Positions 1 to 64,000 of a stretch of 64,000 bases of DNA are shown one piece after another (within the stretch, counting starts at the first letter, position 1; every line of letters starts with the position of its first letter). The stretch is from positions 31,909-95,908 of the forward strand of contig JANXXE010000006.1 in assembly GCA_025350815.1 (NCBI GenBank), in the 5' to 3' direction. Origin of the DNA: Myxococcales bacterium. Its GTDB lineage: Bacteria; Myxococcota_A; Polyangia; Fen-1088. Below the pieces are notes generated by a model. It saw only the letters and a list, made by a program, of their open reading frames with translations. It made no database searches and was not told the origin of the DNA. A program made the position numbers and the translations under genes.

Positions 1-497
1 GACGTCTCCTCGTGCAGAACAACCTTGCCGTCGGGCATCACCCAGTCGGACTGCACTTCTAGCTGGCCTGTGCCCTTGCCGCCGCGGGCCGTCTTGACGC
101 CCTTGTGCTGGATTGTCCCGTAGTGGTCCCGCTTGTCAGCGGGGATCGCGTCCGAGTTATTCCAGAAGTCGATGCCGTCGATGTCGCCGTAGTTGAACCA
201 CAGGCCGACGTGGTGCGGATGGTCGGTGCTTTCACCCGGAAGAAGGGGAAAGCCACGCGTAATGACCGCGCCCCCGGCTGTGCGGATGGGATACAGAACC
301 GGCTTCTTGACGTCCGTTGGATAGATGTACGACGTGAACGGCTGGCCCGCGACCAGCACGTCGATGCGCTTGTCGGCGTCCTTGCGGACCACCTCGATGG
401 CGACGGGGGCGGCGGGCGCCGCAGAGGCGACCAGCCCGGCCAGCAGGGGGGCTGCGAGACTGATCGCAAACAGAATCATGTGGGATGAAGTCTTCAT
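1..497 (-). CDS. Secreted PmoA-family/DUF6807 protein (partial, runs off window start; not a true methane monooxygenase)
   Basis: Missing from the ORF track. Manual translation from ATG 497 (RBS GAAAGGAAG): MKTSSHMILFAISLAAPLLAGLVASA (signal peptide)...FTSYIY...KKPVLYPIRT..G..ITRGFP...TDHPHHVGLWFNYGDIDGIDFWNN. Confidence 0.8.
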   Translation of the reverse strand, partial: MKTSSHMILFAISLAAPLLAGLVASAAPAAPVAIEVVRKDADKRIDVLVAGQPFTSYIYPTDVKKPVLYPIRTAGGAVITRGFPLLPGESTDHPHHVGLWFNYGDIDGIDFWNNSDAIPADKRDHYGTIQHKGVKTARGGKGTGQLEVQSDWVMPDGKVVLHEET

Positions 498-545
498 GGA
501 GCTTCCTTTCATATCAGGTTTGGCCACCGGCGGTGCAGGCAGCTG

Positions 546-561
546 TGGGTGACATCACCCA
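546..561. promoter_or_regulatory. Palindrome TGGGTGA-CA-TCACCCA in divergent intergenic region, possible regulator site
   Basis: Perfect 7-2-7 inverted repeat between divergent genes. Confidence 0.35.
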
Positions 562-580
562 GATCGCGGCCTTCCTGTGG

Positions 581-613
581 CTGCTTGTGGTGCCTGCTTG
601 TGGCTGCTTGTTT
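581..613. repeat. Three short direct repeats of CTGCTTGT(GG)
   Basis: Copies at 581, 594 and 604. Confidence 0.6.
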
Positions 614-723
614 TGACGGCCTCTGGCGGGCAGCGCTTCATACCAGGCTCGGCGGCGGGGACTGAAGCCGATTCGTTTCGCCGCGTTGACCCGGACCTTC
701 AGCCGTGGCACAAGGGAGCCGCA

Positions 724-1071
724 ATGTCGGTCATGAGCTCTTTGAAGGATGTTGTTGTTGGTCAGGCCATGAAGCTGGCCGGAAGCCCCAAACTGACGAA
801 ACTCGTCAGTGACCCGCGCCTGGTCAACGCCGCGATGAAGGCCATGAGCGTCGGTGGCGCGGTGAAGAACAACGTGGACAAGGCGGGGCGGGTGGCCGCC
901 GGCGTCTTCGGCCTGGTAACACAGGAAGAGGTTGCCGGCCTTCGGTCGACCATTGCCGACCTTGAGGATTCCGTGGCTTCGCTGCAGATGAAGACCGCAG
1001 CCGCGACACCATCGGCCGTGGTTGCGGAATCGCAGGCGCAGAAGAAGTCGCCCAAGACCGCCCGCAGCTAG
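724..1071 (+). CDS. Small hypothetical helical protein, phasin-like C-terminal coiled coil
   Basis: RBS AAGGGAG before ATG 724; FGLVTQEEVAGLRSTIADLE resembles phasin/PhaF-type tails; 6 nt before the sdh anchor gene. Confidence 0.6.
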   Translation: MSVMSSLKDVVVGQAMKLAGSPKLTKLVSDPRLVNAAMKAMSVGGAVKNNVDKAGRVAAGVFGLVTQEEVAGLRSTIADLEDSVASLQMKTAAATPSAVVAESQAQKKSPKTARS

Positions 1072-1077
1072 TCCGTC

Positions 1078-1887
1078 ATGCCGCAAATAGACGTTCCCCT
1101 CGAGAAGCTGCGCTTCGGTCAGACCTCCCGGCAGGACGCCTGGTGGCTGGCGCCGCTGCTGACGGTACTGGGCCTCGGCGTCGGATTTGGCTACCTGACG
1201 TGGGCGATGTTTCAGCCCGAACACTACTGGTGGGGCCCGTATCTGTCGCCCGTTTGCTCGCCCGAAATCTTCGGCAATTCGCCCTTCTCATGGTTCGGCC
1301 CGAAGCCCGCGTGGTTCCCGTGGCCGTCGTCGGTGCCGTTCTTGCCGGCGCTGCTGATTTTGTGGGCGCCGGGTGGCTTCCGCTTCACCTGTTACTACTA
1401 CCGGGGCACATACTACAAGGCGTTCTGGGGCGACCCGCCGGGCTGTGCGGTCGGCGAGCCACGTTCGACCTACCGGGGTGAAAATTCGTTTCCGCTGATC
1501 ATTCAGAACATCCACCGCTACTTCCTGTACGTCGCCGTCATCTTCATTTTCCTGCTGGGCAACGAGGTCCTCGGCGCGACGCAGTTCCCGGGCCCCGGGG
1601 CGCCGGACCGTCACTTCGGCATCGGCGTCGGCACGCTGGTCATGTTGACCAATCTGGTGCTGGTGTCCTGCTACACCTTCGGCTGCCATTCGTTCCGACA
1701 CCTGGTCGGCGGGGTTCTGGATATCTTCTCGAAGTCGAAGGGGCGCAAAAAGGCCTACGACTGCGTGACCTGCCTCAACAAGCGGCACGGCCTGTTTGCC
1801 TGGTTGAGCCTGGCGTCCATGTGTTGCACCGAGCTTTATATCCGCCTGTGTTCGATGGGCGTCATTTCGGACTGGAGAATCTTCTGA
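1078..1887 (+). CDS. sdhC: Succinate dehydrogenase membrane anchor, mycobacterial Sdh1 (Rv0249c-like) type
   Basis: Multiple TM segments; YLSP..SP, FRFTCYYYR..YY.AFW.DPP.CAVGEP, GE..FPLIIQNIHRYF, YTFGCHSFRH, N.RH..FAW.SL; TGATG overlap with sdhA. Confidence 0.85.
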   Translation: MPQIDVPLEKLRFGQTSRQDAWWLAPLLTVLGLGVGFGYLTWAMFQPEHYWWGPYLSPVCSPEIFGNSPFSWFGPKPAWFPWPSSVPFLPALLILWAPGGFRFTCYYYRGTYYKAFWGDPPGCAVGEPRSTYRGENSFPLIIQNIHRYFLYVAVIFIFLLGNEVLGATQFPGPGAPDRHFGIGVGTLVMLTNLVLVSCYTFGCHSFRHLVGGVLDIFSKSKGRKKAYDCVTCLNKRHGLFAWLSLASMCCTELYIRLCSMGVISDWRIF

Positions 1888-3701
1888 TGCCCGAGTTCGA
1901 GACACTGGAACACGACGTTCTGGTCATTGGTGCCGGCGGCGCGGGTTTGCGGGCGGCCATCGAGGCAGCGGCGGCCGGCGTGCGCGTCGGTCTGGTCTGC
2001 AAGTCGTTGCTGGGCAAGGCGCATACGGTGATGGCCGAAGGCGGCATCGCGGCGGCGCTGGCGAACGTCGACGAGCGGGACAGCTGGAAGGTGCACTTCG
2101 CCGACACCATGCGCGGCGGCCAGTACGTCAACAACTGGCGCATGGCCGAGCTGCACGCCAAGGAAGCGCCCGACCGCGTGCGCGAGTTGGAGGCCTGGGG
2201 CGCCCTGTTCGATCGCACCAAGGACGGCAAGATCCTGCAACGCAATTTCGGCGGCCATCGTTATCCGCGCCTGGCACACGTCGGTGATCGCACCGGCCTT
2301 GAACTTATTCGCACGCTGCAAGACCACGGCATTCACCAGGGCATCGACGTTCACATGGAATGGACGGTGGTCAGCCTGCTGAAGGACGGCGAGCGCATCG
2401 CGGGCGTGTTCGCCTACTCGCGCGAGCGCGGCCAGTTCAAGGTCTTTCGCGCCAAGGCCGTCATTTTGGCGACCGGCGGCATCGGCCGCGCCTACAAGAT
2501 CACCAGCAACAGCTGGGAAGGCACCGGCGACGGTCATACGCTGGCCTATGACGCCGGCGCCGAACTCATCGACATGGAGTTCGTGCAGTTTCACCCGACC
2601 GGCATGGTGTGGCCGCCGAGCGTGCGCGGCATCCTGGTGACCGAGGGCGTGCGCGGCGAGGGCGGTGTCCTGCGCAACAAGGACGGCAAGCGCTTCATGT
2701 TCGACGACATCCCGGAGAACTACCGGTCGCAGACGGCGGACAACGAAGAAGAAGGCTGGCGTTACACCCAGGGCGACAAGAACGCCCGGCGGCCGCCTGA
2801 ACTACTGACGCGTGACCACGTCGCCCGCTGTATCAACCGCGAGGTCAAGGCCGGCCGCGGGAGCCCGCACGGTGGCGTGTTTCTCGATATTTCCTGGATC
2901 AAAGAAAAGCTTCCCAACGCCCAGGAGCACATCAAAAAGAAGCTGCCGAGCATGTACCACCAGTTCAAGAAGCTGGCGGATCTGGACATCACGAAGGAGC
3001 CGATGGAGATCGGCCCGACCACCCACTACGTCATGGGCGGCGTGCGCGTCGATGCCGACTCGCAGATGTCGCGCGTGCCGGGTCTGTTCGCGGCGGGGGA
3101 ATGCGCCGCCGGGATCAACGGCGCCAACCGCCTGGGCGGCAATTCGCTGTCCGACCTGCTGGTGTTCGGCCGGCGCGCCGGCGAGTACGCCGCAAAATTC
3201 GCCCAGTCGGCCAAGAATCCGACGCTGGATCAGCAGCAGCTTGAGTCGGCCGCCCGCGCCGCCCTGGCGCCCTTTGATCGCCCCACCGACGGGGGAGGAC
3301 CGTTCCAGATCCAGTACGAGCTGCAAGAGATGATGCAGGATCTGGTGGGCATCGTCCGGCGTGAAGACGAGCTGGTCCGGGCCGTCGAGGGCGTGCAGCG
3401 CCTGCAGAAGCGCGCCGCCGCGGTGGGTGTGTCGGGCAACCGCGAATACAACCCGGGCTGGCACACGGCTTTGGACCTGCACAACCTGCTGACCGTGTCC
3501 GAGGCCATCGGGCGCGCCGCGATCGAGCGCAAGGAAAGCCGGGGCGGCCACTTCCGCGACGACTTTCCCGACAAGGATCCGCAGTACGCGACCTTCAACA
3601 CGGTCCTGGCCAGGGCGCCCGATGGCAGCATGAAGCTGCGCCGCGAGCCCCTGATACCGATGCCACCCGAGCTCAAGCAAGTCATCGAGGAGATGAAGTA
3701 A
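1887..3701 (+). CDS. sdhA: Succinate dehydrogenase/fumarate reductase flavoprotein subunit
   Basis: GAGGAGL; covalent-FAD His motif AHTVMAEGG; QFHPTG; HYVMGG; GANRLGGNSL; ESRGGHFR. Start at ATG 1887. Confidence 0.95.
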   Translation: MPEFETLEHDVLVIGAGGAGLRAAIEAAAAGVRVGLVCKSLLGKAHTVMAEGGIAAALANVDERDSWKVHFADTMRGGQYVNNWRMAELHAKEAPDRVRELEAWGALFDRTKDGKILQRNFGGHRYPRLAHVGDRTGLELIRTLQDHGIHQGIDVHMEWTVVSLLKDGERIAGVFAYSRERGQFKVFRAKAVILATGGIGRAYKITSNSWEGTGDGHTLAYDAGAELIDMEFVQFHPTGMVWPPSVRGILVTEGVRGEGGVLRNKDGKRFMFDDIPENYRSQTADNEEEGWRYTQGDKNARRPPELLTRDHVARCINREVKAGRGSPHGGVFLDISWIKEKLPNAQEHIKKKLPSMYHQFKKLADLDITKEPMEIGPTTHYVMGGVRVDADSQMSRVPGLFAAGECAAGINGANRLGGNSLSDLLVFGRRAGEYAAKFAQSAKNPTLDQQQLESAARAALAPFDRPTDGGGPFQIQYELQEMMQDLVGIVRREDELVRAVEGVQRLQKRAAAVGVSGNREYNPGWHTALDLHNLLTVSEAIGRAAIERKESRGGHFRDDFPDKDPQYATFNTVLARAPDGSMKLRREPLIPMPPELKQVIEEMK

Positions 3702-4441
3702 TGCCCAACGCGAACTTCAAGGTGTGGCGCGGGGACGCCAAGGGCGGCGCGTTCAAGGATTACAGCACGGATGTTTCGGAAGGCATGGTGGTGCTGGACG
3801 CCATCCACAAGATTCAAGCCGACAGCGCCAACGATCTGGCGTGTCGCTGGAACTGCAAGGCGGGCAAGTGCGGATCGTGTTCGGCCGAGATCAACGGCAA
3901 GCCCAAGCTGATGTGCATGACCCGCATGGCCGATCTGCCGCTTGACCGGCCGATCACCGTCGAGCCGATGAAGACCTTTCCGCTGATCAAGGATTTGGTC
4001 ACGGACGTGTCGTGGAACTACGCGGTCAAGAAGACGATCAAAGGCTTTGCGCCGCGCAAGCCGGACGCGCCGGACGGCACCTGGCGCATGCAGCAGGACG
4101 ACATCGAGCGGCCGCAAGAGTTCCGCAAGTGCATCGAATGCTTCCTGTGCCAGGACGTCTGCCACGTTCTGCGCGATCACCACCTGCACGACAAGTTCAT
4201 CGGCCCGCGGTTCTTGATTTACACCGCGCAGCTGGAGATGAATCCGCTCGACACCGGGGATCGCGTGCCTGACCTGAAGCACGAGCACGGCATTGGCTTC
4301 TGCAACATCACCAAGTGCTGCACCAAGGTCTGCCCCGAAGAGATTACAATTACCGACAACGCCATCATTCCGCTGAAAGAGCGGGTGGTGGACCGTATGT
4401 ATGATCCGCTGACCAAGCTGCTGCGCGTTCTCAAGGGCTAA
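3701..4441 (+). CDS. sdhB: Succinate dehydrogenase iron-sulfur subunit
   Basis: CKAGKCGSC...C, CIECFLCQDVC, CNITKCCTKVCP; TAATG overlap with sdhA. Confidence 0.95.
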   Translation: MPNANFKVWRGDAKGGAFKDYSTDVSEGMVVLDAIHKIQADSANDLACRWNCKAGKCGSCSAEINGKPKLMCMTRMADLPLDRPITVEPMKTFPLIKDLVTDVSWNYAVKKTIKGFAPRKPDAPDGTWRMQQDDIERPQEFRKCIECFLCQDVCHVLRDHHLHDKFIGPRFLIYTAQLEMNPLDTGDRVPDLKHEHGIGFCNITKCCTKVCPEEITITDNAIIPLKERVVDRMYDPLTKLLRVLKG

Positions 4442-4544
4442 GCGGCCTAACCCGGCCCGCCCTTGCGGTGTCCCTGGGAAGCGCCCCATGATTGTTGCAA
4501 GCCCGGTTTCGCTGTCTTTCGTGCCAAACTACCAAGGGCACCCG

Positions 4545-5120
4545 ATGACTTCAGCCGAGCAGCCGACCGACGAGGAGCTGGTGCTGCAGGCCCGCGACGG
4601 TTCACGGCCGGCCTTCGAGACGTTGGTCCGCCGCCATCAGAAGCCGCTGTATTTCCTGTGTTTTCGGTACGTTCGCGACCATGACGCGGCGGCCGACCTG
4701 GCGCAGCGATCGTTCATACGGGTGCTGGAGAAGCTGCACGAGCTGCGCGAGGCACAGACCTTCCGCAGCTGGTTGTTCCGCATCGGTGTCAACCTGGCGC
4801 TGAACCACCTGCGCGACCACGCCCGCTTTGTCGAAGAGGACGCAGGATTCCCGGTCGAGCCGGCAGCGGCGCCCGAGGCCCTATCGACGCTGGAGAATCT
4901 GGAACAGGCCGATGCGCTGCGTCGCGCGGTAACCGAACTGCCCACGAAGCAACGGATCACGCTGGAGCTGCGGGTCTACGAGGAACTTTCCTTCCGAGAC
5001 ATCGCGGCGGCCCTGGACACCACGGAGGGGGCGGCCAAGGTGAACTTCCATTACGCCGTCAGACGACTGCGTGCGCTTCTTGCGAAGTCGAGCCCGGGAA
5101 AACGTGGACTGAATGGTTAG
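4545..5120 (+). CDS. ECF RNA polymerase sigma factor
   Basis: DEELV..AR.G...AFE.LV.RHQ; F.SWLFRIGVN; region 4 LP.KQR..LELR.YEELSF.DIA; start may be 4488 or 4545. Confidence 0.9.
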   Translation: MTSAEQPTDEELVLQARDGSRPAFETLVRRHQKPLYFLCFRYVRDHDAAADLAQRSFIRVLEKLHELREAQTFRSWLFRIGVNLALNHLRDHARFVEEDAGFPVEPAAAPEALSTLENLEQADALRRAVTELPTKQRITLELRVYEELSFRDIAAALDTTEGAAKVNFHYAVRRLRALLAKSSPGKRGLNG

Positions 5121-5123
5121 ATC

Positions 5124-5792
5124 ATGACGATCAGGGAATGTGAAGACGTAAGTGGCCGGCTGATTGCCGGTGACAAAGCCGGTGACGATCCGGTGCTGGC
5201 GGCGCACGTGGGCAGTTGCCTTCAGTGTTTCCGCACCGCCGCGGATCTGCGCGATCTGCCTCGACTTGAATCCTTGCTTCGCCGGGCGCAGCCAGTTGCC
5301 GATCCCGGGGATGCTTTCTGGGCCGCGTTTCCGCGCGCCACCGCAAAGGCCTGGCAGAAGTCGCGCGCGGGCCTTGGGACCCGGACCAGCGGCGCAATCG
5401 CGCCTTCGGGTCTTCGCCGGGTCCGGGACTGGTTGCGCCTGCCGGTGCCCGCCGCGCTTTTGGGCGCCGCGGTGGCTTGTGCCGTGGTCTTCATGCTGGT
5501 CCCTGCGCGACATCCCCCGGGCGTCGTGGCTGTGGGAACACAGCCGGCAGCGCCGACCGGTATTTCGACAGAGGTCGAATCGACTGATTCGGTGCTCGGA
5601 AGCCTGGAAACGCTGGAAGTGGCCGATCTGGCCGTGCTTCAGGGCGCGCTGGCGGAGGAGACGCGGCCGGTCGTTCCGCCTGCGGACGAAATTGGCGAGC
5701 CCAGCGTGACCGCGACTGAACGGGTCGAGGCGCTGGACGCTGATGATCTGAGCGCGCTTTCGCTGGCCCTGCGCAAGAGCAACCCCATATGA
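5124..5792 (+). CDS. Anti-sigma factor, zinc-binding (ZAS) with one TM segment
   Basis: HVGSCLQC (HxxxCxxC) near N-terminus; TM LLGAAVACAVVFMLV; directly after ECF sigma. Confidence 0.75.
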   Translation: MTIRECEDVSGRLIAGDKAGDDPVLAAHVGSCLQCFRTAADLRDLPRLESLLRRAQPVADPGDAFWAAFPRATAKAWQKSRAGLGTRTSGAIAPSGLRRVRDWLRLPVPAALLGAAVACAVVFMLVPARHPPGVVAVGTQPAAPTGISTEVESTDSVLGSLETLEVADLAVLQGALAEETRPVVPPADEIGEPSVTATERVEALDADDLSALSLALRKSNPI

Positions 5793-6391
5793 CATTCGCC
5801 GGTCGCACCAGCGTGTTCGCGGGCTTGGCCGTTCTCCTAAGCGGCGCGGCCCTGGCTGCCCCCCCGCGCCCCTCGACACCGCCGGTCGACGCCCCGTTGC
5901 GCCCTGGGCGCGAGGACCGGCGGGCCGGGCGCGAGCACCTGCGCGACGAGGTCATGGATCAGATGCGCACGATGCGCATGTGGAGGATCACCCAAGAGCT
6001 AAAGCTGGACGAGGCGACGGCGGCCAAGGTCTTCCCGTTGCTGGCCCGAAGTGATGATCAGGACCGGGAGGTCGGCCGGGAGTGCGGCGAAATTTTTCGC
6101 TCTCTGCGCGACCAGCTGCTGTCAGCGACGCCCGATTCGATGGTCGTCAATGGTCTGATCGATCGCCTGATCAGCAACCGGGCACGGAAGATGGCGTTGG
6201 AACAAGAAAAGGTGATCGCCCTGCGAAAGACGCTGTCACCGATCCAGCAGGCGAAGCTGCTGATGCTGCTGCCGCGAATCGAAGAGGAGTTTCACCAGCG
6301 CATCCGCGAGGCCATGGATCGCAACGGCCGCGGGAGCGGACCGCGCGGCGCCTTCGATGGGACCGACCGACCGACCGGGCCGCGACCGTAG
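5789..6391 (+). CDS. Periplasmic Spy/CpxP-like helical protein
   Basis: Signal peptide; ELKLDE and LSPIQQAKL (LTxxQ-like) motifs; ATGA overlap; usual third gene of ECF modules. Confidence 0.65.
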   Translation: MTFAGRTSVFAGLAVLLSGAALAAPPRPSTPPVDAPLRPGREDRRAGREHLRDEVMDQMRTMRMWRITQELKLDEATAAKVFPLLARSDDQDREVGRECGEIFRSLRDQLLSATPDSMVVNGLIDRLISNRARKMALEQEKVIALRKTLSPIQQAKLLMLLPRIEEEFHQRIREAMDRNGRGSGPRGAFDGTDRPTGPRP

Positions 6392-6459
6392 TTCCGGACT
6401 TCCGCGCGGCATGGGGCGCGCAAGAATCGTGAGACCGTGTAAAATGGCGTCGGTCTTTC

Positions 6460-9400
6460 GTGCCGACACTTTCGGTTGCTTGTCCCAAGTGCGCCACTCG
6501 CCAGGAAGTGGCCATTGCCATTCCACCCGACGGTCTCAAGTACAGGTGCACGGCCTGCAACACGCTGTTCCTGATTCGGCCCCCGCGCAGCGGGGCGGGC
6601 AAACCGCGGCCCCCCAGCAAGACGGCGCCCAGCGAATTTCACGAAGATCTGCCCGTCCCGCGGGAACCGCGCGCGCAAAGACCAGCAACGCTCACCGCCC
6701 CGCAGACGGCGGCCCGGCCGGCGGGCCCAGACGATCTGGAACTGCCGCCCCCGGCCCCTTTCGCGCCACCACCCCGTAGCGCCCCACCGGTAGACGCGGG
6801 CCTCGATTTGTTTCTTGGCGATTTGCCAGCCGGCGCTCGCTCGCCGCTGGATCCCCTCGACGGGCCGGCGTCCGATTTTCAGTCGGGGGGCGCATTGGAA
6901 CTGGATTTTTCCGTGCCAGATGCGCCTGCGGTCGCGGCGCCCGCGCCGATGCTCTCCGCGAATGCTCCGTTGGACCTGCTGGATCTCGAAAACGGCGCGC
7001 CGCCAGCGACGGCGGCACCACCGACCCCCGCAAGGGCGGCCCACAAGCCTGCGGCCCCACCGCCCGCCAAGGCCACGGCGGACCTGGGCTTCAGTCTTGA
7101 GCTAGACAGCGATGATGCGGTGGCACCGGACGCGAAATCGCCGAAGCGACCGCAACCACACATTGTTACCCCACCGCCTGTTGCCATGTCGCAGGCGGGC
7201 GATCCGGACGGTTCTTTGGGTCGTCCCGATCTTCCCGACCTTCCCGACCTTCCCAGTCTGGCGCCGCCGCGGAAGCTGGGCGAGTCGCGCGGACACAAGG
7301 CGGCCCAGCTGCGGGTCGGGCTACTGCTGAAGCTGGCAGGGGCGGCGGCTGGCATGGCCGCGATCATCGTTTTGATGTTTTCCGTCGTGCTGCCGTTCCT
7401 GCGGTCGGGCCCAAGCGTGGCCAAGGTGCTGGACCCATACGTAGCCGACCTGGCGCGCGACCACTACCCGGTGTACCAGCGTGCCGCGGAACAGCTAACG
7501 GCGGCGGCCTCGGAGCGCACGGGGGCGGCCGAGCTGCGTGCGGCGGCCGCTGAACTGTGGCTGCTGTCGGTCCTGGCGCGTGGGGGCGAAAAGGCCAGGA
7601 TCGGGCGGGCCGAGCAGGCCCTCGGCGCCATTGATCCCACGACCCCGCCGACACCGCAGATCAGCCGCGCACGGGCCTTGCTGGCCGTGGCCAAGGGCAA
7701 AGGGCGTGAAGCGGAAACACTGCTCGGCCCCGACGCCCAGACGCCGGACGGTCAGCTGGTCCTGGCACTGCGCCACCTGTCCGAGGGCAAGGCGGCGGCC
7801 GCCGCCGAAACGTTGCGGCGATTCGTCGCAGGCCGTGGGGATCGCCTGGTCGGGCAGTATCTGTTGGGGCGGGCACTGGAAGATCAGCAACAGGCGCCCG
7901 GTGCCAGTGACGCCTACAACAAGGTAGTGGCCAGGACCAACACGCATGCAGGGGCCCGCCTGGGACTTGGTCGCCTTGGCGCCGAAGGGCCGGCCCAACG
8001 GATAGATCTTGCGCAGGGAATTATCGAACGTGGTCCGGCGGCGACGTCCCCGGGTGAGCTCGCCGAGGCGTATGTGATGCTGGGCCGGGCGGCGCAAGCT
8101 CTTGGCCGGCGGGCGGACGCGACGGCGGCTTTCGGCAAGGCGCTCGGCGCAGATCCGCAGAATGTTTCAGCAAACCTGGCCCTGGGCGAGGCGCTGCTGT
8201 TCGACCACCACCAAACCGATGCCCTGGCGCGCTTTCGTCTGACGGGCCCGGCGGGCCTGCGCACCGCCGACGGCAAGTTCGGACTGGGCGGCGCGCTGAT
8301 TGCCAATCGACAGGCCGGCGAGGGCACACCCCTGGTGCTGCAGGCGGCGCAAGAACGACCGAACGATCCACGGGGGCCGTTCTGGCAGGGCTGGCTGGCT
8401 GAAGAGAAGACCCCGCCCGACTGGGCCGCGGCTGCCTACAACTACCGAGAGGCCCTGGCCAAGGACCGGAAATTCCTGCCGGCGGCCCTGCGCCTGGCGT
8501 CTTTGCTGCAGCGGCAAGGACAGGGGGACGAGTCACTGAATGTTCTGCGCGCCGCGGAGGATGCGGGGGTGCCGCCGACGCTGCTGCAAATTGCGTGGGG
8601 CGACGCGCTCATCGGGGCAGGTCAGCCCGATCGCGCGGAGGATGTGTTCAGGAAAGCCCTGGCGACCGACGCGAAGCTGGGGCCGGCGCGCCTGGGCCTG
8701 GCCGCAGCGCTGGAAGGGCAGGGCAAGACGGGCGCGGCCAAGGAGGAACTGCAAAAGGCGCTGACCGAAATGCCCGAATTGGCGGGCCTGCGCGAACGGA
8801 TCGCCCTGTTGGCGCTGAAGGTCGGGCAAAAGGACGAGGCACTGGCCATGTACCGGGCGGAAGTCGCGACGGGCAAGGCTGAGCTGAGGCTGCGCGTGGA
8901 CATGGCCAAGCTGGCGCTGGACATGGGCCAGGTCGAGCTGGCGCTGGGCGAGATTCGCAAGGTCATCGCCGAGGACGCCAGCACCCCGGATGCGTTGTTC
9001 ACGCTGGGACGTTTGTACGACGCGCAAGGGGATACGGCGCGGGCGATTCAGGAATACCGGCGGGCCATGGTGTATGGGGTGTCGCCCGGGCTGCACCTGG
9101 CGATGGGGCGGGCCCTCGACAAAGTCGGCAAGGAAGACGAGGCGATGACCGAACTGGACGCGGCGGGCGAGCTGGCACCGGCGAAGATGGCCCGCGGCAA
9201 GATGTTCTTGCGCCGCAGCGACCTCAGCCGGGCGCTGGCGGACTTTCAGGCCGGCGGACGCCTGGCGCCGACAGACCCGGAAGCCTTCTTGCGCCAGGGA
9301 CTGTGCCACGACCAAATGGGCCAGCAGGATCAGGCGGCCGCCGCCTGGCAAACGGCGGTGAAGTTGGCGCCCGAGTTGCCCGAGCCGCATTTCCGTCTCG

Positions 9401-9648
9401 GACGCCTGGAACTGGACCACAACCACCCCAAGGAGGCGCTGGCGCACCTGCGAGCCGCGACGGTCAACTTGCCACCCAAGACCGACTGGGCGGCGCAGGC
9501 ATTTTTCCACCTGGGCTACGCCGAAAAAGCCGCCGGCTCGCGCCAGCTTGCCGTCGCGGCGCTGAGGAAATACCTGGATCTGGCCGCTGCCGAGGCGCCC
9601 GATCGTAGTGAAGTCGAACGGGAGATCGACCGCCTGTCGCGCCGCTAG
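6460..9648 (+). CDS. Zinc-ribbon (MJ0042-like), Pro-rich linker, TM, long TPR array
   Basis: CPKC...CTAC at N-terminus; DLP-rich linker; TM near aa 290-315; many TPR-like helix pairs. Confidence 0.8.
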   Translation: MPTLSVACPKCATRQEVAIAIPPDGLKYRCTACNTLFLIRPPRSGAGKPRPPSKTAPSEFHEDLPVPREPRAQRPATLTAPQTAARPAGPDDLELPPPAPFAPPPRSAPPVDAGLDLFLGDLPAGARSPLDPLDGPASDFQSGGALELDFSVPDAPAVAAPAPMLSANAPLDLLDLENGAPPATAAPPTPARAAHKPAAPPPAKATADLGFSLELDSDDAVAPDAKSPKRPQPHIVTPPPVAMSQAGDPDGSLGRPDLPDLPDLPSLAPPRKLGESRGHKAAQLRVGLLLKLAGAAAGMAAIIVLMFSVVLPFLRSGPSVAKVLDPYVADLARDHYPVYQRAAEQLTAAASERTGAAELRAAAAELWLLSVLARGGEKARIGRAEQALGAIDPTTPPTPQISRARALLAVAKGKGREAETLLGPDAQTPDGQLVLALRHLSEGKAAAAAETLRRFVAGRGDRLVGQYLLGRALEDQQQAPGASDAYNKVVARTNTHAGARLGLGRLGAEGPAQRIDLAQGIIERGPAATSPGELAEAYVMLGRAAQALGRRADATAAFGKALGADPQNVSANLALGEALLFDHHQTDALARFRLTGPAGLRTADGKFGLGGALIANRQAGEGTPLVLQAAQERPNDPRGPFWQGWLAEEKTPPDWAAAAYNYREALAKDRKFLPAALRLASLLQRQGQGDESLNVLRAAEDAGVPPTLLQIAWGDALIGAGQPDRAEDVFRKALATDAKLGPARLGLAAALEGQGKTGAAKEELQKALTEMPELAGLRERIALLALKVGQKDEALAMYRAEVATGKAELRLRVDMAKLALDMGQVELALGEIRKVIAEDASTPDALFTLGRLYDAQGDTARAIQEYRRAMVYGVSPGLHLAMGRALDKVGKEDEAMTELDAAGELAPAKMARGKMFLRRSDLSRALADFQAGGRLAPTDPEAFLRQGLCHDQMGQQDQAAAAWQTAVKLAPELPEPHFRLGRLELDHNHPKEALAHLRAATVNLPPKTDWAAQAFFHLGYAEKAAGSRQLAVAALRKYLDLAAAEAPDRSEVEREIDRLSRR

Positions 9649-10581
9649 CTAAAAGACGTAGCCGATGCCGAGACCGGCGAAGAAGGCGTTGTAAAAACCG
9701 CCCTCGATGCGCGCTTCGAAGCCCTTGATCTCGGGGAATCGCAGGTTCAAGCCGAAGACCATGTTGAGGATGGGGATGGCGCCCGGAACGTCGGAGTCCT
9801 TGAAGCGGTGCGGGGAGCTGGGACCGTTGTCGACCTCGCCGCTGCTTTTGGCCAAGGCGTCTTCCGTGCAACTGCTACCTGTGCAGATGTGCGCGGGTCC
9901 GTCCGGGAAGCACTGGCTGCGATCACCCGCGTTCGCCTCGGTGCAATGGTCGGCGGACGTGCGCAGGATCTCGCCCGTGATGAACGCAAGACCGAGGCCT
10001 GCGCCGTAATGCATGCCGAAGTAGTCGTTGAACCGCTGGTGCCACAGGAAGGCGATGTCGGTGCCAACGAAGCCGAAGTTACGGAACTGCACGAGATCCG
10101 TGTCGATGTTGGCGTCGTGCCCCTTACCCAGCCAGTTGCCGTCGGGCGGCCCCATCTTCTGGTAGGAAAAGCCGAGCACGATGTCCATCTCGCCCTTGCG
10201 CCGGAAAAACTCGGCGCCGGCGCCCCACGACGACAGGGGGACGTTCTTCTTGGTGAACAGACCCAGAAACCAGCCGGGCGCTGACACCCAGCGCGTTCGC
10301 AGGGCGGCGCCAAACTGGGTCAGCTCGGCAGGGGCGGCGCCGGAAGCCTCGACCGCCATGGGCGCGGGCGGCTCCTGCGCCGTGGTGGTCAACGGGGCCA
10401 TCGGCAACGCGGGCGGTGTGTCAGCCGCGGACGGCACCGAAGGGGGCGGGGGGGGCACTTCGGCGGCCGGCGGAACGGGAGGAGGAGGAGGAGGCGGCGG
10501 GGCTCCCTGGGCACGCACGTACCCACCCTGCATCCACACAAAAGCCGCCAACAGGGACACCACGGAAAGTCGTTTCGCCAT
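9649..10581 (-). CDS. Secreted protein, probable outer-membrane beta-barrel with Pro-rich N-terminus
   Basis: Signal peptide MAKRLSVVSLLAAFVW..VRA; alternating beta pattern; C-terminal GLGIGYVF (terminal Phe); 4-Cys loop. Confidence 0.6.
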   Translation of the reverse strand: MAKRLSVVSLLAAFVWMQGGYVRAQGAPPPPPPPPVPPAAEVPPPPPSVPSAADTPPALPMAPLTTTAQEPPAPMAVEASGAAPAELTQFGAALRTRWVSAPGWFLGLFTKKNVPLSSWGAGAEFFRRKGEMDIVLGFSYQKMGPPDGNWLGKGHDANIDTDLVQFRNFGFVGTDIAFLWHQRFNDYFGMHYGAGLGLAFITGEILRTSADHCTEANAGDRSQCFPDGPAHICTGSSCTEDALAKSSGEVDNGPSSPHRFKDSDVPGAIPILNMVFGLNLRFPEIKGFEARIEGGFYNAFFAGLGIGYVF

Positions 10582-10665
10582 CACGTATTGGTCCTTTGCC
10601 AGAGTGAAAAGCCCGCCAGGCGGGCGCAATATAACCCAGAACGCGTGATATCGTGTACGACCATC

Positions 10666-11262
10666 GTGTTCGCCCTCACGCGCGTTGCCCTGCTGATTTT
10701 CGCGGCCAGCGCGACGGTCACATCAGCGGCAACGCCGGCCACGCGGGCCAGTGTCGAAGCCCGGCTGCGCGCCTACGACCTGCCGCCGTCCGAAAAGGAT
10801 CTGCAGAAGCTGGGCAGGGATGTGGATCTGGTGCTGGTCGAGATCGCGGGCAACGCCAAGGTTGAAATTCTGATTCGCGTCCGGGCGGTCAGCGCCCTGG
10901 CGAATTGCGGTACGGTCGCGGCGAGACGTTTCTTCGACCAGACCATCGACAAATACGCGACTTCGACTGTGCCGGCGGATCGGCTGCTGTTGCGCAAGGC
11001 GGCCGTGGGCCTGGGCTGGATGGGCGGGCTGACGACGCCTGATCGCCTGGGGCCGCTGCTGGAGAATCCCGACCCCGACGTGCGGCTGGACGCGGCCATT
11101 GGTCTTGGGCTGACGCGCCTGCCGGGCGCCGCCGCCCTTTTGCGCAAGCGCCTGCCGGTTGAACCCGACGCGCGGGTCCGCGTGCACATCGGGCGGCAGC
11201 TGGCGACCATCGACAGGGCCCTCGGTGCGACGTCGCCCGGCCCGACCCCGGCCCCGCGCTGA
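10666..11262 (+). CDS. Exported HEAT-repeat protein
   Basis: Signal-like N-terminus; LLENPDPDVRLDAAIGLG and EPDARVR HEAT motifs; start uncertain. Confidence 0.65.
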   Translation: MFALTRVALLIFAASATVTSAATPATRASVEARLRAYDLPPSEKDLQKLGRDVDLVLVEIAGNAKVEILIRVRAVSALANCGTVAARRFFDQTIDKYATSTVPADRLLLRKAAVGLGWMGGLTTPDRLGPLLENPDPDVRLDAAIGLGLTRLPGAAALLRKRLPVEPDARVRVHIGRQLATIDRALGATSPGPTPAPR

Positions 11263-11328
11263 CGGCCCGCGACTGTGTTAGTGTCCGCGGCCTAACAGGC
11301 CGCCACTGGCGCCAAGGAGAACGCATTC

Positions 11329-12624
11329 GTGTCAAAGGAGAAGTTGGCCATATTGGTCGGTGGCGGTCCCGCCCCGGGCATCAACAGCGTGATCAGCGCA
11401 GCCACCATCCGCGCGCTGCTGCAGGGGATGGAAGTGCTGGGCATCCGCGACGGTTTCGACAAGATCATGCACGGGCGAACCGAGGACGTTCGGCCGCTGA
11501 AGCTTGAAGACGTCAGCCGCATCCATTTCAGCGGCGGATCGATCCTGGGCACGGCGCGCGCCAACCCCACCAAGAAGGAAGAGTACCTGGAGAACATCGT
11601 CCAGACGTTGACCAAGCTGGGGGCCACGCAGCTCATCACCATCGGCGGCGACGACACGGCATTTTCGGCCATGAAAGTGGCCGAGCGCGCGGCCGACCGG
11701 ATCCGGGTGGCCCACGTGCCCAAGACGATCGACAACGATCTGGATCTGGATCCCAACGTGGACACCTTCGGTTATCAGACGGCGAGGCACCTGGGCGTCG
11801 AGTTGGTGAAGAACCTGATGGTGGATGCCAAAACCACCTCGCGCTGGTACTTCGTCGTCGCCATGGGGCGCAAGGCCGGGCACCTGGCGATGGGCATCGG
11901 CAAGGCGGCCGGCGCCACGTTGACCCTGATCCCCGAGGAATTCCCGCGCCACAAGGCGACGTTGAGCATGCTGGTGGACACCCTGACGGGCGCCATCATC
12001 AAGCGCATGGCCGAGGGCCGGCGCAACGGTGTCGCGATCCTGGCCGAGGGCCTGGTGGAAAGCCTACCGAAAGAGGATTTGGCGACGCTGGGCGACGCCG
12101 AATACGACGAGCACGGCCACCTGCGCTTCGCCGAGATCGACATCGGCGATGCGCTGAAGACGGCGACCAACCAGCGGCTCAAGGCGCTGGGGATCAAAAC
12201 CACCATCGTGTCGAAGAACATCGGCTACGAACTGCGTTGCGCCGATCCCATTCCCTTCGACATCGAGTACACGCGCGATCTGGGGTACTGCGCGGCGAAG
12301 TACTTGTTCTCGGGCGGCAACGCCGCGATGGTGTCGCTGCAGGGCGGGAACTTCGTGCCCATCCCGTTCTCGCAGATGTTGGATCCGCAGACCGGGCGCA
12401 CGAAGGTGCGCATGGTGGACATTTCATCCACGCGATACGCAATCGCGCGGCGGTACATGATTCGACTGCGCCGAGACGATTTCGAGGACCCTGCAACGAT
12501 GGCGCGTTTCGCCGCGGTCGCGAACCTTTCGGTGGACGAATTCAAGCGGCAGTTCCAGTTCCTGGTGGAGCACGAAGCCCCGCCGCTGGACCTGCTGCAC
12601 CGGCACGGCCTGACACACAACTGA
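11329..12624 (+). CDS. pfp: Pyrophosphate-dependent phosphofructokinase
   Basis: GGGPAPGIN; IGGDDT and PKTIDND (PPi-type Asp/Lys signature); MGRKAG; GYELRC; RBS AAGGAG. Confidence 0.9.
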   Translation: MSKEKLAILVGGGPAPGINSVISAATIRALLQGMEVLGIRDGFDKIMHGRTEDVRPLKLEDVSRIHFSGGSILGTARANPTKKEEYLENIVQTLTKLGATQLITIGGDDTAFSAMKVAERAADRIRVAHVPKTIDNDLDLDPNVDTFGYQTARHLGVELVKNLMVDAKTTSRWYFVVAMGRKAGHLAMGIGKAAGATLTLIPEEFPRHKATLSMLVDTLTGAIIKRMAEGRRNGVAILAEGLVESLPKEDLATLGDAEYDEHGHLRFAEIDIGDALKTATNQRLKALGIKTTIVSKNIGYELRCADPIPFDIEYTRDLGYCAAKYLFSGGNAAMVSLQGGNFVPIPFSQMLDPQTGRTKVRMVDISSTRYAIARRYMIRLRRDDFEDPATMARFAAVANLSVDEFKRQFQFLVEHEAPPLDLLHRHGLTHN

Positions 12625-12652
12625 CGGTGGGACGATAGGGGACGACGGATCG

Positions 12653-13981
12653 ATGGCGAGGGGAGATACCTTGCAGGCAAAAAATCCGTGGCAGGAAGTG
12701 GTCGCCTTGCTGGGCGGGGCAGCGACGCAGGGTGAGGCGCGCGCGCCGCTCGATGCCGTGGCCCTGCAAAAGCATGGCGTGCGCGACCTGCAGTCGGCGG
12801 CGGCGAAGCTGGGCATCAAGGGGGCATCGCGGCTGGGCAAGAACAAGCTTGTCGAACGTGTGCTGGCCGCGCTGGCGGAGTGCGCGACAACCGGCACCGT
12901 CGCGCCCGCGGCCGCCGAGCCGGAATCACCCGATCAGGTTTTGCCGGGAAAGTTCAGCCTGGGCCGTGCCGCCGACGCGCGATCGACTGTGGTCGAACAC
13001 GTGCCGTGGGGCTATGGACAGGATCGGGTCACCGCCATGGCGGTCGATCCGGAAAATATCTTCGTATACTGGGAGCTGACTGACCGGGCCATCGAGCAAG
13101 CGCGCGCCGCCCTGGGCAAAGGCGGCCGTGATGCCTGGATCGACCTGCGGGTCTACGACAGCTCGGGGCGCATTTTCGATGGCACCAATGCGCACTCGTA
13201 TTTCGACCACAAGGTCGAACGCACGGATCGCCAGTGGTTCTTTCATGTCGGCAAGCCTGCCTCGACGGCAGTGGTCGATGTGGGCCTGCGGTCCACCGAA
13301 GGTTTCTTCGTGCGGATTGCGCGCTCGGGCCGCGTGGACTTTCCGCCCCGACAGCCCCAGCCCGCGACGCCGCCACAGTGGTTGACGGTGCGCCCGGCAT
13401 CCGAACCCGTCGCCCACGTGGGTCCGTCGCCGGGTGGCGGATCGACCCCGATGGGGCCCGGCGCGGTGGCACTGGCGGCCGAGATGGGCTTTTCACCCGC
13501 AGACAGGCACGCTGCTGCCGTCGACGCGGGCCCCGAACTTGCGCAACCCATCGCCTGGGACGGACCCCAGACGATCACCACGTGGCAGGAAGGCCCCTTC
13601 ACCCACCCGGTCGAGATCGAGCCGCCCGGCAATCAGGCGTGGCAGAACGCAGCGACGACGTACGATTTCGACGGCGTGACCCGCGTCCTTTACGGTCCGT
13701 GGCAGGTGGTGGTTCGCACCGTCAGCACCTTGCCTGATCGCCAGGTGCTGTCGCGCTGGGAAGTCTGGCGATCGTGGGTCGCGCGCAGCGAGATCTTCGA
13801 CATGGGCGTGCGGGACTTCAGTTTCGCCGGCGCAAGCGAAGTGCTGTTCCGGGGCGGCAGCCAGCGCATCATGCTGGGCGCCAGCGAACGTCTGGGCGGC
13901 GCCAGCGAACGTCTGGGTGGCGCCAGCGAGGGATTGTTCCCTGCCGCGCCGCAGGCCACTGACCGGACGCCGGGGGGCTGA
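12653..13981 (+). CDS. DUF4912 domain protein with Rho-N-like N-terminal domain and C-terminal GASE repeats
   Basis: LQ.AA.KLGI.G.SRL.K..L; PWGYGQDRVTAMAVDP..IFVYWE; adjacent to GH57 gene. Confidence 0.75.
   Translation: MARGDTLQAKNPWQEVVALLGGAATQGEARAPLDAVALQKHGVRDLQSAAAKLGIKGASRLGKNKLVERVLAALAECATTGTVAPAAAEPESPDQVLPGKFSLGRAADARSTVVEHVPWGYGQDRVTAMAVDPENIFVYWELTDRAIEQARAALGKGGRDAWIDLRVYDSSGRIFDGTNAHSYFDHKVERTDRQWFFHVGKPASTAVVDVGLRSTEGFFVRIARSGRVDFPPRQPQPATPPQWLTVRPASEPVAHVGPSPGGGSTPMGPGAVALAAEMGFSPADRHAAAVDAGPELAQPIAWDGPQTITTWQEGPFTHPVEIEPPGNQAWQNAATTYDFDGVTRVLYGPWQVVVRTVSTLPDRQVLSRWEVWRSWVARSEIFDMGVRDFSFAGASEVLFRGGSQRIMLGASERLGGASERLGGASEGLFPAAPQATDRTPGG
13877..13930 (+). repeat. 21-bp in-frame tandem repeat (GASERLG x2.5)
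   Basis: GGCGCCAGCGAACGTCTGGGY at 13877 and 13898, partial copy at 13919. Confidence 0.85.
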
Positions 13982-13985
13982 TCGA

Positions 13986-15569
13986 ATGCCCACGGGTTAT
14001 TTGGCCGTCGTCCTGCACGCGCATTTGCCGTTCGTACGCCACCCCGAAGATCCGACGGTGATGGAAGAACGCTGGCTGTACGAGGCCATCACCGGCACGT
14101 ATCTGCCACTGTTGGAAGTCTTCGAGGGGATGTTGGCCGACGGCGTTCCTTTTCGCTGCACCGTTTCGTTGTCGGCGCCGCTTATCACGATGCTGACGGA
14201 TGATCTGCTGAAGCAACGCTACGCCGACCATCTGGACGATCTGATCCGACTTGGCGACAAGGAGCTTGAACGCACGAAATCCGAGCCGCACTACCACCGG
14301 TTGGCGAAAATGTATTCCGACCGCTTTCAGCGGCTGCGGCATACCTGGCGCTGCCACGACGGGAATCTGGTCCGCGCCTTCCGCAAGCTGCAGGACGCCG
14401 GGCGGCTGGAGGTCATCACGTCGACCGCCACGCATGCCTTCTTTCCGCTGTTGGACCGCAACTGGGCGGCGCTGCGCGCGCAGGTTCACACGGCGGCGGA
14501 TCTGTACCAAAAGCATTTTGACCAGCGGCCGCGCGGCATGTGGCTGGGCGAGTGCGGTTACGTCCCTGGCTGCGACGAATTGCTGCGCGAGGCGGGCATT
14601 CGTTACTTCTTCGTCGACACGCACGCCATCCTGTTCGCCGACAGCCGCCCCGTCTACGGCGTCAACGCCCCGCTTTATTGCCCGACCGGCGTGGCGGCCT
14701 TCGGACGCGACACGGAATCGTCCGAGCAAGTGTGGAGCGCCAAGCAGGGCTACCCGGGCGATCCGCACTACCGGGATTTCTACCGCGACATCGGATTCGA
14801 TTTGCCCATGGATTACATCGGTCCGCACGTGCACCCCGAAGGCCACCGCATGTACACCGGGTTCAAGTACCAGGCCATCACGCACGCACAGTTGCATGAC
14901 AAATGGGTCTACGACCCTGAAGTGGCGCGCGGCAAGGCGGGCCTGCACGCGTCGCACTTTCGCGGCAACCGCGAACAGCAGGCGCAGCGACTGGCCGCAC
15001 ACATGGATCGCCCGCCCCTGATAGTCAGCCCCTACGACGCCGAGCTCTACGGCCACTGGTGGTACGAGGGTCCGATTTTTCTCAACGACCTGTTCCGGCA
15101 GATTCACTTTGACCAGAACGTGATTGAGACGATCACGCCGGGCGATTATCTGGAACGACACCCGACGAATCAGGTGGCGACGCCGTGTCAGTCGTCCTGG
15201 GGCGCCAAGGGCTACAGCGAGCACTGGTGCAATGAAACCAACGCCTGGACGTACCAGCACATCCACGTTGCGGCTGAACGAATGGCGGCGCTGGCACGTG
15301 GCAACCCGACTCCCGCGGCACTGACGCGTCGGGCGCTGAACCAGGCCGCACGCGAGCTGATGCTGGCCCAGAGCAGCGACTGGCCCTTTATCATGACCAC
15401 CGGGACCACGGTGCCGTACGCCACGCGCCGGTTCAACGAGCACATCGTGCGCTTCACGCGGCTGCACGACGAAATTCGCGACGGCCATATCAGCGAGCCA
15501 TGGCTTGCGACGGTGGAAGGCCAGGACAACATTTTCCCGGACGTCGACTACCGGTTGTACGCATCCTGA
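13986..15569 (+). CDS. GH57 1,4-alpha-glucan branching enzyme (DUF1957-containing)
   Basis: HAHLPFVRHP; WLYEAI..TYLPL; WLGECGY (nucleophile Glu); PYDAELYGHWWYEG (acid/base Asp); RELMLAQSSDWPF. Confidence 0.9.
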   Translation: MPTGYLAVVLHAHLPFVRHPEDPTVMEERWLYEAITGTYLPLLEVFEGMLADGVPFRCTVSLSAPLITMLTDDLLKQRYADHLDDLIRLGDKELERTKSEPHYHRLAKMYSDRFQRLRHTWRCHDGNLVRAFRKLQDAGRLEVITSTATHAFFPLLDRNWAALRAQVHTAADLYQKHFDQRPRGMWLGECGYVPGCDELLREAGIRYFFVDTHAILFADSRPVYGVNAPLYCPTGVAAFGRDTESSEQVWSAKQGYPGDPHYRDFYRDIGFDLPMDYIGPHVHPEGHRMYTGFKYQAITHAQLHDKWVYDPEVARGKAGLHASHFRGNREQQAQRLAAHMDRPPLIVSPYDAELYGHWWYEGPIFLNDLFRQIHFDQNVIETITPGDYLERHPTNQVATPCQSSWGAKGYSEHWCNETNAWTYQHIHVAAERMAALARGNPTPAALTRRALNQAARELMLAQSSDWPFIMTTGTTVPYATRRFNEHIVRFTRLHDEIRDGHISEPWLATVEGQDNIFPDVDYRLYAS

Positions 15570-15574
15570 TCGCA

Positions 15575-17065
15575 ATGCCCGCATCCCGTCCTCTGCGCGT
15601 CCTTTTTCTTAGCTCCGAGGTCGTCCCGTTCGCAAAAACCGGGGGCCTCGCCGATGTGTCGGGTGCGCTGCCGAAGGCACTGGCTGCGCGCAACATCGAC
15701 GTGCGCGTTGTCATGCCTCTTTACGCGGGCATGCAGTGGAACTTGCTGGCGCCCCTGGACGGCATCGTCAACGTGCCGATGTGGTGGGGCAACGCCCGAA
15801 CCGCCATCCGCCTGGGGACGCTGCCCGGCAGCGCGGTCCCGATCTATTTTCTCGAATTCAACCGCTACTTCGATCGTCCCTACTTGTACGGGCCGCCCGG
15901 GCAGGGCTATCCGGACAATTTCGAGCGCTTCAGCTTTTTGTCGCGCGCGGCGCTGGAGCTGGTGAAGGCGGTGGATTTCCTTCCGGACGTCATCCACTGC
16001 AACGACTGGCAGACGGCGCTTGCGCCCGTTTACGTCAACACCGTCGAATGGGGTAAACCCCTGCACGCTTGCGCCAGCGTCTACACGATTCACAATCTGG
16101 CGTATCAGGGCGTCGGCGATCCGGGCGCGTTGTTCATCACGGGCCTGGGCCGCGAGCACATGAATTCGGGCGAGTTCGAGCACTTCGGCGCGATGAATCT
16201 GACCAAGGCGGCGCTGCGCCACAGCACCATGCTGTCGACGGTCAGTCCCACGTACGCGAACGAGATCCAGACGGGCGCCTACGGCTTTGGCCTGGATGGC
16301 GTGCTGGCCGCTCGCAAGGCCGATTTGCAGGGGATTTTGAACGGCATCGACACCGACGAATGGAGCCCCGAGACTGATCCGATGATACCCGCGCATTTTT
16401 CCGTCGCGCGACCGGCGGGCAAGGCCGCGTGCAAGGCGGCGCTGCAGAAGGAAGCCGGCCTGCCCGTCGACCCGAAGATCCCACTGTTCGCGGTCGTCGG
16501 GCGGCTGACCGAGCAAAAGGGTTTCGACGTGCTGGCGCATGCGCTGGACCGTGTGCTGGGCTGGAACGTGCAGTTGGTGTTGCTGGGCAGCGGCGATCCC
16601 GAGGCTGAACAGTTCTTCACGGCCCTTGGCGCACAACGGGGCGACAAGATCAGGGCGTGGATCGGCTTCGACAACGCGCGCGCGCACCGGATCGAGGCCG
16701 GCGCGGATTTCTTTGTGATGCCCTCGCGCTTCGAGCCCTGCGGACTGAACCAGATGTACAGCCTGCGTTACGGCACGCTGCCAATTGTGCGGGCAACGGG
16801 TGGTCTGGTGGATACCGTGGCCAATTACGACGAGGCGACGGGCGGCGGCACGGGCTTCGTATTTCAGGATCTGACGAAGGACGCACTGGCGAACACCATC
16901 GGCTGGGCGGTATCGACCTACTGCGATCGGCCGCAGCACATCGCGGCCATGCGCAAGCGGGCGATGCAGCAGGATTTTTCCTGGGGTCGCGCTGCGGCGG
17001 CGTACGAGGCCCTGTATCGCGAGGCCTACCAGCGACGGCGCGGGCACCCGTTCGCCAGCGCTTAG
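15575..17065 (+). CDS. glgA: Glycogen synthase
   Basis: KTGGLADV; HCNDWQT; TIHNLAYQG; MPSRFEPCGLNQ. Confidence 0.95.
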   Translation: MPASRPLRVLFLSSEVVPFAKTGGLADVSGALPKALAARNIDVRVVMPLYAGMQWNLLAPLDGIVNVPMWWGNARTAIRLGTLPGSAVPIYFLEFNRYFDRPYLYGPPGQGYPDNFERFSFLSRAALELVKAVDFLPDVIHCNDWQTALAPVYVNTVEWGKPLHACASVYTIHNLAYQGVGDPGALFITGLGREHMNSGEFEHFGAMNLTKAALRHSTMLSTVSPTYANEIQTGAYGFGLDGVLAARKADLQGILNGIDTDEWSPETDPMIPAHFSVARPAGKAACKAALQKEAGLPVDPKIPLFAVVGRLTEQKGFDVLAHALDRVLGWNVQLVLLGSGDPEAEQFFTALGAQRGDKIRAWIGFDNARAHRIEAGADFFVMPSRFEPCGLNQMYSLRYGTLPIVRATGGLVDTVANYDEATGGGTGFVFQDLTKDALANTIGWAVSTYCDRPQHIAAMRKRAMQQDFSWGRAAAAYEALYREAYQRRRGHPFASA

Positions 17066-17087
17066 ATGTTGGTGTTAGCGTTCCGTC

Positions 17088-17435
17088 GTGGGCGATCTTG
17101 ACGAACTGATGCGGCACCTGCGGGCGTTCGTGGCGGAACGCGATTGGGGACAATTTCACGATCCCAAGAACCTGGCGATGCTTCTGGCGTCCGAGACCGG
17201 TGAACTGGTCGCCGAATACCGCTGGATGCGCGGCGACGAATCCGACGCGCGATCACGGCAGCCAGACGTGCGGGCCCGCGTGGCGGCAGAGGTCGGCGAC
17301 GTGGGCTTGGCCTTGCTGATGCTGTGTGACCGCATTGGGCTGGACCCGATTGCGGCCATGCGGGAAAAGCTGCGGGCCAACGCGCAGAAGTACCCCGCGG
17401 ACGAGTTCAGGGGACGGGCCGACCGACTGCGCTGA
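17088..17435 (+). CDS. MazG-like nucleotide pyrophosphohydrolase (dCTP pyrophosphatase type)
   Basis: F..ERDW.QFH.PKNLAM.L..E.GEL; E..DV; K...N..KYP. Confidence 0.85.
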   Translation: MGDLDELMRHLRAFVAERDWGQFHDPKNLAMLLASETGELVAEYRWMRGDESDARSRQPDVRARVAAEVGDVGLALLMLCDRIGLDPIAAMREKLRANAQKYPADEFRGRADRLR

Positions 17436-17457
17436 ATCGGCCCATCCCTTGGACTTA

Positions 17458-17475
17458 CCGCCGGCCACCCGGCGG
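17458..17475. terminator. GC hairpin between convergent genes, possible terminator
   Basis: CCGCCGG-CCAC-CCGGCGG; no clear U-tract. Confidence 0.3.
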
Positions 17476-17487
17476 GAAATATGGTGT

Positions 17488-17931
17488 CTACTTGTCGGTC
17501 TTCTCGGGAACCACGTCCCACTTGCCGCGCACGTCCATCGACAAAACACATTCGGCACCCGTCTCACACTTGGTCATGTGCGGCTTCTTCCCGGAGAACG
17601 CAAAGAAGGACCCGGCCGGAAGTTTTTGGTCTTTCCCGTCGACGGTCAGGGTCATCGTTCCGGCCACCACGGTCCCAAAGTGATTGGCCGAATGGTGGTG
17701 GAGCGGCGCCGAGAAGCCGCTGGCGAACTTGAGCAAGAAGTGACTGGCGCCCTTGCCGGGATCTCCCTCGACCGGGGCTATCTGGATGCCAGCCATGCCC
17801 GGTACGTCGGCCCACTTTACGTCGCCCTTGGCAACAAAGACGGACCCGCCGCCCTTGTCGCCAGCAAGGGCCTGAGAACCAAACGACAGGACGCCCGTCA
17901 TCAGAAGCAGTGCAGTCAACGTGTCTCTCAT
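17488..17931 (-). CDS. Exported cupin-fold protein (DUF4437-like)
   Basis: Signal peptide; GDP..G; P.HHH.....G.VV.G; PH.TKC. Confidence 0.7.
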   Translation of the reverse strand: MRDTLTALLLMTGVLSFGSQALAGDKGGGSVFVAKGDVKWADVPGMAGIQIAPVEGDPGKGASHFLLKFASGFSAPLHHHSANHFGTVVAGTMTLTVDGKDQKLPAGSFFAFSGKKPHMTKCETGAECVLSMDVRGKWDVVPEKTDK

Positions 17932-17997
17932 AGTGATCTCCCCGTACTTGAAGTTGGAATTGCCACCCCGGACGTTCCGGGACGACGAGCGAAGGAT

Positions 17998-18011
17998 CTA
18001 CCATCTGGTAG
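17998..18011. promoter_or_regulatory. Candidate TetR operator CTACCA-TC-TGGTAG
   Basis: Perfect inverted repeat between divergent cupin and tetR genes. Confidence 0.55.
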
Positions 18012-18054
18012 GTAGGCAGGGCAAGTGTTCGGTCAAAATGGTACAAGTGGCGCC

Positions 18055-18636
18055 ATGGCATCAACGGACACTGCGGCCCGCATTCTGGACGTGGCCGAGC
18101 GTCTGGTTCAGGTTCACGGTTTCAATGGGTTCAGCTACGCGGACATCGCGGGCGAATTGAGTATCCGCAAGGCGAGCATCCATCATCACTTCCCCGCCAA
18201 GGCGGACCTCGGAGCGGCTTTGATCGCGCGCTACAAGAAGACGTTTTGCGGGGCGCTGGATGAAATCTATCAGAGCCGCGTCAGCGCCGACTTGAAGATC
18301 CAGGCGTATGCGAGGCTGTACACGAACGTCCTGCGAAAGCAGCGCATGTGTCTGTGTGGCATGCTGGCCGCCGACTTCCAGACCTTAGCGAAAGAGATGC
18401 GCGACGGCGTGACCGATTTCTTCAGCGTCAACGAAGCCTGGCTTACCAAGGTCCTGGAGGAAGGCCGCAAGGCCAAGGCCATTCACTTCGATGGCCGGGC
18501 ATCGACGCTGGCCGAGCTGCTGGTGAGCTCGCTTGAAGGGGCGATGCTGGTTGCGCGCTCCCATGGCAAGGTTTCGCGCTTTGAATCCGTGGTGAAGAAG
18601 TTGCTCAACAGCCTGCTGAACGCGGCTTCTGCCTGA
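18055..18636 (+). CDS. TetR/AcrR family regulator (NemR/LmrA-like)
   Basis: ILDVAE.L....GFNGFSYADIA.EL.IRKASIHHHFP.K; C-terminal CLCGML. Confidence 0.9.
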   Translation: MASTDTAARILDVAERLVQVHGFNGFSYADIAGELSIRKASIHHHFPAKADLGAALIARYKKTFCGALDEIYQSRVSADLKIQAYARLYTNVLRKQRMCLCGMLAADFQTLAKEMRDGVTDFFSVNEAWLTKVLEEGRKAKAIHFDGRASTLAELLVSSLEGAMLVARSHGKVSRFESVVKKLLNSLLNAASA

Positions 18637-18642
18637 GTCCAA

Positions 18643-21201
18643 TCACCCCGCGGGGGACCTGCTGGACAGGGCCTCGATCGCCGCGGACAGAGCGCCGAGC
18701 GGCTGGACGATTCGCTCGTCGCGGATCAGGTGCAGCATGGCTGCCCGCCCTTCCTCGATCGCCCGGTTGTCGCGCGCGCGGGCATACGCGGCCCGCACCT
18801 GCTGAATCAGCGGCACGAACAACTCGGCGTCGGCATCGGGGATGTGACGCCCGAGCGTTCGTTCCACGAACCCACCCGCGAGGACGCCGCGCGCGTAGGC
18901 CGCAAAGCGGTTGAAGTTCTCGTCCACGGCAACGGGGGGACCATCGGCGGCGGCACGCAGCAGGATCTCCCGGCTGGCGGCCACCGCGTGCGCAAGTTCG
19001 TCCTCGAGCAAGTCGCGAAGGAAATCTCGGTCGCGCGAAGCGACGCGTCGCTCACCCAGCCAGCCGGGCGGATGCAGGAACTCGATCGATTCGCGGGCGG
19101 CCCGCGCAAATCCGTTCTGCAACCGCGCGGGAAGGGCCAAACGCTCGGCAGCGACAGCGCCCAGAAGGGCGGCCTCTTGGCCGTCGAGAATGCGAGCAGG
19201 TTGTGGGCCACCCGGCTGCGCCCCGGGCGACGACTCGGCGAGGGTGCCGGCTTCAGCCGCGAAGCGACGCAAGCAGGCGAGGGCGGAGCTGCGCTTGAGC
19301 GCGCGTGCCTGGGCGAAGAAGTGCTGGTCCAGATAAGTGACCACCGCCGGCAGTCCGCTGGCCGCCAGTGCCACGGGATCTCCGCGTGTGGTCGCCGCAA
19401 GAGCGTCCCGCGCAGACAACGGCAACAACGCCTCGATGACGCCGCCAAGGGCAGTCTCGATGTGGCGGCGCAACTGTTGAATTTCGTCAGCGCCCAGCTG
19501 ATCGACCTTGTTCAACACGCCGAGGATGCGTTTGCCCGATTGGCGCGCCTGGCCCAGCGCCTCGCGCTCGCTGGCCTTGGCGGCCTGGCCGGCAGCGAAC
19601 AGCCACACGATGGCATCCGCCTCAATCAAGAACGCCCGCGCGATGGGTGCGTGTTCGGCGCGCAGGGAATTCAAACCGGGGGTATCGATCACCTCCATGC
19701 GGCGAAGAAGCTCAAGCGGCGCAAATATTTCAACCGCACGCACCGCCGCCGCGTCCGTATCGACGAGGCCGCCCAGAAAGGCGCCCACTTCCGCCGCGAC
19801 CAGATCCCGAACACGCCCGTCGTGGTACAGCACGCGCCCAGCTGGGGCACCCAGGCGCAGGACGTTTATCGTTGCTGTGGTCGGCGTGACGCCGACGGGC
19901 GCCACCACCTGGCCACACAGGGCGTTGATGAAGGACGACTTGCCCGCGTTGAACTCGCCCATTACGGCAATCGAAAGCGGCCGATCGAAAGCCTGGACCG
20001 CGCGCGTGGCAGATGCCCGCAGGGGCGCAAGCTCGGGCGTGCGTTCGGCCAGATCCCGGGCGAAACCCAAAAGAGCGAGCAGATTGTCCTCAGGCGGCGC
20101 CCCGGGCGACAGCGCGCGGGCCAAAAAACGCCTTGCCCCGTCGGTCGGTGCCAACTGCCCCAGCGTCAACAGTTGCTCGATGCTGATGCGCCCCTCGACA
20201 AAGGCGCGCGCGCACAGAACGTTGTCGTCCCCGGCGGCTGCGTCCGCGACAACCCGCGCGAGGGCGGCCTGATCCTCGGCGCCGAGACACAGGCGGATAA
20301 GCGCTACCCCCGATAGCCGCCTCGACCGCAAGGCGGCCTGCAGCGCCTCGTCGTAGCGGCCGGCACGTTCCGAGACGACGCACCAGGCGGCAAGGACAGC
20401 CGGCGCATCGGCATCGAGGCGCAGGGCCTCGCCACCGACGACCGTTGCCTCGTCGATGCGTCCAGTTTCAGCGAGGTGGCGGGCCAGGGCCGCACCGAGA
20501 ATTGCGCGCGCACGAACACCGTTGGCACCGCCCTTGACCCCGGCGCGCGCCAGCGACTCGCGCAACAAGCGTTCGATGGCGGGGCTGGCGCGGGCCGCAG
20601 CAGCCGCCTCGACAATCAGGTCCACGGACGCGCCTGGCGCCTGCGCCGCACGCAACAACCACTGCCACGCCTCGGGATCGCCCGCAGCCGACATCGCGCG
20701 CCCGAGGTCGGCCGCAAGTCCCAGATCATTTGGGGCAAGCTCTGCGGCCTTGGTCAGCTCTTGCACCGCCTGGGCGGAAGCCCCGGCCTGCAGGGCCAAC
20801 CGACCCCGCCCCGCGTGCGCGCGCGCCCGACGGGGATTGTCGGTGGCCGATGACAAGACCCGCCGCAAGGCATCGCGGGCCGGTGCCGCACGACCGAGGC
20901 GGGCCAGAACTTCGCCCAGGCCCAACCACGCATCAATGGCGCCCGACGAGCGATCGACGGCGCGCCCGAAGGCCACCACGGCGCCGTCATCGTCGCCGCG
21001 CCGGACGCGCACTTCGCCCAGGGCCACGAAAACCTGCGCAACGTCGGGCCAGCGAATGCCCAACGCCACCAGACGCGCCTCCGCTTGCGCCAGTTCGCCC
21101 CGGTCAGCCTGGGCAAGGGCAACCGTTATTTCCTCGCGTACACCGTCGGGCGCGGCATCGGCCCCGCTTAGCGTCGCAGTCAGCCGATCAAGCAAACCCA
21201 T
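18643..21201 (-). CDS. TPR-domain dynamin-like GTPase
   Basis: N-terminal TPR array; G1 GEFNAGKSS, G2 GVTPTT, G3 DTPG, G4 NKVD. Confidence 0.85.
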   Translation of the reverse strand: MGLLDRLTATLSGADAAPDGVREEITVALAQADRGELAQAEARLVALGIRWPDVAQVFVALGEVRVRRGDDDGAVVAFGRAVDRSSGAIDAWLGLGEVLARLGRAAPARDALRRVLSSATDNPRRARAHAGRGRLALQAGASAQAVQELTKAAELAPNDLGLAADLGRAMSAAGDPEAWQWLLRAAQAPGASVDLIVEAAAAARASPAIERLLRESLARAGVKGGANGVRARAILGAALARHLAETGRIDEATVVGGEALRLDADAPAVLAAWCVVSERAGRYDEALQAALRSRRLSGVALIRLCLGAEDQAALARVVADAAAGDDNVLCARAFVEGRISIEQLLTLGQLAPTDGARRFLARALSPGAPPEDNLLALLGFARDLAERTPELAPLRASATRAVQAFDRPLSIAVMGEFNAGKSSFINALCGQVVAPVGVTPTTATINVLRLGAPAGRVLYHDGRVRDLVAAEVGAFLGGLVDTDAAAVRAVEIFAPLELLRRMEVIDTPGLNSLRAEHAPIARAFLIEADAIVWLFAAGQAAKASEREALGQARQSGKRILGVLNKVDQLGADEIQQLRRHIETALGGVIEALLPLSARDALAATTRGDPVALAASGLPAVVTYLDQHFFAQARALKRSSALACLRRFAAEAGTLAESSPGAQPGGPQPARILDGQEAALLGAVAAERLALPARLQNGFARAARESIEFLHPPGWLGERRVASRDRDFLRDLLEDELAHAVAASREILLRAAADGPPVAVDENFNRFAAYARGVLAGGFVERTLGRHIPDADAELFVPLIQQVRAAYARARDNRAIEEGRAAMLHLIRDERIVQPLGALSAAIEALSSRSPAG

Positions 21202-21204
21202 GCC

Positions 21205-22731
21205 TTACCTGTGTGGCTCCCAGATGCCACGCAGGAACGCGAACGTCCGCTCTTCTTCGGTATCGAAGCGGCGACCCGGAAGACTGAGCACGAAAATCAC
21301 CAGCGCCGCCACGCCAAGCGCGATGAGCGCCGTCCGCAGGCGATGCCGGGGCGCGCGCAGGGCGAACACGCCGGCGGCGGCGAACACGATGCCGGCGGGC
21401 AAGAGCGACGGCAATCCGCGCAGGCCCAGCGCCGTGCCAAGTCCGTGGGGCGCGAAGCCTTCTTTCAACAGCCGCCAGGCCACATCGAACAGGGGGTTGT
21501 TGAACTGCACCGGGTAATGGGGGAACAGCACGCCCGAGACGCCGCACGTGACGACCGAGGCGACGACCAGGCCTGCCAGCCCCGCCGACAGTACCGGCCG
21601 TGGCCCCCACCAGTCTTTCCAGGTCAGCGCGATGGCCCACGCCAAGAAGGGCACCACCGCTGCGATGTAGCGCGGCCCGCCGGCGCACCAGCCACCGCGC
21701 CAGTTGGTCATGCCACACAGAAAGACGGCCATGGCGCACGTGACGGCCAGGACCGTGGCGTGGGCCCTGTCGCCCGTACGAACGGTCTTCACGACGGCGG
21801 CGACAAGTCCCGGCGCCAAAAACGGCGAAAAGATGAACAGGCCATAGTCCACATCGAAGAACGCCGCCTTCAGCACCTTGGCGCGCGGGCGGCCGAGGCC
21901 GAAGAAACCCTGTGTATGGGAAAGGCGAAAATTGTCATCGTCGATGTGGCCATAGGGAAATTCCCAGGGCTTGCCGAACAAGGCCGTGTGGTACAGGCCC
22001 AGTAGCACCGCCGGACCCAGCGCGCCCAGCAAGAAGAATCCTGCGCGCCGCTTGTGACGAACGGCCGCGAAGACTGTCAGGATCGCGGCCGCAAACAGCG
22101 TCTGATATTCGAACACCACGGCGAGGCCGGCCAAGAGACCTGCGACGATCAATCGACGATTCGACTGCTCGCCGCTGCGGGCGTCGGCGATGAACAAGAA
22201 GCTGCTGAAGATTGCGGCCGCGCTCGGGGCGTGGCCGACGAAGCCGACGCCGTAGGTGTACATCATCGTGCCAAGGCCGAGCCCGACCACCAGCAGATCG
22301 CGCGCCCACGGTGAGCCTGTTTCGCGTTCGACTTGTCGGGCGAAAAACAACAAGAAAAGACACAGCGGCAGCGCCACTGCGAACACGCGCAGTGTCCAGG
22401 TCACCTCGCGCACCGAAGGCGATTGTCCTGTCAGAAGCCGCGACAGCCGATCGTGAACAAACATCACCGGCACGCCGAGCAGTGACGTCCCCGGTGCCTT
22501 GCTGGAATAAAGCCGCGTGCCGAAGGACGCGCGGTCCGCGACCTCGCCCCATTCGGCCTGCACGTCATTGATGGCGAACGTGCCGTGCGCGACGATCGCG
22601 CGCGTCATCCAGATGCGCACGTTCTCGTTGGGATTGTTCAGCTTGGGAAAATACGGAAAGACGATCAGATACGCGACAGCCACGCACAGCCAGGCGGCGT
22701 GGCGGCGCAGGACGGTTTCGTTCCCCGTCAC
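21205..22731 (-). CDS. Multi-TM protein, GT-C (PMT/ArnT-like) glycosyltransferase-like
   Basis: About a dozen hydrophobic segments; loop after TM1 NPNE..R...D...YSSKAPG; GLFIFSPF; W.GGW..GPRY. Confidence 0.6.
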   Translation of the reverse strand: MTGNETVLRRHAAWLCVAVAYLIVFPYFPKLNNPNENVRIWMTRAIVAHGTFAINDVQAEWGEVADRASFGTRLYSSKAPGTSLLGVPVMFVHDRLSRLLTGQSPSVREVTWTLRVFAVALPLCLFLLFFARQVERETGSPWARDLLVVGLGLGTMMYTYGVGFVGHAPSAAAIFSSFLFIADARSGEQSNRRLIVAGLLAGLAVVFEYQTLFAAAILTVFAAVRHKRRAGFFLLGALGPAVLLGLYHTALFGKPWEFPYGHIDDDNFRLSHTQGFFGLGRPRAKVLKAAFFDVDYGLFIFSPFLAPGLVAAVVKTVRTGDRAHATVLAVTCAMAVFLCGMTNWRGGWCAGGPRYIAAVVPFLAWAIALTWKDWWGPRPVLSAGLAGLVVASVVTCGVSGVLFPHYPVQFNNPLFDVAWRLLKEGFAPHGLGTALGLRGLPSLLPAGIVFAAAGVFALRAPRHRLRTALIALGVAALVIFVLSLPGRRFDTEEERTFAFLRGIWEPHR

Positions 22732-22734
22732 GCG

Positions 22735-24546
22735 CTAGCCCTCGGCCCCGACGTCGGGGGCCAGCTCGGTCTGCTGCCACAGGGCTTGCCGGATGTCTGC
22801 GATTTGCTCGTCGACGGCCTTGAGTCCGCGTTCCGATTCGTCGATCGAGGCGGCGACTGGCGTGCCAGCGACAGTGGCGTCGTGTTTGAGGCGCTCGTCA
22901 AGCGCACGCGCCAACACCTCGGCAATTCCGCGCGCCAGCGCAGAGCCCGCTTCGGCAACGAAGTCGTTCAGGCGCGCCGCGAAGCCATCGATGATCTCGT
23001 CGAGCTTGGGCGCCAGCAGGGCGGCCACGCGGCGAACGGACGCGGGCGCCTGCCGTTTCGCCTCGGCCTTGATTTCCTGCGCCACCCGCGCGCGCAAGAT
23101 GACGGCCAGGATGGGCACCGCCAGGGTCAGCAAACCGCCGACCAGCGTGTTCACGAATAGAAAGACCGTCGTGCCCAGCGCGCCGAGGGCAAAGATCGAG
23201 GCATCGTAACGGAAGCCATCAACGCCGATCGCGACGCGCGATTCCCCCACGGCCAACTCGGCGGCAACATCGTTCGTCAGCCGCGCGGCGCTCTCATTGG
23301 CGACCTCGATGACCGTCTGGGCCAGGCGCTCAAGCTCGGCCGCCACCACCGCGCCTTCCGCTTCAAGCCAGCTTTTCCAGGTGTCCTGGACAAACGCGCC
23401 CAGGTAACGCTGGATGTCCGGCGCCGTCGCTGCGTCGATCTGCGCCGGCAACACCTGGACAAACTCGTCAGTGAACGCCACCAAATCCTGGCGGACCCGC
23501 GCTTTTAGCCCGGTGGTTTCCGCCCGGATGGTGGCCGCCGCCCGGTCGAACGCGTGCCGCCCGGCCTTGAAGCGATCTTCGGCCCGCGCCACCCGCTCGG
23601 CCAGTTCGGGCAGCGGCAAGTCCAGTGTCCGCCGGCGCATGGCCAGACTTTGGCGCACAAAACCTGACAGCCGCCCGGCATCGGCAAGCGCGTGATCGAA
23701 GACCAGCCGGCGCCGATCGCGACCCACGATCGCCTTCAGATGGGCGAAAAGCGGGATCATTCCCGAGCCCTCGACATCACCGGCCAGCGCCCGCCTGGCC
23801 GCGATGGGAAACAGCGGCGGCTCGGGCACGATTTCGCCCAGGTGGCGGCGGGCAAATGCCAGCGCCTCGGCAAGCTCGGCGGGCTCCAGCAGGTCGGCCT
23901 TGGTGATCACGAAGACCAGCCGGTCACGGGCCGAACGCAGGATTCGTTCTTCCAGGAACTGGCGTTCCGAGGCCGTCAGGATTTGTGTCGCGTCCAGCAG
24001 GAAGACTGCGGCGTCGGCGCGCGGCACGTAGCCATACGTGATGTCGGCGCGTTGGTCGTTGATGTCGTTGACCCCGGGCGTGTCGACCAGCGTGAGGTGG
24101 TCGCGCAAAAAAGCGGCAGGATGCCGGATGTCGAGATGGTCCAGTTCGGCGCCGTCACTGCGTCCGGCAGCCGCTTGCCCGTCGACGGTCAGCCAGTCGA
24201 CCAGCTGCCGCGGCTCCAGCGCGCGCCGCTCGCCGCCGGCGAATACCGCCTCCACGCTGAACGATGCCCCATACTGAATGTGGGCGATGGCGGCCGTCGT
24301 CGGCGTGATGCCGACCGGCAGGACAGGCGCCCCCAGCAACGCATTGATGAAGGTGGATTTGCCGTGGTTGAACTCGCCCAGGACCACCAGCGAAAAACGT
24401 TCGTCTTCAAGCTTGGGCAGACGGGTCGTCCGGATATCGCGCGCCACGGAATAAAGGCCGGCGGCATGGGCCACGTCCGCCAGGTCTTCGAGTACCCCAC
24501 GGATGGCGATTTTTTGTGCCTCCAGCGTTCCTGCGCGGGCGCTCAT
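22735..24546 (-). CDS. Bacterial dynamin-like protein with membrane hairpin
   Basis: GEFNHGKST, GITPTT, DTPG, TKAD; hydrophobic IFALGALGTTVFLFVNTLVGGLLTLAVPILAVIL; true start ATG 24546 (ATGA overlap). Confidence 0.9.
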   Translation of the reverse strand: MSARAGTLEAQKIAIRGVLEDLADVAHAAGLYSVARDIRTTRLPKLEDERFSLVVLGEFNHGKSTFINALLGAPVLPVGITPTTAAIAHIQYGASFSVEAVFAGGERRALEPRQLVDWLTVDGQAAAGRSDGAELDHLDIRHPAAFLRDHLTLVDTPGVNDINDQRADITYGYVPRADAAVFLLDATQILTASERQFLEERILRSARDRLVFVITKADLLEPAELAEALAFARRHLGEIVPEPPLFPIAARRALAGDVEGSGMIPLFAHLKAIVGRDRRRLVFDHALADAGRLSGFVRQSLAMRRRTLDLPLPELAERVARAEDRFKAGRHAFDRAAATIRAETTGLKARVRQDLVAFTDEFVQVLPAQIDAATAPDIQRYLGAFVQDTWKSWLEAEGAVVAAELERLAQTVIEVANESAARLTNDVAAELAVGESRVAIGVDGFRYDASIFALGALGTTVFLFVNTLVGGLLTLAVPILAVILRARVAQEIKAEAKRQAPASVRRVAALLAPKLDEIIDGFAARLNDFVAEAGSALARGIAEVLARALDERLKHDATVAGTPVAASIDESERGLKAVDEQIADIRQALWQQTELAPDVGAEG

Positions 24547-25337
24547 GTGACAGCCGCCAGCAACCGGGCGACCTGGGCGTCGCAGTCGTCCATCGACAAG
24601 GCCGGCGGGCCCGCAGCGTCTTCTTGTCCGAGTCCGCTGCGATAGAAGGTCGTCGCCGCAAACAGCTTCAGCGCCGCGACCCGCGGCCCCGGGGCGGCCG
24701 TCAGCTTGACCAGAGCAGCCGTCGTCGCCTCGAGATCCCTGGTGCACAGCAGGCTGGCGCGGTCGCAGGTGATCACGGCCCGCCGCGCCCAGCCGAGCAA
24801 CGCCAGCACCGCCGGACGGGCCGCCCAGCGCACGACAAGGCCGCCCGTCGTTTGCAGGAAGTGCAGGGCCGAGAGGTACACCGCGTGGCCGTTGTGGATG
24901 TGCCCGCACTGCTGGCCGATGACCGACAGCAGTTCGGTATCGGACAGGCGATCGATGAGCGAACCGTCGACAACGACGACCGCATCGTCGGCCGCCCCCA
25001 GCGTGCGCGCGGTCAAACTGCCAAGGCCGGGGGCCACATAGACGCCGGGCACGGGGATTTGAAGAACGTCCGCGCAGTGTTCGACCAGGCGCTGGATTTG
25101 CGGGAACTGCCGGTCGCTGACGCGCACCGCGCTGGCCAGCAATTGAGTGCGGCCCGCGGTCTGCCAAAAGCGGGCACCGGCCTGCACCGCCAGCATCACC
25201 GGCGGCACCTTTTCGATCGTGGCGCGTACGCCCCGATCGCCGGCGTAGGCGTAGACCGCCCCCTGACGCGCGCGCGCCGACGCCTCACCCTTGCGGGCGG
25301 CGACGTAACGGCCAAACGAGATATCGGGCTTGGTCAT
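24543..25337 (-). CDS. M48 (HtpX/Ste24-like) peptidase homolog, predicted inactive
   Basis: VRVS.RQFP.I..LV..CA..L.IP.P.VYV; EL.SVIG-QQCGH-I in place of HExxH; W.RRA-V-ITCDRA in place of AE..CDRA. Confidence 0.75.
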   Translation of the reverse strand: MTKPDISFGRYVAARKGEASARARQGAVYAYAGDRGVRATIEKVPPVMLAVQAGARFWQTAGRTQLLASAVRVSDRQFPQIQRLVEHCADVLQIPVPGVYVAPGLGSLTARTLGAADDAVVVVDGSLIDRLSDTELLSVIGQQCGHIHNGHAVYLSALHFLQTTGGLVVRWAARPAVLALLGWARRAVITCDRASLLCTRDLEATTAALVKLTAAPGPRVAALKLFAATTFYRSGLGQEDAAGPPALSMDDCDAQVARLLAAVT

Positions 25338-25409
25338 TTCGGCCTGAGCCAGCCGCGTCAGCGGTGGGCGACCATGATAGCGCACGGCCGGGGTGCTTCT
25401 GGCTGTACA

Positions 25410-25925
25410 ATGGCGGATCTCATGTCGCCGCTGTCCCCTGCGCCCCTTGCCGTCGCTGCCCCGCCCGAAGTGTCTCCCAACGCGGAGGCTTTCATGCGCC
25501 GGGCGCTCGAGATAGCGGGCGAGGCCGCGCTGCGCGGGGAAGTGCCGGTCGGTGCCCTGGTCGTCGTGCGCGGCGAAGTCGTCGCGGTCGCCCACAACGA
25601 GCGCGAAACCCTGAACGATCCCACCGCGCATGCTGAGATCGTGGCTCTGCGGCGGGCGGCGGCGGCGCTGGGAAGCTGGCGCCTGGTCGACGCCGAGCTG
25701 TTCGTCACCATGGAACCGTGCCCGATGTGCGCGGGGGCCCTGGTCAACGCACGTCTGCGCCGCGTGGTGTATGGCTGCGACGATCCCAAGGCCGGCGCCG
25801 TGCGCACGCTGTACCGGCTGCTCGATGATCCGCGACTGAACCACCGGGTCGAGGTCGTTCCGGGCGTCCTCGCCGCCGAAAGCGCCGCCTTGCTGCGTTC
25901 GTTCTTCTCCCGCCTGCGCCGCTGA
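25410..25925 (+). CDS. tadA: tRNA adenosine(34) deaminase
   Basis: EVPVGA; DPTAHAE; EPCPMCAGA; DPKAGA; LNH; start 25410 or 25422. Confidence 0.9.
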   Translation: MADLMSPLSPAPLAVAAPPEVSPNAEAFMRRALEIAGEAALRGEVPVGALVVVRGEVVAVAHNERETLNDPTAHAEIVALRRAAAALGSWRLVDAELFVTMEPCPMCAGALVNARLRRVVYGCDDPKAGAVRTLYRLLDDPRLNHRVEVVPGVLAAESAALLRSFFSRLRR

Positions 25926-25928
25926 CGT

Positions 25929-26687
25929 TCAGCGCGCCGGCGCGGTACGGGCCGTGATGGTCGGGTCGGTGCGGCCGCGCAGCTCGCGCGCGCGCAAATC
26001 CGATATCGCCCGCGACAACGCCCCGGCGATCTTGTCCCAGCCCGCTTCAGTGGCCAGGAAATTGCCGTCCTGCGGGTGATCGAGAAAGCCGACCTCGACC
26101 AGCACCGCCGGCATCTTGAGACCTTGCAAAACGTCCAGCTTCGCACCCGCCTGCTTGATGCCACGGTCGCGATCCGATCCCAGGGCATCGGCCATTTGCC
26201 ATTCGATTCGCTGGGCCGCAGCCAGACTCTCGACGGCGGTCGCGCGCACCTGATGGGCCGCCCAGGCCCCGTCGACCGGCGATGCAGGCGCGATGGCCGC
26301 CAGGCCCGCGTCGTGATCCACGCCCTGCACCGGCAGGACATAGATCTCGAAGCCCCGCTGCATCCCACGCGAGGGCCCAAACGGCGACGCGTTCGTGTGG
26401 ATGCTGACGAACAGCCGCGCGCCGGCCTCGTTGCCACAGCGAACCCGCGCGTTGATGGGGACCAGAACGTCGGCCTCGCGGCACAGGACCACACGCAGGC
26501 CGCGCTCGGCCAGCAGATTCCTGCGAACGCGCCGGGCGATTTCTAGCGTCACGTGCTTTTCGTACAGCCCCTTGCGCAGGCCCTCGCCGCCGCAGTTCTT
26601 TCCGCCGTGTCCCGGGTCGACGGCCACAGTGAACCCCGCACCAGCCGGGGCCAACGCCAGCCAGCCAAGGACAAGCGCGGCGATCAC
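25929..26687 (-). CDS. N-acetylmuramoyl-L-alanine amidase (Amidase_3)
   Basis: Signal peptide; DPGHGG; EK.VTL; FVSIHTN; LVEVGFL. Confidence 0.9.
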   Translation of the reverse strand: MIAALVLGWLALAPAGAGFTVAVDPGHGGKNCGGEGLRKGLYEKHVTLEIARRVRRNLLAERGLRVVLCREADVLVPINARVRCGNEAGARLFVSIHTNASPFGPSRGMQRGFEIYVLPVQGVDHDAGLAAIAPASPVDGAWAAHQVRATAVESLAAAQRIEWQMADALGSDRDRGIKQAGAKLDVLQGLKMPAVLVEVGFLDHPQDGNFLATEAGWDKIAGALSRAISDLRARELRGRTDPTITARTAPAR

Positions 26688-26770
26688 CGACCCAAGATAT
26701 CACGCACGCTACGACGCCGGCTGCTGGAACAAAGGGGCGGCCCGCGTCCACGCGGCCTATACTGGCGGCG

Positions 26771-27751
26771 ATGAACGGGCGGCGCCTCAACCTCACGGCC
26801 GTCCTGGCCCTGCTGGCCGTGCTTGAGCTCGTCATCAACCGCATCGTGGGACACCTCTTCGTCCCGATGTCCCGCGCGAACACGCTGCCGGGTTCGGTGC
26901 TCGGCGAGACAGGGACCTTCTTGTTCTACCTGGTCGGCGTCCTGGGCCTATGGCTCTTCGCCGCGGGCCTCACCGGACTTTTGCTCAGACGGGAATTTTT
27001 CCCGCAGACCGTGCGTCTGACCGCCGCTCTGTTTGGCCTTTTCTTTGTGTTCTTCGCCGGCCCCGGCACCGTCTTTGGCCAGCTGCCACCGAGATTGTTC
27101 GTCCACCTGCAGACCAGCCAGGGATTTGTCGCGTGGACGCTGGCGCTCGCATGCTGGCGAAACGTCGCCCCTTTGCGCGCCAAGGTGGGCGTGACGCTAT
27201 TTGCCCTGCCCAGCATCCTGCACGCAGCCGGTTTATTTGGCGCCCAGATGGGCTGGGGCCGGGGCGAACAACTGGCTGCGGATCTGTTTTCCGCAAGCGA
27301 GCTGGTCGGGCTGTTCGCGGGCGCGGCCTCGCCGGTATTGCTGTCACCGCGGCCCTTCGCAGGGTCAGCGCGGGCGCTTGCGCTGACCTGGTGTGCGGGC
27401 GCCGCCGTGCTGGGGCTGCTGGTGGCGGGCCTGGTCGCCAACTTCGAACTGATCCAAATGATGGCGCTTTACGGCTTGCGACTGGACATTCCGCCGTTGC
27501 GATCGGCCCAGGCGATCCTTTACCTGGCATTGCTGGCCGTGTCTGCCTGGGGCCTCACCACCTGCATCTTGCAATGCCTTGTCACCCCGGGTGGCACGCG
27601 CCTGGCCGGCTACGGGCTGATTCTGGTGGCCAGCGCCGGCCACCAGGTATCCACCGTCAGCCAGCTGGTTTTGGCCGCAGCGGGGCTGGTTGCGTTGGCG
27701 GTCGGGACGGCGCGCGCCGCACACCCAGCGGCCGCCCGATTCGCAACCTGA
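26771..27751 (+). CDS. Hypothetical integral membrane protein
   Basis: About 10 hydrophobic segments, no recognised motif. Confidence 0.6.
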   Translation: MNGRRLNLTAVLALLAVLELVINRIVGHLFVPMSRANTLPGSVLGETGTFLFYLVGVLGLWLFAAGLTGLLLRREFFPQTVRLTAALFGLFFVFFAGPGTVFGQLPPRLFVHLQTSQGFVAWTLALACWRNVAPLRAKVGVTLFALPSILHAAGLFGAQMGWGRGEQLAADLFSASELVGLFAGAASPVLLSPRPFAGSARALALTWCAGAAVLGLLVAGLVANFELIQMMALYGLRLDIPPLRSAQAILYLALLAVSAWGLTTCILQCLVTPGGTRLAGYGLILVASAGHQVSTVSQLVLAAAGLVALAVGTARAAHPAAARFAT

Positions 27752-27765
27752 TTACAACCTGATTA
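27744..27765. repeat. Perfect 11-bp tandem duplication CAACCTGATTA x2 over convergent stop codons
   Basis: 27744-27754 = 27755-27765. Confidence 0.9.
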
Positions 27766-29157
27766 CTTGGGTGCGGTGCCCCGCGGCGGTTCCAGCGCGC
27801 CAGGCGACACAGGCGCGGCGCCCGGCGTGACAGCGGACGGTTCCGACCCCTTGCCCGCCGCCTCTTGCGATTCGAGCTGCGCAATCTGGCGACGGGCCGC
27901 CGACACGTCCGCACCGGCGGGATTGCTTACCAGGTAGCGACGAAAGGCTTCGAGGGCACCCGCCTGATCCCCCAGCGCCCGGTAGGCCTCGGCCAGTCCA
28001 AACATCGCGGGACCGTACGCGCTGATGACGAGCGCTCGTTTGAAGTGCGCCGTGGCCAGCGGCACCCGCCCGCGATCCAGCATGACGTAACCCAACCCCG
28101 ATATGGCCTCGACCCCCGCCGGACGCGCGCGCAAGGCACGTTCGTACAGTTTCTGCGCCTTTTCGTTGCCGCCGTTTTCAAGCAAGCGGTCCGCCGCCTG
28201 CACCAGCTTCTCGTAGGAATCCTCATAGCCGCCCGCCTTGACGGCCGCGGTTCGAGCCACGGGAGCTGTCGGGGCCACCTCTTCGGCCGCCACAGCGGGG
28301 ACAACAGCGGCAGGCGGCGGGGCGGCCGCGACCTTCGGGGCGGCCGCGGGGATCGCAGCGGGCACCGCCGGGGGCAGCGCAGAAGGTGCCGGCGATACAC
28401 TGACCACACCTGTCGGAATCCAGTGCCGGGCTACCGCGAGGTACAGAACGCCAGCGACGACGACCAGACCCAGGGCGACATTCCGCCCGGTGTGACCGTC
28501 CGACAACCGCACGACCGAGGTGTCAATCTCGGCCACGCGGTCCGAAAAATCGAGACCATCGTCGCTGAGCGAACGCGCGTACAGCGACGGGTTGGACTGC
28601 GACGGCCGCAGCGAGGCGCCCAGCGAGCCCGCCTCGGGGCGCGCAATGGGGCGGGGCATCGAGGGACTTGGACGGGGACCGGCACTGCGGGCCCGCTCGG
28701 CCTCGAGTTTGAGCTGGGCGGACACCGACCGAGCACCCGGAGGCGGACTGGCCTGGGCGGTCGGCGGACGCGGGGCCGAGACCGCGCGGGCGCGATCAGC
28801 GTCATCGACCACATCGAAGAACGGGGCCAGCTCGACGATTTCGCCCAGCCGCCTCCAGGCCTGCCCGGTGCGCGAGATCTTGTCGTCGCGGGTGATCTTG
28901 CGTTCGATGATCCACTTTTGCAGCGACGTCAGATTGCGAAATCGATGCGACTGGCCGTCAGCCGTCTCCAGCAACCAATCCGCGGGCGCCGGCGCACTTT
29001 CGGCTTCGGGAATGGGCGGCGGTGCGGTCGTCGCGGGCGCGCGCTTGACCAAGAAGGTATGGCCGCATGCCGTGCACTGCACCGATGTGCCGGCCTCGCT
29101 GACGCTGTTGTTTTCGAGTTCATACTCGGTCCGACAGCGCTCGCAGCGAACGTCCAT
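27763..29157 (-). CDS. Zinc-ribbon, GYF_2-like domain, TM, C-terminal TPR (GltJ/AgmX-like N-terminus)
   Basis: MDVRCERC.TEY...VQCTACGHTF; LQKWI.E.KI..DD.I.R.G..W.RL.EI.EL..FF; TM VALGLVVVAGVLYLAV; TPR tail. Confidence 0.75.
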   Translation of the reverse strand: MDVRCERCRTEYELENNSVSEAGTSVQCTACGHTFLVKRAPATTAPPPIPEAESAPAPADWLLETADGQSHRFRNLTSLQKWIIERKITRDDKISRTGQAWRRLGEIVELAPFFDVVDDADRARAVSAPRPPTAQASPPPGARSVSAQLKLEAERARSAGPRPSPSMPRPIARPEAGSLGASLRPSQSNPSLYARSLSDDGLDFSDRVAEIDTSVVRLSDGHTGRNVALGLVVVAGVLYLAVARHWIPTGVVSVSPAPSALPPAVPAAIPAAAPKVAAAPPPAAVVPAVAAEEVAPTAPVARTAAVKAGGYEDSYEKLVQAADRLLENGGNEKAQKLYERALRARPAGVEAISGLGYVMLDRGRVPLATAHFKRALVISAYGPAMFGLAEAYRALGDQAGALEAFRRYLVSNPAGADVSAARRQIAQLESQEAAGKGSEPSAVTPGAAPVSPGALEPPRGTAPK

Positions 29158-29353
29158 GGCTAGCCAACCGCCTTTTTAACACACAGGCGCAATGCCCGGA
29201 TCACAGGGCAACGACGCGAGCGCCGCAATGCGCCTTGGCCGCATCGCCAACGGCGAGGGCACCGGCGACTAACCCGCCCGGCGCCAAGGTCACATTGACT
29301 GCTGGGCCCGTGACTCTACGCAAGCCAGGCCCGTCCCGATGGTCGCTTGTGCT

Positions 29354-30352
29354 TCACGGCGGCAGGCAGCCGACGCGCTTGTCGGCGATCACCAGATCGT
29401 CGAACCAAACCTCGATGCCGTTCGGGCCTTCGTCGTGATCATGGTGAAGGCCAAGCGTGAACGCCGAAGCACTGGGGACGACCCACGCGGTGCCGGCCAC
29501 CCCGTCCCAGGTACGGGTGAAATGCTCGACCCCGTCAACCCATGTGCGCCACAGGTTCTTCACACCATCCACCTCCCATTCCCAGCAGGCCCAGCGGCCG
29601 AAGGTGACCTCGGGTGCGGCCGCCGTCCGGTAGGACACGTGATCAGCCGACTTGATGTCCGAATGGTAGATGGTCGTGGACAGTTGCTTGAAATTCGGCG
29701 CGCTTGGTTGTCCGTAGGGGAATCCTTCGTTTCCAATCTGAATGTTGACCCGGGTGGTGGTGTTGGGCAATACGCCGTCCACTCGAAACAGGTAGACGTT
29801 GTCGGACGCGGCCGGTGGTGCGTAATAGACGTACGCGCGCATGAAGAAACTGTTGTTCGCGGTCGGGAAGACCGGCTTGCCCAGGTTCATTTCACCGTCT
29901 GAATAGGCCTTCACCAGGCTTTTGACGTGAACAGAACTCTTACCGCCGCGGGGGCGCGTCTGGTCAACCGTTATCGTCCCACCGGCCAAATTGCGCACCC
30001 TGTACACCGGATTGAGCCCCGATTCGAAATCATCGCAAAACAGAACACCGGTTGCCGCGCCACAGGCCGTGGGGTTGAACAAGGCCGAGGGCGCGCCATC
30101 GCGTGCGGCGGCGGCATCGGCCGGCGGTGGTCCAGGGGGAGTCGGCGTGGCGGCGTCGGCCGCCGGCGGATCCACCGGCCGCTGGGTTGCACCACCGGCT
30201 GCATCCATGGACACCGGTGTCTGCCCGCCCAGTGTGGCCGCGTCGACTTCAATGTCAGTCTTCGGGCCCGCGCCGGCGGTCGTGTCACTGCCAGACGGCA
30301 TCTTTGACGCACACCCGGCCATGGCCAACACAACAGCCGCAGTTGCCAACAT
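29354..30352 (-). CDS. Lipoprotein with Cip1/polysaccharide-lyase-like beta-sandwich domain
   Basis: Lipobox LAMAGC; Pro/Ala/Asp linker; C....LFCDDFESG; W.C.EWE; WFDDLVI...RVGC; start 30352 or 30367. Confidence 0.6.
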   Translation of the reverse strand: MLATAAVVLAMAGCASKMPSGSDTTAGAGPKTDIEVDAATLGGQTPVSMDAAGGATQRPVDPPAADAATPTPPGPPPADAAAARDGAPSALFNPTACGAATGVLFCDDFESGLNPVYRVRNLAGGTITVDQTRPRGGKSSVHVKSLVKAYSDGEMNLGKPVFPTANNSFFMRAYVYYAPPAASDNVYLFRVDGVLPNTTTRVNIQIGNEGFPYGQPSAPNFKQLSTTIYHSDIKSADHVSYRTAAAPEVTFGRWACWEWEVDGVKNLWRTWVDGVEHFTRTWDGVAGTAWVVPSASAFTLGLHHDHDEGPNGIEVWFDDLVIADKRVGCLPP

Positions 30353-30415
30353 CGCGCGACAGGCCATACGTCGACTATGCCACAGGGGCAAGAACGTCAC
30401 AGCCGGACCGGGAAT

Positions 30416-30601
30416 GGCCAGTGGGCCGACGTCGCTGTGTTCGACGCCGACAAGATCATCGACCACGCCACCTTCGACAAGCCGCACCAGTACGCCAGCG
30501 GCGTCGAGTACGTGATCGTGAACGGGGCGGTGGTATTGGACAGGGGCCGTCACACCGGGGCCCGCCCGGGGGCGATCCTGTACGGGCCGGGCAAGCGCTG
30601 A
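30416..30601 (+). pseudogene. C-terminal remnant of N-acyl-D-amino-acid deacylase (D-aminoacylase)
   Basis: G.WADVAVFD...IIDHATFDKPHQYASGVEYVIVNG.VV...G.HTGARPG is the typical last ~60 aa of this family; rest absent. Confidence 0.75.
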
Positions 30602-30645
30602 GATTGGTTCCACGCCGGGGTGGGGTATCGCGGCGCCTGCCTTGC

Positions 30646-31305
30646 TCAGGCAAGTCGGAGTGCGGCGACGAACAGTGTGAACCCCAGGAGAAAAACCACG
30701 CCCGATGCGATGGCCGGCCCCGTTCGCAGGCGCAAGCCGGCATCCAGGCCCTTGGCCACGAACGCCACCGCGGCCCCCAGCCACAAAGCAAGTCCCACAA
30801 AGACCAGCAGCACCGGCACCGCGGCGGGCCCCGGACGCCGGGACAACCGCTCGGCGTGCCACGCCTGCCGCGCCGCAGGCGATCCGCCCGGGCTGCCTTG
30901 CGCATCTTCGAGCAAGGCGTAAAGACGCGCCAGGCGCCCGTCGATGCGGGGCAACCGCTCGGCGTGGGGCGTGTAGAAAGACCGCGTTCCCAACAGTGCC
31001 GCGCGCATGGCCTCAAGGGCCTGTCGCGCACTGGCCAGGTCGCCCGCCTTCTGCGCGGTCTCGGCCATGTCTTCCAGGGCATCAAGCGCGCGGCGAACAA
31101 AGGGACTTCCCGGCACGTACAGCCGGGCGGCATCGAGGTAACGGCGGCAGGCCTCGCGGTGATCGCCGCGTCGTTCGGCATCGTCCCCGGCGCGCACCGC
31201 CGCCCGCGAATCCCACAGCAGGCGCCCGACCAGTACCGCCAGCGCCGCGCACACCAGCAACAGTGGCAGCACCAGGCGCGCGCGGCGGCCAGGCCCCTCA
31301 GACAA
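30646..31305 (-). CDS. Hypothetical membrane protein with TPR-like helical domain
   Basis: N-terminal TM, two C-terminal TMs, RSFYTPH motif; overlaps permease stop. Confidence 0.6.
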   Translation of the reverse strand: MSEGPGRRARLVLPLLLVCAALAVLVGRLLWDSRAAVRAGDDAERRGDHREACRRYLDAARLYVPGSPFVRRALDALEDMAETAQKAGDLASARQALEAMRAALLGTRSFYTPHAERLPRIDGRLARLYALLEDAQGSPGGSPAARQAWHAERLSRRPGPAAVPVLLVFVGLALWLGAAVAFVAKGLDAGLRLRTGPAIASGVVFLLGFTLFVAALRLA

Positions 31306-32083
31306 AGTCGCGCTTCCGAAAGATCAGCATGGCGAGGATCAAGACCACCAGCGAATAGCCAAGACCATACAGCGTCGTCCAGATCATGTAGTCGGCGCCG
31401 ACAAAGTCACGGTGGATGCTGGCCACCTGCGCACCCACGATCGCGCCCGACGGATAGAACAGGTGCAGATTCGGCACGACCGTGCAGCCTGCTTCGAAAA
31501 GAATCCTGGCCACGCCCCCCGAAGCTTTACCCAGCGCGCGCAAGTCGGGCACGGCGCGGCCGACGATGAAGCAGCCGAGGGCGAAAAACCCCGACAGAAA
31601 AGGGCTGGAAAACGCCGAGAAAAATACCGCAATCGACGTCACGACGATGACGTTCAGGTACAGCAACCACAGCGCCTTGGCCATGGCCAGATCGAAGGAC
31701 GCGTCCTGCGCCACCAGCGTCAGGCCAAGAACCAGACCCATCACCGCCAGTTGCACCGCCAGCGTCATCAGCATGCCCAGCCACTTGCCCAGGACGAACT
31801 CCCAGCGGTGCAGGGGCTTGGGCAAGATCGTGTAGACGGTCTTCAGATCCAGTTCCTTGTACAAGAGGTTCACGCCGACGAAGATCGCAATCAGAACGCC
31901 GAAGGCGTCAATCCCGAACAGCCCGACGTCGCGGGTCATGCGCACGTCTTCGTGCAGGGACAGGCTGCCGAGTGCAAGGGCCGAAAGAATCAGCAAGACG
32001 GCAAAGAACAGCAGGCTGTAGAGAATCTTGTTCCGCACGGCCTCGCGGAAGGTGTTGCGAGCGATGGCAAGAACGCGCCTCAT
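31298..32083 (-). CDS. ABC transporter permease (PilI/ABC-2-like)
   Basis: IARNTFREAVRNK; KE...KTVYTIL.KP..R.EFVLGK; IF.KRDF. Confidence 0.85.
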   Translation of the reverse strand: MRRVLAIARNTFREAVRNKILYSLLFFAVLLILSALALGSLSLHEDVRMTRDVGLFGIDAFGVLIAIFVGVNLLYKELDLKTVYTILPKPLHRWEFVLGKWLGMLMTLAVQLAVMGLVLGLTLVAQDASFDLAMAKALWLLYLNVIVVTSIAVFFSAFSSPFLSGFFALGCFIVGRAVPDLRALGKASGGVARILFEAGCTVVPNLHLFYPSGAIVGAQVASIHRDFVGADYMIWTTLYGLGYSLVVLILAMLIFRKRDFV

Positions 32084-33003
32084 GCTTGTGCCGCCTCGCG
32101 AATGAAAAGATCTTCGAGGGATTCCTTGTGCGAGCTGACCGACAGCACATGCGCGCCGACCGCCAGAGCCGCCGACAAGAAGGCATCGACGTCGGTGCCT
32201 TCAGGCAGATTGACGGCCACCCCTTCGACGGCGCGGTGCTGACTGGCGCCAGCGGGCAGCGGCGGCAGTCCCTGTGCGCCCGGACGCAAGCACACCTCGG
32301 TCGACAGCAAACGCGCGGACAGAAGTTCGCCCAGCGGTCCGACGCTGCGAATCGTTCCCGCGAACACCATCGCCACGCGATCGCAGGTCAGCTCGACGTC
32401 GGTCAGGATGTGCGTGGAATAGAACACCGTGCGTCCCTCGGCGCGCAGTTCCAGGATCAGATCACGAATCTCCTTACGCCCTACGGGGTCGAGGCCGGTC
32501 ATCGGCTCGTCGAAAACCACCAGCTCGGGCTCGCCCATCAGCGCCTGCGCGATACCCACCCTTTGCAGCATGCCCTTGGAGAATTTTCGCAGCGGCCTGC
32601 CGCGGGCGTGATCCAGGCCGACCCTGGATATCAACCGATCGCGCCGCTTGCGCCGTTCCACCGGCGGGACGTCCGACAGCGCCCCGACCAGATCCAGAAA
32701 TTCCTCGGGCGAAAGGTAGTCATAAAAGTACGGCGTCTCGGGCAAGTACCCCAGCCGGCGCTTGGCCGCCAGGCTGGGCACCGGCAATCCGAAAACCTCG
32801 GCGCGCCCGCGCGTCGGGAACACCAGCCCCATCAACATCTTCAGGGTGGTCGTCTTTCCGGCGCCGTTCGGGCCCAGAAATCCGAAGACCTCACCCCGAT
32901 TCACATCGAAGCCGACATCCCGAACCGCCTCCACACGCTTGCGAAAGAAACCCAGGCGAAAGGTCTTCGCCAGGGCGTCCGCGCGCATGACGACCTCGCT
33001 CAT
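32080..33003 (-). CDS. ABC transporter ATP-binding protein (PilH-like)
   Basis: GPNGAGKTT; FSKGMLQR; DEP..GLDP; start ATG 33003. Confidence 0.9.
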   Translation of the reverse strand: MSEVVMRADALAKTFRLGFFRKRVEAVRDVGFDVNRGEVFGFLGPNGAGKTTTLKMLMGLVFPTRGRAEVFGLPVPSLAAKRRLGYLPETPYFYDYLSPEEFLDLVGALSDVPPVERRKRRDRLISRVGLDHARGRPLRKFSKGMLQRVGIAQALMGEPELVVFDEPMTGLDPVGRKEIRDLILELRAEGRTVFYSTHILTDVELTCDRVAMVFAGTIRSVGPLGELLSARLLSTEVCLRPGAQGLPPLPAGASQHRAVEGVAVNLPEGTDVDAFLSAALAVGAHVLSVSSHKESLEDLFIREAAQA

Positions 33004-34010
33004 GGGGCGGCGGGGGCCATATGCCGCCGGTACCAGTAGACCGTGCGCAGCAGGCCTTCCTCCAGATCGACCTTCGGCTTGAACGACAGCAACTCCTTGG
33101 CCTTGTCGATGTTCGGAATGCGCAGCTCGACGTCGGCGTGGTTCCACGGCACGTGCTCGATGCGGGACGAACTCGACGTCAGGCGCAGGATTTCCTTGGC
33201 CAGCGTGTGGATGGTCAGCGTCGAGCGGGGATTGCCGATGTTGAACGCGTGGCCGACCGCCGCGTCCTTGGTCAGCGCCAGCAAGATTCCGTCGACGATG
33301 TCGTCCACGTAGCACCAGGCGCGAATTTGCGCGCCGTCGTTATGGACCTCGATGGGCTCGCCGCGCAGGGCACGAACAATGAAATGGTGAACGGCGCCTT
33401 CACCCACCTGGCGCGGACCATAGATGTTGAAGGGGCGAATCGAACAGGTCGGCAGCCCGTACTGCTTCTGGTAATTCATGGCCAGATGTTCGGTGGCCAG
33501 TTTCGCGACGGCGTAGGTCCAGCGCGCCTCGCCGACTGCGCCCAGCGTCGTCGCATCCCATTCGGTGACGTTGTAGGCGTAGCGACCGAAGACCTCGCTG
33601 GTCGAAAAATCGATTACCCGCTTCATCCCGCCGGCGGCCAGCGCCGCTTCAAGCACGTTCAGCGTCCCCAGCAGCGACACCTTCATGGTGGTTACGGGAT
33701 TCTTCAGCACCGTGTCGACGCCAGCTATGGAGGCCATATGCACGACGGCGTCGCAGCCGTCCATCGCCCGCCGCACCGCCTCGGCGTCCAGTACGTCGCC
33801 GACGATAAGCTTGACGTTCGGATGGCGATCGAGACCGGCGGGGCCCAGCGCGTTTCGCCGAAGCGTATCGAGGACGACGATCTCGTTGGTCGGCGCCAGC
33901 CGCTCGGCCAGGTGCGAGCCGATGAAACCGGCGCCCCCTGTCAGCAGAAGCCGGCGGCCCGAAAAAGGTGGAGGTCCGGCATCGTCCTGAGAACTCACGG
34001 TGCGCATCAT
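33000..34010 (-). CDS. NAD-dependent epimerase/dehydratase (extended SDR)
   Basis: TGGAGFIG; STSEVFG; YAVAK; RPFNIYGP. Confidence 0.9.
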   Translation of the reverse strand: MMRTVSSQDDAGPPPFSGRRLLLTGGAGFIGSHLAERLAPTNEIVVLDTLRRNALGPAGLDRHPNVKLIVGDVLDAEAVRRAMDGCDAVVHMASIAGVDTVLKNPVTTMKVSLLGTLNVLEAALAAGGMKRVIDFSTSEVFGRYAYNVTEWDATTLGAVGEARWTYAVAKLATEHLAMNYQKQYGLPTCSIRPFNIYGPRQVGEGAVHHFIVRALRGEPIEVHNDGAQIRAWCYVDDIVDGILLALTKDAAVGHAFNIGNPRSTLTIHTLAKEILRLTSSSSRIEHVPWNHADVELRIPNIDKAKELLSFKPKVDLEEGLLRTVYWYRRHMAPAAP

Positions 34011-34057
34011 ATCAAACGTGGCGGTCCGGGGTGGCCTGCCGTCATGACTGTCGGTGA

Positions 34058-34079
34058 TCGGCGCCAAGTCGGCGCCAAG
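34058..34079. repeat. Perfect 11-bp tandem duplication TCGGCGCCAAG x2
   Basis: 34058-34068 = 34069-34079, in divergent intergenic region. Confidence 0.9.
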
Positions 34080-34099
34080 ATGGTACTGTCGTCGGGCTC

Positions 34100-35680
34100 A
34101 TGGATGGACGACAGCGGCCCCGACGTGCGGGGGTCCTCATGCCGCTGTTTACGATTCGCACCCCGTCGGGCTGGGGCCTGGGCGAGATCCCGGACCTCAT
34201 TCCGTTTTGCCGGTGGGCGGCAAGGGCGGGATTCGCCGTCGTCAATCTGCTGCCCGTCAACGAAGTGACCGGCGGCGAGACCAGCCCGTACTCGGCGGCC
34301 ACGGCGTTCGCCCTCGATCCCGCGTACCTGGGTCTGGATGCCTGTGAGGACTTTGCGGCGGTGGGGGGACAGGCGGCCCTTGCCGCCAGCGAGCGAGCGC
34401 AGCTCGACCACCTGGCGCAGTCACCGAACGTCGACTGGGAGGGCGTGCGCGGGCTCAAACAGCGGTCACTGGCGCTGGCGTTTGCGCATTTTCGACAGCA
34501 CGAATGGGGCACTGGCAGCACGCGCGCGGCCGAACTGGCCCAGTTCGCCGCACAGCAGTCGGGCTGGCTGGATGACTACGTGCTGTTCCGGGCGCTGCAC
34601 GACCGGCAGCCGGCGGGCTGGCAGCAGTGGCCCGAACCTTTGCGACGACGAGACAAGGTCGCCCTCGAACACGCTGGCCACATGCTGGGCGACACGCTGC
34701 TGTACCTGCGCTGGTGCCAGTGGTTGCTCGACGGACAATGGCGGCAGGCCCGGGCGGCCGCCCGTTCTTGCGGCGTCGCCCTGATGGGCGATTTACCATT
34801 CGTGGTGTCGGGCGACTCGGCGGACGTGTGGTCCCACCAGGGCGATTTCCATCTGGACCGGCGTGTGGGCACCCCCCCCGACGCCTTCAGCCAGGACGGC
34901 CAGGATTGGGGGCTGCCGGTGTTCAACTGGCAGGCCATGGGCGAAGGACAGTTCGCCTGGATGCGCGCCCGGGCCGCCCGCGCGGCGTCGCTGTACTCGC
35001 TGTACCGCGTGGACCACGTGATTGGCCTGTACCGCACGTACTACCGAACGGCCAGCAACGACGCAGGCTTCACCCCGGCAACGGAAACAGAGCAACTGCG
35101 TCTGGGCGAAACGGTCCTGGGCCTTTTCCATGACTCGGGCGAGGTGGTCGCCGAGGATCTGGGTTTGGTGCCAGACTTTCTTCGCCACTCGTTGAGCGCG
35201 CTCGGCATCCCGGGCTACCGCGTGCTGCGCTGGGAACGCGACGGGGAGGTGTACCGAGATCCCGCCACGTGGCCCGAGCTTTCCGTTGCCACGACCGGCA
35301 CCCACGACATCGAGACCAATGCTGAATGGTGGGACGCGCTGACCGTGCAGGGGCGCACGGCTGCGGGCCTTGTCCCGGGCCTGGGTGGGGTGGATGCGCA
35401 GGCGCCGTTTAGCCCCCGGGTTCGCGATGCCCTGCTCGCCGTCGTCTACAATGCCCCGTCCGATCTGGCGATCATCCCGATTCAGGACGCCCTTGGTAGC
35501 CGCGCGCGCATCAACGTGCCGGGGACCGTTGGACCTGGCAACTGGACTTACCGCCTGCCGGACAACGTCGGGGATCTGGAAAGCGACCACGCCACGACCG
35601 GCCGTCTGGCGGCGCTGGCCCGCAACAGTGGACGTGAAACTGTCGGTCGTGAAACTGGCGCTTCGCCCGGACGGCTGTAA
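34100..35680 (+). CDS. malQ: 4-alpha-glucanotransferase (GH77 amylomaltase)
   Basis: SPY...AFAL; GDLPF.V; G.PPDAFS..GQ.WG.P; RVDH.IG; AEDLG; TGTHD; RINVPGT...NW.YR. Confidence 0.9.
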   Translation: MDGRQRPRRAGVLMPLFTIRTPSGWGLGEIPDLIPFCRWAARAGFAVVNLLPVNEVTGGETSPYSAATAFALDPAYLGLDACEDFAAVGGQAALAASERAQLDHLAQSPNVDWEGVRGLKQRSLALAFAHFRQHEWGTGSTRAAELAQFAAQQSGWLDDYVLFRALHDRQPAGWQQWPEPLRRRDKVALEHAGHMLGDTLLYLRWCQWLLDGQWRQARAAARSCGVALMGDLPFVVSGDSADVWSHQGDFHLDRRVGTPPDAFSQDGQDWGLPVFNWQAMGEGQFAWMRARAARAASLYSLYRVDHVIGLYRTYYRTASNDAGFTPATETEQLRLGETVLGLFHDSGEVVAEDLGLVPDFLRHSLSALGIPGYRVLRWERDGEVYRDPATWPELSVATTGTHDIETNAEWWDALTVQGRTAAGLVPGLGGVDAQAPFSPRVRDALLAVVYNAPSDLAIIPIQDALGSRARINVPGTVGPGNWTYRLPDNVGDLESDHATTGRLAALARNSGRETVGRETGASPGRL

Positions 35681-35682
35681 AG

Positions 35683-37458
35683 ATGGCACCCATGCCAGAG
35701 GGATCTCCTCGTTTCCGACGCGACTTGACGGCCAATGGCATCCAGGCCGATGGGGTTGCCTACGTTGAAGTCACTGACAGGCGATCGGCGACCAGCTTTC
35801 GTCTGTACGATTTTGAACACACGGTTGCGCTGGCGCTTGATGGGCGCCCCCTGTCTGAGGTGGCTGCCGGCCTGCAACAGTCGTCGGGCCTGGATTTCAC
35901 AGTCGAACAACTGGAAGGCTTTGTCGCTCACCTGGCCGAGCTGGGGTTCCTGGAAAGTGCGCCCGTGTCGGATCCCGACGAGATGGTGACACCCGTCCAC
36001 GTGCTTGCCGACGAGCCGATGCCGCCACGCAATCCGGCGGCGGGATTCGAGCCCCGTGCGGACCGGGCACAAGGGATCGCCACTTCCGTCCCTGCGCCCC
36101 GCGCCGCTGCGTCCCCGCCCCACCCCGGCTTCAACGCCGAGGCCACCCAGGTCGCTGAGCCGTCGACGTCGTTCGCTTATCAAGATCTGGCCGCCGTCCC
36201 CCCGAAGAAGCCGGTTTTCGCGGCGCCGTCCACGCCACTGAGCATCGAGATCCCGCCACCCGAGGCCGAGACGGCCGACAACTCGTGGATGTCCGAGGTC
36301 TCGTCGTTGAGCACGGGCGACTCGGGTGTTACGGCGATGCCCGTCGCGGCGGCGGCCACCGCCAAACCCGCGGCCGCCAAGATCGCAACCGCGGCCCCCA
36401 GCGCCCCCGTCAAGGTGCCAGCTGCGCTGCCGGCCGGCGTGGCCGCACCACCGGGTAAGAAGTCGTCTTCAGCCGCTATCTACATCGTCGTCGCCCTGGT
36501 GGTGGCGGCTGTCGTCGCCTTCGTGCTGTTGCGGGGAAACTGGGCCCCCGAGGCGCCCGGCTTGCCGGTTCGCACCGTGATTCCCAGCCCAGGATCCGTT
36601 TACCGATGGTTCGATTCGCCCGGCCATGTGGCCCGGATCAGCGACCGGGCACCGACCTGGCCCCGGGCGGGGCGCGTCCTGATGGTCGCGGCTGCCGGAA
36701 CTTCTTTTGGGGCGGGCGACGTACTGGGCCTGCTCGACAGCGGACGGCGCGCGCGCACCAACCTGAATCGCCAGCTCGAACGGCTTGCCTTTTACACCCA
36801 ACTGCGCGCCACCATGCTGGCCGAGGGCAACCGCGCGGAGGCCCGCCAGGCGGAGCTGAAGATCGCGCTCAAGCGCAGGGCTGTCGACGAGGCCCGGTCC
36901 GATCTGGCGGCCTTTGGCATTGTCGCGACTTCATCCGGTGTGGTGGTCGAGCCGCTGGCGACGGTTGCCTTCGGCGTGCGCGCGGGACAGCCGGTGTTGC
37001 GCCTGAAGACCGGCATTCACCTCCAGGGCGAATTCGAACTGTCCGCCGACGAAGCGGCCAGCGCCCGTCAGCTCGGCTTCTGTCGCGTCGAGATCGAAGG
37101 CCGACCGCTCGACTGTGCCCTGGCCGACAACGAGGGCGACGCCACCCATGTCAGCGTCGACTTGCCCGCCGACGCGACGATCGCCACCAACGCCGTCGTG
37201 CGGCTTGCCAAGGCCCGATTCGATGCGGTTTATGCGATTCCGGCCGCCGCCGTCGTGCGCGTCGGGCGAACCGAGCGGGTCTTCGTCGCCGGGGCCACGG
37301 GCCGCGCCGAGATTCGTGCCATCGCCCTTGGCGACCGGATGCCCGGCGACGCCATCGTGACCCAGGGCCTGGATCTAGGCGATGCGGTCATCGTGGACGT
37401 GCCGCCACAGCTGCGCCCGAACGCCCGCGTGCGCATCGCGGAGACGCGGCGCCAGTAA
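35683..37458 (+). CDS. PqqD/RRE-like N-terminal domain, Pro/Ala linker, TM, membrane-fusion (HlyD/RND adaptor-like) domain
   Basis: PRFRRDL...V.D......FRL..FE.......LDG.....FV..L.ELGFLE; TM; coiled hairpin; IP.AAVV.....VFV.....AE.R.I.LG......V..GL..GD.VIV. Confidence 0.6.
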   Translation: MAPMPEGSPRFRRDLTANGIQADGVAYVEVTDRRSATSFRLYDFEHTVALALDGRPLSEVAAGLQQSSGLDFTVEQLEGFVAHLAELGFLESAPVSDPDEMVTPVHVLADEPMPPRNPAAGFEPRADRAQGIATSVPAPRAAASPPHPGFNAEATQVAEPSTSFAYQDLAAVPPKKPVFAAPSTPLSIEIPPPEAETADNSWMSEVSSLSTGDSGVTAMPVAAAATAKPAAAKIATAAPSAPVKVPAALPAGVAAPPGKKSSSAAIYIVVALVVAAVVAFVLLRGNWAPEAPGLPVRTVIPSPGSVYRWFDSPGHVARISDRAPTWPRAGRVLMVAAAGTSFGAGDVLGLLDSGRRARTNLNRQLERLAFYTQLRATMLAEGNRAEARQAELKIALKRRAVDEARSDLAAFGIVATSSGVVVEPLATVAFGVRAGQPVLRLKTGIHLQGEFELSADEAASARQLGFCRVEIEGRPLDCALADNEGDATHVSVDLPADATIATNAVVRLAKARFDAVYAIPAAAVVRVGRTERVFVAGATGRAEIRAIALGDRMPGDAIVTQGLDLGDAVIVDVPPQLRPNARVRIAETRRQ

Positions 37459-37479
37459 CACCCGTCGGGACGGCCGAAA

Positions 37480-38553
37480 TTACCGGTCTGCCGTCGGCAA
37501 CCATTCGATGCGCCAGTCGGCGTAGCCCCGAATGGTCTTGCCAGGCGCAGCCACCAGGAGATGGGCTTCCTTCTTCAACCCCCGGGCGTGCAGGTTGTGC
37601 GCGTCGGTCGAGCAGGTCTGGTTCTCCATGCAAAAGAAGGGCTTGGTGGGCGGCGTGTAGACGACCAGATGGGTGAACTCCGGCGAGCCCCCGAGGGTCA
37701 CCCGCAGTCCCATGTCGCGCAGCTCGAAGGCCGGAATCGTCTTCGGCGTCAGTCCCAGATACACATCATCGAGGTCCAGGGCGGGTAACGGCGTCGGCTT
37801 GCGCATGTCGAAACGCGTCCCGGCCACCTGGTCCACCTTGCCGGTGGGCATGACCTCGACCGATTCCATGTGCTCGGGCACCGGCACCTGCAAAAGAACG
37901 TCCTCGCGCTTGCCGGGGACTCGGAAGAAGGGATGCAACGCAAAACCAAAGGGCAGGGTGGTGCTGTCCTTGTTCTGCACCGCGAAGGCGATGTGCAGCC
38001 CCTGCTTGCCGAGCACGAAAGTGACGGTCAGCCGGCTCTTGATGGGAAAGTTTGGAAACTCGGGCTGTGCCGGATCCCAGTCGATAAACAGCTCGGCCGA
38101 CGCGCCGGCACCCGTGGCACCCGTCGCGCCCATCTGCCAAGGGCGGCGCCTGACCAGGCCGTGGATGAAGTTCTTCCCACCGTTGGTCGGCAGCGCAAAT
38201 GATCGGCCCTCGAAGCCAAAGACCGAGCCCCGAACGCGGTTCGGCGTCGGAAACAAGATCATTGTGCCGGCCTGGCCTTGCGCCAGCTTGGCCAGGTTGT
38301 CGGGTTGAACCAGCAATTCCTGCCCGCCGACCTTGAACGAAAACAGATTGGCCCCAGCCGCGGCCGAAACGCGCGCTTCGAGCTGGCGTCGGGGATGGGC
38401 CGCGTCCTGCGCGCGCAGCACGACGATGTCCGAGGCCGCAGCGGCGTCCTTCACGACGTCGACCGAAAATGGCCCGGCGGCGGCGGTGCCATCTGCCCCT
38501 GCACCGGCCCTGAGCGAAATGGCCATCAACGCCCCAAGAACCAGGTTGGTCAT
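37480..38553 (-). CDS. Aldose 1-epimerase family protein with predicted signal peptide
   Basis: LFPTPNRV; IHGLV; ALHPFF; LDDVY; FCMENQT. Confidence 0.85.
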   Translation of the reverse strand: MTNLVLGALMAISLRAGAGADGTAAAGPFSVDVVKDAAAASDIVVLRAQDAAHPRRQLEARVSAAAGANLFSFKVGGQELLVQPDNLAKLAQGQAGTMILFPTPNRVRGSVFGFEGRSFALPTNGGKNFIHGLVRRRPWQMGATGATGAGASAELFIDWDPAQPEFPNFPIKSRLTVTFVLGKQGLHIAFAVQNKDSTTLPFGFALHPFFRVPGKREDVLLQVPVPEHMESVEVMPTGKVDQVAGTRFDMRKPTPLPALDLDDVYLGLTPKTIPAFELRDMGLRVTLGGSPEFTHLVVYTPPTKPFFCMENQTCSTDAHNLHARGLKKEAHLLVAAPGKTIRGYADWRIEWLPTADR

Positions 38554-38639
38554 GCGCGGAACTGTATCGCAGCCCCCGCGGTCGACCAATCGCCCGAATC
38601 GCGGCTGGCGCGATTGCGTATATAGTTCCACCCCAGTTC

Positions 38640-40754
38640 ATGAAGTACAGCGAGCCCCTGTCATTCTCGGTGGTCCGGATCTTTCCTCGGCCTGGCGTCC
38701 TCGCCGCGTTGGCCCTGCTGGCCGCGTGCTCCCGCAACAAGGCCACAGACGTTGCGACCTGCGTCGGCACAGCGGATCTGCCGGGGGTATGCCCTGGCCG
38801 CGGCGTTTACGACCAGCCCGTCACGGTGGAACTCGGCGCGCTGAAGCCCGGGGTCACGCTGAAATACACGCTGGACGGTACGGATCCATCGGCCAAAACA
38901 GGAACCAGCTACACCGTCCCGTTTGCTGTGAAGGGCGCACCCGGACGCGGCGTCGTCGTGTTGAAGGCCATCCTTATCAGCGGCGGCAAAGTGACAGGGC
39001 AACAGGCCGTTCACAGCTACGTTTTTCCCGAGTTCGTCATCCAACAACCCGCGCAACCCGCGGGCCTGCCCGCGATGTGGGGCAACCCGGCCAGCACGCT
39101 GGGTCGCGTCCCGGTCACCACTGCCGACTACGAGATGGATCCCAAAGTCGTCACCCCCGACAACAAGAAGAAGGTCATCGCCGCACTCAAGGCCCTGCCG
39201 ACCGTTTCATTGACGACCACGCCCGACAATCTGTGGAGTCCCGAAACCGGCATCTACATGAACGAACAGGAATCCGGCCCAACCTGGGAGCGCCCCGCCT
39301 CGATGGAATTCTTTCTTCCGTCGGGAAAGAAGGGCGTCCAGGGCAACTGCGGCATCAAGATTCAGGGCGGCAGCAGCGTCACGGAATGGAAATCACCCAA
39401 GCTGTCCATCGAGGCCAAATTCAAGAGCGCCTACGGACTGCCCAGGCTGACCTACCCACTATTCGATGATCGCGGCGCGGTTTCGACCTTCAATACGTTG
39501 ATCTTCGATGCGCACCTGAATCTGACCTGGATTCATCCGACCAGCGAAGATCAGCGATCGCGCGCCGTCTACATCCGCGACGCATACGTGGCGGACCTTC
39601 AGCGCGCCACAGATCCCCGGGGCCTCGGCGTCCACTACCGTTTCGTTCACCTGTTTCTCAACGGCCTTTACTGGGGTGTTTACGACCTGCACGAACGCCC
39701 CGACCAGCATTTCGCCGCTGACTACCTGGGTGGCGCCAGCACGGACTACGATGTCCTCAAACACGACGCCACCGTGCCGACCAACATCGTCAACGGCAAC
39801 ACCGACAATTTTCTCGCCATGTTCGAGCTGGCTTGCCCGGGGGCTGCACAGTGCCAGCCTGCCTGCCCGAACAGCCCCGTCTGTTCACCGGTCTGCCGCG
39901 GCGGCGCACCCTGCACAATTTCGGGCTGCCCCGCCTTCAACGAATGCCTGGGCCTGCGCGACGATCAGAAATACCAGCGGATCCAGAAGTACCTCGATAT
40001 CGACGCCTTCATCAATTACATGATCGTTAACCTTTACGCCGACAATCAGGACTGGGACTACAGCAACTGGTACCTGGCAGGCAACATGAAGGTGCCGAGC
40101 CCGTTGTTTCGTTACTTCAGCTGGGACGCCGAGTGGACGCTGGCCGGGACGGGCTCGATCTTCGATTCCAGCATCGTCACCAACAACGGCAACGTGGCCA
40201 GCCCCGATTCCAGCTTTCACCGGTTGGTCAACAGCCTGCCGGGACCAAAGCCTCGGGAATTGTTTTATGCGCTGCTAGAAAATCCGGACTTCAAAACGCG
40301 CGTCAGCAAACGGGCCGACGAATTGCTGGTCAACCAGGGCGGGGCGTTGACCCCGGACAAGGCGAAGGCGCTTTTCGATGCCCGTCTGGCCGAATTCCGC
40401 CCGGCGGTGCTGGCCGAATCGGCCCGCTGGGGCGACCGGGTGCCGCGAACTTTCCCGCCGGGCTCTACGGATCCCTACGGTCCGACCGACTTCGAGGCCG
40501 AGGTCGACCGCCTTGAAACGACGTTCTTTCCCGAACGCTCGCGCATCGTGCGTGCCCAGATCGCGGCCGGCAAGCCACTGCCGCCCCAGCCCCCGGACGC
40601 TGGGGTCAACGATGACGCGGCCGCGCCGGATGCCGCCAGCGACACCGCCGCGCCGGACAGCGGCGCAGCTGACGCGGGCGTGGACGGCGGCAAGTTGGAC
40701 GCTGCCACGGACCTGCACGTTGACGCCGCTGCGGGCGATCGCCCACAAGGCTGA
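38640..40754 (+). CDS. CotH kinase family lipoprotein with chitobiase/FN3-like domain
   Basis: Lipobox ALLAAC; YTLDGTDP; WERPAS.EF; GIKIQGG.S; LFLNGLYWGVY.L.ER; N.DW..SNW; WDAE; ESARWGD. Confidence 0.8.
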   Translation: MKYSEPLSFSVVRIFPRPGVLAALALLAACSRNKATDVATCVGTADLPGVCPGRGVYDQPVTVELGALKPGVTLKYTLDGTDPSAKTGTSYTVPFAVKGAPGRGVVVLKAILISGGKVTGQQAVHSYVFPEFVIQQPAQPAGLPAMWGNPASTLGRVPVTTADYEMDPKVVTPDNKKKVIAALKALPTVSLTTTPDNLWSPETGIYMNEQESGPTWERPASMEFFLPSGKKGVQGNCGIKIQGGSSVTEWKSPKLSIEAKFKSAYGLPRLTYPLFDDRGAVSTFNTLIFDAHLNLTWIHPTSEDQRSRAVYIRDAYVADLQRATDPRGLGVHYRFVHLFLNGLYWGVYDLHERPDQHFAADYLGGASTDYDVLKHDATVPTNIVNGNTDNFLAMFELACPGAAQCQPACPNSPVCSPVCRGGAPCTISGCPAFNECLGLRDDQKYQRIQKYLDIDAFINYMIVNLYADNQDWDYSNWYLAGNMKVPSPLFRYFSWDAEWTLAGTGSIFDSSIVTNNGNVASPDSSFHRLVNSLPGPKPRELFYALLENPDFKTRVSKRADELLVNQGGALTPDKAKALFDARLAEFRPAVLAESARWGDRVPRTFPPGSTDPYGPTDFEAEVDRLETTFFPERSRIVRAQIAAGKPLPPQPPDAGVNDDAAAPDAASDTAAPDSGAADAGVDGGKLDAATDLHVDAAAGDRPQG

Positions 40755-40766
40755 GTCTCGCCGCGC

Positions 40767-40985
40767 CTACAGCGCTTTGACGGCGCGAACCTTCAAAGTG
40801 GGCCCGGTCATGGCAAAAGACAGTGCCGCGCGGTCCACCGCTCCGTCGATCTCGACCCGGGCGCCGTTCCGGGTCAGCAATGGATCACCGCCGTCCAGCT
40901 CGTAGGTCGCGCCGTCGTCGGCCAGCAATTGAAAATGGCCGCCTTCCAGATCGCTGTGCCGGATCGTGCCGCGAAATTTCGCCAT
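40767..40985 (-). CDS. Small beta-rich hypothetical protein (DUF5818-like, OB-fold-like)
   Basis: MAKFRGTI...DLEGG..QL..DDG..YEL; GARVEIDG; SFAMTGP. Confidence 0.6.
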   Translation of the reverse strand: MAKFRGTIRHSDLEGGHFQLLADDGATYELDGGDPLLTRNGARVEIDGAVDRAALSFAMTGPTLKVRAVKAL

Positions 40986-41019
40986 GGTCCGCGAATGATA
41001 CGCCGGCCAACGGCGCGCG

Positions 41020-43122
41020 TCAGTTCTCTTGCCGCAGGTACCGCGGATCGACAACCAGTGGCAGCTCGTAGGGGATGGCCGTGTACAGGTAACGATAGTG
41101 CGCGTAGATGCCGACCACGCGCTTGACGTATTCGCGGGTCTGCTCGAACGCAATCAATTCGACGAATTCGTCCATCGGGTGCTGCCCGTGCCGGTCACAC
41201 CAGCGCATCATCGCGCCTGCGCCCGCATTGTAGGAACCCGCCGCCAGGGGCACTTGCTCGCGGAACTTCTTGTACAAGGATCCAATGTACGTGGCGCCCA
41301 GCCGCACGTTCACCTCGGGTTCATACAACTGGTCCCCGAAGAATTCCTGTCCCGAGTCCGCCGCAATCTGCCGGGCGGTCGTCGGAATCATCTGCAACAG
41401 GCCGCGCGCATCCGCGTATGAAACCTCGCCGGGGGAATAGCCAGATTCCTTGCGCATGATCGCGTACAGGAACAGATCGGGGTTGCCGGCTGGCGGCCCG
41501 TACGCGTCGACCAGCTCGTGGTAGGCGCGCGGATACGCCGCTTCCCAGACAATCCGGGCGGCACCCTGGGGCGCGGCAGCCAGTGCCGGGGCCCCGCGCA
41601 CCTCGGCCAGCTGATAGGCGCGATGAAAGCCGTTCATGCGCGGGTAGCGATCGAAAAGCAGGGCCAACGTCTGGTCGGCGCCATGGCGCTTGAACAGTCC
41701 CGACTCTTGGCGGCCAAGCTCTGCCCCCGCCTCGTCGGTCAGACCGGCCGCGGCCAGTTCGTCGGCGCGCGCCACCGCCGGATCCCGCACAAGGGCCGCC
41801 TTGATGAAGTCAGGCGCCCCGTCGCGCGCGACCAGTGAAATGCCTGGATCCGCTCCGGCCGCCTGCAGACGCGCACGGGCCAGCAACCCATAGTGGGAAA
41901 GCGGCCAGCGCTGGGCACAGGCCCGCAACAAGGTCAGCGCCTCGTCCGTCCGTCCGGCCTTGGCGGCGATGCGCGCCCGCCAGTACAAGACGCGTTTTGC
42001 AGCGTCGCTGTCACCTGAACCGCCGCCGACCAGCCGCGCGTACCGCGCCAGCGCCTCGGCCGCGTCCGTGGTTTCGTTTAGAAGAAAGTGGGCAAAGGCC
42101 AGATACCAGGCGGCATCGTCCACGAACGGGCTACGGGGAAAGCGCGCCAGGGTCGCGCGCAAACCTGGCAGTGATTCCCGGTAGCGACCCCGATTGAAGT
42201 CCAGCCACCCCGACAGAAACTGCGCCTCGGCGGCCCATTTCGAGCGCGGGAACTGTTCGACCACCTGGTGGTAGCCGGCGATGGCGGCGTCATCCTGGTC
42301 AGCGCGCGACAGCGCCCGGGCGCCGTGAAAGGCCGCCCACGCCGCGGATTCGCCTTTGAGGCGCGACACCGCCCCCAGCAGCAGCCGGGCAGCGAGGGGA
42401 TAGTCCCGCCGCATGCGGTACTTCACCCGGCCCAGCTCAAAGTCGCGCTCCGCAGCGAGATCCGCGGGCAAATCGGCGGCGGCCAACTTGTCGAGCTCGT
42501 CGTGGGCTTCTTGATACTGCCGGCCTTCGGCCAAAATCGCCGCGCGCTTCAAACGGTCCTTGGGTGAGTCCGCCGTGGCTGCATCAGTCGGACCGGAAAC
42601 CGACGCCTGGCCAAGTGCCCGGGCACGGCGGGCGGCTTCATCCGCCAATGGGTGCGCCGGCAATTCCATGTGGATGGCCCAGAACAGCCGATGGGCTTCG
42701 GCGCCGTCCGCCAGCTCAGCCAGATGAAATCGGGCCACGCCGACGTCCACATCATCGGGCACGGCCTTCTTCTTCAGCAACGCGCGATAGGCCGCACCGG
42801 CCGCGCGCCTATCCCCGGCCGCCCACTGACAGTCCGCCGCCCGCCACCCGGCCACGGACGCAAACCGCGAGCCCTTGAGCTGCGCCAGCGCCGCAAAAGC
42901 CGCGCGCGCCTGGGCCAAAGCGCCCGTATAGAAGAAACTTTCGCCCGAAAAATACAGCACGATGTCGCGGTTCAGGGGCAGGCGCGCGCCCAGGCCATCG
43001 AGGACGCGGGCCGCCTGGGCATAGTCACCGGCCCGGAAGGCACGCTGGCCGGCGGCCAGTTGCGCCACCGCGAAGGAGGGCGTGGACGCCACCGCGGCGA
43101 CCAGGAAAAGGGCGGCCAACAT
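41020..43122 (-). CDS. Soluble lytic transglycosylase (SLT domain) with TPR scaffold
   Basis: Signal peptide; AIMRKESGY; A.GLLQMIP.TA; N...G..Y; SYNAG; TREYVKRV. Confidence 0.9.
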   Translation of the reverse strand: MLAALFLVAAVASTPSFAVAQLAAGQRAFRAGDYAQAARVLDGLGARLPLNRDIVLYFSGESFFYTGALAQARAAFAALAQLKGSRFASVAGWRAADCQWAAGDRRAAGAAYRALLKKKAVPDDVDVGVARFHLAELADGAEAHRLFWAIHMELPAHPLADEAARRARALGQASVSGPTDAATADSPKDRLKRAAILAEGRQYQEAHDELDKLAAADLPADLAAERDFELGRVKYRMRRDYPLAARLLLGAVSRLKGESAAWAAFHGARALSRADQDDAAIAGYHQVVEQFPRSKWAAEAQFLSGWLDFNRGRYRESLPGLRATLARFPRSPFVDDAAWYLAFAHFLLNETTDAAEALARYARLVGGGSGDSDAAKRVLYWRARIAAKAGRTDEALTLLRACAQRWPLSHYGLLARARLQAAGADPGISLVARDGAPDFIKAALVRDPAVARADELAAAGLTDEAGAELGRQESGLFKRHGADQTLALLFDRYPRMNGFHRAYQLAEVRGAPALAAAPQGAARIVWEAAYPRAYHELVDAYGPPAGNPDLFLYAIMRKESGYSPGEVSYADARGLLQMIPTTARQIAADSGQEFFGDQLYEPEVNVRLGATYIGSLYKKFREQVPLAAGSYNAGAGAMMRWCDRHGQHPMDEFVELIAFEQTREYVKRVVGIYAHYRYLYTAIPYELPLVVDPRYLRQEN

Positions 43123-43256
43123 CGAGGGCGGATCTTACGCCCGAAACCTTCGCCGGGCGGCGCCGATGTCTTTGCCGCCGCGATTGACCGCGATTGCCTT
43201 TCGATGCGATACGCATGCGAGGGCGACACGCGGTACAGGCCAAGGAGGACATCGTC

Positions 43257-43721
43257 ATGGGCAGCGTCAACAAAGTCATCTTGATTGGGAACCTGGGGGC
43301 CGATCCCGAGTTGAAGTACACGCCAAGCAACCGACCGGTGTGCAACCTCAGCATTGCCACCAACGAAGTTTTCAAGGACAAGAGCGGCGCACGGCAAGAG
43401 CGCACCGAATGGCACCGCGTGACGGTGTGGAGCGAGCAGGCCGAGAACTGCGCGAAGTACCTGGCCAAGGGCCGCATGGCTTATATCGAGGGCCGGTTGC
43501 AGACGCGGTCGTGGGACGACAAGGAAGGCAAGAAACGCTACAGCACAGAGATTGTCGCTGACCGCGTGGTCTTCCTGGGCGGTGGCGGCCCGGGCGAAGG
43601 CGGGGCCCGACGCCCCGGCGGCGCCGGCGGCAAGACCTGGGGCGAGGAATCCGGCCCAGCACCCACCGAGCCCACCGAAGCGGGCGGCCCGCCCCCCGGC
43701 GACGACGATATTCCGTTCTAG
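43257..43721 (+). CDS. ssb: Single-stranded DNA-binding protein
   Basis: [15 protein letters not shown]; TEWH.V; EGRLQTR.W; DDDIPF tail; RBS AAGGAGG. Confidence 0.97.
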
Positions 43722-43848
43722 CCGGCGGGCCGCTGGCGTTCTGGCCGCTTCGGAACCACCAAAATCACGCGCTTTACCTGCGACGCGGCGTTTGCCCTTG
43801 CCGAAACCGGGGCCAGTGGGGTCCAATCCCCTACCACTGGGAGGATCC

Positions 43849-45696
43849 ATGTTCTCAAGACCCTGGTTTTGCTCGTTCGGGATCGCGCTGTGTTCGGTCT
43901 CGCTTGGCTTCGGCTGCAATGGATCCTCGCAGCCAGGGGTGGCCGGCGGCACTGACGGGGGCACTGATCGACCGTCGGGCGTGGGCGCCTTTGACGCAAC
44001 CCAAGGCGTCAAGCCTGACACCAGCAGCGTGCTGGGGACGATGGACGCCAAGCCTCCCGTTGAAGCCGGCCCCGACCGTCCCCCACCCGAGATCAGCGCC
44101 CAGGCCAAGCGCATCGTTCCGGGGCGCGCGCGCCTGCTGGGCGGTGGCCTTTCGAGCTGCAGCAACCAGGTTCCCGCGTCGGGCAACGGCGATCGCTGGT
44201 GCGTCTACAGCCAACCCGGCGATTCACTGGGCGCAACCGAGTTGTGGGTCATCAACCTGACCAAGGCCGTCGCGGGAACGGTCAAATGCGACAACACGGA
44301 TCCCAACTGCCGGAGGCTCAGCACGACCTTGTGGACGGGTCAGCCCGGCGGCGGGCCCGCCTATCCGCTGTCCGATCGCTTCGACGGTGACACCCTGATC
44401 TTTCACGCGGACGCCCTGTCCGCACAGACCGACCTGTACCGGGGTCCCGTCTACGCGTGGCGCCCCGGGTGGCAGAAGCCGCGCAAGATCACAGGCCAGA
44501 ACGGAATCTTGTGCACGGGCCATGGCCGGGCCGAGGTGGCCTGGTGCATCGACAACATCAGCCCCGACACCGTGATGCCGACGCAGTTCGATATCACGGC
44601 GGGGCCGCTCTCCGATTCGGACATGACCGTGTTACCGAAGATTGCGCGGATCACGCCCACTCGCAGCAACGACGCCAGGCAGTGGCGGGCGACCTTCAAC
44701 CGCAGTGGCGACTACTTCGCCTACTCGACCGGCGGCGCGGTTATCGCCGAAAAGGAAGCTCTTTACGTTCTCAAGACGGCCGACGCAGGCAAGCCCGATA
44801 TGTATACCAAGATTGGCGACGACATTTCGCGCTGGCTCATATCGAACAACTCGCAGCGCATCTATTACTACAAGAAGTACAACTACGACGTCGACGGCAG
44901 CCCCGCCGGAAATTTGACGGTCGCGGACTTGCCGCTGGGCAACAACGAGCGGACCCTTGTGGGCAAGGTGGGCGCGTTCTTGCTTCTGAACGACGGGACG
45001 GACGCCGACCTCGGGCTCGGCATATTCCAGAATGTCGTGGTCGGGAAGGGCGATTTGAAGTTCATGAAGGACATAACCAAGCCCGACCAGTTGGTCACGG
45101 TTGCTACCAACATCGCCGGTGCGACCCTGTCGCGGGACCTGCGCTTCACCATGTTCGCCAAGGACTTCGACGACACCACGGGAACGTCGGACGCGTTCAT
45201 CGCGAAGAATGACGGCTCGGGACAGTGCACGCTGACGACCGCGTTGACCACGGATTCCAGCTTCGGGGCGCCCTTCAACCCGGGCTCGGGCCTCGCGTTC
45301 TGGGCCGACAAGGTCGACTCCGATCTGGGTCTGGGCGAAGGGTGGCTGGCCAGCCCGGACAACTGCGGCGGCAAGAAGAAGTTCGCGACCAATGTGGATT
45401 TCTGGTTCACGGTCGGCGATCAGGGCCTCATCTACACGGACGAGGGAGACGGCGACGTCGCCAACCTCAAGTACGCGACCACGCCCGGCGGCAAGGAATG
45501 GGTCACCAGCAACATCGTCCGGGTTCAGGATCAGATTGGCCGCATATTCGCCCTGACCCTGCCCAACTACGACACGGCCGTGTTCACCATCGGAAACGGT
45601 GGGTCTGATCGAGTCGGAATCTACGCGTACAGTGCATTCGCCCTGGGCACGCCTGCGGACGCTGGGGCTCGCGATACGGCCGGCACCGATCGTTAA
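43849..45696 (+). CDS. Hypothetical lipoprotein, Cys-containing, possibly beta-propeller
   Basis: Lipobox LGFGC; RBS GGAGG; repeated beta-rich blades; DAG-rich termini. Confidence 0.6.
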   Translation: MFSRPWFCSFGIALCSVSLGFGCNGSSQPGVAGGTDGGTDRPSGVGAFDATQGVKPDTSSVLGTMDAKPPVEAGPDRPPPEISAQAKRIVPGRARLLGGGLSSCSNQVPASGNGDRWCVYSQPGDSLGATELWVINLTKAVAGTVKCDNTDPNCRRLSTTLWTGQPGGGPAYPLSDRFDGDTLIFHADALSAQTDLYRGPVYAWRPGWQKPRKITGQNGILCTGHGRAEVAWCIDNISPDTVMPTQFDITAGPLSDSDMTVLPKIARITPTRSNDARQWRATFNRSGDYFAYSTGGAVIAEKEALYVLKTADAGKPDMYTKIGDDISRWLISNNSQRIYYYKKYNYDVDGSPAGNLTVADLPLGNNERTLVGKVGAFLLLNDGTDADLGLGIFQNVVVGKGDLKFMKDITKPDQLVTVATNIAGATLSRDLRFTMFAKDFDDTTGTSDAFIAKNDGSGQCTLTTALTTDSSFGAPFNPGSGLAFWADKVDSDLGLGEGWLASPDNCGGKKKFATNVDFWFTVGDQGLIYTDEGDGDVANLKYATTPGGKEWVTSNIVRVQDQIGRIFALTLPNYDTAVFTIGNGGSDRVGIYAYSAFALGTPADAGARDTAGTDR

Positions 45697-45765
45697 GTCA
45701 GGGCGACAACGCTCGGTCGCGTTCTTTGCCTGATACCGGGCGCTTGGGTATGATCGGGCAACTCC

Positions 45766-46686
45766 GTGTTGCGCGCGTCTGTATCCTTCGTGGTGGCGGT
45801 TGTTCCGCTGTGTCTGCCGGTGGCAAGCGGCGGCAGCGATGACGCCAGCTTTCGATGGCGTTTGCCACGACCAGACGACGATGCGCCGCTGACGGCCACC
45901 GCACCGCATATCCCGCCTGCGGCGCGACCCTTCCACACCCCGGTCGAGCCGGGCCCCCCGCTGCGCGAGATCGTGTTTTCCTTCGACGATGGACCAGACC
46001 TGCAGGGGACGCCGGCCGTGATGGCGGAACTGGACCGCCGGGGCCTCAAGGGGATCTTCTTCGTCAACGGACGGCACATGGTGGGCAACCGCCCCGATGA
46101 CCTGGCCCGCCGCGAACTGGTTCGCACCCTGGCCAGCCACGGCCACCTTGTCGCCAACCATGGCTTTTCACACAAGAACCTGTGCCGCATGCCCGAGGCC
46201 CTGATTCCCGAGGTCGACGGCAATGCCGAAATTATCGCGCATGCGACAGGCATAAGGCCCGAGCTGTTCCGGTCACCCTACGGCGCCCGCTGCCCCGGCC
46301 TTAGCCGCGCCCTGGCCGAACGCGAGCTGATTTCCGTCGGCTGGGATCTGGACCCGCAGGACTGGCGCAACGGACGGCGGGACAACATCGTTGACTACGT
46401 GGCGACCCACCTGCGCCGCCTGAACAAGCGCGCCATCTTGCTGTTGCACGACACTCATCCCGCGGCGGTTCGCGCCCTGCCGCGCATACTGGACTGGATC
46501 GACGCCGAAAATCAGCGCGTCGCGGGCGTGGGCGGCATCCCCATCCGCGTGCGTGACTATGGCTTTTTCTTTCCCGGCCGCGAACTGCCGCCCACGGGCC
46601 TGGGGCCGATCGTGTCTGACCTGACCGCGTCGCTGACGATGCTGCCCGGGATTGCCCTGGCGCAGGATCGCCTGGGTCTGCGCTAG
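45766..46686 (+). CDS. Polysaccharide deacetylase (CE4/NodB)
   Basis: SFDDGP; NHGFSH; FRSPYG; DP.DW; ILLLHD. Confidence 0.88.
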   Translation: MLRASVSFVVAVVPLCLPVASGGSDDASFRWRLPRPDDDAPLTATAPHIPPAARPFHTPVEPGPPLREIVFSFDDGPDLQGTPAVMAELDRRGLKGIFFVNGRHMVGNRPDDLARRELVRTLASHGHLVANHGFSHKNLCRMPEALIPEVDGNAEIIAHATGIRPELFRSPYGARCPGLSRALAERELISVGWDLDPQDWRNGRRDNIVDYVATHLRRLNKRAILLLHDTHPAAVRALPRILDWIDAENQRVAGVGGIPIRVRDYGFFFPGRELPPTGLGPIVSDLTASLTMLPGIALAQDRLGLR

Positions 46687-46701
46687 CGACAAAACCCCGT
46701 C

Positions 46702-47733
46702 ATGTTTCTGATTCGCGGCGCCGTCGAGGGGGATCTGGATGCGCTGGAACGCATCGCGCGGCACCTGGATTCGGTGAACCTGCCGAACGATCGGGCGCGC
46801 CTGGCCCAGACGGTGGAACGGTCCGGCAAGTCACTCGCGGGCAAGATTGAACACCCCCGGCGCGAGCTGCTGTTCGTCCTGGTCGAATACGACCCCGCGC
46901 GCCTCGGCGGCGAGCAGGTGATCGGGACGTCCATGATCTTCGCCCAACACGGTAGCCGCCGCGCGCCCCACACATTTTTCGATGTGATTGAAGAGGAACG
47001 CTACAGCGAGACGCTGGACCGGCATTTTCACCACCAAGTCCTGCGAATTGGCTACAACTACCAGGGCCTGACCGAGCTCGGCGGCCTGGTCCTGCTGCCG
47101 GAATACCGGGGCCATGCCGAACAACTGGGCAAGTCCCTGTCGTTCGTGCGTTTCCTGTACGTGGCCCAGCACCGCGAGATCTTTTGCGATCAGATGCTGT
47201 CCGAACTGATGCCGCCCCTGCAAGCCGACGGAACCAGCCTGCTGTGGGAGGCGCTGGGCCGCAATTTCACCGGCCTGTCGTACCAGGAGGCCGACAGGCT
47301 GTCGCGAGAGAACAAGGAATTCATCCGCGCGCTGTTTCCTCAGGATCCCATCTATGCGTCGGTGTTGCCGCCGGCCGCGCGGGCATTGATTGGCCAGGTC
47401 GGCCCCCACACCAAGGGCGTCGAGACCATGCTGCGACGAATCGGTTTTTCGTACGCGCACCGCATTGACCCCTTTGATGGCGGGCCGCACTTTCAGGCGA
47501 ACACCGACGAGGTCACGTTGGTCAAGAACTCGCGCCGGGTGTCGGTCGCGGGCGTCACTGACGACGACACCGGCGAGATGGCGTTGGTTTCGCTGGATCT
47601 GACGACCGAGCCTTACTTCCGCGCGGTCCGCACCGCGGTCAGCGTCGGGTCCGGTGGTGTCGTGCTGGGAAAGGCCGCCGCCGCCGCGCTGGGCGTGGCA
47701 GTGGGCGACGTCGTGGGACTGTTGCCGCTATAG
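46702..47733 (+). CDS. astA: Arginine N-succinyltransferase
   Basis: NLP.DR..L; TELGGLVL.PEYR; GK.LS..RFL; W.ALG..F.G..YQEAD.LS..NKEFI; IDPFDGGP. Confidence 0.85.
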   Translation: MFLIRGAVEGDLDALERIARHLDSVNLPNDRARLAQTVERSGKSLAGKIEHPRRELLFVLVEYDPARLGGEQVIGTSMIFAQHGSRRAPHTFFDVIEEERYSETLDRHFHHQVLRIGYNYQGLTELGGLVLLPEYRGHAEQLGKSLSFVRFLYVAQHREIFCDQMLSELMPPLQADGTSLLWEALGRNFTGLSYQEADRLSRENKEFIRALFPQDPIYASVLPPAARALIGQVGPHTKGVETMLRRIGFSYAHRIDPFDGGPHFQANTDEVTLVKNSRRVSVAGVTDDDTGEMALVSLDLTTEPYFRAVRTAVSVGSGGVVLGKAAAAALGVAVGDVVGLLPL

Positions 47734-47746
47734 TGGGACGGAACCC

Positions 47747-49162
47747 ATGTCCGCGACCGTGCTGATCGTCGATGACGAAAAGAACATCCGTCGAACCGTG
47801 TGTATGGTTCTGGAAGGCGAGGGCTTTACTGTCGAGGAAGCGGCCAGTGGCGAAGAGGCGTTGGCCCGCCTGCCCGACATTGGCGCTGACGTTGTCATCC
47901 TGGACGTGCAGTTGTCCGGGATTTCGGGTCTTGAGGTTCTGGACACCCTGAAGCGACCCGGCGCCGTGGATCCGACACCGACGGTGATCATGATGTCAGG
48001 GCATGCGACCCTGGCGGACGCGGTGCGGGCGGTCAAGGCGGGCGCGTACGACTTCATCGAGAAGCCGCTTGACCGTGAACGTCTGATCGTCACGCTTCGC
48101 AACGCCCTGGAACGCCACGCCATGGCGCGCGAGGTCGAGGGGCTGCGCGCCCTGACCGAGGGACGCTGGGAGATGGTCGGGAAAAGCGCCGCGATGGCCG
48201 CCCTGTTCGCCCAAATCGCCAAGGTCGCGCCCACGCGAACGCGGGTGCTGATCACCGGGGAATCGGGCACTGGCAAGGAACTGATCGCGCGCGCCCTGCA
48301 CCGGGAAAGTGCCCTGCGGCACCGGCCGTTTATCAAGGTGAACTGCGCGGCGATCCCACCCGAACTGATCGAATCCGAGCTATTCGGCCACGAGCGCGGT
48401 GCCTTCACGGGCGCGACCGCACGCAAAAAAGGCCTGTTCGAGCTGGCCGACGGCGGCACCATCTTCCTGGACGAGGTGGGCGACATGATCGTCTCGGCCC
48501 AGGCAAAAGTCTTGCGCGTGCTGCAATCGGGCGAGTTCACGCGGGTCGGCGGCGAGCAGACCTTGAAGGTCGATGTGCGGGTGCTGGCCGCCACCAACCG
48601 AGAATTGACGGCCGCGGTGGCCGCAGGGCAGTTTCGCGAGGATCTGTATTTTCGGCTGGCCGTGGTCCCGCTGCGGGCGCCGGCCCTGCGCGATCGCGCC
48701 GAAGACATTTCCATTTTGTGTGGCGCCTTCGTCGAGGGCACGTGCCGGGAAAACGGCATGAAGCTGAAAACCATTTCCCCGGAGGCGCTGCAGATCCTGG
48801 CGGCCTACCAGTGGCCGGGCAATGTGCGCGAGCTTCGCAACGTCATCGAACGCCTGGTGATCCTGTCGGAGGAAAGCATCGGCGTCGGCGATCTGCCAGA
48901 GGAGATCGCGGCCGAGGTGGCGCGGCAGGCCCGTCCGCCCACGGTGCTTGACCCGTTCGAGCTGCCGGCCGAGGCCAAGTCGCTGGCGCTGCGGGAGTTT
49001 CGCGACTTGCTCGAGCGCCAGTACATCCGCGCCAAGCTGGATGAAAATGGCTGGAATATTTCGCGCACGGCGCTGTTACTTGGCATCGAACGGACGAACC
49101 TGCACAAAAAGATGCGCACGCTGGGCCTGAGCCGCGACGGGCGGGACGGCCGCGACGACTGA
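47747..49162 (+). CDS. Sigma-54-dependent response regulator (NtrC family)
   Basis: Receiver domain; GESGTGKE; ESELFGHERGAFTGA; FLDEVGD; WPGNVREL; Fis HTH. Confidence 0.93.
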   Translation: MSATVLIVDDEKNIRRTVCMVLEGEGFTVEEAASGEEALARLPDIGADVVILDVQLSGISGLEVLDTLKRPGAVDPTPTVIMMSGHATLADAVRAVKAGAYDFIEKPLDRERLIVTLRNALERHAMAREVEGLRALTEGRWEMVGKSAAMAALFAQIAKVAPTRTRVLITGESGTGKELIARALHRESALRHRPFIKVNCAAIPPELIESELFGHERGAFTGATARKKGLFELADGGTIFLDEVGDMIVSAQAKVLRVLQSGEFTRVGGEQTLKVDVRVLAATNRELTAAVAAGQFREDLYFRLAVVPLRAPALRDRAEDISILCGAFVEGTCRENGMKLKTISPEALQILAAYQWPGNVRELRNVIERLVILSEESIGVGDLPEEIAAEVARQARPPTVLDPFELPAEAKSLALREFRDLLERQYIRAKLDENGWNISRTALLLGIERTNLHKKMRTLGLSRDGRDGRDD

Positions 49163-49224
49163 CCGAACGGTAGGCGCCGGTCGCCCTTCCGTGTTACCTA
49201 TATGAAACCAGGAAGGCGGAGATC

Positions 49225-49749
49225 TTGATTCACGCTACGAGCCCACTAGCGAAGCCGGTTGTGAACAGCGCTGTAAAGGCGACCAGTGCGCGCCTTGAAA
49301 AGATGCTGAGCAGCAGCGCGGCCTATCGCAAGGTGGAAAACGGCCTCTACGTCATCAAGCAGGGCTCGACCATCGTGATGATCAGCGTGCACCCCTGGAA
49401 GGCGACGCACGCCATCGTCAGACTGGTCGCCCAGTTGGTGAAGGGCGTCACGATGGAAGTGCCACTGGCGCTTGAGTTGCTGGAATTGAACGCGCTGCTG
49501 CGCTTTGGCGCCTTTGCCTTCGTGCCGGCGGGTGACGTGATCGTCTTTTCTCACACGCTTTTGGATCGCGAGCTGTCCGATCAGGAAGAATTCATGGATA
49601 CCGTTCGCGACTTTGCGATCGTCGCCGACGATTACGACGATCGCATCGCGGCCCGTTACGGCGGGCAGACCATGCAGGAACTTCTCGAAGAAGGCGTGGT
49701 CGAGCACCTGCGCACCGGGCACGAGAAGCACCACTTTCTCAAGACATAG
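49225..49749 (+). CDS. YbjN/type III chaperone-like domain protein
   Basis: GST.V; LLELNA...FGAF; AD.YDD.I..RYGG. Confidence 0.6.
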   Translation: MIHATSPLAKPVVNSAVKATSARLEKMLSSSAAYRKVENGLYVIKQGSTIVMISVHPWKATHAIVRLVAQLVKGVTMEVPLALELLELNALLRFGAFAFVPAGDVIVFSHTLLDRELSDQEEFMDTVRDFAIVADDYDDRIAARYGGQTMQELLEEGVVEHLRTGHEKHHFLKT

Positions 49750-50914
49750 CGACAATCCGCGCGACAAGCCGCGCGCAGCCCTCGTCGAAAGTTGCGGGGT
49801 CCGTCAGGAGGCTGACGACCAGCGTCGCGCCCAGCGACAGGTCGAAAAAATAGCCGGGCTGTACCAGCACCCCGTCGTCTACAAGCAGCCGGCAGGCCCA
49901 GTCCTCGTCGGAAAGGGTTTGCGGGACACGAACGATGGCGGACCAGCCACCTTCGGCGGGCAGCAAAGTGCAAGGTGCCGACGGCAGGATGCGCGTGGCG
50001 AGCGCGGCCCGATTGCGGGCAACCCGGGCTGCGATTTGGCTGCGAATGCCGGCGCCCAGTTCCAGGAGGCGCGGCAGGCCAAGCTGCACGGGCGTCGCGG
50101 CCGACAGATAGGCGTCGGACACCAGTTCCAGGGCCCCAAGGGCGTGCCGGACGGGCTTGTCGGGGCCAAACGCCGTCAGCCAACCCAGCTTGAGCTGCGG
50201 CAGACCGGAACCCTTGGACAGTCCCCCCAGCACAAAAGTCACGACGCCCGGTGGAGGACACGCGGCGACAGTTCGGACCGCATCCAGGCCAACCACGCCC
50301 GGGTAGTCCGCGAATACCTCGTCGACGATCAGACTCAGGTCGTGGCGCCGAGCGAGATCGCCGAGTGCCTGGAGATCAGCCGCCGAGATGAACGACCCTG
50401 TTGGGTTGTTGGGGTTCACCACCACAAGGACGCGCGCCCCGGCCGGGTCCAGGCTGGAAGAATCAATGTGCCACTGTCCGTCGAAGAACAGCCGGTAAGG
50501 TCGCGGCTGCAGGCCGTCCAAAGCCGCGAGGTGGTCGAAGAGCGGGTAGCTTGGCTGGGGAACCAGCACAACGTCACCGGGATCACACAACATCTTGAAC
50601 AGCAGCGAATACGACTCGCTGGAGCTGGCGGTGATGGCGACACAGTCGGGCGACGCAGACACGCCACGACGGGCGTGGTCCGCCGCCACCGCCGCGCGCG
50701 CGACGAATAGGCCCAGGGCCGCAGGGCGGTAGTGGGTCAGGCCCGCGGGGGCCAGGGCGGCCGCCAGGTCATCGGCCGGGTAGACCAGCCCGACGGTCGT
50801 TGGGTTGGCGACAGTTAAATCCAAAAGGGGGACGCCCGTCGCGCGCTGTTGGGTCTGTAGCCGCGCGAGTGGATTTTCTGGACTCGACCAGGGCAGGCGG
50901 CGCGACAGACGCAC
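49739..50914 (-). CDS. PLP-dependent aminotransferase class I/II
   Basis: PSYPLF; VNPNNPTG; DEVFADY; GLSK..GLPQLKLGW; GTG start overlaps batE stop. Confidence 0.88.
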   Translation of the reverse strand: MRLSRRLPWSSPENPLARLQTQQRATGVPLLDLTVANPTTVGLVYPADDLAAALAPAGLTHYRPAALGLFVARAAVAADHARRGVSASPDCVAITASSSESYSLLFKMLCDPGDVVLVPQPSYPLFDHLAALDGLQPRPYRLFFDGQWHIDSSSLDPAGARVLVVVNPNNPTGSFISAADLQALGDLARRHDLSLIVDEVFADYPGVVGLDAVRTVAACPPPGVVTFVLGGLSKGSGLPQLKLGWLTAFGPDKPVRHALGALELVSDAYLSAATPVQLGLPRLLELGAGIRSQIAARVARNRAALATRILPSAPCTLLPAEGGWSAIVRVPQTLSDEDWACRLLVDDGVLVQPGYFFDLSLGATLVVSLLTDPATFDEGCARLVARIVAMS

Positions 50915-51681
50915 TACAGGCGCCCGATGTCCTGCGCGCGCACCCAACCCTCAAGACCATTGGCGAGTTGAATCCGCACCCAGTCCTGGTCTTCCTCCAG
51001 CAAGCGGACGCGCAGGCCGGCGTGCAGCTCGAAGCTGGTCCGGTAGTTGGGATCGGCGCCTTCTTTGACGGCGACGGCATTGGGCAAAACGACGCCAAAG
51101 GGAATGCGGTCGAGAACGATTCGACCCAACAGCAACACGCCCGCCAGGGTCGCAGTGACACCGACGAGGGCGGCGCCCGCACTTAAGGCCGGCCTCGTGT
51201 CGTCGGCGGCGCGACGGCGCGCGAACAGCAAAGCGAAAAGTGCGAGATACAGGCTCACGAACAGCCAGGTTTGGGCGGACGGGCTGAGGTAGGTGACGAT
51301 GCGAATCCAGGCCGGCTCACGCTCGGCGCCCTCGACCTTGTCGCGCGTGCCGCGGTCAATCGCCTTGCGCGCCTGCGCCAGATTGAAACGAGCGTCCTCG
51401 TCGTCTGGTTCCAGCGTCAGCGCCCGTTCGAAGGCCCAGATGGTGCGACCAAGATTGCCCTGTCGATAGTGCGCGACGCCCAGGTTGTAATAGAGATCGG
51501 CCGACACGACACCCTGCCTGTCAAGCTGCTCGTAGGCACCGGATGCCGCCGGATAGTCGCCGCGAAAGTAGGCGTCGTTGCCGCGCTTCCACGCATCATC
51601 GATGACGTCCGCCCGGGCGCCGTGCCTGTCTGCCGCCAGAAGCGCCAACGCGACAACCACCAGAACGACAGGGCGCCTCAT
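50914..51681 (-). CDS. batE: BatE-like TPR + SH3 protein
   Basis: YYNLG..Y; DARFNL; two TMs; ELHAG..V.......W.RI.L.NG.EGWV. Confidence 0.8.
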   Translation of the reverse strand: MRRPVVLVVVALALLAADRHGARADVIDDAWKRGNDAYFRGDYPAASGAYEQLDRQGVVSADLYYNLGVAHYRQGNLGRTIWAFERALTLEPDDEDARFNLAQARKAIDRGTRDKVEGAEREPAWIRIVTYLSPSAQTWLFVSLYLALFALLFARRRAADDTRPALSAGAALVGVTATLAGVLLLGRIVLDRIPFGVVLPNAVAVKEGADPNYRTSFELHAGLRVRLLEEDQDWVRIQLANGLEGWVRAQDIGRL

Positions 51682-53561
51682 GCCGCCCCCCCACGCCCGG
51701 GCTTGACCTTCTCCATTTGCAAGATGATCTCGCCTGAACGTTCGAGCGCCGAGCGCATGGTCTCCTGGTCGGCGCCGCCGGGGGCAAAGCGGGCGTGGTC
51801 GCAGCCGTCGAGTTCGGCCATGATCCGATCCGTCAGATCGACGGGCAGACCACTTGAGCCCAGGCCGTGGCGAACCTCGTCCCGCGACAACCCGGTCACG
51901 GTTCTTTCAAGCTGCGCCGCCAGAACCTCGCGCAGAACGCGATCGATCTCGATGAAGAAGGGCGCGGCGCGGCCGGCCTGCATATGTGCCTCGGCCGCAC
52001 CCAGGCGGCGACGGACCAAACGCCGCAGTTTCCGTCGTCGGCCCCGGTCGGATTCGTGGGACAGGCGCTGCCGCACCCGACCCGTGAGGACGGTGATGAA
52101 CAGGGCCAGGGGCGGAAAGGCAAGGACGCCGACAAATACCCGCGATCGATAGAACGTGGTGCCCAGATCGCGGCGCAGGGTGGGACGCGCGCGCGGCGGC
52201 CGGATCTCGGCCGGCAGAAGATTCTCGACGACGGCGCCGGGCCGCACCGGCGTTCCAGCCTTGCTAGGGACGGTTGCGGCAGCAGTTCCGACCTCGCCGA
52301 CGACTTCCACCCGCAACGGCGGGCTTTTCTCGACGACGTAGGTCTTGGTCGCCGGGTCGAAGAATGGCAGCTCGAAAGCCGGGATGATCGTCGTGCCACC
52401 CCGTTCTGGCAAAAGCAGGTACTCGACGGTCTTGCGCCCGCCGACGACGTCGCCCGGTTCGATCACCAGCGACGTCTTGGGGTCGTAGCCTTTCCAGCCG
52501 TCGAGCGGCGGCAACTTCGGCGGTACCAACTTGCGCAGATTTCCCGTACCCGAGACGACGACGGTCACTGTTACCGCCTCGCCCACTGCCACACGTTCAC
52601 GATCGACGCGCGCGCTGATCCCCAGATGCCCCACGCTGGCGGAATCCAAGCCAGCCGGACGTCCCGCGGCCGGCAGCGGCAGGGCCTCGATAAGCACCGG
52701 CTCGGCCTTCAGACGCTCGGTCCGGGCCGTCGAGCCGAAAAAATCCACCTGCGAAATTTCGGATTCCAGCGGACTCACCGTCAGGCGCCCCGGGGCCAGC
52801 GGAAACAGCGCCTTCCTCATCAGCGGCGCGACCAGGTAATTGTGCCCCTGATACGCCTCCTGCGTCAGCGACAGGCCGCGCGTGTTGGCGGGCAGGGGAA
52901 TGTCTTCGGTCCAGAAGCCATCGGTGTGCGGCTCGACGGTGGTCTGATATTTGTCCTGGCGTTCCGTGAGGTACAGGTACCAGACGACCGTCACCTGCTC
53001 GCCGACGTAGGCTGTGGTCTTATCGGGACGCGCCAACACGAAACTGCCGCTGGGGGCGGAATCCGCCGGGACGGGATCGGGGTGCCCGAACAGCGACGGG
53101 GGCAAGCCCGGAATCCGGCGGCGCGACCGCGCGGGTGGCGCCATTGCCGCGTCGCCGACCGCGATGGTGACAGTGCCGGTTCGCAACTCGCGCCCGCCGG
53201 TGCGAATCCGCGCCGGGGCAATCGTCAGCGTGCCCTTCTGCATCGGCTGCAGGTCGTAGCGCCAGCTAAAGACCGTCTGCATGGAGGTGCCGCCGCCACC
53301 CAGTTGCAACTGCGTGGACTGACTGGGGCTTTCGCCCAAAAGTCGGAACCCGCGAAAGTCGGGGCGCTGGTAGGCGGGCTCCTCGCCACCGGCCTGAGAC
53401 AACGTCACCTCGTAGACGAAGGTCTCGTTCAAGCCGACCGTCGTCCGATCGACGCGGGCCTGAAAGGACGGCGCCTGGCCCCAGGCGCGTGGCGCGACCA
53501 GGAACGCCAGGCTGAACAACAGCCCCGCGAAACCCCAGCGTTGATCGTGTCTGCGCATCAC
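51678..53561 (-). CDS. batD: BatD family protein
   Basis: Signal peptide; repeated Ig-like BatD modules (A.VDR..V..GE); FFDP....Y; C-terminal TM. Confidence 0.85.
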   Translation of the reverse strand: MMRRHDQRWGFAGLLFSLAFLVAPRAWGQAPSFQARVDRTTVGLNETFVYEVTLSQAGGEEPAYQRPDFRGFRLLGESPSQSTQLQLGGGGTSMQTVFSWRYDLQPMQKGTLTIAPARIRTGGRELRTGTVTIAVGDAAMAPPARSRRRIPGLPPSLFGHPDPVPADSAPSGSFVLARPDKTTAYVGEQVTVVWYLYLTERQDKYQTTVEPHTDGFWTEDIPLPANTRGLSLTQEAYQGHNYLVAPLMRKALFPLAPGRLTVSPLESEISQVDFFGSTARTERLKAEPVLIEALPLPAAGRPAGLDSASVGHLGISARVDRERVAVGEAVTVTVVVSGTGNLRKLVPPKLPPLDGWKGYDPKTSLVIEPGDVVGGRKTVEYLLLPERGGTTIIPAFELPFFDPATKTYVVEKSPPLRVEVVGEVGTAAATVPSKAGTPVRPGAVVENLLPAEIRPPRARPTLRRDLGTTFYRSRVFVGVLAFPPLALFITVLTGRVRQRLSHESDRGRRRKLRRLVRRRLGAAEAHMQAGRAAPFFIEIDRVLREVLAAQLERTVTGLSRDEVRHGLGSSGLPVDLTDRIMAELDGCDHARFAPGGADQETMRSALERSGEIILQMEKVKPGRGGAA

Positions 53562-53567
53562 GGGCGT

Positions 53568-54326
53568 TTACCAGTCCTTCGCCGGGGGTTGCCTGCGCAC
53601 GGCGCGCAGCCTCGCACGTTCTTGCTCAAGCGCCTTGGGGCTGCGTTCGAGACTGTCGAGGACGGCGTCGATCTCGCTCGGCTCGGCCGGCTTATCGGGG
53701 GGCGGTGGTGCCTGTTTCTGCTCGGGGCTCTGGGCCGGATCCTTCTTGGCAGGGTCGTCTTTGGCGTCTTTTTGCTCCGGCTTCTGCTGGTCTTTTTTGT
53801 CTGGGTCCTTTTTGTCTTCCTTTTTGTCTTGGTCTTTCTTTTTGTCTTGGTCCTTTTTGTCGTCCTTTTTGTTTTTGTCGTCTTTCTGCTTGTCCGCGTC
53901 CTTCTTCTTCTTGAGGGCCAGCTCCAGGTTCCATTTGGCCCGCACATCGCCGGGATCGAGCGCCAACGACCGCTTGTAGGCCTCGACCGCCTCGCTGAAT
54001 TTCTCTGCTTTGAAGAAGCTGTTGCCCAGGTTGTAGAAGGCGGTGGCCTTGAGCGGCACGCTTTTGGCCTCGGTTGCGCGCAAGAACTCGCTCGTCGCCT
54101 CGTCGTGCCGGGACAGCGCCGACAAGGCGACGCCCCGGTTGAAATGCGCACCCGCCTCGCCCGGCAGCTCTTTGACGGCCTGATCGTAATGCGGCAGCGC
54201 CTGCTCGGCCTTGCCCGCCTTCATCTGTGCATTCCCGTCCTGCACGGCGCGGTTGGGGCTGTGTAAAACGTCCACGCCCAGCAGAAGCGGCAGCGCGGCG
54301 ACAACGCCCAACCAGCGCTGGGTCAT
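53568..54326 (-). CDS. batC: BatC-like TPR protein with K/D/Q-rich linker
   Basis: FYNLGNSFF; AKWNLELAL; low-complexity linker; C-terminal KDW. Confidence 0.8.
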   Translation of the reverse strand: MTQRWLGVVAALPLLLGVDVLHSPNRAVQDGNAQMKAGKAEQALPHYDQAVKELPGEAGAHFNRGVALSALSRHDEATSEFLRATEAKSVPLKATAFYNLGNSFFKAEKFSEAVEAYKRSLALDPGDVRAKWNLELALKKKKDADKQKDDKNKKDDKKDQDKKKDQDKKEDKKDPDKKDQQKPEQKDAKDDPAKKDPAQSPEQKQAPPPPDKPAEPSEIDAVLDSLERSPKALEQERARLRAVRRQPPAKDW

Positions 54327-55342
54327 CGATTCCCCCGCTTTCGCTCGCTGGCGCAGGCCTCGCCGACCAGCAGCAGGAACGCCGGCAGCAGCAAGATCTC
54401 GAACACCTCGTCATACTGCTTGACCAGACGGGCGTCGTTCTCGGTGCGCTTGAGGCCCATCAGGGACGCCTCGACCGCCTCCACGCCGAACCGCTTCGGG
54501 TCGGTGCGCAGGTATTCCCCCCCCGTCTTGAGTGCGATTTGCGACAGCGTGTCCTCGGCCAGGCGCGACGTGACGTACTTGCCCTCGCTGTCTTTTATAT
54601 ATCCGACGACCGTGCCGTCTTCGTTGACCTCGGGTATCAGCTCGCCCGACCGTGATCCGATGCCCACGGTGTAGACCTTGATACCCAGGCGCGCGGCTTC
54701 ATCGGCCACGGCCAAGGGCTCGCTTTCCGTGTCTTCGCCATCGGTCAGCAGCAGGATGACCTGCGCCCGCGTGGCGCCACCCTTTGCCCGCAGACGGACC
54801 AATTGGTCGACCGCCACCTTCAACGCGCGGCCAATCGCCGTACCGCCGACGGGCATATCCACCGGGCCCAGATCGCGCCAAAACAACTTCACCGCTGCGT
54901 AGTCCGTGGTGGGTGGGTAGGTCAGCGTCTCGCCCGCAAAGGCGACCAGGCCGATTCGATCGCCGGCCAGATGGTCCATCAGCCGTTCCAGTTCTCGCTT
55001 GGCGCGTTCGAGCCGGGACGGGTACACGTCACGCGCCAGCATCGACTTCGAGAAGTCGAGCGCAACCACCAGGTCGAGACCGCGCTGTCGTTCCAGTTTC
55101 GCGCGCCCGCCCGCCTGCGGACGCGACAACGCCAGGACCATCAGGATGACAGCGGTTACAAGATACGCGGCCCGGAGGGCCTTGCGCGCCACCGACGTCG
55201 ACGCCGTCATGCGACCAATCAGGGACGCCGTGCCCAGTTGCTGCAGCAGGCGTCTGCGACGTGTGAATGCCAACACATAGGCCAGGACCAGCGCCGGCAC
55301 GGTCAACAACAACCACAGCAGCTGGGGATGGGCCAGACGCAT
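54323..55342 (-). CDS. batB: BatB-like VWA protein
   Basis: LSRPQ; DFSKSM.A.D..PSRLE.AK; TDGED. Confidence 0.85.
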   Translation of the reverse strand: MRLAHPQLLWLLLTVPALVLAYVLAFTRRRRLLQQLGTASLIGRMTASTSVARKALRAAYLVTAVILMVLALSRPQAGGRAKLERQRGLDLVVALDFSKSMLARDVYPSRLERAKRELERLMDHLAGDRIGLVAFAGETLTYPPTTDYAAVKLFWRDLGPVDMPVGGTAIGRALKVAVDQLVRLRAKGGATRAQVILLLTDGEDTESEPLAVADEAARLGIKVYTVGIGSRSGELIPEVNEDGTVVGYIKDSEGKYVTSRLAEDTLSQIALKTGGEYLRTDPKRFGVEAVEASLMGLKRTENDARLVKQYDEVFEILLLPAFLLLVGEACASERKRGNR

Positions 55343-56448
55343 CAGGGCAGCCTTCGAAAGCGCGTGAGGCGCAGCAGGATCTCGACCAGCAGGATCAAGA
55401 ACGCGGGAAGGACAAAGCGCGGGTAAAGCTCGGCGTACAGAACGCCGCGATCCTTCAGGCGGGACTTTTCCAGCTCTTCCAGGATGTTCTGAAATCGCTG
55501 GGCCAGGGCGCGCGTGTCACTGGCGAGGTAGGGCGTACCGCCGGTCATCGTCGCGATTTGTTCCAGCAGCTTGGGATTCACCGGGTAGCGCTGGCGGGCA
55601 GCCCCGGCGCGGGTCGGTTCATCCGAGCTTCCGTTGTCACCGGCCAGAATCGTGTAGACCTTGACGCCCAGCTTTTGCGCGTAGCCTGCCGCCTGCAGCG
55701 GCGAAATATTTCCGGCGTTGTTGTCGCCATCGGTAAGAAGAATGATGACCTTCGAACGCGCATCCGACTTGCGCAGCCGCGCCAACGCCACGCCCAGCCC
55801 GTTGCCGATCGCAGTGCCCTTGCCGTCGATGATGCCAAGGTGCAACTCGGCCAACATCCGCAGATAGGCGCCGTGGTCCAGCGTCAGGGGAATGTGCGTG
55901 TAGGCGTCGTGACCGAAAATGACCAGCCCCAAACGATCAGAGGGGCGCCGGCGCACGAAATCCTGGATGACCGCCTTGGCCGCCTCCAGCCGATTCGGCA
56001 GCAGGTCGGACTCCTCCATCGAGCCCGACAGATCCAGCGCCAGCACGATGTCGATGCCTTCTAGTTCGATGTCGCTGTCCACGCGCGAGGTCTGCGGCCG
56101 CGCCAGGGCGACGCCGGTCAAGACCACCACCAGCAGGCGCAGAACCAGGGGCAGATGCTGCAGGCGGGCGACCAGACCCCGCTTGCGATGGCCAAGCTCG
56201 GTCGCACGCGAATGAACCAGCACCGCGCGCCGGGCGCCCGCCTGAAGGACGCCGGCCCACAGCACCAGCGCCAGGGCCAGGGGCAGCAACGCCAGGGCGT
56301 ACGGGTGCGCGAAGCGGAAATTCTCGGCATCGCGCAGATACCAAAGGTAGGCCAGCGCGGCCGGCAGGAACGCGACCGCCAGCAGACCGAACGGGATGCG
56401 GCCCCGGGGCGACGAAAGCGGTAGCCGCCGTTCGGGCACCTCAGCCAC
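55342..56448 (-). CDS. batA: BatA-like VWA protein
   Basis: ALARPQ; DLSGSM; GTAIG.GL; LTDGDNNAG.I.P. Confidence 0.85.
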   Translation of the reverse strand: MAEVPERRLPLSSPRGRIPFGLLAVAFLPAALAYLWYLRDAENFRFAHPYALALLPLALALVLWAGVLQAGARRAVLVHSRATELGHRKRGLVARLQHLPLVLRLLVVVLTGVALARPQTSRVDSDIELEGIDIVLALDLSGSMEESDLLPNRLEAAKAVIQDFVRRRPSDRLGLVIFGHDAYTHIPLTLDHGAYLRMLAELHLGIIDGKGTAIGNGLGVALARLRKSDARSKVIILLTDGDNNAGNISPLQAAGYAQKLGVKVYTILAGDNGSSDEPTRAGAARQRYPVNPKLLEQIATMTGGTPYLASDTRALAQRFQNILEELEKSRLKDRGVLYAELYPRFVLPAFLILLVEILLRLTRFRRLP

Positions 56449-57439
56449 CGGTCGACTCCCTCAAGGCGGTTGCCCCCAGGGCGGCAGGCGGCGCGATCTG
56501 GGGGCGCGTGCCCTCGACGATGCGTATCGCGGTCTCGAGGGCACCCCGGGCCTCGGTGATCGTGGGTGACACCTTCGCGAACTTGACCAGATCGCAGGCC
56601 CACAGCCACGACGACACCTCGCCCATCACCAGTGACAGGGAGCCGCCGGCCGAGCGGCGCAGCTCGGACACCAGTTCCTCTGTGGTCAGCTCCAGCGAGT
56701 CGAAACCAAAGCGCGCGCCCAGATATTCACGAATGATCTCGGACAGCGCGAACGTGAACGGCCGCAGGTCTCCGCCCTCGGGAAACCCGGACGCCCCCAG
56801 CCGATCCAGGCGCTCCAGCGCCACCTCGTGCGGCGGGCGGCGTGGCGGCGCCGGACGCTGGCTGGCGCGCGCCTTCCAGCGTTTGCGAATGATGAGCCCG
56901 ACGATGCCGCCCAGCGCGGCCACCACCAGACCCGCGGCGATGTACACCACCAACAGGTTGCGCTCCAGCACGGGAACCGGTTCGGCGTTGTCTTTCAACG
57001 CGGGCTCGGACTCGTTGGCCAGAAGGCTGACGATCTTGATCGGAACGGGCGCCGTGTGGGCCGTCAAGACGTCGCCGCCCTTGCCCAGGTAGGTCACGTC
57101 CAGCGGGGGCAGGGTGACATCACCGGGCTCATAGGCCGCCACCGACAACACGAACTCGCGGCGCATCTTGCCGTCGCCGAGATCCTTCTCCTCGTCCTTG
57201 CGATCGAGCAGAGAAAACGGCGCCAGGTCCAGTGTGCCGGAGCTTGGCAAATTGATGGGCGTTCCGACTGGCCCGATCGCGCTAACGGTGACAGCAATGG
57301 GGTCTCCCACCCGCGCCTCGGACTTGTCCGCCCGCACCGTCACCGTCGGCGCGTCCGCACTTGGTATCGGCTGCCCGGCAGTCGCAGCGTCCAGCCCCAC
57401 GGCCGACAGCCAGGCTGTCAGCGCCACGCCGAGGTTCAA
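56441..57439 (-). CDS. Bat-operon-associated membrane protein (Ig-like domain, TM, helical domain)
   Basis: LSEIIREYL..RF....LELTT.EL; DLVKFAK; typical position between DUF58 and batA. Confidence 0.75.
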   Translation of the reverse strand: MNLGVALTAWLSAVGLDAATAGQPIPSADAPTVTVRADKSEARVGDPIAVTVSAIGPVGTPINLPSSGTLDLAPFSLLDRKDEEKDLGDGKMRREFVLSVAAYEPGDVTLPPLDVTYLGKGGDVLTAHTAPVPIKIVSLLANESEPALKDNAEPVPVLERNLLVVYIAAGLVVAALGGIVGLIIRKRWKARASQRPAPPRRPPHEVALERLDRLGASGFPEGGDLRPFTFALSEIIREYLGARFGFDSLELTTEELVSELRRSAGGSLSLVMGEVSSWLWACDLVKFAKVSPTITEARGALETAIRIVEGTRPQIAPPAALGATALRESTGG

Positions 57440-58320
57440 TGCCGCAACCTCCGCGCCCGCGCCTCGAAGAAGCTGGTCAGGGCAGGCAAGTAAGGCCTGT
57501 CCGTGCGGACTGAGATCGGATCGAGAGACAACCGCCGGAACAATGACTCGCGCGCCTCGCGTCGACGCTGGACGTCCTGCGCGAAGGCGCGGCCCTCGGG
57601 CCCTGACGTATCGAAAACAACGACCTCGCCGGTCTCGGGATCCATGAGATCGACCAGGCCCAGCGATGGCAGAGCCTCTTCCAGCGGATCGGTGACGGTC
57701 ACCGGGACCAGATCGTGCCGACCGGCGGCAATGCGCAGGGCGCGGTCATACTGCCCGGCCGGTGCCAGGAAATCGGACACCAGGAACGCCACCGCCCGCC
57801 GACGGGCGATGCGCCCCAAAAATTCCAGCCCGACGCCAATGTGCGTGCGCGGCGAGCGCGGCTCGAACGACAGGATTTCGCTGATGACGCGCAGGACGTG
57901 CTTCTTGCCCTTCTTCGGCGGCACGAAGCGCTCGACCTCGTCCGTGAAGATGATCAGACCCACGCGATCGTTGTTGCGAATCGCCGAGAACGCGAGGATG
58001 GCCGCCAGCTCGGCCGCCAGCTCGCGCTTCTCTTGATCCCGCGAGCCGAATCGCCCCGACGCCGACATGTCCACCAGCAGCAGCACGGTCATCTCGCGCT
58101 CTTCGGTGAACAGCTTGACGTAGACCTCGTTCATGCGCGCCGACACGTTCCAGTCGATCAGGCGGATGTCGTCGCCCGGCATGTACTCGCGCACCTCGGA
58201 AAACGCGATGCCGCTGCCCTTGAAGACAGAATGGTACTGCCCGGCCATGCGATCCCGCACCAGCCGCTCGGTGACGATCTCGATCTTGCGGATCTTCTTG
58301 AGCAGCTCCCGCGTCAGCAT
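57436..58320 (-). CDS. DUF58 domain protein
   Basis: G.Y.SVFKG.G..F.EVREY.PGDDIR.IDWNVSAR; EERE; DMSAS. Confidence 0.92.
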   Translation of the reverse strand: MLTRELLKKIRKIEIVTERLVRDRMAGQYHSVFKGSGIAFSEVREYMPGDDIRLIDWNVSARMNEVYVKLFTEEREMTVLLLVDMSASGRFGSRDQEKRELAAELAAILAFSAIRNNDRVGLIIFTDEVERFVPPKKGKKHVLRVISEILSFEPRSPRTHIGVGLEFLGRIARRRAVAFLVSDFLAPAGQYDRALRIAAGRHDLVPVTVTDPLEEALPSLGLVDLMDPETGEVVVFDTSGPEGRAFAQDVQRRREARESLFRRLSLDPISVRTDRPYLPALTSFFEARARRLRH

Positions 58321-58323
58321 CGT

Positions 58324-59307
<984 letters not shown>

Positions 59308-59426
59308 GGCACCACCTTGTTGGGCATTCGCGCTTTGACCGCGCGACGCGCCCCTAGAACTACCCGGATGCGTGGGTTATTTCCAGTAAGCCGACCGCAG
59401 CGCCGCAACGCTGTCGGTTCGCCGCC

Positions 59427-59456
59427 TTGACAGAGCCCGCCACCGTGCACTAGTCC
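59427..59456 (+). promoter_or_regulatory. Possible sigma70 promoter TTGACA-N18-TAGTCC, 7 nt before ATG
   Basis: Perfect -35; weak -10; no Shine-Dalgarno before ATG 59464. Confidence 0.4.
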
Positions 59457-59463
59457 TGTCAGC

Positions 59464-59664
59464 ATGAGCCGCGACGAGGACGCCAAGAATACCCGCCTTT
59501 TCGACCGTCGAACGGTCGAGCGAAACATCAAGAAGGGCCTCATCACCCGCAAGGACTATGACAAGTACTTGAAGGCGCTGGGCGACGCCGCCGAGAAGGC
59601 CGCGACGATCGAGGAAGACGATCCCGGCTCGACGCTTGAGATGCCGCAAGCATCTTCCAACTAG
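59464..59664 (+). CDS. Small charged hypothetical protein
   Basis: FDRRTVERNIKKGLITRKDYDKYLKAL.D; strong GC3 bias. Confidence 0.7.
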   Translation: MSRDEDAKNTRLFDRRTVERNIKKGLITRKDYDKYLKALGDAAEKAATIEEDDPGSTLEMPQASSN

Positions 59665-59675
59665 CTTCCAACTAG
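59654..59675. repeat. Perfect 11-bp tandem duplication CTTCCAACTAG x2 including the stop codon
   Basis: 59654-59664 = 59665-59675. Confidence 0.9.
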
Positions 59676-59712
59676 CGCTTCTTGCCAGCCGCCCCTGCGA
59701 AGACAACCGGCG

Positions 59713-60117
59713 ATGTCCACATCTTCACGCGATCCGGACGACAAGGGCGGCGGTTTCACGGTCAGCGACCGCCGGGCGTTTACCGAGACCGGCGAGTCGC
59801 GCCCCGAATCGTCTGAGACCAAGCCCGCGTCCAAGACGCCCCCGCCACCCGCGTCGCGCGATGGACGGGTCTTGCCACCGGTCGACTTTCACACCTTCAT
59901 CATTTCACTCGGCTCGTCCGCCCTGTTGCACCTGGGCGAAATCGAACGCCCCGAAGGCGGGGCCACAAAGGATCTGGTCATGGCCAAGCACACCATCGAC
60001 CTTCTTGAAATGCTTCACGGCAAGACCAAGGGCAACCTGACCTCGAACGAGGAAAAGCTTTTGGAAAGCCTGCTTTACGATCTGCGGCTGCGCTATATCG
60101 AGGCTGCCAAAACCTAG
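59713..60117 (+). CDS. DUF1844 domain protein
   Basis: F.V.DRR.F; F.TFIISL..SAL.HLG; AK.TIDLL.ML..KTKGNLT..E..LL...LYDLRLRY. Confidence 0.85.
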   Translation: MSTSSRDPDDKGGGFTVSDRRAFTETGESRPESSETKPASKTPPPPASRDGRVLPPVDFHTFIISLGSSALLHLGEIERPEGGATKDLVMAKHTIDLLEMLHGKTKGNLTSNEEKLLESLLYDLRLRYIEAAKT

Positions 60118-61901
60118 ATTCGCAGAAGCTGGACACGGATTCCGCCGTTCGACAGGGCGGCACGGTTTTTCACCGGCAATCCCAACGCCTTGTCGGCGGC
60201 CCTGTCCGCGACGACGATTCCGGCACCCCAGCCCGCAAAACGCGCCCGCAGAACGCGCCCGATGTCCCGCGCCACCTGTGTACCGGCGTTGCGGCTACCC
60301 AGGCGCCGCCCATAAGGGGGATTGAGCAACACCAACCCGGCCGGCCCCGGGGCTGGACGATCGCCAAACGCGGCAGCTTCGAAATGCACGTGCGGCAGCA
60401 AGCCCGCGCGCTCGGCGTTGCGCCGGGCGGTTTCGACCAGCCGCGCGTCACGGTCGGAAGCGAAGATCGGCGCGGGCGGCCGGTCCTTGATGGCGGCGCG
60501 CGCCTCATCGAGCAGCCTTTGCCACAAGTCAGCGTCGTGGCAGCGCCAGGTCTGAAAGGCGAAGGACCGCCCCAGCCCGGGCGCCCGGCCAAGGGCGATC
60601 GTGCACGCCTCCAGCGCGATGGTACCGGCGCCGCACATCGGATCGACAAAGGGCAGCGCCGGATCGTATTCGCACAGCGCCAGCAAGCCCGCCGCCAGTG
60701 TTTCGCGCAACGGCGCCTTGCCCGCCTCCAGGCGCCAGCCCCGCCGGTGCAGAAGCTCGCCCGAGGAATCGAGGCTGACCATCCACTGGTCCTGATCACC
60801 CCGAATCAGAATGCGGGTCGCGGCTGTATCGGGCTCGTCGCCGTCATCTGGGCCTGCGGTCGCAGCCGAGGGCAGGTCGCCCACACGATCCCCAATTCCC
60901 AGTGCCACGGTCTCGCCTATCGCACCTGTGTGGTACAGGCGGCTGCTGCTGGCCGACGCGCTGATCTTGATTGGGCGGTCGGTGGGCAAGAAAGCATCCC
61001 AGCGCAGGTCAGCAATCAAGCGGCGCAGCTTGGCGAACTCGCGCGCCTTGCCGCCGCCCAGGCGCAACAGCACGCGGCTTGCCACACGCAAGCCCAGATT
61101 CGCGCGCATGCCAACCTCAAGCGGCCCCGAAAACGAGACGCCTCCGGGCACCGTGCGCACCTGGGTCACCCCGGGCAGGCGCGCGACCTCGTCCTTGAGG
61201 GGCGCCTCAAGTCCGGGCGCCGCAACCGCGAACCACGCCTGCGCGGTGCCCACGACATCCAGTGACCGCCCCTGACGCTTGCGGCCTGGCCGCGGCTTTT
61301 GTCCCCGGCTTTCCCCCGGCGCCGGCAGGCGCGCGCTGCGACCGGCAAAGCGTAGGTGCAGCAGGATTTCGACGGTGCCACTGCCACCCGCGACCGGCGA
61401 ATCGATGTGTCCGACGATCGCGAAACCCAGCGCCGTCGCCTTCGTCGTGAACTGTTCCAGCGCCCGCGCGCGCAGGGCCGGGTCCGACACGTCGCCACCT
61501 TTCACCTCGTGCGGCGGCAGCTCGAACTGCGGCTTCAGCAGCACGATACCCTCGGCGCCGTCGCGCAGCCGGAACGCCAGCCCGCGCAGCATATTGCGCG
61601 CAGCCACGAAGCTGACGTCCACCGAGAAGAAATCAAAAGGCCCGGGCGCCACCGACAGCGACAATGTTTTCCAGTCGGTCTTCTCCAGGACCGTGACGCG
61701 CGCGTCGCTTCTGAGACTTGTGTGCAACTGCCCGTGACCCACGTCCACCGCCGTGACATTGACGGCCCCGTGGCGTAGCAACGCTGCGGTGAATCCCCCC
61801 GTCGAAGCCCCCACGTCCACCGCGCGCGCACCTGTCACCGCCGCGCCGAGGCCAAAGCGCTCGAGCGCCGCTTCGAGTTTCAGTCCACCCCGGCCCGGCA
61901 T
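60114..61901 (-). CDS. Fusion of TlyA-like 2'-O-methyltransferase domain (no S4) and THUMP/RlmL-like m2G methyltransferase
   Basis: RGGLKL, DVGASTGGFT, DVG.GQL, DVSF, KPQFE; then PGLE, DSSG..LHRRGWR, APLRETLAA, DPMCGAGT, NPPYG in one frame. Confidence 0.85.
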   Translation of the reverse strand: MPGRGGLKLEAALERFGLGAAVTGARAVDVGASTGGFTAALLRHGAVNVTAVDVGHGQLHTSLRSDARVTVLEKTDWKTLSLSVAPGPFDFFSVDVSFVAARNMLRGLAFRLRDGAEGIVLLKPQFELPPHEVKGGDVSDPALRARALEQFTTKATALGFAIVGHIDSPVAGGSGTVEILLHLRFAGRSARLPAPGESRGQKPRPGRKRQGRSLDVVGTAQAWFAVAAPGLEAPLKDEVARLPGVTQVRTVPGGVSFSGPLEVGMRANLGLRVASRVLLRLGGGKAREFAKLRRLIADLRWDAFLPTDRPIKISASASSSRLYHTGAIGETVALGIGDRVGDLPSAATAGPDDGDEPDTAATRILIRGDQDQWMVSLDSSGELLHRRGWRLEAGKAPLRETLAAGLLALCEYDPALPFVDPMCGAGTIALEACTIALGRAPGLGRSFAFQTWRCHDADLWQRLLDEARAAIKDRPPAPIFASDRDARLVETARRNAERAGLLPHVHFEAAAFGDRPAPGPAGLVLLNPPYGRRLGSRNAGTQVARDIGRVLRARFAGWGAGIVVADRAADKALGLPVKNRAALSNGGIRVQLLRI

Positions 61902-62044
61902 GCGCCGGCACTGTACTATGCCGTCCCCGTTGGCCGCCCCGGTTCGCCCCCGGGTTGGCGCCCTGGCTTTGCGACGGGCCCCCCCGCATGATACGACGCT
62001 GGCCCGGGGCGACGGCCGTCCCGCCACAGGAGTCACGAGCCAAA

Positions 62045-64000
62045 ATGCGTAAGTTCGAGCGCGTCCTGGTCGCCAATCGCAGCGAGATCGCCATCCGCGT
62101 GTTCCGTGCGTGCACGGAACTGGGCATTCGCACACTCGGGGTCTTCAGCAAGGAAGACCGCAGCGCCCTTCACCGGTACAAGGCGGACGAAACCTACGCG
62201 CTGAACGAGGCGCTGGACCCGATCAAGGCCTATCTCGATATCCCCGGCATCGTCGCCATCGCGAAGCGCCACCGCGCCGATGCCATCCATCCCGGTTATG
62301 GCTTTCTGTCCGAGAACGCCGACTTCGCCCGCGCCTGCGAGGCCGCAGGAATTACGTTCATAGGCCCGCCTGCGCGCGTTCTTGAATTGATGGGCGACAA
62401 GGTCGCCGCACGCCACCAGGCGGAAAAGCTGGGCATTCCGGTCGTTCCAGGGGCCGCAGCGGCGCTACCGAATCCAGACGCCGCCGCCACGTACGCGCGA
62501 CAAATCGGTTACCCCGTGATCCTGAAAGCCTCGTTTGGCGGGGGTGGCCGGGGCATGCGTGTCTGCCGTGCCGAGCCCGAACTGCGCGAATCTTTCCTGC
62601 AGGCCGAACGTGAGGCCACCGCCGCTTTCGGGCGCGGCGAGATCTTCCTGGAGAAGTACATCGAGAGCCCCAAGCACATCGAGGTGCAGGTGCTGGCCGA
62701 CGCCCACGGGCACACGGTCCATCTGTTCGAGCGCGACTGCTCGGTGCAGCGGCGCCACCAGAAGGTCATCGAGGTAGCGCCCGCGCCGAACCTGGACCCC
62801 GCCCTGCGCGCGAAGCTGTGCGAGGAAGCCGTCAGTCTGGCGTCCGCCGTGGGCTACGTGAACGCAGGCACGGTCGAGTTTCTGGTCGACGCCCGTGGCA
62901 GCCACTACTTCATCGAGATGAACCCGCGCATCCAGGTCGAGCACACGGTGTCCGAGATGGTCACCGGCATCGATCTGGTCAAATGCCAGTTGCGCGTGGC
63001 CGAAGGCCACTCGCTTGAGAGCCCCGAGGTCGGCATCCGCTCGCAAAGCGACGTGTCTTTGCGCGGCTTCGCGCTGCAGTGCCGGATCACGACCGAGGAT
63101 CCGACCAATGGTTTCATTCCTGACTACGGCCGTATCAGCCACTACCGATCGGCGGCGGGCTTCGGCATTCGGCTCGACGCCGGCACCGCCTTTTCGGGCG
63201 CGATCATCACGCCGTTCTACGATTCGATGCTGGTCAAGGTCTGCGCCTCGGGCCTCAACTTCGAGGAGGCCTGTCGCAAGATGGATCGGGCGCTGGCCGA
63301 GTGGCGCGTCCGCGGCGTGCGCACGAACCTGCCGTTTTTGCGCAACGTCGTCAACCACCCGCGCTTCCGCGCCGGCGACGCCACCACGACCTTCATCGCC
63401 GACACCCCTGAACTGCTAACCTTCAAGGAACGTTTCGACCGCGCCACGAAGATCCTTCAGTTCGTCGGCGACGTCAGCGTCAACGGCAACCCCGAGGTCA
63501 AGGGCGCGAAGCCCAAGAACCTGCGCAAAGCGGTGATCCCGCCGCACGACGCCGACGGTCCGCTGCCCCAGGGCTCGCGCGATCTGTGGAAAAAGCTTGG
63601 CACCGAAAAATTCTGCGCGTGGATTCGCGATCAGAAGCCGCTGCTGCTCACCGACACCACGCTCAGGGACGCCCACCAGTCTTTGCTGGCCACGCGCCTG
63701 CGAACCTACGACATGACCCGCGTGGCGCCCGCGATGGCGCGCAACCTGTCCGGCCTGTTTTCACTCGAGATGTGGGGCGGCGCGACCTTCGACGTGGCGA
63801 TGCGTTTTCTGCACGAAGATCCGTGGGAGCGCCTGACGCTGCTGCGCCGCCAGATACCGAACATCCTGTTTCAGATGCTGCTCCGGGGCGCCAACGCCGT
63901 CGGATACACGAACTATCCGGATACGGTCGTGCGCCGCTTCGTCGAGGAATCCGCGAAGGCCGGGATGGACATCTTTCGCGTGTTCGACTCGCTTAATTGG
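62045..64000 (+). CDS. pyc: Pyruvate carboxylase (partial, runs off window end)
   Basis: Missing from the ORF track. MRKFERVLVANRSEIAIRVFRA; HPGYGFLSEN; ERDCSVQRRHQK; EMNPRIQVEH; DTTLRDAHQSLLATR; WGGATFDV; QMLLRGAN. Confidence 0.95.
   Translation, partial: MRKFERVLVANRSEIAIRVFRACTELGIRTLGVFSKEDRSALHRYKADETYALNEALDPIKAYLDIPGIVAIAKRHRADAIHPGYGFLSENADFARACEAAGITFIGPPARVLELMGDKVAARHQAEKLGIPVVPGAAAALPNPDAAATYARQIGYPVILKASFGGGGRGMRVCRAEPELRESFLQAEREATAAFGRGEIFLEKYIESPKHIEVQVLADAHGHTVHLFERDCSVQRRHQKVIEVAPAPNLDPALRAKLCEEAVSLASAVGYVNAGTVEFLVDARGSHYFIEMNPRIQVEHTVSEMVTGIDLVKCQLRVAEGHSLESPEVGIRSQSDVSLRGFALQCRITTEDPTNGFIPDYGRISHYRSAAGFGIRLDAGTAFSGAIITPFYDSMLVKVCASGLNFEEACRKMDRALAEWRVRGVRTNLPFLRNVVNHPRFRAGDATTTFIADTPELLTFKERFDRATKILQFVGDVSVNGNPEVKGAKPKNLRKAVIPPHDADGPLPQGSRDLWKKLGTEKFCAWIRDQKPLLLTDTTLRDAHQSLLATRLRTYDMTRVAPAMARNLSGLFSLEMWGGATFDVAMRFLHEDPWERLTLLRRQIPNILFQMLLRGANAVGYTNYPDTVVRRFVEESAKAGMDIFRVFDSLNW

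Follow-up and report, generated by a model that had tools for sequence, protein, structure and literature searches.

Dynamins of bacteria are known to occur singly, in tandem pairs or as fusions. The locus described here lies in a 64,000-nt stretch of a Myxococcales genome (contig JANXXE010000006.1, positions 31,909 to 95,908, forward strand; hereafter the window). It holds two dynamin-like GTPase genes, DLP1 and DLP2, on either side of a gene for a GT-C-like membrane protein and behind a gene for an apparently inactive M48-family protein, and raises the question of whether these four genes make up one machine or whether only some of them belong together. An earlier reading, made from the letters alone (the sequence-only reading), had taken them for a probable single operon that could couple dynamins to lipid-carrier-dependent glycosylation. 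We arrive at a different unit: the conserved core consists of the M48-like gene and DLP1, with DLP2 following in many Polyangia, and the cluster is a fresh variation on the known theme of paired bacterial dynamins.

Table 1. Genes of the cluster and its flanks (window coordinates)
Feature	Positions	Strand	Length	Remarks
TetR-family regulator gene	18025-18636	+		convergent, bounds the 3' end of the cluster; Pfam TetR_N 7.1e-10
TPR-DLP2, TPR array and dynamin GTPase domain	18643-21201	-	852 aa	
GT-C-fold integral membrane protein	21205-22731	-	508 aa	GTG start
DLP1, bacterial dynamin-like GTPase with hydrophobic hairpin	22735-24546	-	603 aa	
M48-family protein, predicted pseudo-protease	24543-25337	-	264 aa	leads the cluster
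Gap upstream of the M48-like gene	25338-25928		591 nt	likely promoter region of the cluster
N-acetylmuramoyl-L-alanine amidase gene (Amidase_3)	25929-26687	-		Pfam 2.4e-38

The tight packing of the four minus-strand genes, from which the operon had been proposed, is borne out by the open reading frames and by the junctions as read from the sequence. The M48-like gene and DLP1 share a stop/start overlap (cacATGAgc, 24543-24546), and gaps of 3 nt separate DLP1 from the GT-C gene (TAGcgcGTG) and the GT-C gene from DLP2 (TAAggcATG). The start of the M48-like gene at 25337 matches the N-termini of its orthologues in the alignment, and the translated 591-nt gap ahead of it gave no Pfam match. No sigma-70-like site was found in 18000-27000, so that the cluster promoter is placed as likely rather than as seen.

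Which of these genes travel together was then read from the loci of relatives. The M48-like gene adjoins DLP1 in all 20 loci picked by whole-protein search (the unbiased set), in 75 of 80 further Polyangia loci, the other five of which run into a contig end less than 1 kb past the M48 gene, in 29 of 30 loci from a 251-genome sample of the phylum, and in 11 of 11 metagenome loci holding both parts. The exception among the 30 (L143/L157) is an M48-like gene with no DLP1 match alongside. Between the two matches lies a median of 39-57 nt, where the window has the ATGA overlap. DLP1 was present in 19 of the 24 genomes searched from the window's family, and an M48-like orthologue in 23 of 23 genomes of a non-Polyangia Myxococcota family that the phylum sample takes in. 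On the M48 side, the neighbourhood proposed by the sequence-only reading is therefore conserved. DLP2 directly follows DLP1 in 13/20 and 45/80 loci, lies beyond an intervening GT-C gene in four more loci of each set, and is absent within 3 kb in 2/20 and 5/80. Given these last loci, and since other Myxococcota have the M48-like gene and DLP1 only, the dynamin "pair" is not universal.

There is good support for a dynamin system in which an M48-family protein is a partner, and no description of such a partner for bacterial dynamins was found in our literature searches. The complex prediction for DLP1 and the M48-like protein, with a score of 0.54 (best of three controls 0.01), weakly suggests contact, as it lies in a band in which passes are often wrong: 116 of the 157 solved complexes and 2 of the 215 mismatched pairs come up to the mark, scores of 0.60 or less being those of only 18 of the 157 and of both passing mismatches. 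At least 48% of contacts are common to the runs, and the partner pLDDT is at least 75. A database protein of 906 aa (P0142), known from a single representative, carries M48 (86 bits) and Dynamin_N in one chain; because its 11 metagenome relatives holding both parts encode them as separate genes, in different frames, this fusion may be a gene-call or assembly artefact.

The first gene encodes a member of peptidase family M48 (Peptidase_M48, PF01435, 37.7 bits against a cut-off of 20.3). The top Foldseek rows for its AlphaFold2 model (pLDDT 88.3) are M48 proteins, namely 3c37 (E 3.2e-3), ZMPSTE24, the HtpX domain and BepA, none of which reaches E 1e-3, with TM-scores of 0.28-0.42. Even though the HExxH of the orthologues aligns with the HEVSH of the Vibrio HtpX domain 3cqb, the protein differs from HtpX in having no transmembrane helices, in an N-terminal part of about 70 residues specific to this subfamily, and in its scores with all NCBIfam HtpX models (18-62 bits against cut-offs of 245-422). 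No segment reaches 1.6 in a 19-residue Kyte-Doolittle scan, and the protein is predicted to be soluble and cytoplasmic.

The window's copy additionally lacks the catalytic residues. It has QQCGH where orthologues read HECGH, V188 in place of the third zinc ligand, a Glu found in 16 of the 20 unbiased orthologues (RRAEITCDR), and, in the alignment with 20 orthologues, an in-frame deletion of about 40 residues that takes away the C-terminal HPxLPKR stretch. The dead site claimed earlier is thus confirmed and, judged by these residues, the copy should be catalytically dead and unable to act as a metalloprotease. The claim that the system is led by a pseudo-protease holds in one half: conservation of an M48-family gene next to the dynamin is strong, but the inactivity of its product is not a property of the system, as HExxH and Glu are both kept in 11 of the 20 unbiased orthologues, the other nine having at least one catalytic substitution. 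The intact motif in 76 of the 80 further Polyangia loci is a biased figure, because the retrieval patterns for those loci were built on the intact motif. The motif state changes at least four times on the DLP1 tree, and a genome of another family (L025) has the same in-frame deletion and Glu-to-Val change, with a dead site. The dead protease is a derived local state and not a design feature.

Both GTPases retain G1-G4, one with a hydrophobic hairpin and the other with a TPR array, and here motifs, hydropathy and Pfam agree with what had been read from the letters. DLP1 (Dynamin_N, PF00350, 8.6e-30) has GEFNHGKST, TPTT, DTPG and TKAD, invariant in 17 orthologues, and a hairpin at residues 449-490 by hydropathy scan. 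Among its best PDB sequence matches are BDLP from Nostoc punctiforme (2j68, 5.3e-21), DLP1 from Campylobacter jejuni (5owv_A, 2.8e-19) and IniA from Mycobacterium (6j72, 5.8e-15). With BDLP and IniA it appears to share the order of GTPase, helical region and a hydrophobic, putatively membrane-inserting element ahead of the C-terminal helices; the helical-domain model PF21808 falls just short in two relatives (27.0 and 27.6 against a cut-off of 28.3). DLP2 matches TPR families and Dynamin_N (2.1e-21), and is built from an N-terminal TPR array at about residues 30-180, followed by a helical linker, the GTPase domain (411-566; GEFNAGKSS, TPTT, DTPG and NKVD) and a helical C-terminal part. No hydrophobic hairpin was found in it, its hydropathy maximum being 1.52 for a threshold of 1.6 in the 19-residue scan. 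The architecture of TPR plus Dynamin_N recurs in 9/9 orthologues scanned.

The best dynamin match of DLP2 in the PDB is Campylobacter DLP2 (5owv_C, 1.5e-17). The heterotypic C. jejuni pair (PDB 5owv) likewise has two distinct dynamin-like GTPase genes side by side, with matches to both proteins here that cover the GTPase domains only, whereas the N-terminal TPR/helical extension of about 400 residues sets the DLP2 of the window apart. To our knowledge, no M48-family gene has been described for the Campylobacter pair, and we know of no protease-family partner for BDLP or IniA. The partners of IniA are IniB and IniC.

The third gene encodes a protein with no Pfam family and no curated family at cut-off; NCBIfam NF047440 (LA_3751/LA_3752 putative glycosyltransferase) reaches 60 bits against a cut-off of 200. 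Its AlphaFold2 model (pLDDT 90.1, pTM 0.92) has the multi-spanning GT-C membrane fold, and Foldseek ranks 1-37 are all GT-C enzymes at probability 1.00 (ArnT, AglB, EmbB, STT3, ALG3/9/12, PimE), including ArnT 5ezm (E 5.8e-7, TM-score 0.45) and PimE 9dm5 (1.0e-3), albeit at a sequence identity of 8-16%. Residues E36, D66, K78 and D145 do not vary across 33 homologues; invariant acidic residues thus lie near the first loop, and E36, in NPNENxRxW right after the first helix, and D66 are candidates for the catalytic acidic residue that GT-C glycosyltransferases such as ArnT and PglB have as an Asp. The protein is a putative polyprenyl-phosphate-sugar-dependent glycosyltransferase.

If the four genes were one integrated machine, in which dynamin remodelling is coupled to lipid-carrier glycosylation through the GT-C protein and the pseudo-protease is built in, their tight spacing and the confirmed GT-C fold would be expected. 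So would the persistence of the arrangement in five genera, the GT-C proteins of which share 56-65% identity with that of the window, with tight spacing in four of them and with the operon gene as the only close copy in those five genomes (other matches in G000 are at most 32% identical). However, the GT-C gene stands between the dynamins in just 5 of 41 genomes (the window's, G004, G018, G012 and G010), and the 4 of 80 further loci that have it there are these same last four, so that the notion of a fixed partner fails the neighbourhood test; far more loci have DLP2 directly after DLP1. Between the GT-C gene and DLP2 of G004 lie an antisense PIN gene and a gene resembling a sigma factor, in other genomes an orthologue about 50% identical lies beside GT2, asparagine-synthase and methyltransferase genes, and the presence of the gene changes three times on the DLP1 tree. 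Of the five operons that include the GT-C gene, four have a degenerate M48 motif, but this is not independent evidence of a link, because the five genomes are kin. Since the GT-C gene is rarely found between the dynamins and the pseudo-protease is not system-wide, both being local, the proposed coupling to glycosylation is poorly supported and the integrated machine improbable. The GT-C gene is instead a lineage-specific, recent local insertion, a passenger of one subclade, although its persistence in five genera may reflect some functional benefit of co-expression.

Two further explanations were weighed. The M48-like gene could be a decaying relic without function here, leaving DLP1 and DLP2 as the working unit: substitutions affect two zinc ligands and the catalytic Glu, about 40 residues are gone, and the catalytic substitutions in nine of the 20 unbiased orthologues imply that M48 activity is often dispensable. 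Yet the frame is open throughout, with a conserved C-terminus and the overlap with DLP1, the product folds confidently in the model, and it matches its nearest orthologue at 61% identity, a level not below those of DLP1 (60%), GT-C (56%) or DLP2 (53%). The same deletion and dead site are also kept in the distant genome L025, and none of the 18 cleanly assembled loci of the 20-locus set has a frameshifted or truncated copy, interrupted M48 frames occurring only in L016 and L024, which are broken in DLP1 too; we consider a relic very unlikely. It is hardly likelier that the module is an anti-phage defence of the LeoA/LeoBC-like dynamin kind, with the M48-family protein as effector or sensor. Bacillus DynA is reportedly protective against phage, and a check with PADLOC, which the sequence-only reading had suggested, gave partial matches for both DLPs, at 57.4 and 47.6 bits, with the models of LeoA and LeoBC; these matches are nevertheless weak and span the models only in part (13-57 bits), and no PADLOC model matched the M48-like or the GT-C protein. 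In addition, the locus looks chromosomal and vertically inherited, judging from the wide occurrence of DLP1 in the window's family and of the M48-like gene in another, and its neighbours in the window are housekeeping genes (amidase, glycogen genes, TetR), not defence genes.

We therefore favour, with a probability of about 0.6 for composition, evolution and mechanism taken together, the explanation that the cluster would be a local, rearranged version of a module conserved in Myxococcota. Its part on composition and evolution is, by itself, highly probable; gene content, conservation, motif states and the GT-C fold are established directly. In the module, a cytoplasmic M48-family protein with an HtpX-like core would be translationally coupled to the hairpin-anchored DLP1, with a second, soluble dynamin carrying an N-terminal TPR platform, DLP2, next in many Polyangia. 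In one subclade, the GT-C gene would have moved into the operon from a glycan locus with GT2 and asparagine-synthase genes; its co-transcription with the cluster is probable, and the gene would most likely keep its own job in envelope glycosylation. The mechanistic part, in which we infer binding, membrane repair, a regulatory role and co-transcription, is more tentative and somewhat short of even odds. DLP1 would sit in the cytoplasmic membrane through its hairpin and pair with DLP2 as in Campylobacter, and the pair would, in a GTP-dependent way, tether the inner membrane and seal or fuse it, for instance after envelope damage, a repair role drawn by analogy from what is reported of DynA and IniA. 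The M48-family protein would bind and control DLP1, probably as an active zinc protease in most lineages, and would be limited to non-catalytic action in the window's genome.

The mitochondrial system OMA1-OPA1, in which an integral membrane protease of family M48 processes a dynamin-like GTPase, offers a parallel by analogy only: an M48-family protein is again tied to a membrane-anchored dynamin-superfamily GTPase, here through the strict adjacency of the two genes, a single fused protein and a predicted contact that is weak. Unlike OMA1, the M48-like protein lacks hydrophobic segments; the curated models closest to it are those of HtpX, far below cut-off, and the window's copy cannot work as a metalloprotease. 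The fullest version of the idea is that, throughout Myxococcota, a membrane-anchored dynamin has an M48-family protease as its dedicated partner, which regulates it through binding and, in lineages with an intact active site, through cleavage of the dynamin or its cofactor, as a counterpart of OMA1-OPA1 with several independent conversions to a non-catalytic regulator; in this sweeping form it is unlikely. Even so, an M48-family gene translationally coupled to a dynamin in hundreds of myxobacterial genomes is a concrete candidate for the regulatory partner that switches dynamins on at damaged or dividing membranes, and the module would be a prokaryotic parallel to the protease-controlled mitochondrial dynamins. 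The retention of the M48-like protein despite repeated loss of catalytic residues would make a natural experiment separating binding from proteolysis.

The Amidase_3 gene lies upstream in 3/20 and 9/80 loci, in near relatives only; it is not counted as a member of the system and is a same-strand neighbour in those relatives.

The conserved core of this cluster is formed by two proteins: a member of the Peptidase_M48 family (M48-like) and DLP1, a dynamin-like GTPase with a hydrophobic hairpin. A second dynamin-like GTPase with an N-terminal TPR array (DLP2, or TPR-DLP2) represents a frequent third member in Polyangia. This delimitation follows from the adjacency counts obtained across locus sets, a phylum sample and metagenomes. 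The sequence-only reading had proposed an operon of four genes, including that of the membrane protein encoded between both dynamins (GT-C). In the window, the four genes are indeed consecutive minus-strand open reading frames with the claimed packing, consisting of an ATGA overlap and two 3-nt gaps (TAGcgcGTG and TAAggcATG). The GTPase motifs G1-G4 are readable in DLP1 and in DLP2, and a 19-residue hydropathy scan places the hydrophobic hairpin at residues 449-490 of DLP1, with no membrane-grade segment detected by the same scan in DLP2 or in M48-like. Scanning of positions 18000-27000 yielded no sigma-70-like promoter sites and six terminator-like sites (shuffle mean 7.1), every one of them within a gene.

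Coordinates and properties of the cluster, its surroundings and the additional loci mentioned in the text
Feature	Location	Strand	Properties
M48-like gene	24543-25337	-	264 aa; Peptidase_M48, 37.7 bits, cut-off 20.3 (Pfam)
DLP1 gene	22735-24546	-	603 aa; Dynamin_N, 8.6e-30 (Pfam)
GT-C gene	21205-22731	-	508 aa, GTG start; no Pfam family
TPR-DLP2 gene	18643-21201	-	852 aa; TPR families, Dynamin_N at residues 411-566 (Pfam)
TetR gene	18025-18636		convergent; bounds the cluster on one side
Amidase_3 gene	25929-26687		on the other side, beyond a 591-nt gap
GH57 branching enzyme and glycogen/starch synthase genes, side by side	13917-17065	+	Glyco_hydro_57 and BE_C in the former; Glyco_transf_5 in the latter
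Zinc-ribbon protein gene	27763-29157	-	464 aa; N-terminal zinc ribbon, C-terminal TPR repeats; upstream of the amidase region
M48-like orthologue, genome G076	L157:6094-6981		HECGH intact; no DLP1 match beside it
FHA-domain protein gene	L158:9141-10802	-	upstream of the core, same strand
FHA-domain protein gene	L159:3618-5396	+	upstream of the core, same strand
Distant DLP1-like/DLP2-like pair	G034:C12:2516413-2521119		26% and 39% identity
PIN-domain and sigma-70-like genes, genome G004	L013:7738-10292		antisense; split GT-C from TPR-DLP2
GT-C paralogue, window's genome	L125:2459-5826		beside a GT2-methyltransferase fusion gene
GT-C paralogue, window's genome	L126:2059-8846		beside dTDP-rhamnose/GDP-mannose genes and a TPR protein gene

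Each of the four proteins was searched in 41 genomes (the window's own, 24 from the same family and 16 from the same class), and the loci compared were 20 around M48-like/DLP1 matches plus 80 from GTDB species representatives. Both sets overlap in genomes, with at least 11 contigs common to them. DLP1 lies directly 3' of the M48-like gene in all 20 loci of the first set and in 75/80 of the second, where the remaining five contigs stop less than 1 kb past the M48 gene; the median gap between matches of the two genes is 39-57 nt. TPR-DLP2 directly follows DLP1 in 13/20 and 45/80 loci and is absent within 3 kb in 2/20 and 5/80, while the contig ends 3 kb or less past DLP1 in 1/20 and 21/80. The TPR plus Dynamin_N architecture of DLP2 is kept in the nine orthologues scanned (9/9). 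The neighbouring Amidase_3 gene was considered as a fifth member and rejected, since it is found upstream in only 3/20 and 9/80 loci and is separated by the 591-nt gap.

Beyond the class, a search of 251 Myxococcota genomes with an M48-like profile gave full-length matches above 200 bits in about 52 of them, and weak matches to other M48 paralogues, of 127 bits at most, in the rest, both groups being cleanly split by their scores. The strong group takes in a family outside the window's class, in which 23/23 genomes are positive. The neighbourhood proposed for the operon is thus maintained across Myxococcota as far as M48-like is concerned, with DLP1 adjoining it in 29 of the 30 best loci, but not for the GT-C gene, which sits between the dynamins in 4/80 loci (and in 4/20, the identical four genomes). 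Three loci of the phylum sample inspected further carry M48 and DLP1 only, without DLP2. In metagenomes, both genes are adjacent and in separate frames in 11/11 loci having both parts; relatives are encoded by at least 545 stretches of the genome collection, and the M48-like family comprises 393 representatives at 50% identity (E <=1e-30).

Some loci depart from this general organization. The only strong M48-like orthologue of the phylum sample lacking a neighbouring DLP1 match (L157) is found next to a histidine-kinase-like ATPase gene and unannotated open reading frames. In a non-Polyangia Myxococcota family, which carries M48 and DLP1 only, an FHA-domain protein of 553-592 aa encoded upstream may be a further partner. 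Dynamin pairs without an M48 partner also occur in the class, since the only M48 matches of the genome with the more distant pair (G034) are on another contig.

The hydropathy scan shows neither a signal peptide-like nor a transmembrane segment in M48-like, which is therefore predicted to be soluble and cytoplasmic; it is HtpX-core-like and belongs to an uncurated subfamily. Every NCBIfam HtpX model scores far under its cut-off with M48-like. Neither the products of the four genes nor three M48 orthologues with an intact motif exceed the cut-off of any NCBIfam family. The state of the active site is best read from the 20-locus set, retrieved by whole-protein search and blind to the motif, where 11/20 orthologues keep HExxH and the downstream Glu (RRAEITCDR). 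In these intact orthologues, the HExxH aligns with the HEVSH of the Vibrio HtpX domain 3cqb. In the other 9/20, one or more catalytic residues are substituted (RECGH, HACGH twice, HHCGH, RECGR/V, GAFGH/Q, SALGR/D, CALGR/N and YACGQ/A). In the 80-locus set the motif is intact in 76/80, a figure biased towards intact motifs because that set was retrieved with eight closer M48 rows and motif-built patterns. The window copy has QQCGH instead of HExxH and V188 instead of the Glu ligand, and has lost about 40 residues by an in-frame deletion, the conserved HPxLPKR stretch among them. The identical deletion and Glu-to-Val change are present in an orthologue from another family (L025). On a DLP1 tree of 24 rows, built by quick search and with support of 82-93 on the branches near the window, the motif state changes at least four times.

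Regarding the GT-C protein, its earlier description as GT-C-like was right as to the fold: an AlphaFold2 model on 33 homologues reached a pLDDT of 90.1 and a pTM of 0.92, and its best 37 Foldseek matches in the PDB are all GT-C enzymes (ArnT, AglB, EmbA/B/C, STT3, DPY19, ALG3/6/9/12, PimE and Pmt4). Matches to curated sequence families all stay below the cut-off (NF047440, 60 bits vs 200), and one homologue has a precomputed GT87 match. The enzyme looks intact. E36 is invariant among the 33 sequences, within an equally invariant NPNENxRxW stretch directly past the first helix, as are D66, K78 and D145. Orthologues about 45-50% identical are located elsewhere in 12 inspected loci of insertion-free genomes, with GT2, asparagine-synthase and methyltransferase genes as recurrent neighbours, and also near a leucyl-tRNA synthetase or prepilin peptidase gene. 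A second close copy is lacking from the window's genome, whose other matches are at most 32% identical; two of these, paralogues at 29-32% identity (L125 and L126), point to a small GT-C enzyme family there.

The possibility that all four genes constitute one integrated dynamin-glycosylation machine would agree with their packing in the window, yet it is improbable given the rarity of the GT-C gene between the dynamins, the orthologues placed elsewhere, and the insertion in G004, which breaks the four-gene arrangement. The GT-C gene is best described as the passenger of a single subclade, not as a conserved part. Its presence changes three times on the DLP1 tree, and the simplest reading is that the orthologue moved into the operon in an ancestor shared by a few genera, with losses later on.

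An anti-phage system of the LeoA/LeoBC type, only marginally better placed, is what the PADLOC search could have suggested: it did return LeoA/LeoBC matches, but weak ones only, and both the housekeeping genes around the cluster and the seemingly vertical inheritance argue against it. Finally, even though the losses in its active site could make the M48-like gene of the window a functionless relic, this is equally hard to sustain as the glycosylation machine, since the frame is open, overlaps DLP1 by ATGA and has a conserved C-terminus. In addition, its identity to the nearest orthologue is 61%, against 60% for DLP1, and the copy still folds in an AlphaFold2 model (pLDDT 88.3) whose best fold matches, though weak (E >=3.2e-3), are the M48 proteins 3c37, ZMPSTE24, HtpX and BepA.

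Returning to the core of M48-like and DLP1, a contact between both proteins was assessed by a fold test of two alignments with controls, the mark of which is reached by 116/157 solved complexes and 2/215 mismatched pairs. The pair scored 0.54 (best control 0.01), graded as weak support, with contact agreement of at least 48% among runs and a partner pLDDT of at least 75. The predicted complex is thus weakly supported, but it falls in the band of scores up to 0.60 that holds only 18/157 solved complexes together with both passing mismatches. With the strict adjacency taken into account, this score makes a physical complex only modestly more likely. A 906-aa protein (P0142), one representative in a library of 1.84 billion proteins, joins in one chain an intact M48 part (HECGH), followed by Dynamin_N plus a hydrophobic hairpin. 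By its composition it would come from a lower-GC organism, and the fusion may be an artefact because in its metagenome relatives (L161-L172, 48-51% identical) the two parts are encoded side by side as separate genes, each in its own frame.

Among proteins of solved structure, DLP1 comes closest to Nostoc BDLP, Campylobacter DLP1 and IniA, and DLP2 to Campylobacter DLP2, from which we infer that the two would form a heterotypic pair. The hairpin would anchor DLP1 in the cytoplasmic membrane, the soluble DLP2 would offer a TPR platform for other partners, and both may act in the GTP-dependent tethering, sealing or fusion of membrane. Such activities have been reported for DynA and IniA. The M48-family protein would be the constant partner of DLP1: those with an intact site might act by cleaving either the dynamin or a cofactor, whereas binding or regulation would be the sole role left to dead-site proteins such as that of the window. 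The GT-C enzyme most likely keeps its own role in envelope glycosylation and would be co-expressed by accident of position.

Paired bacterial dynamins are already known. In the literature searched, with most subscription journals outside it, nothing was found on bacterial dynamins partnered by M48 or HtpX proteins or on myxobacterial dynamins, nor any printed description of the M48-family partner, of the repeated loss of its catalytic residues or of the TPR-dynamin. The passages retrieved from a Streptomyces DynAB preprint name myxobacteria only in the title of one reference, and the papers retrieved on OMA1 together with bacterial dynamins were judged to be mitochondrial work. Elsewhere in the window, the region of the branching enzyme gene is an ordinary glycogen locus.
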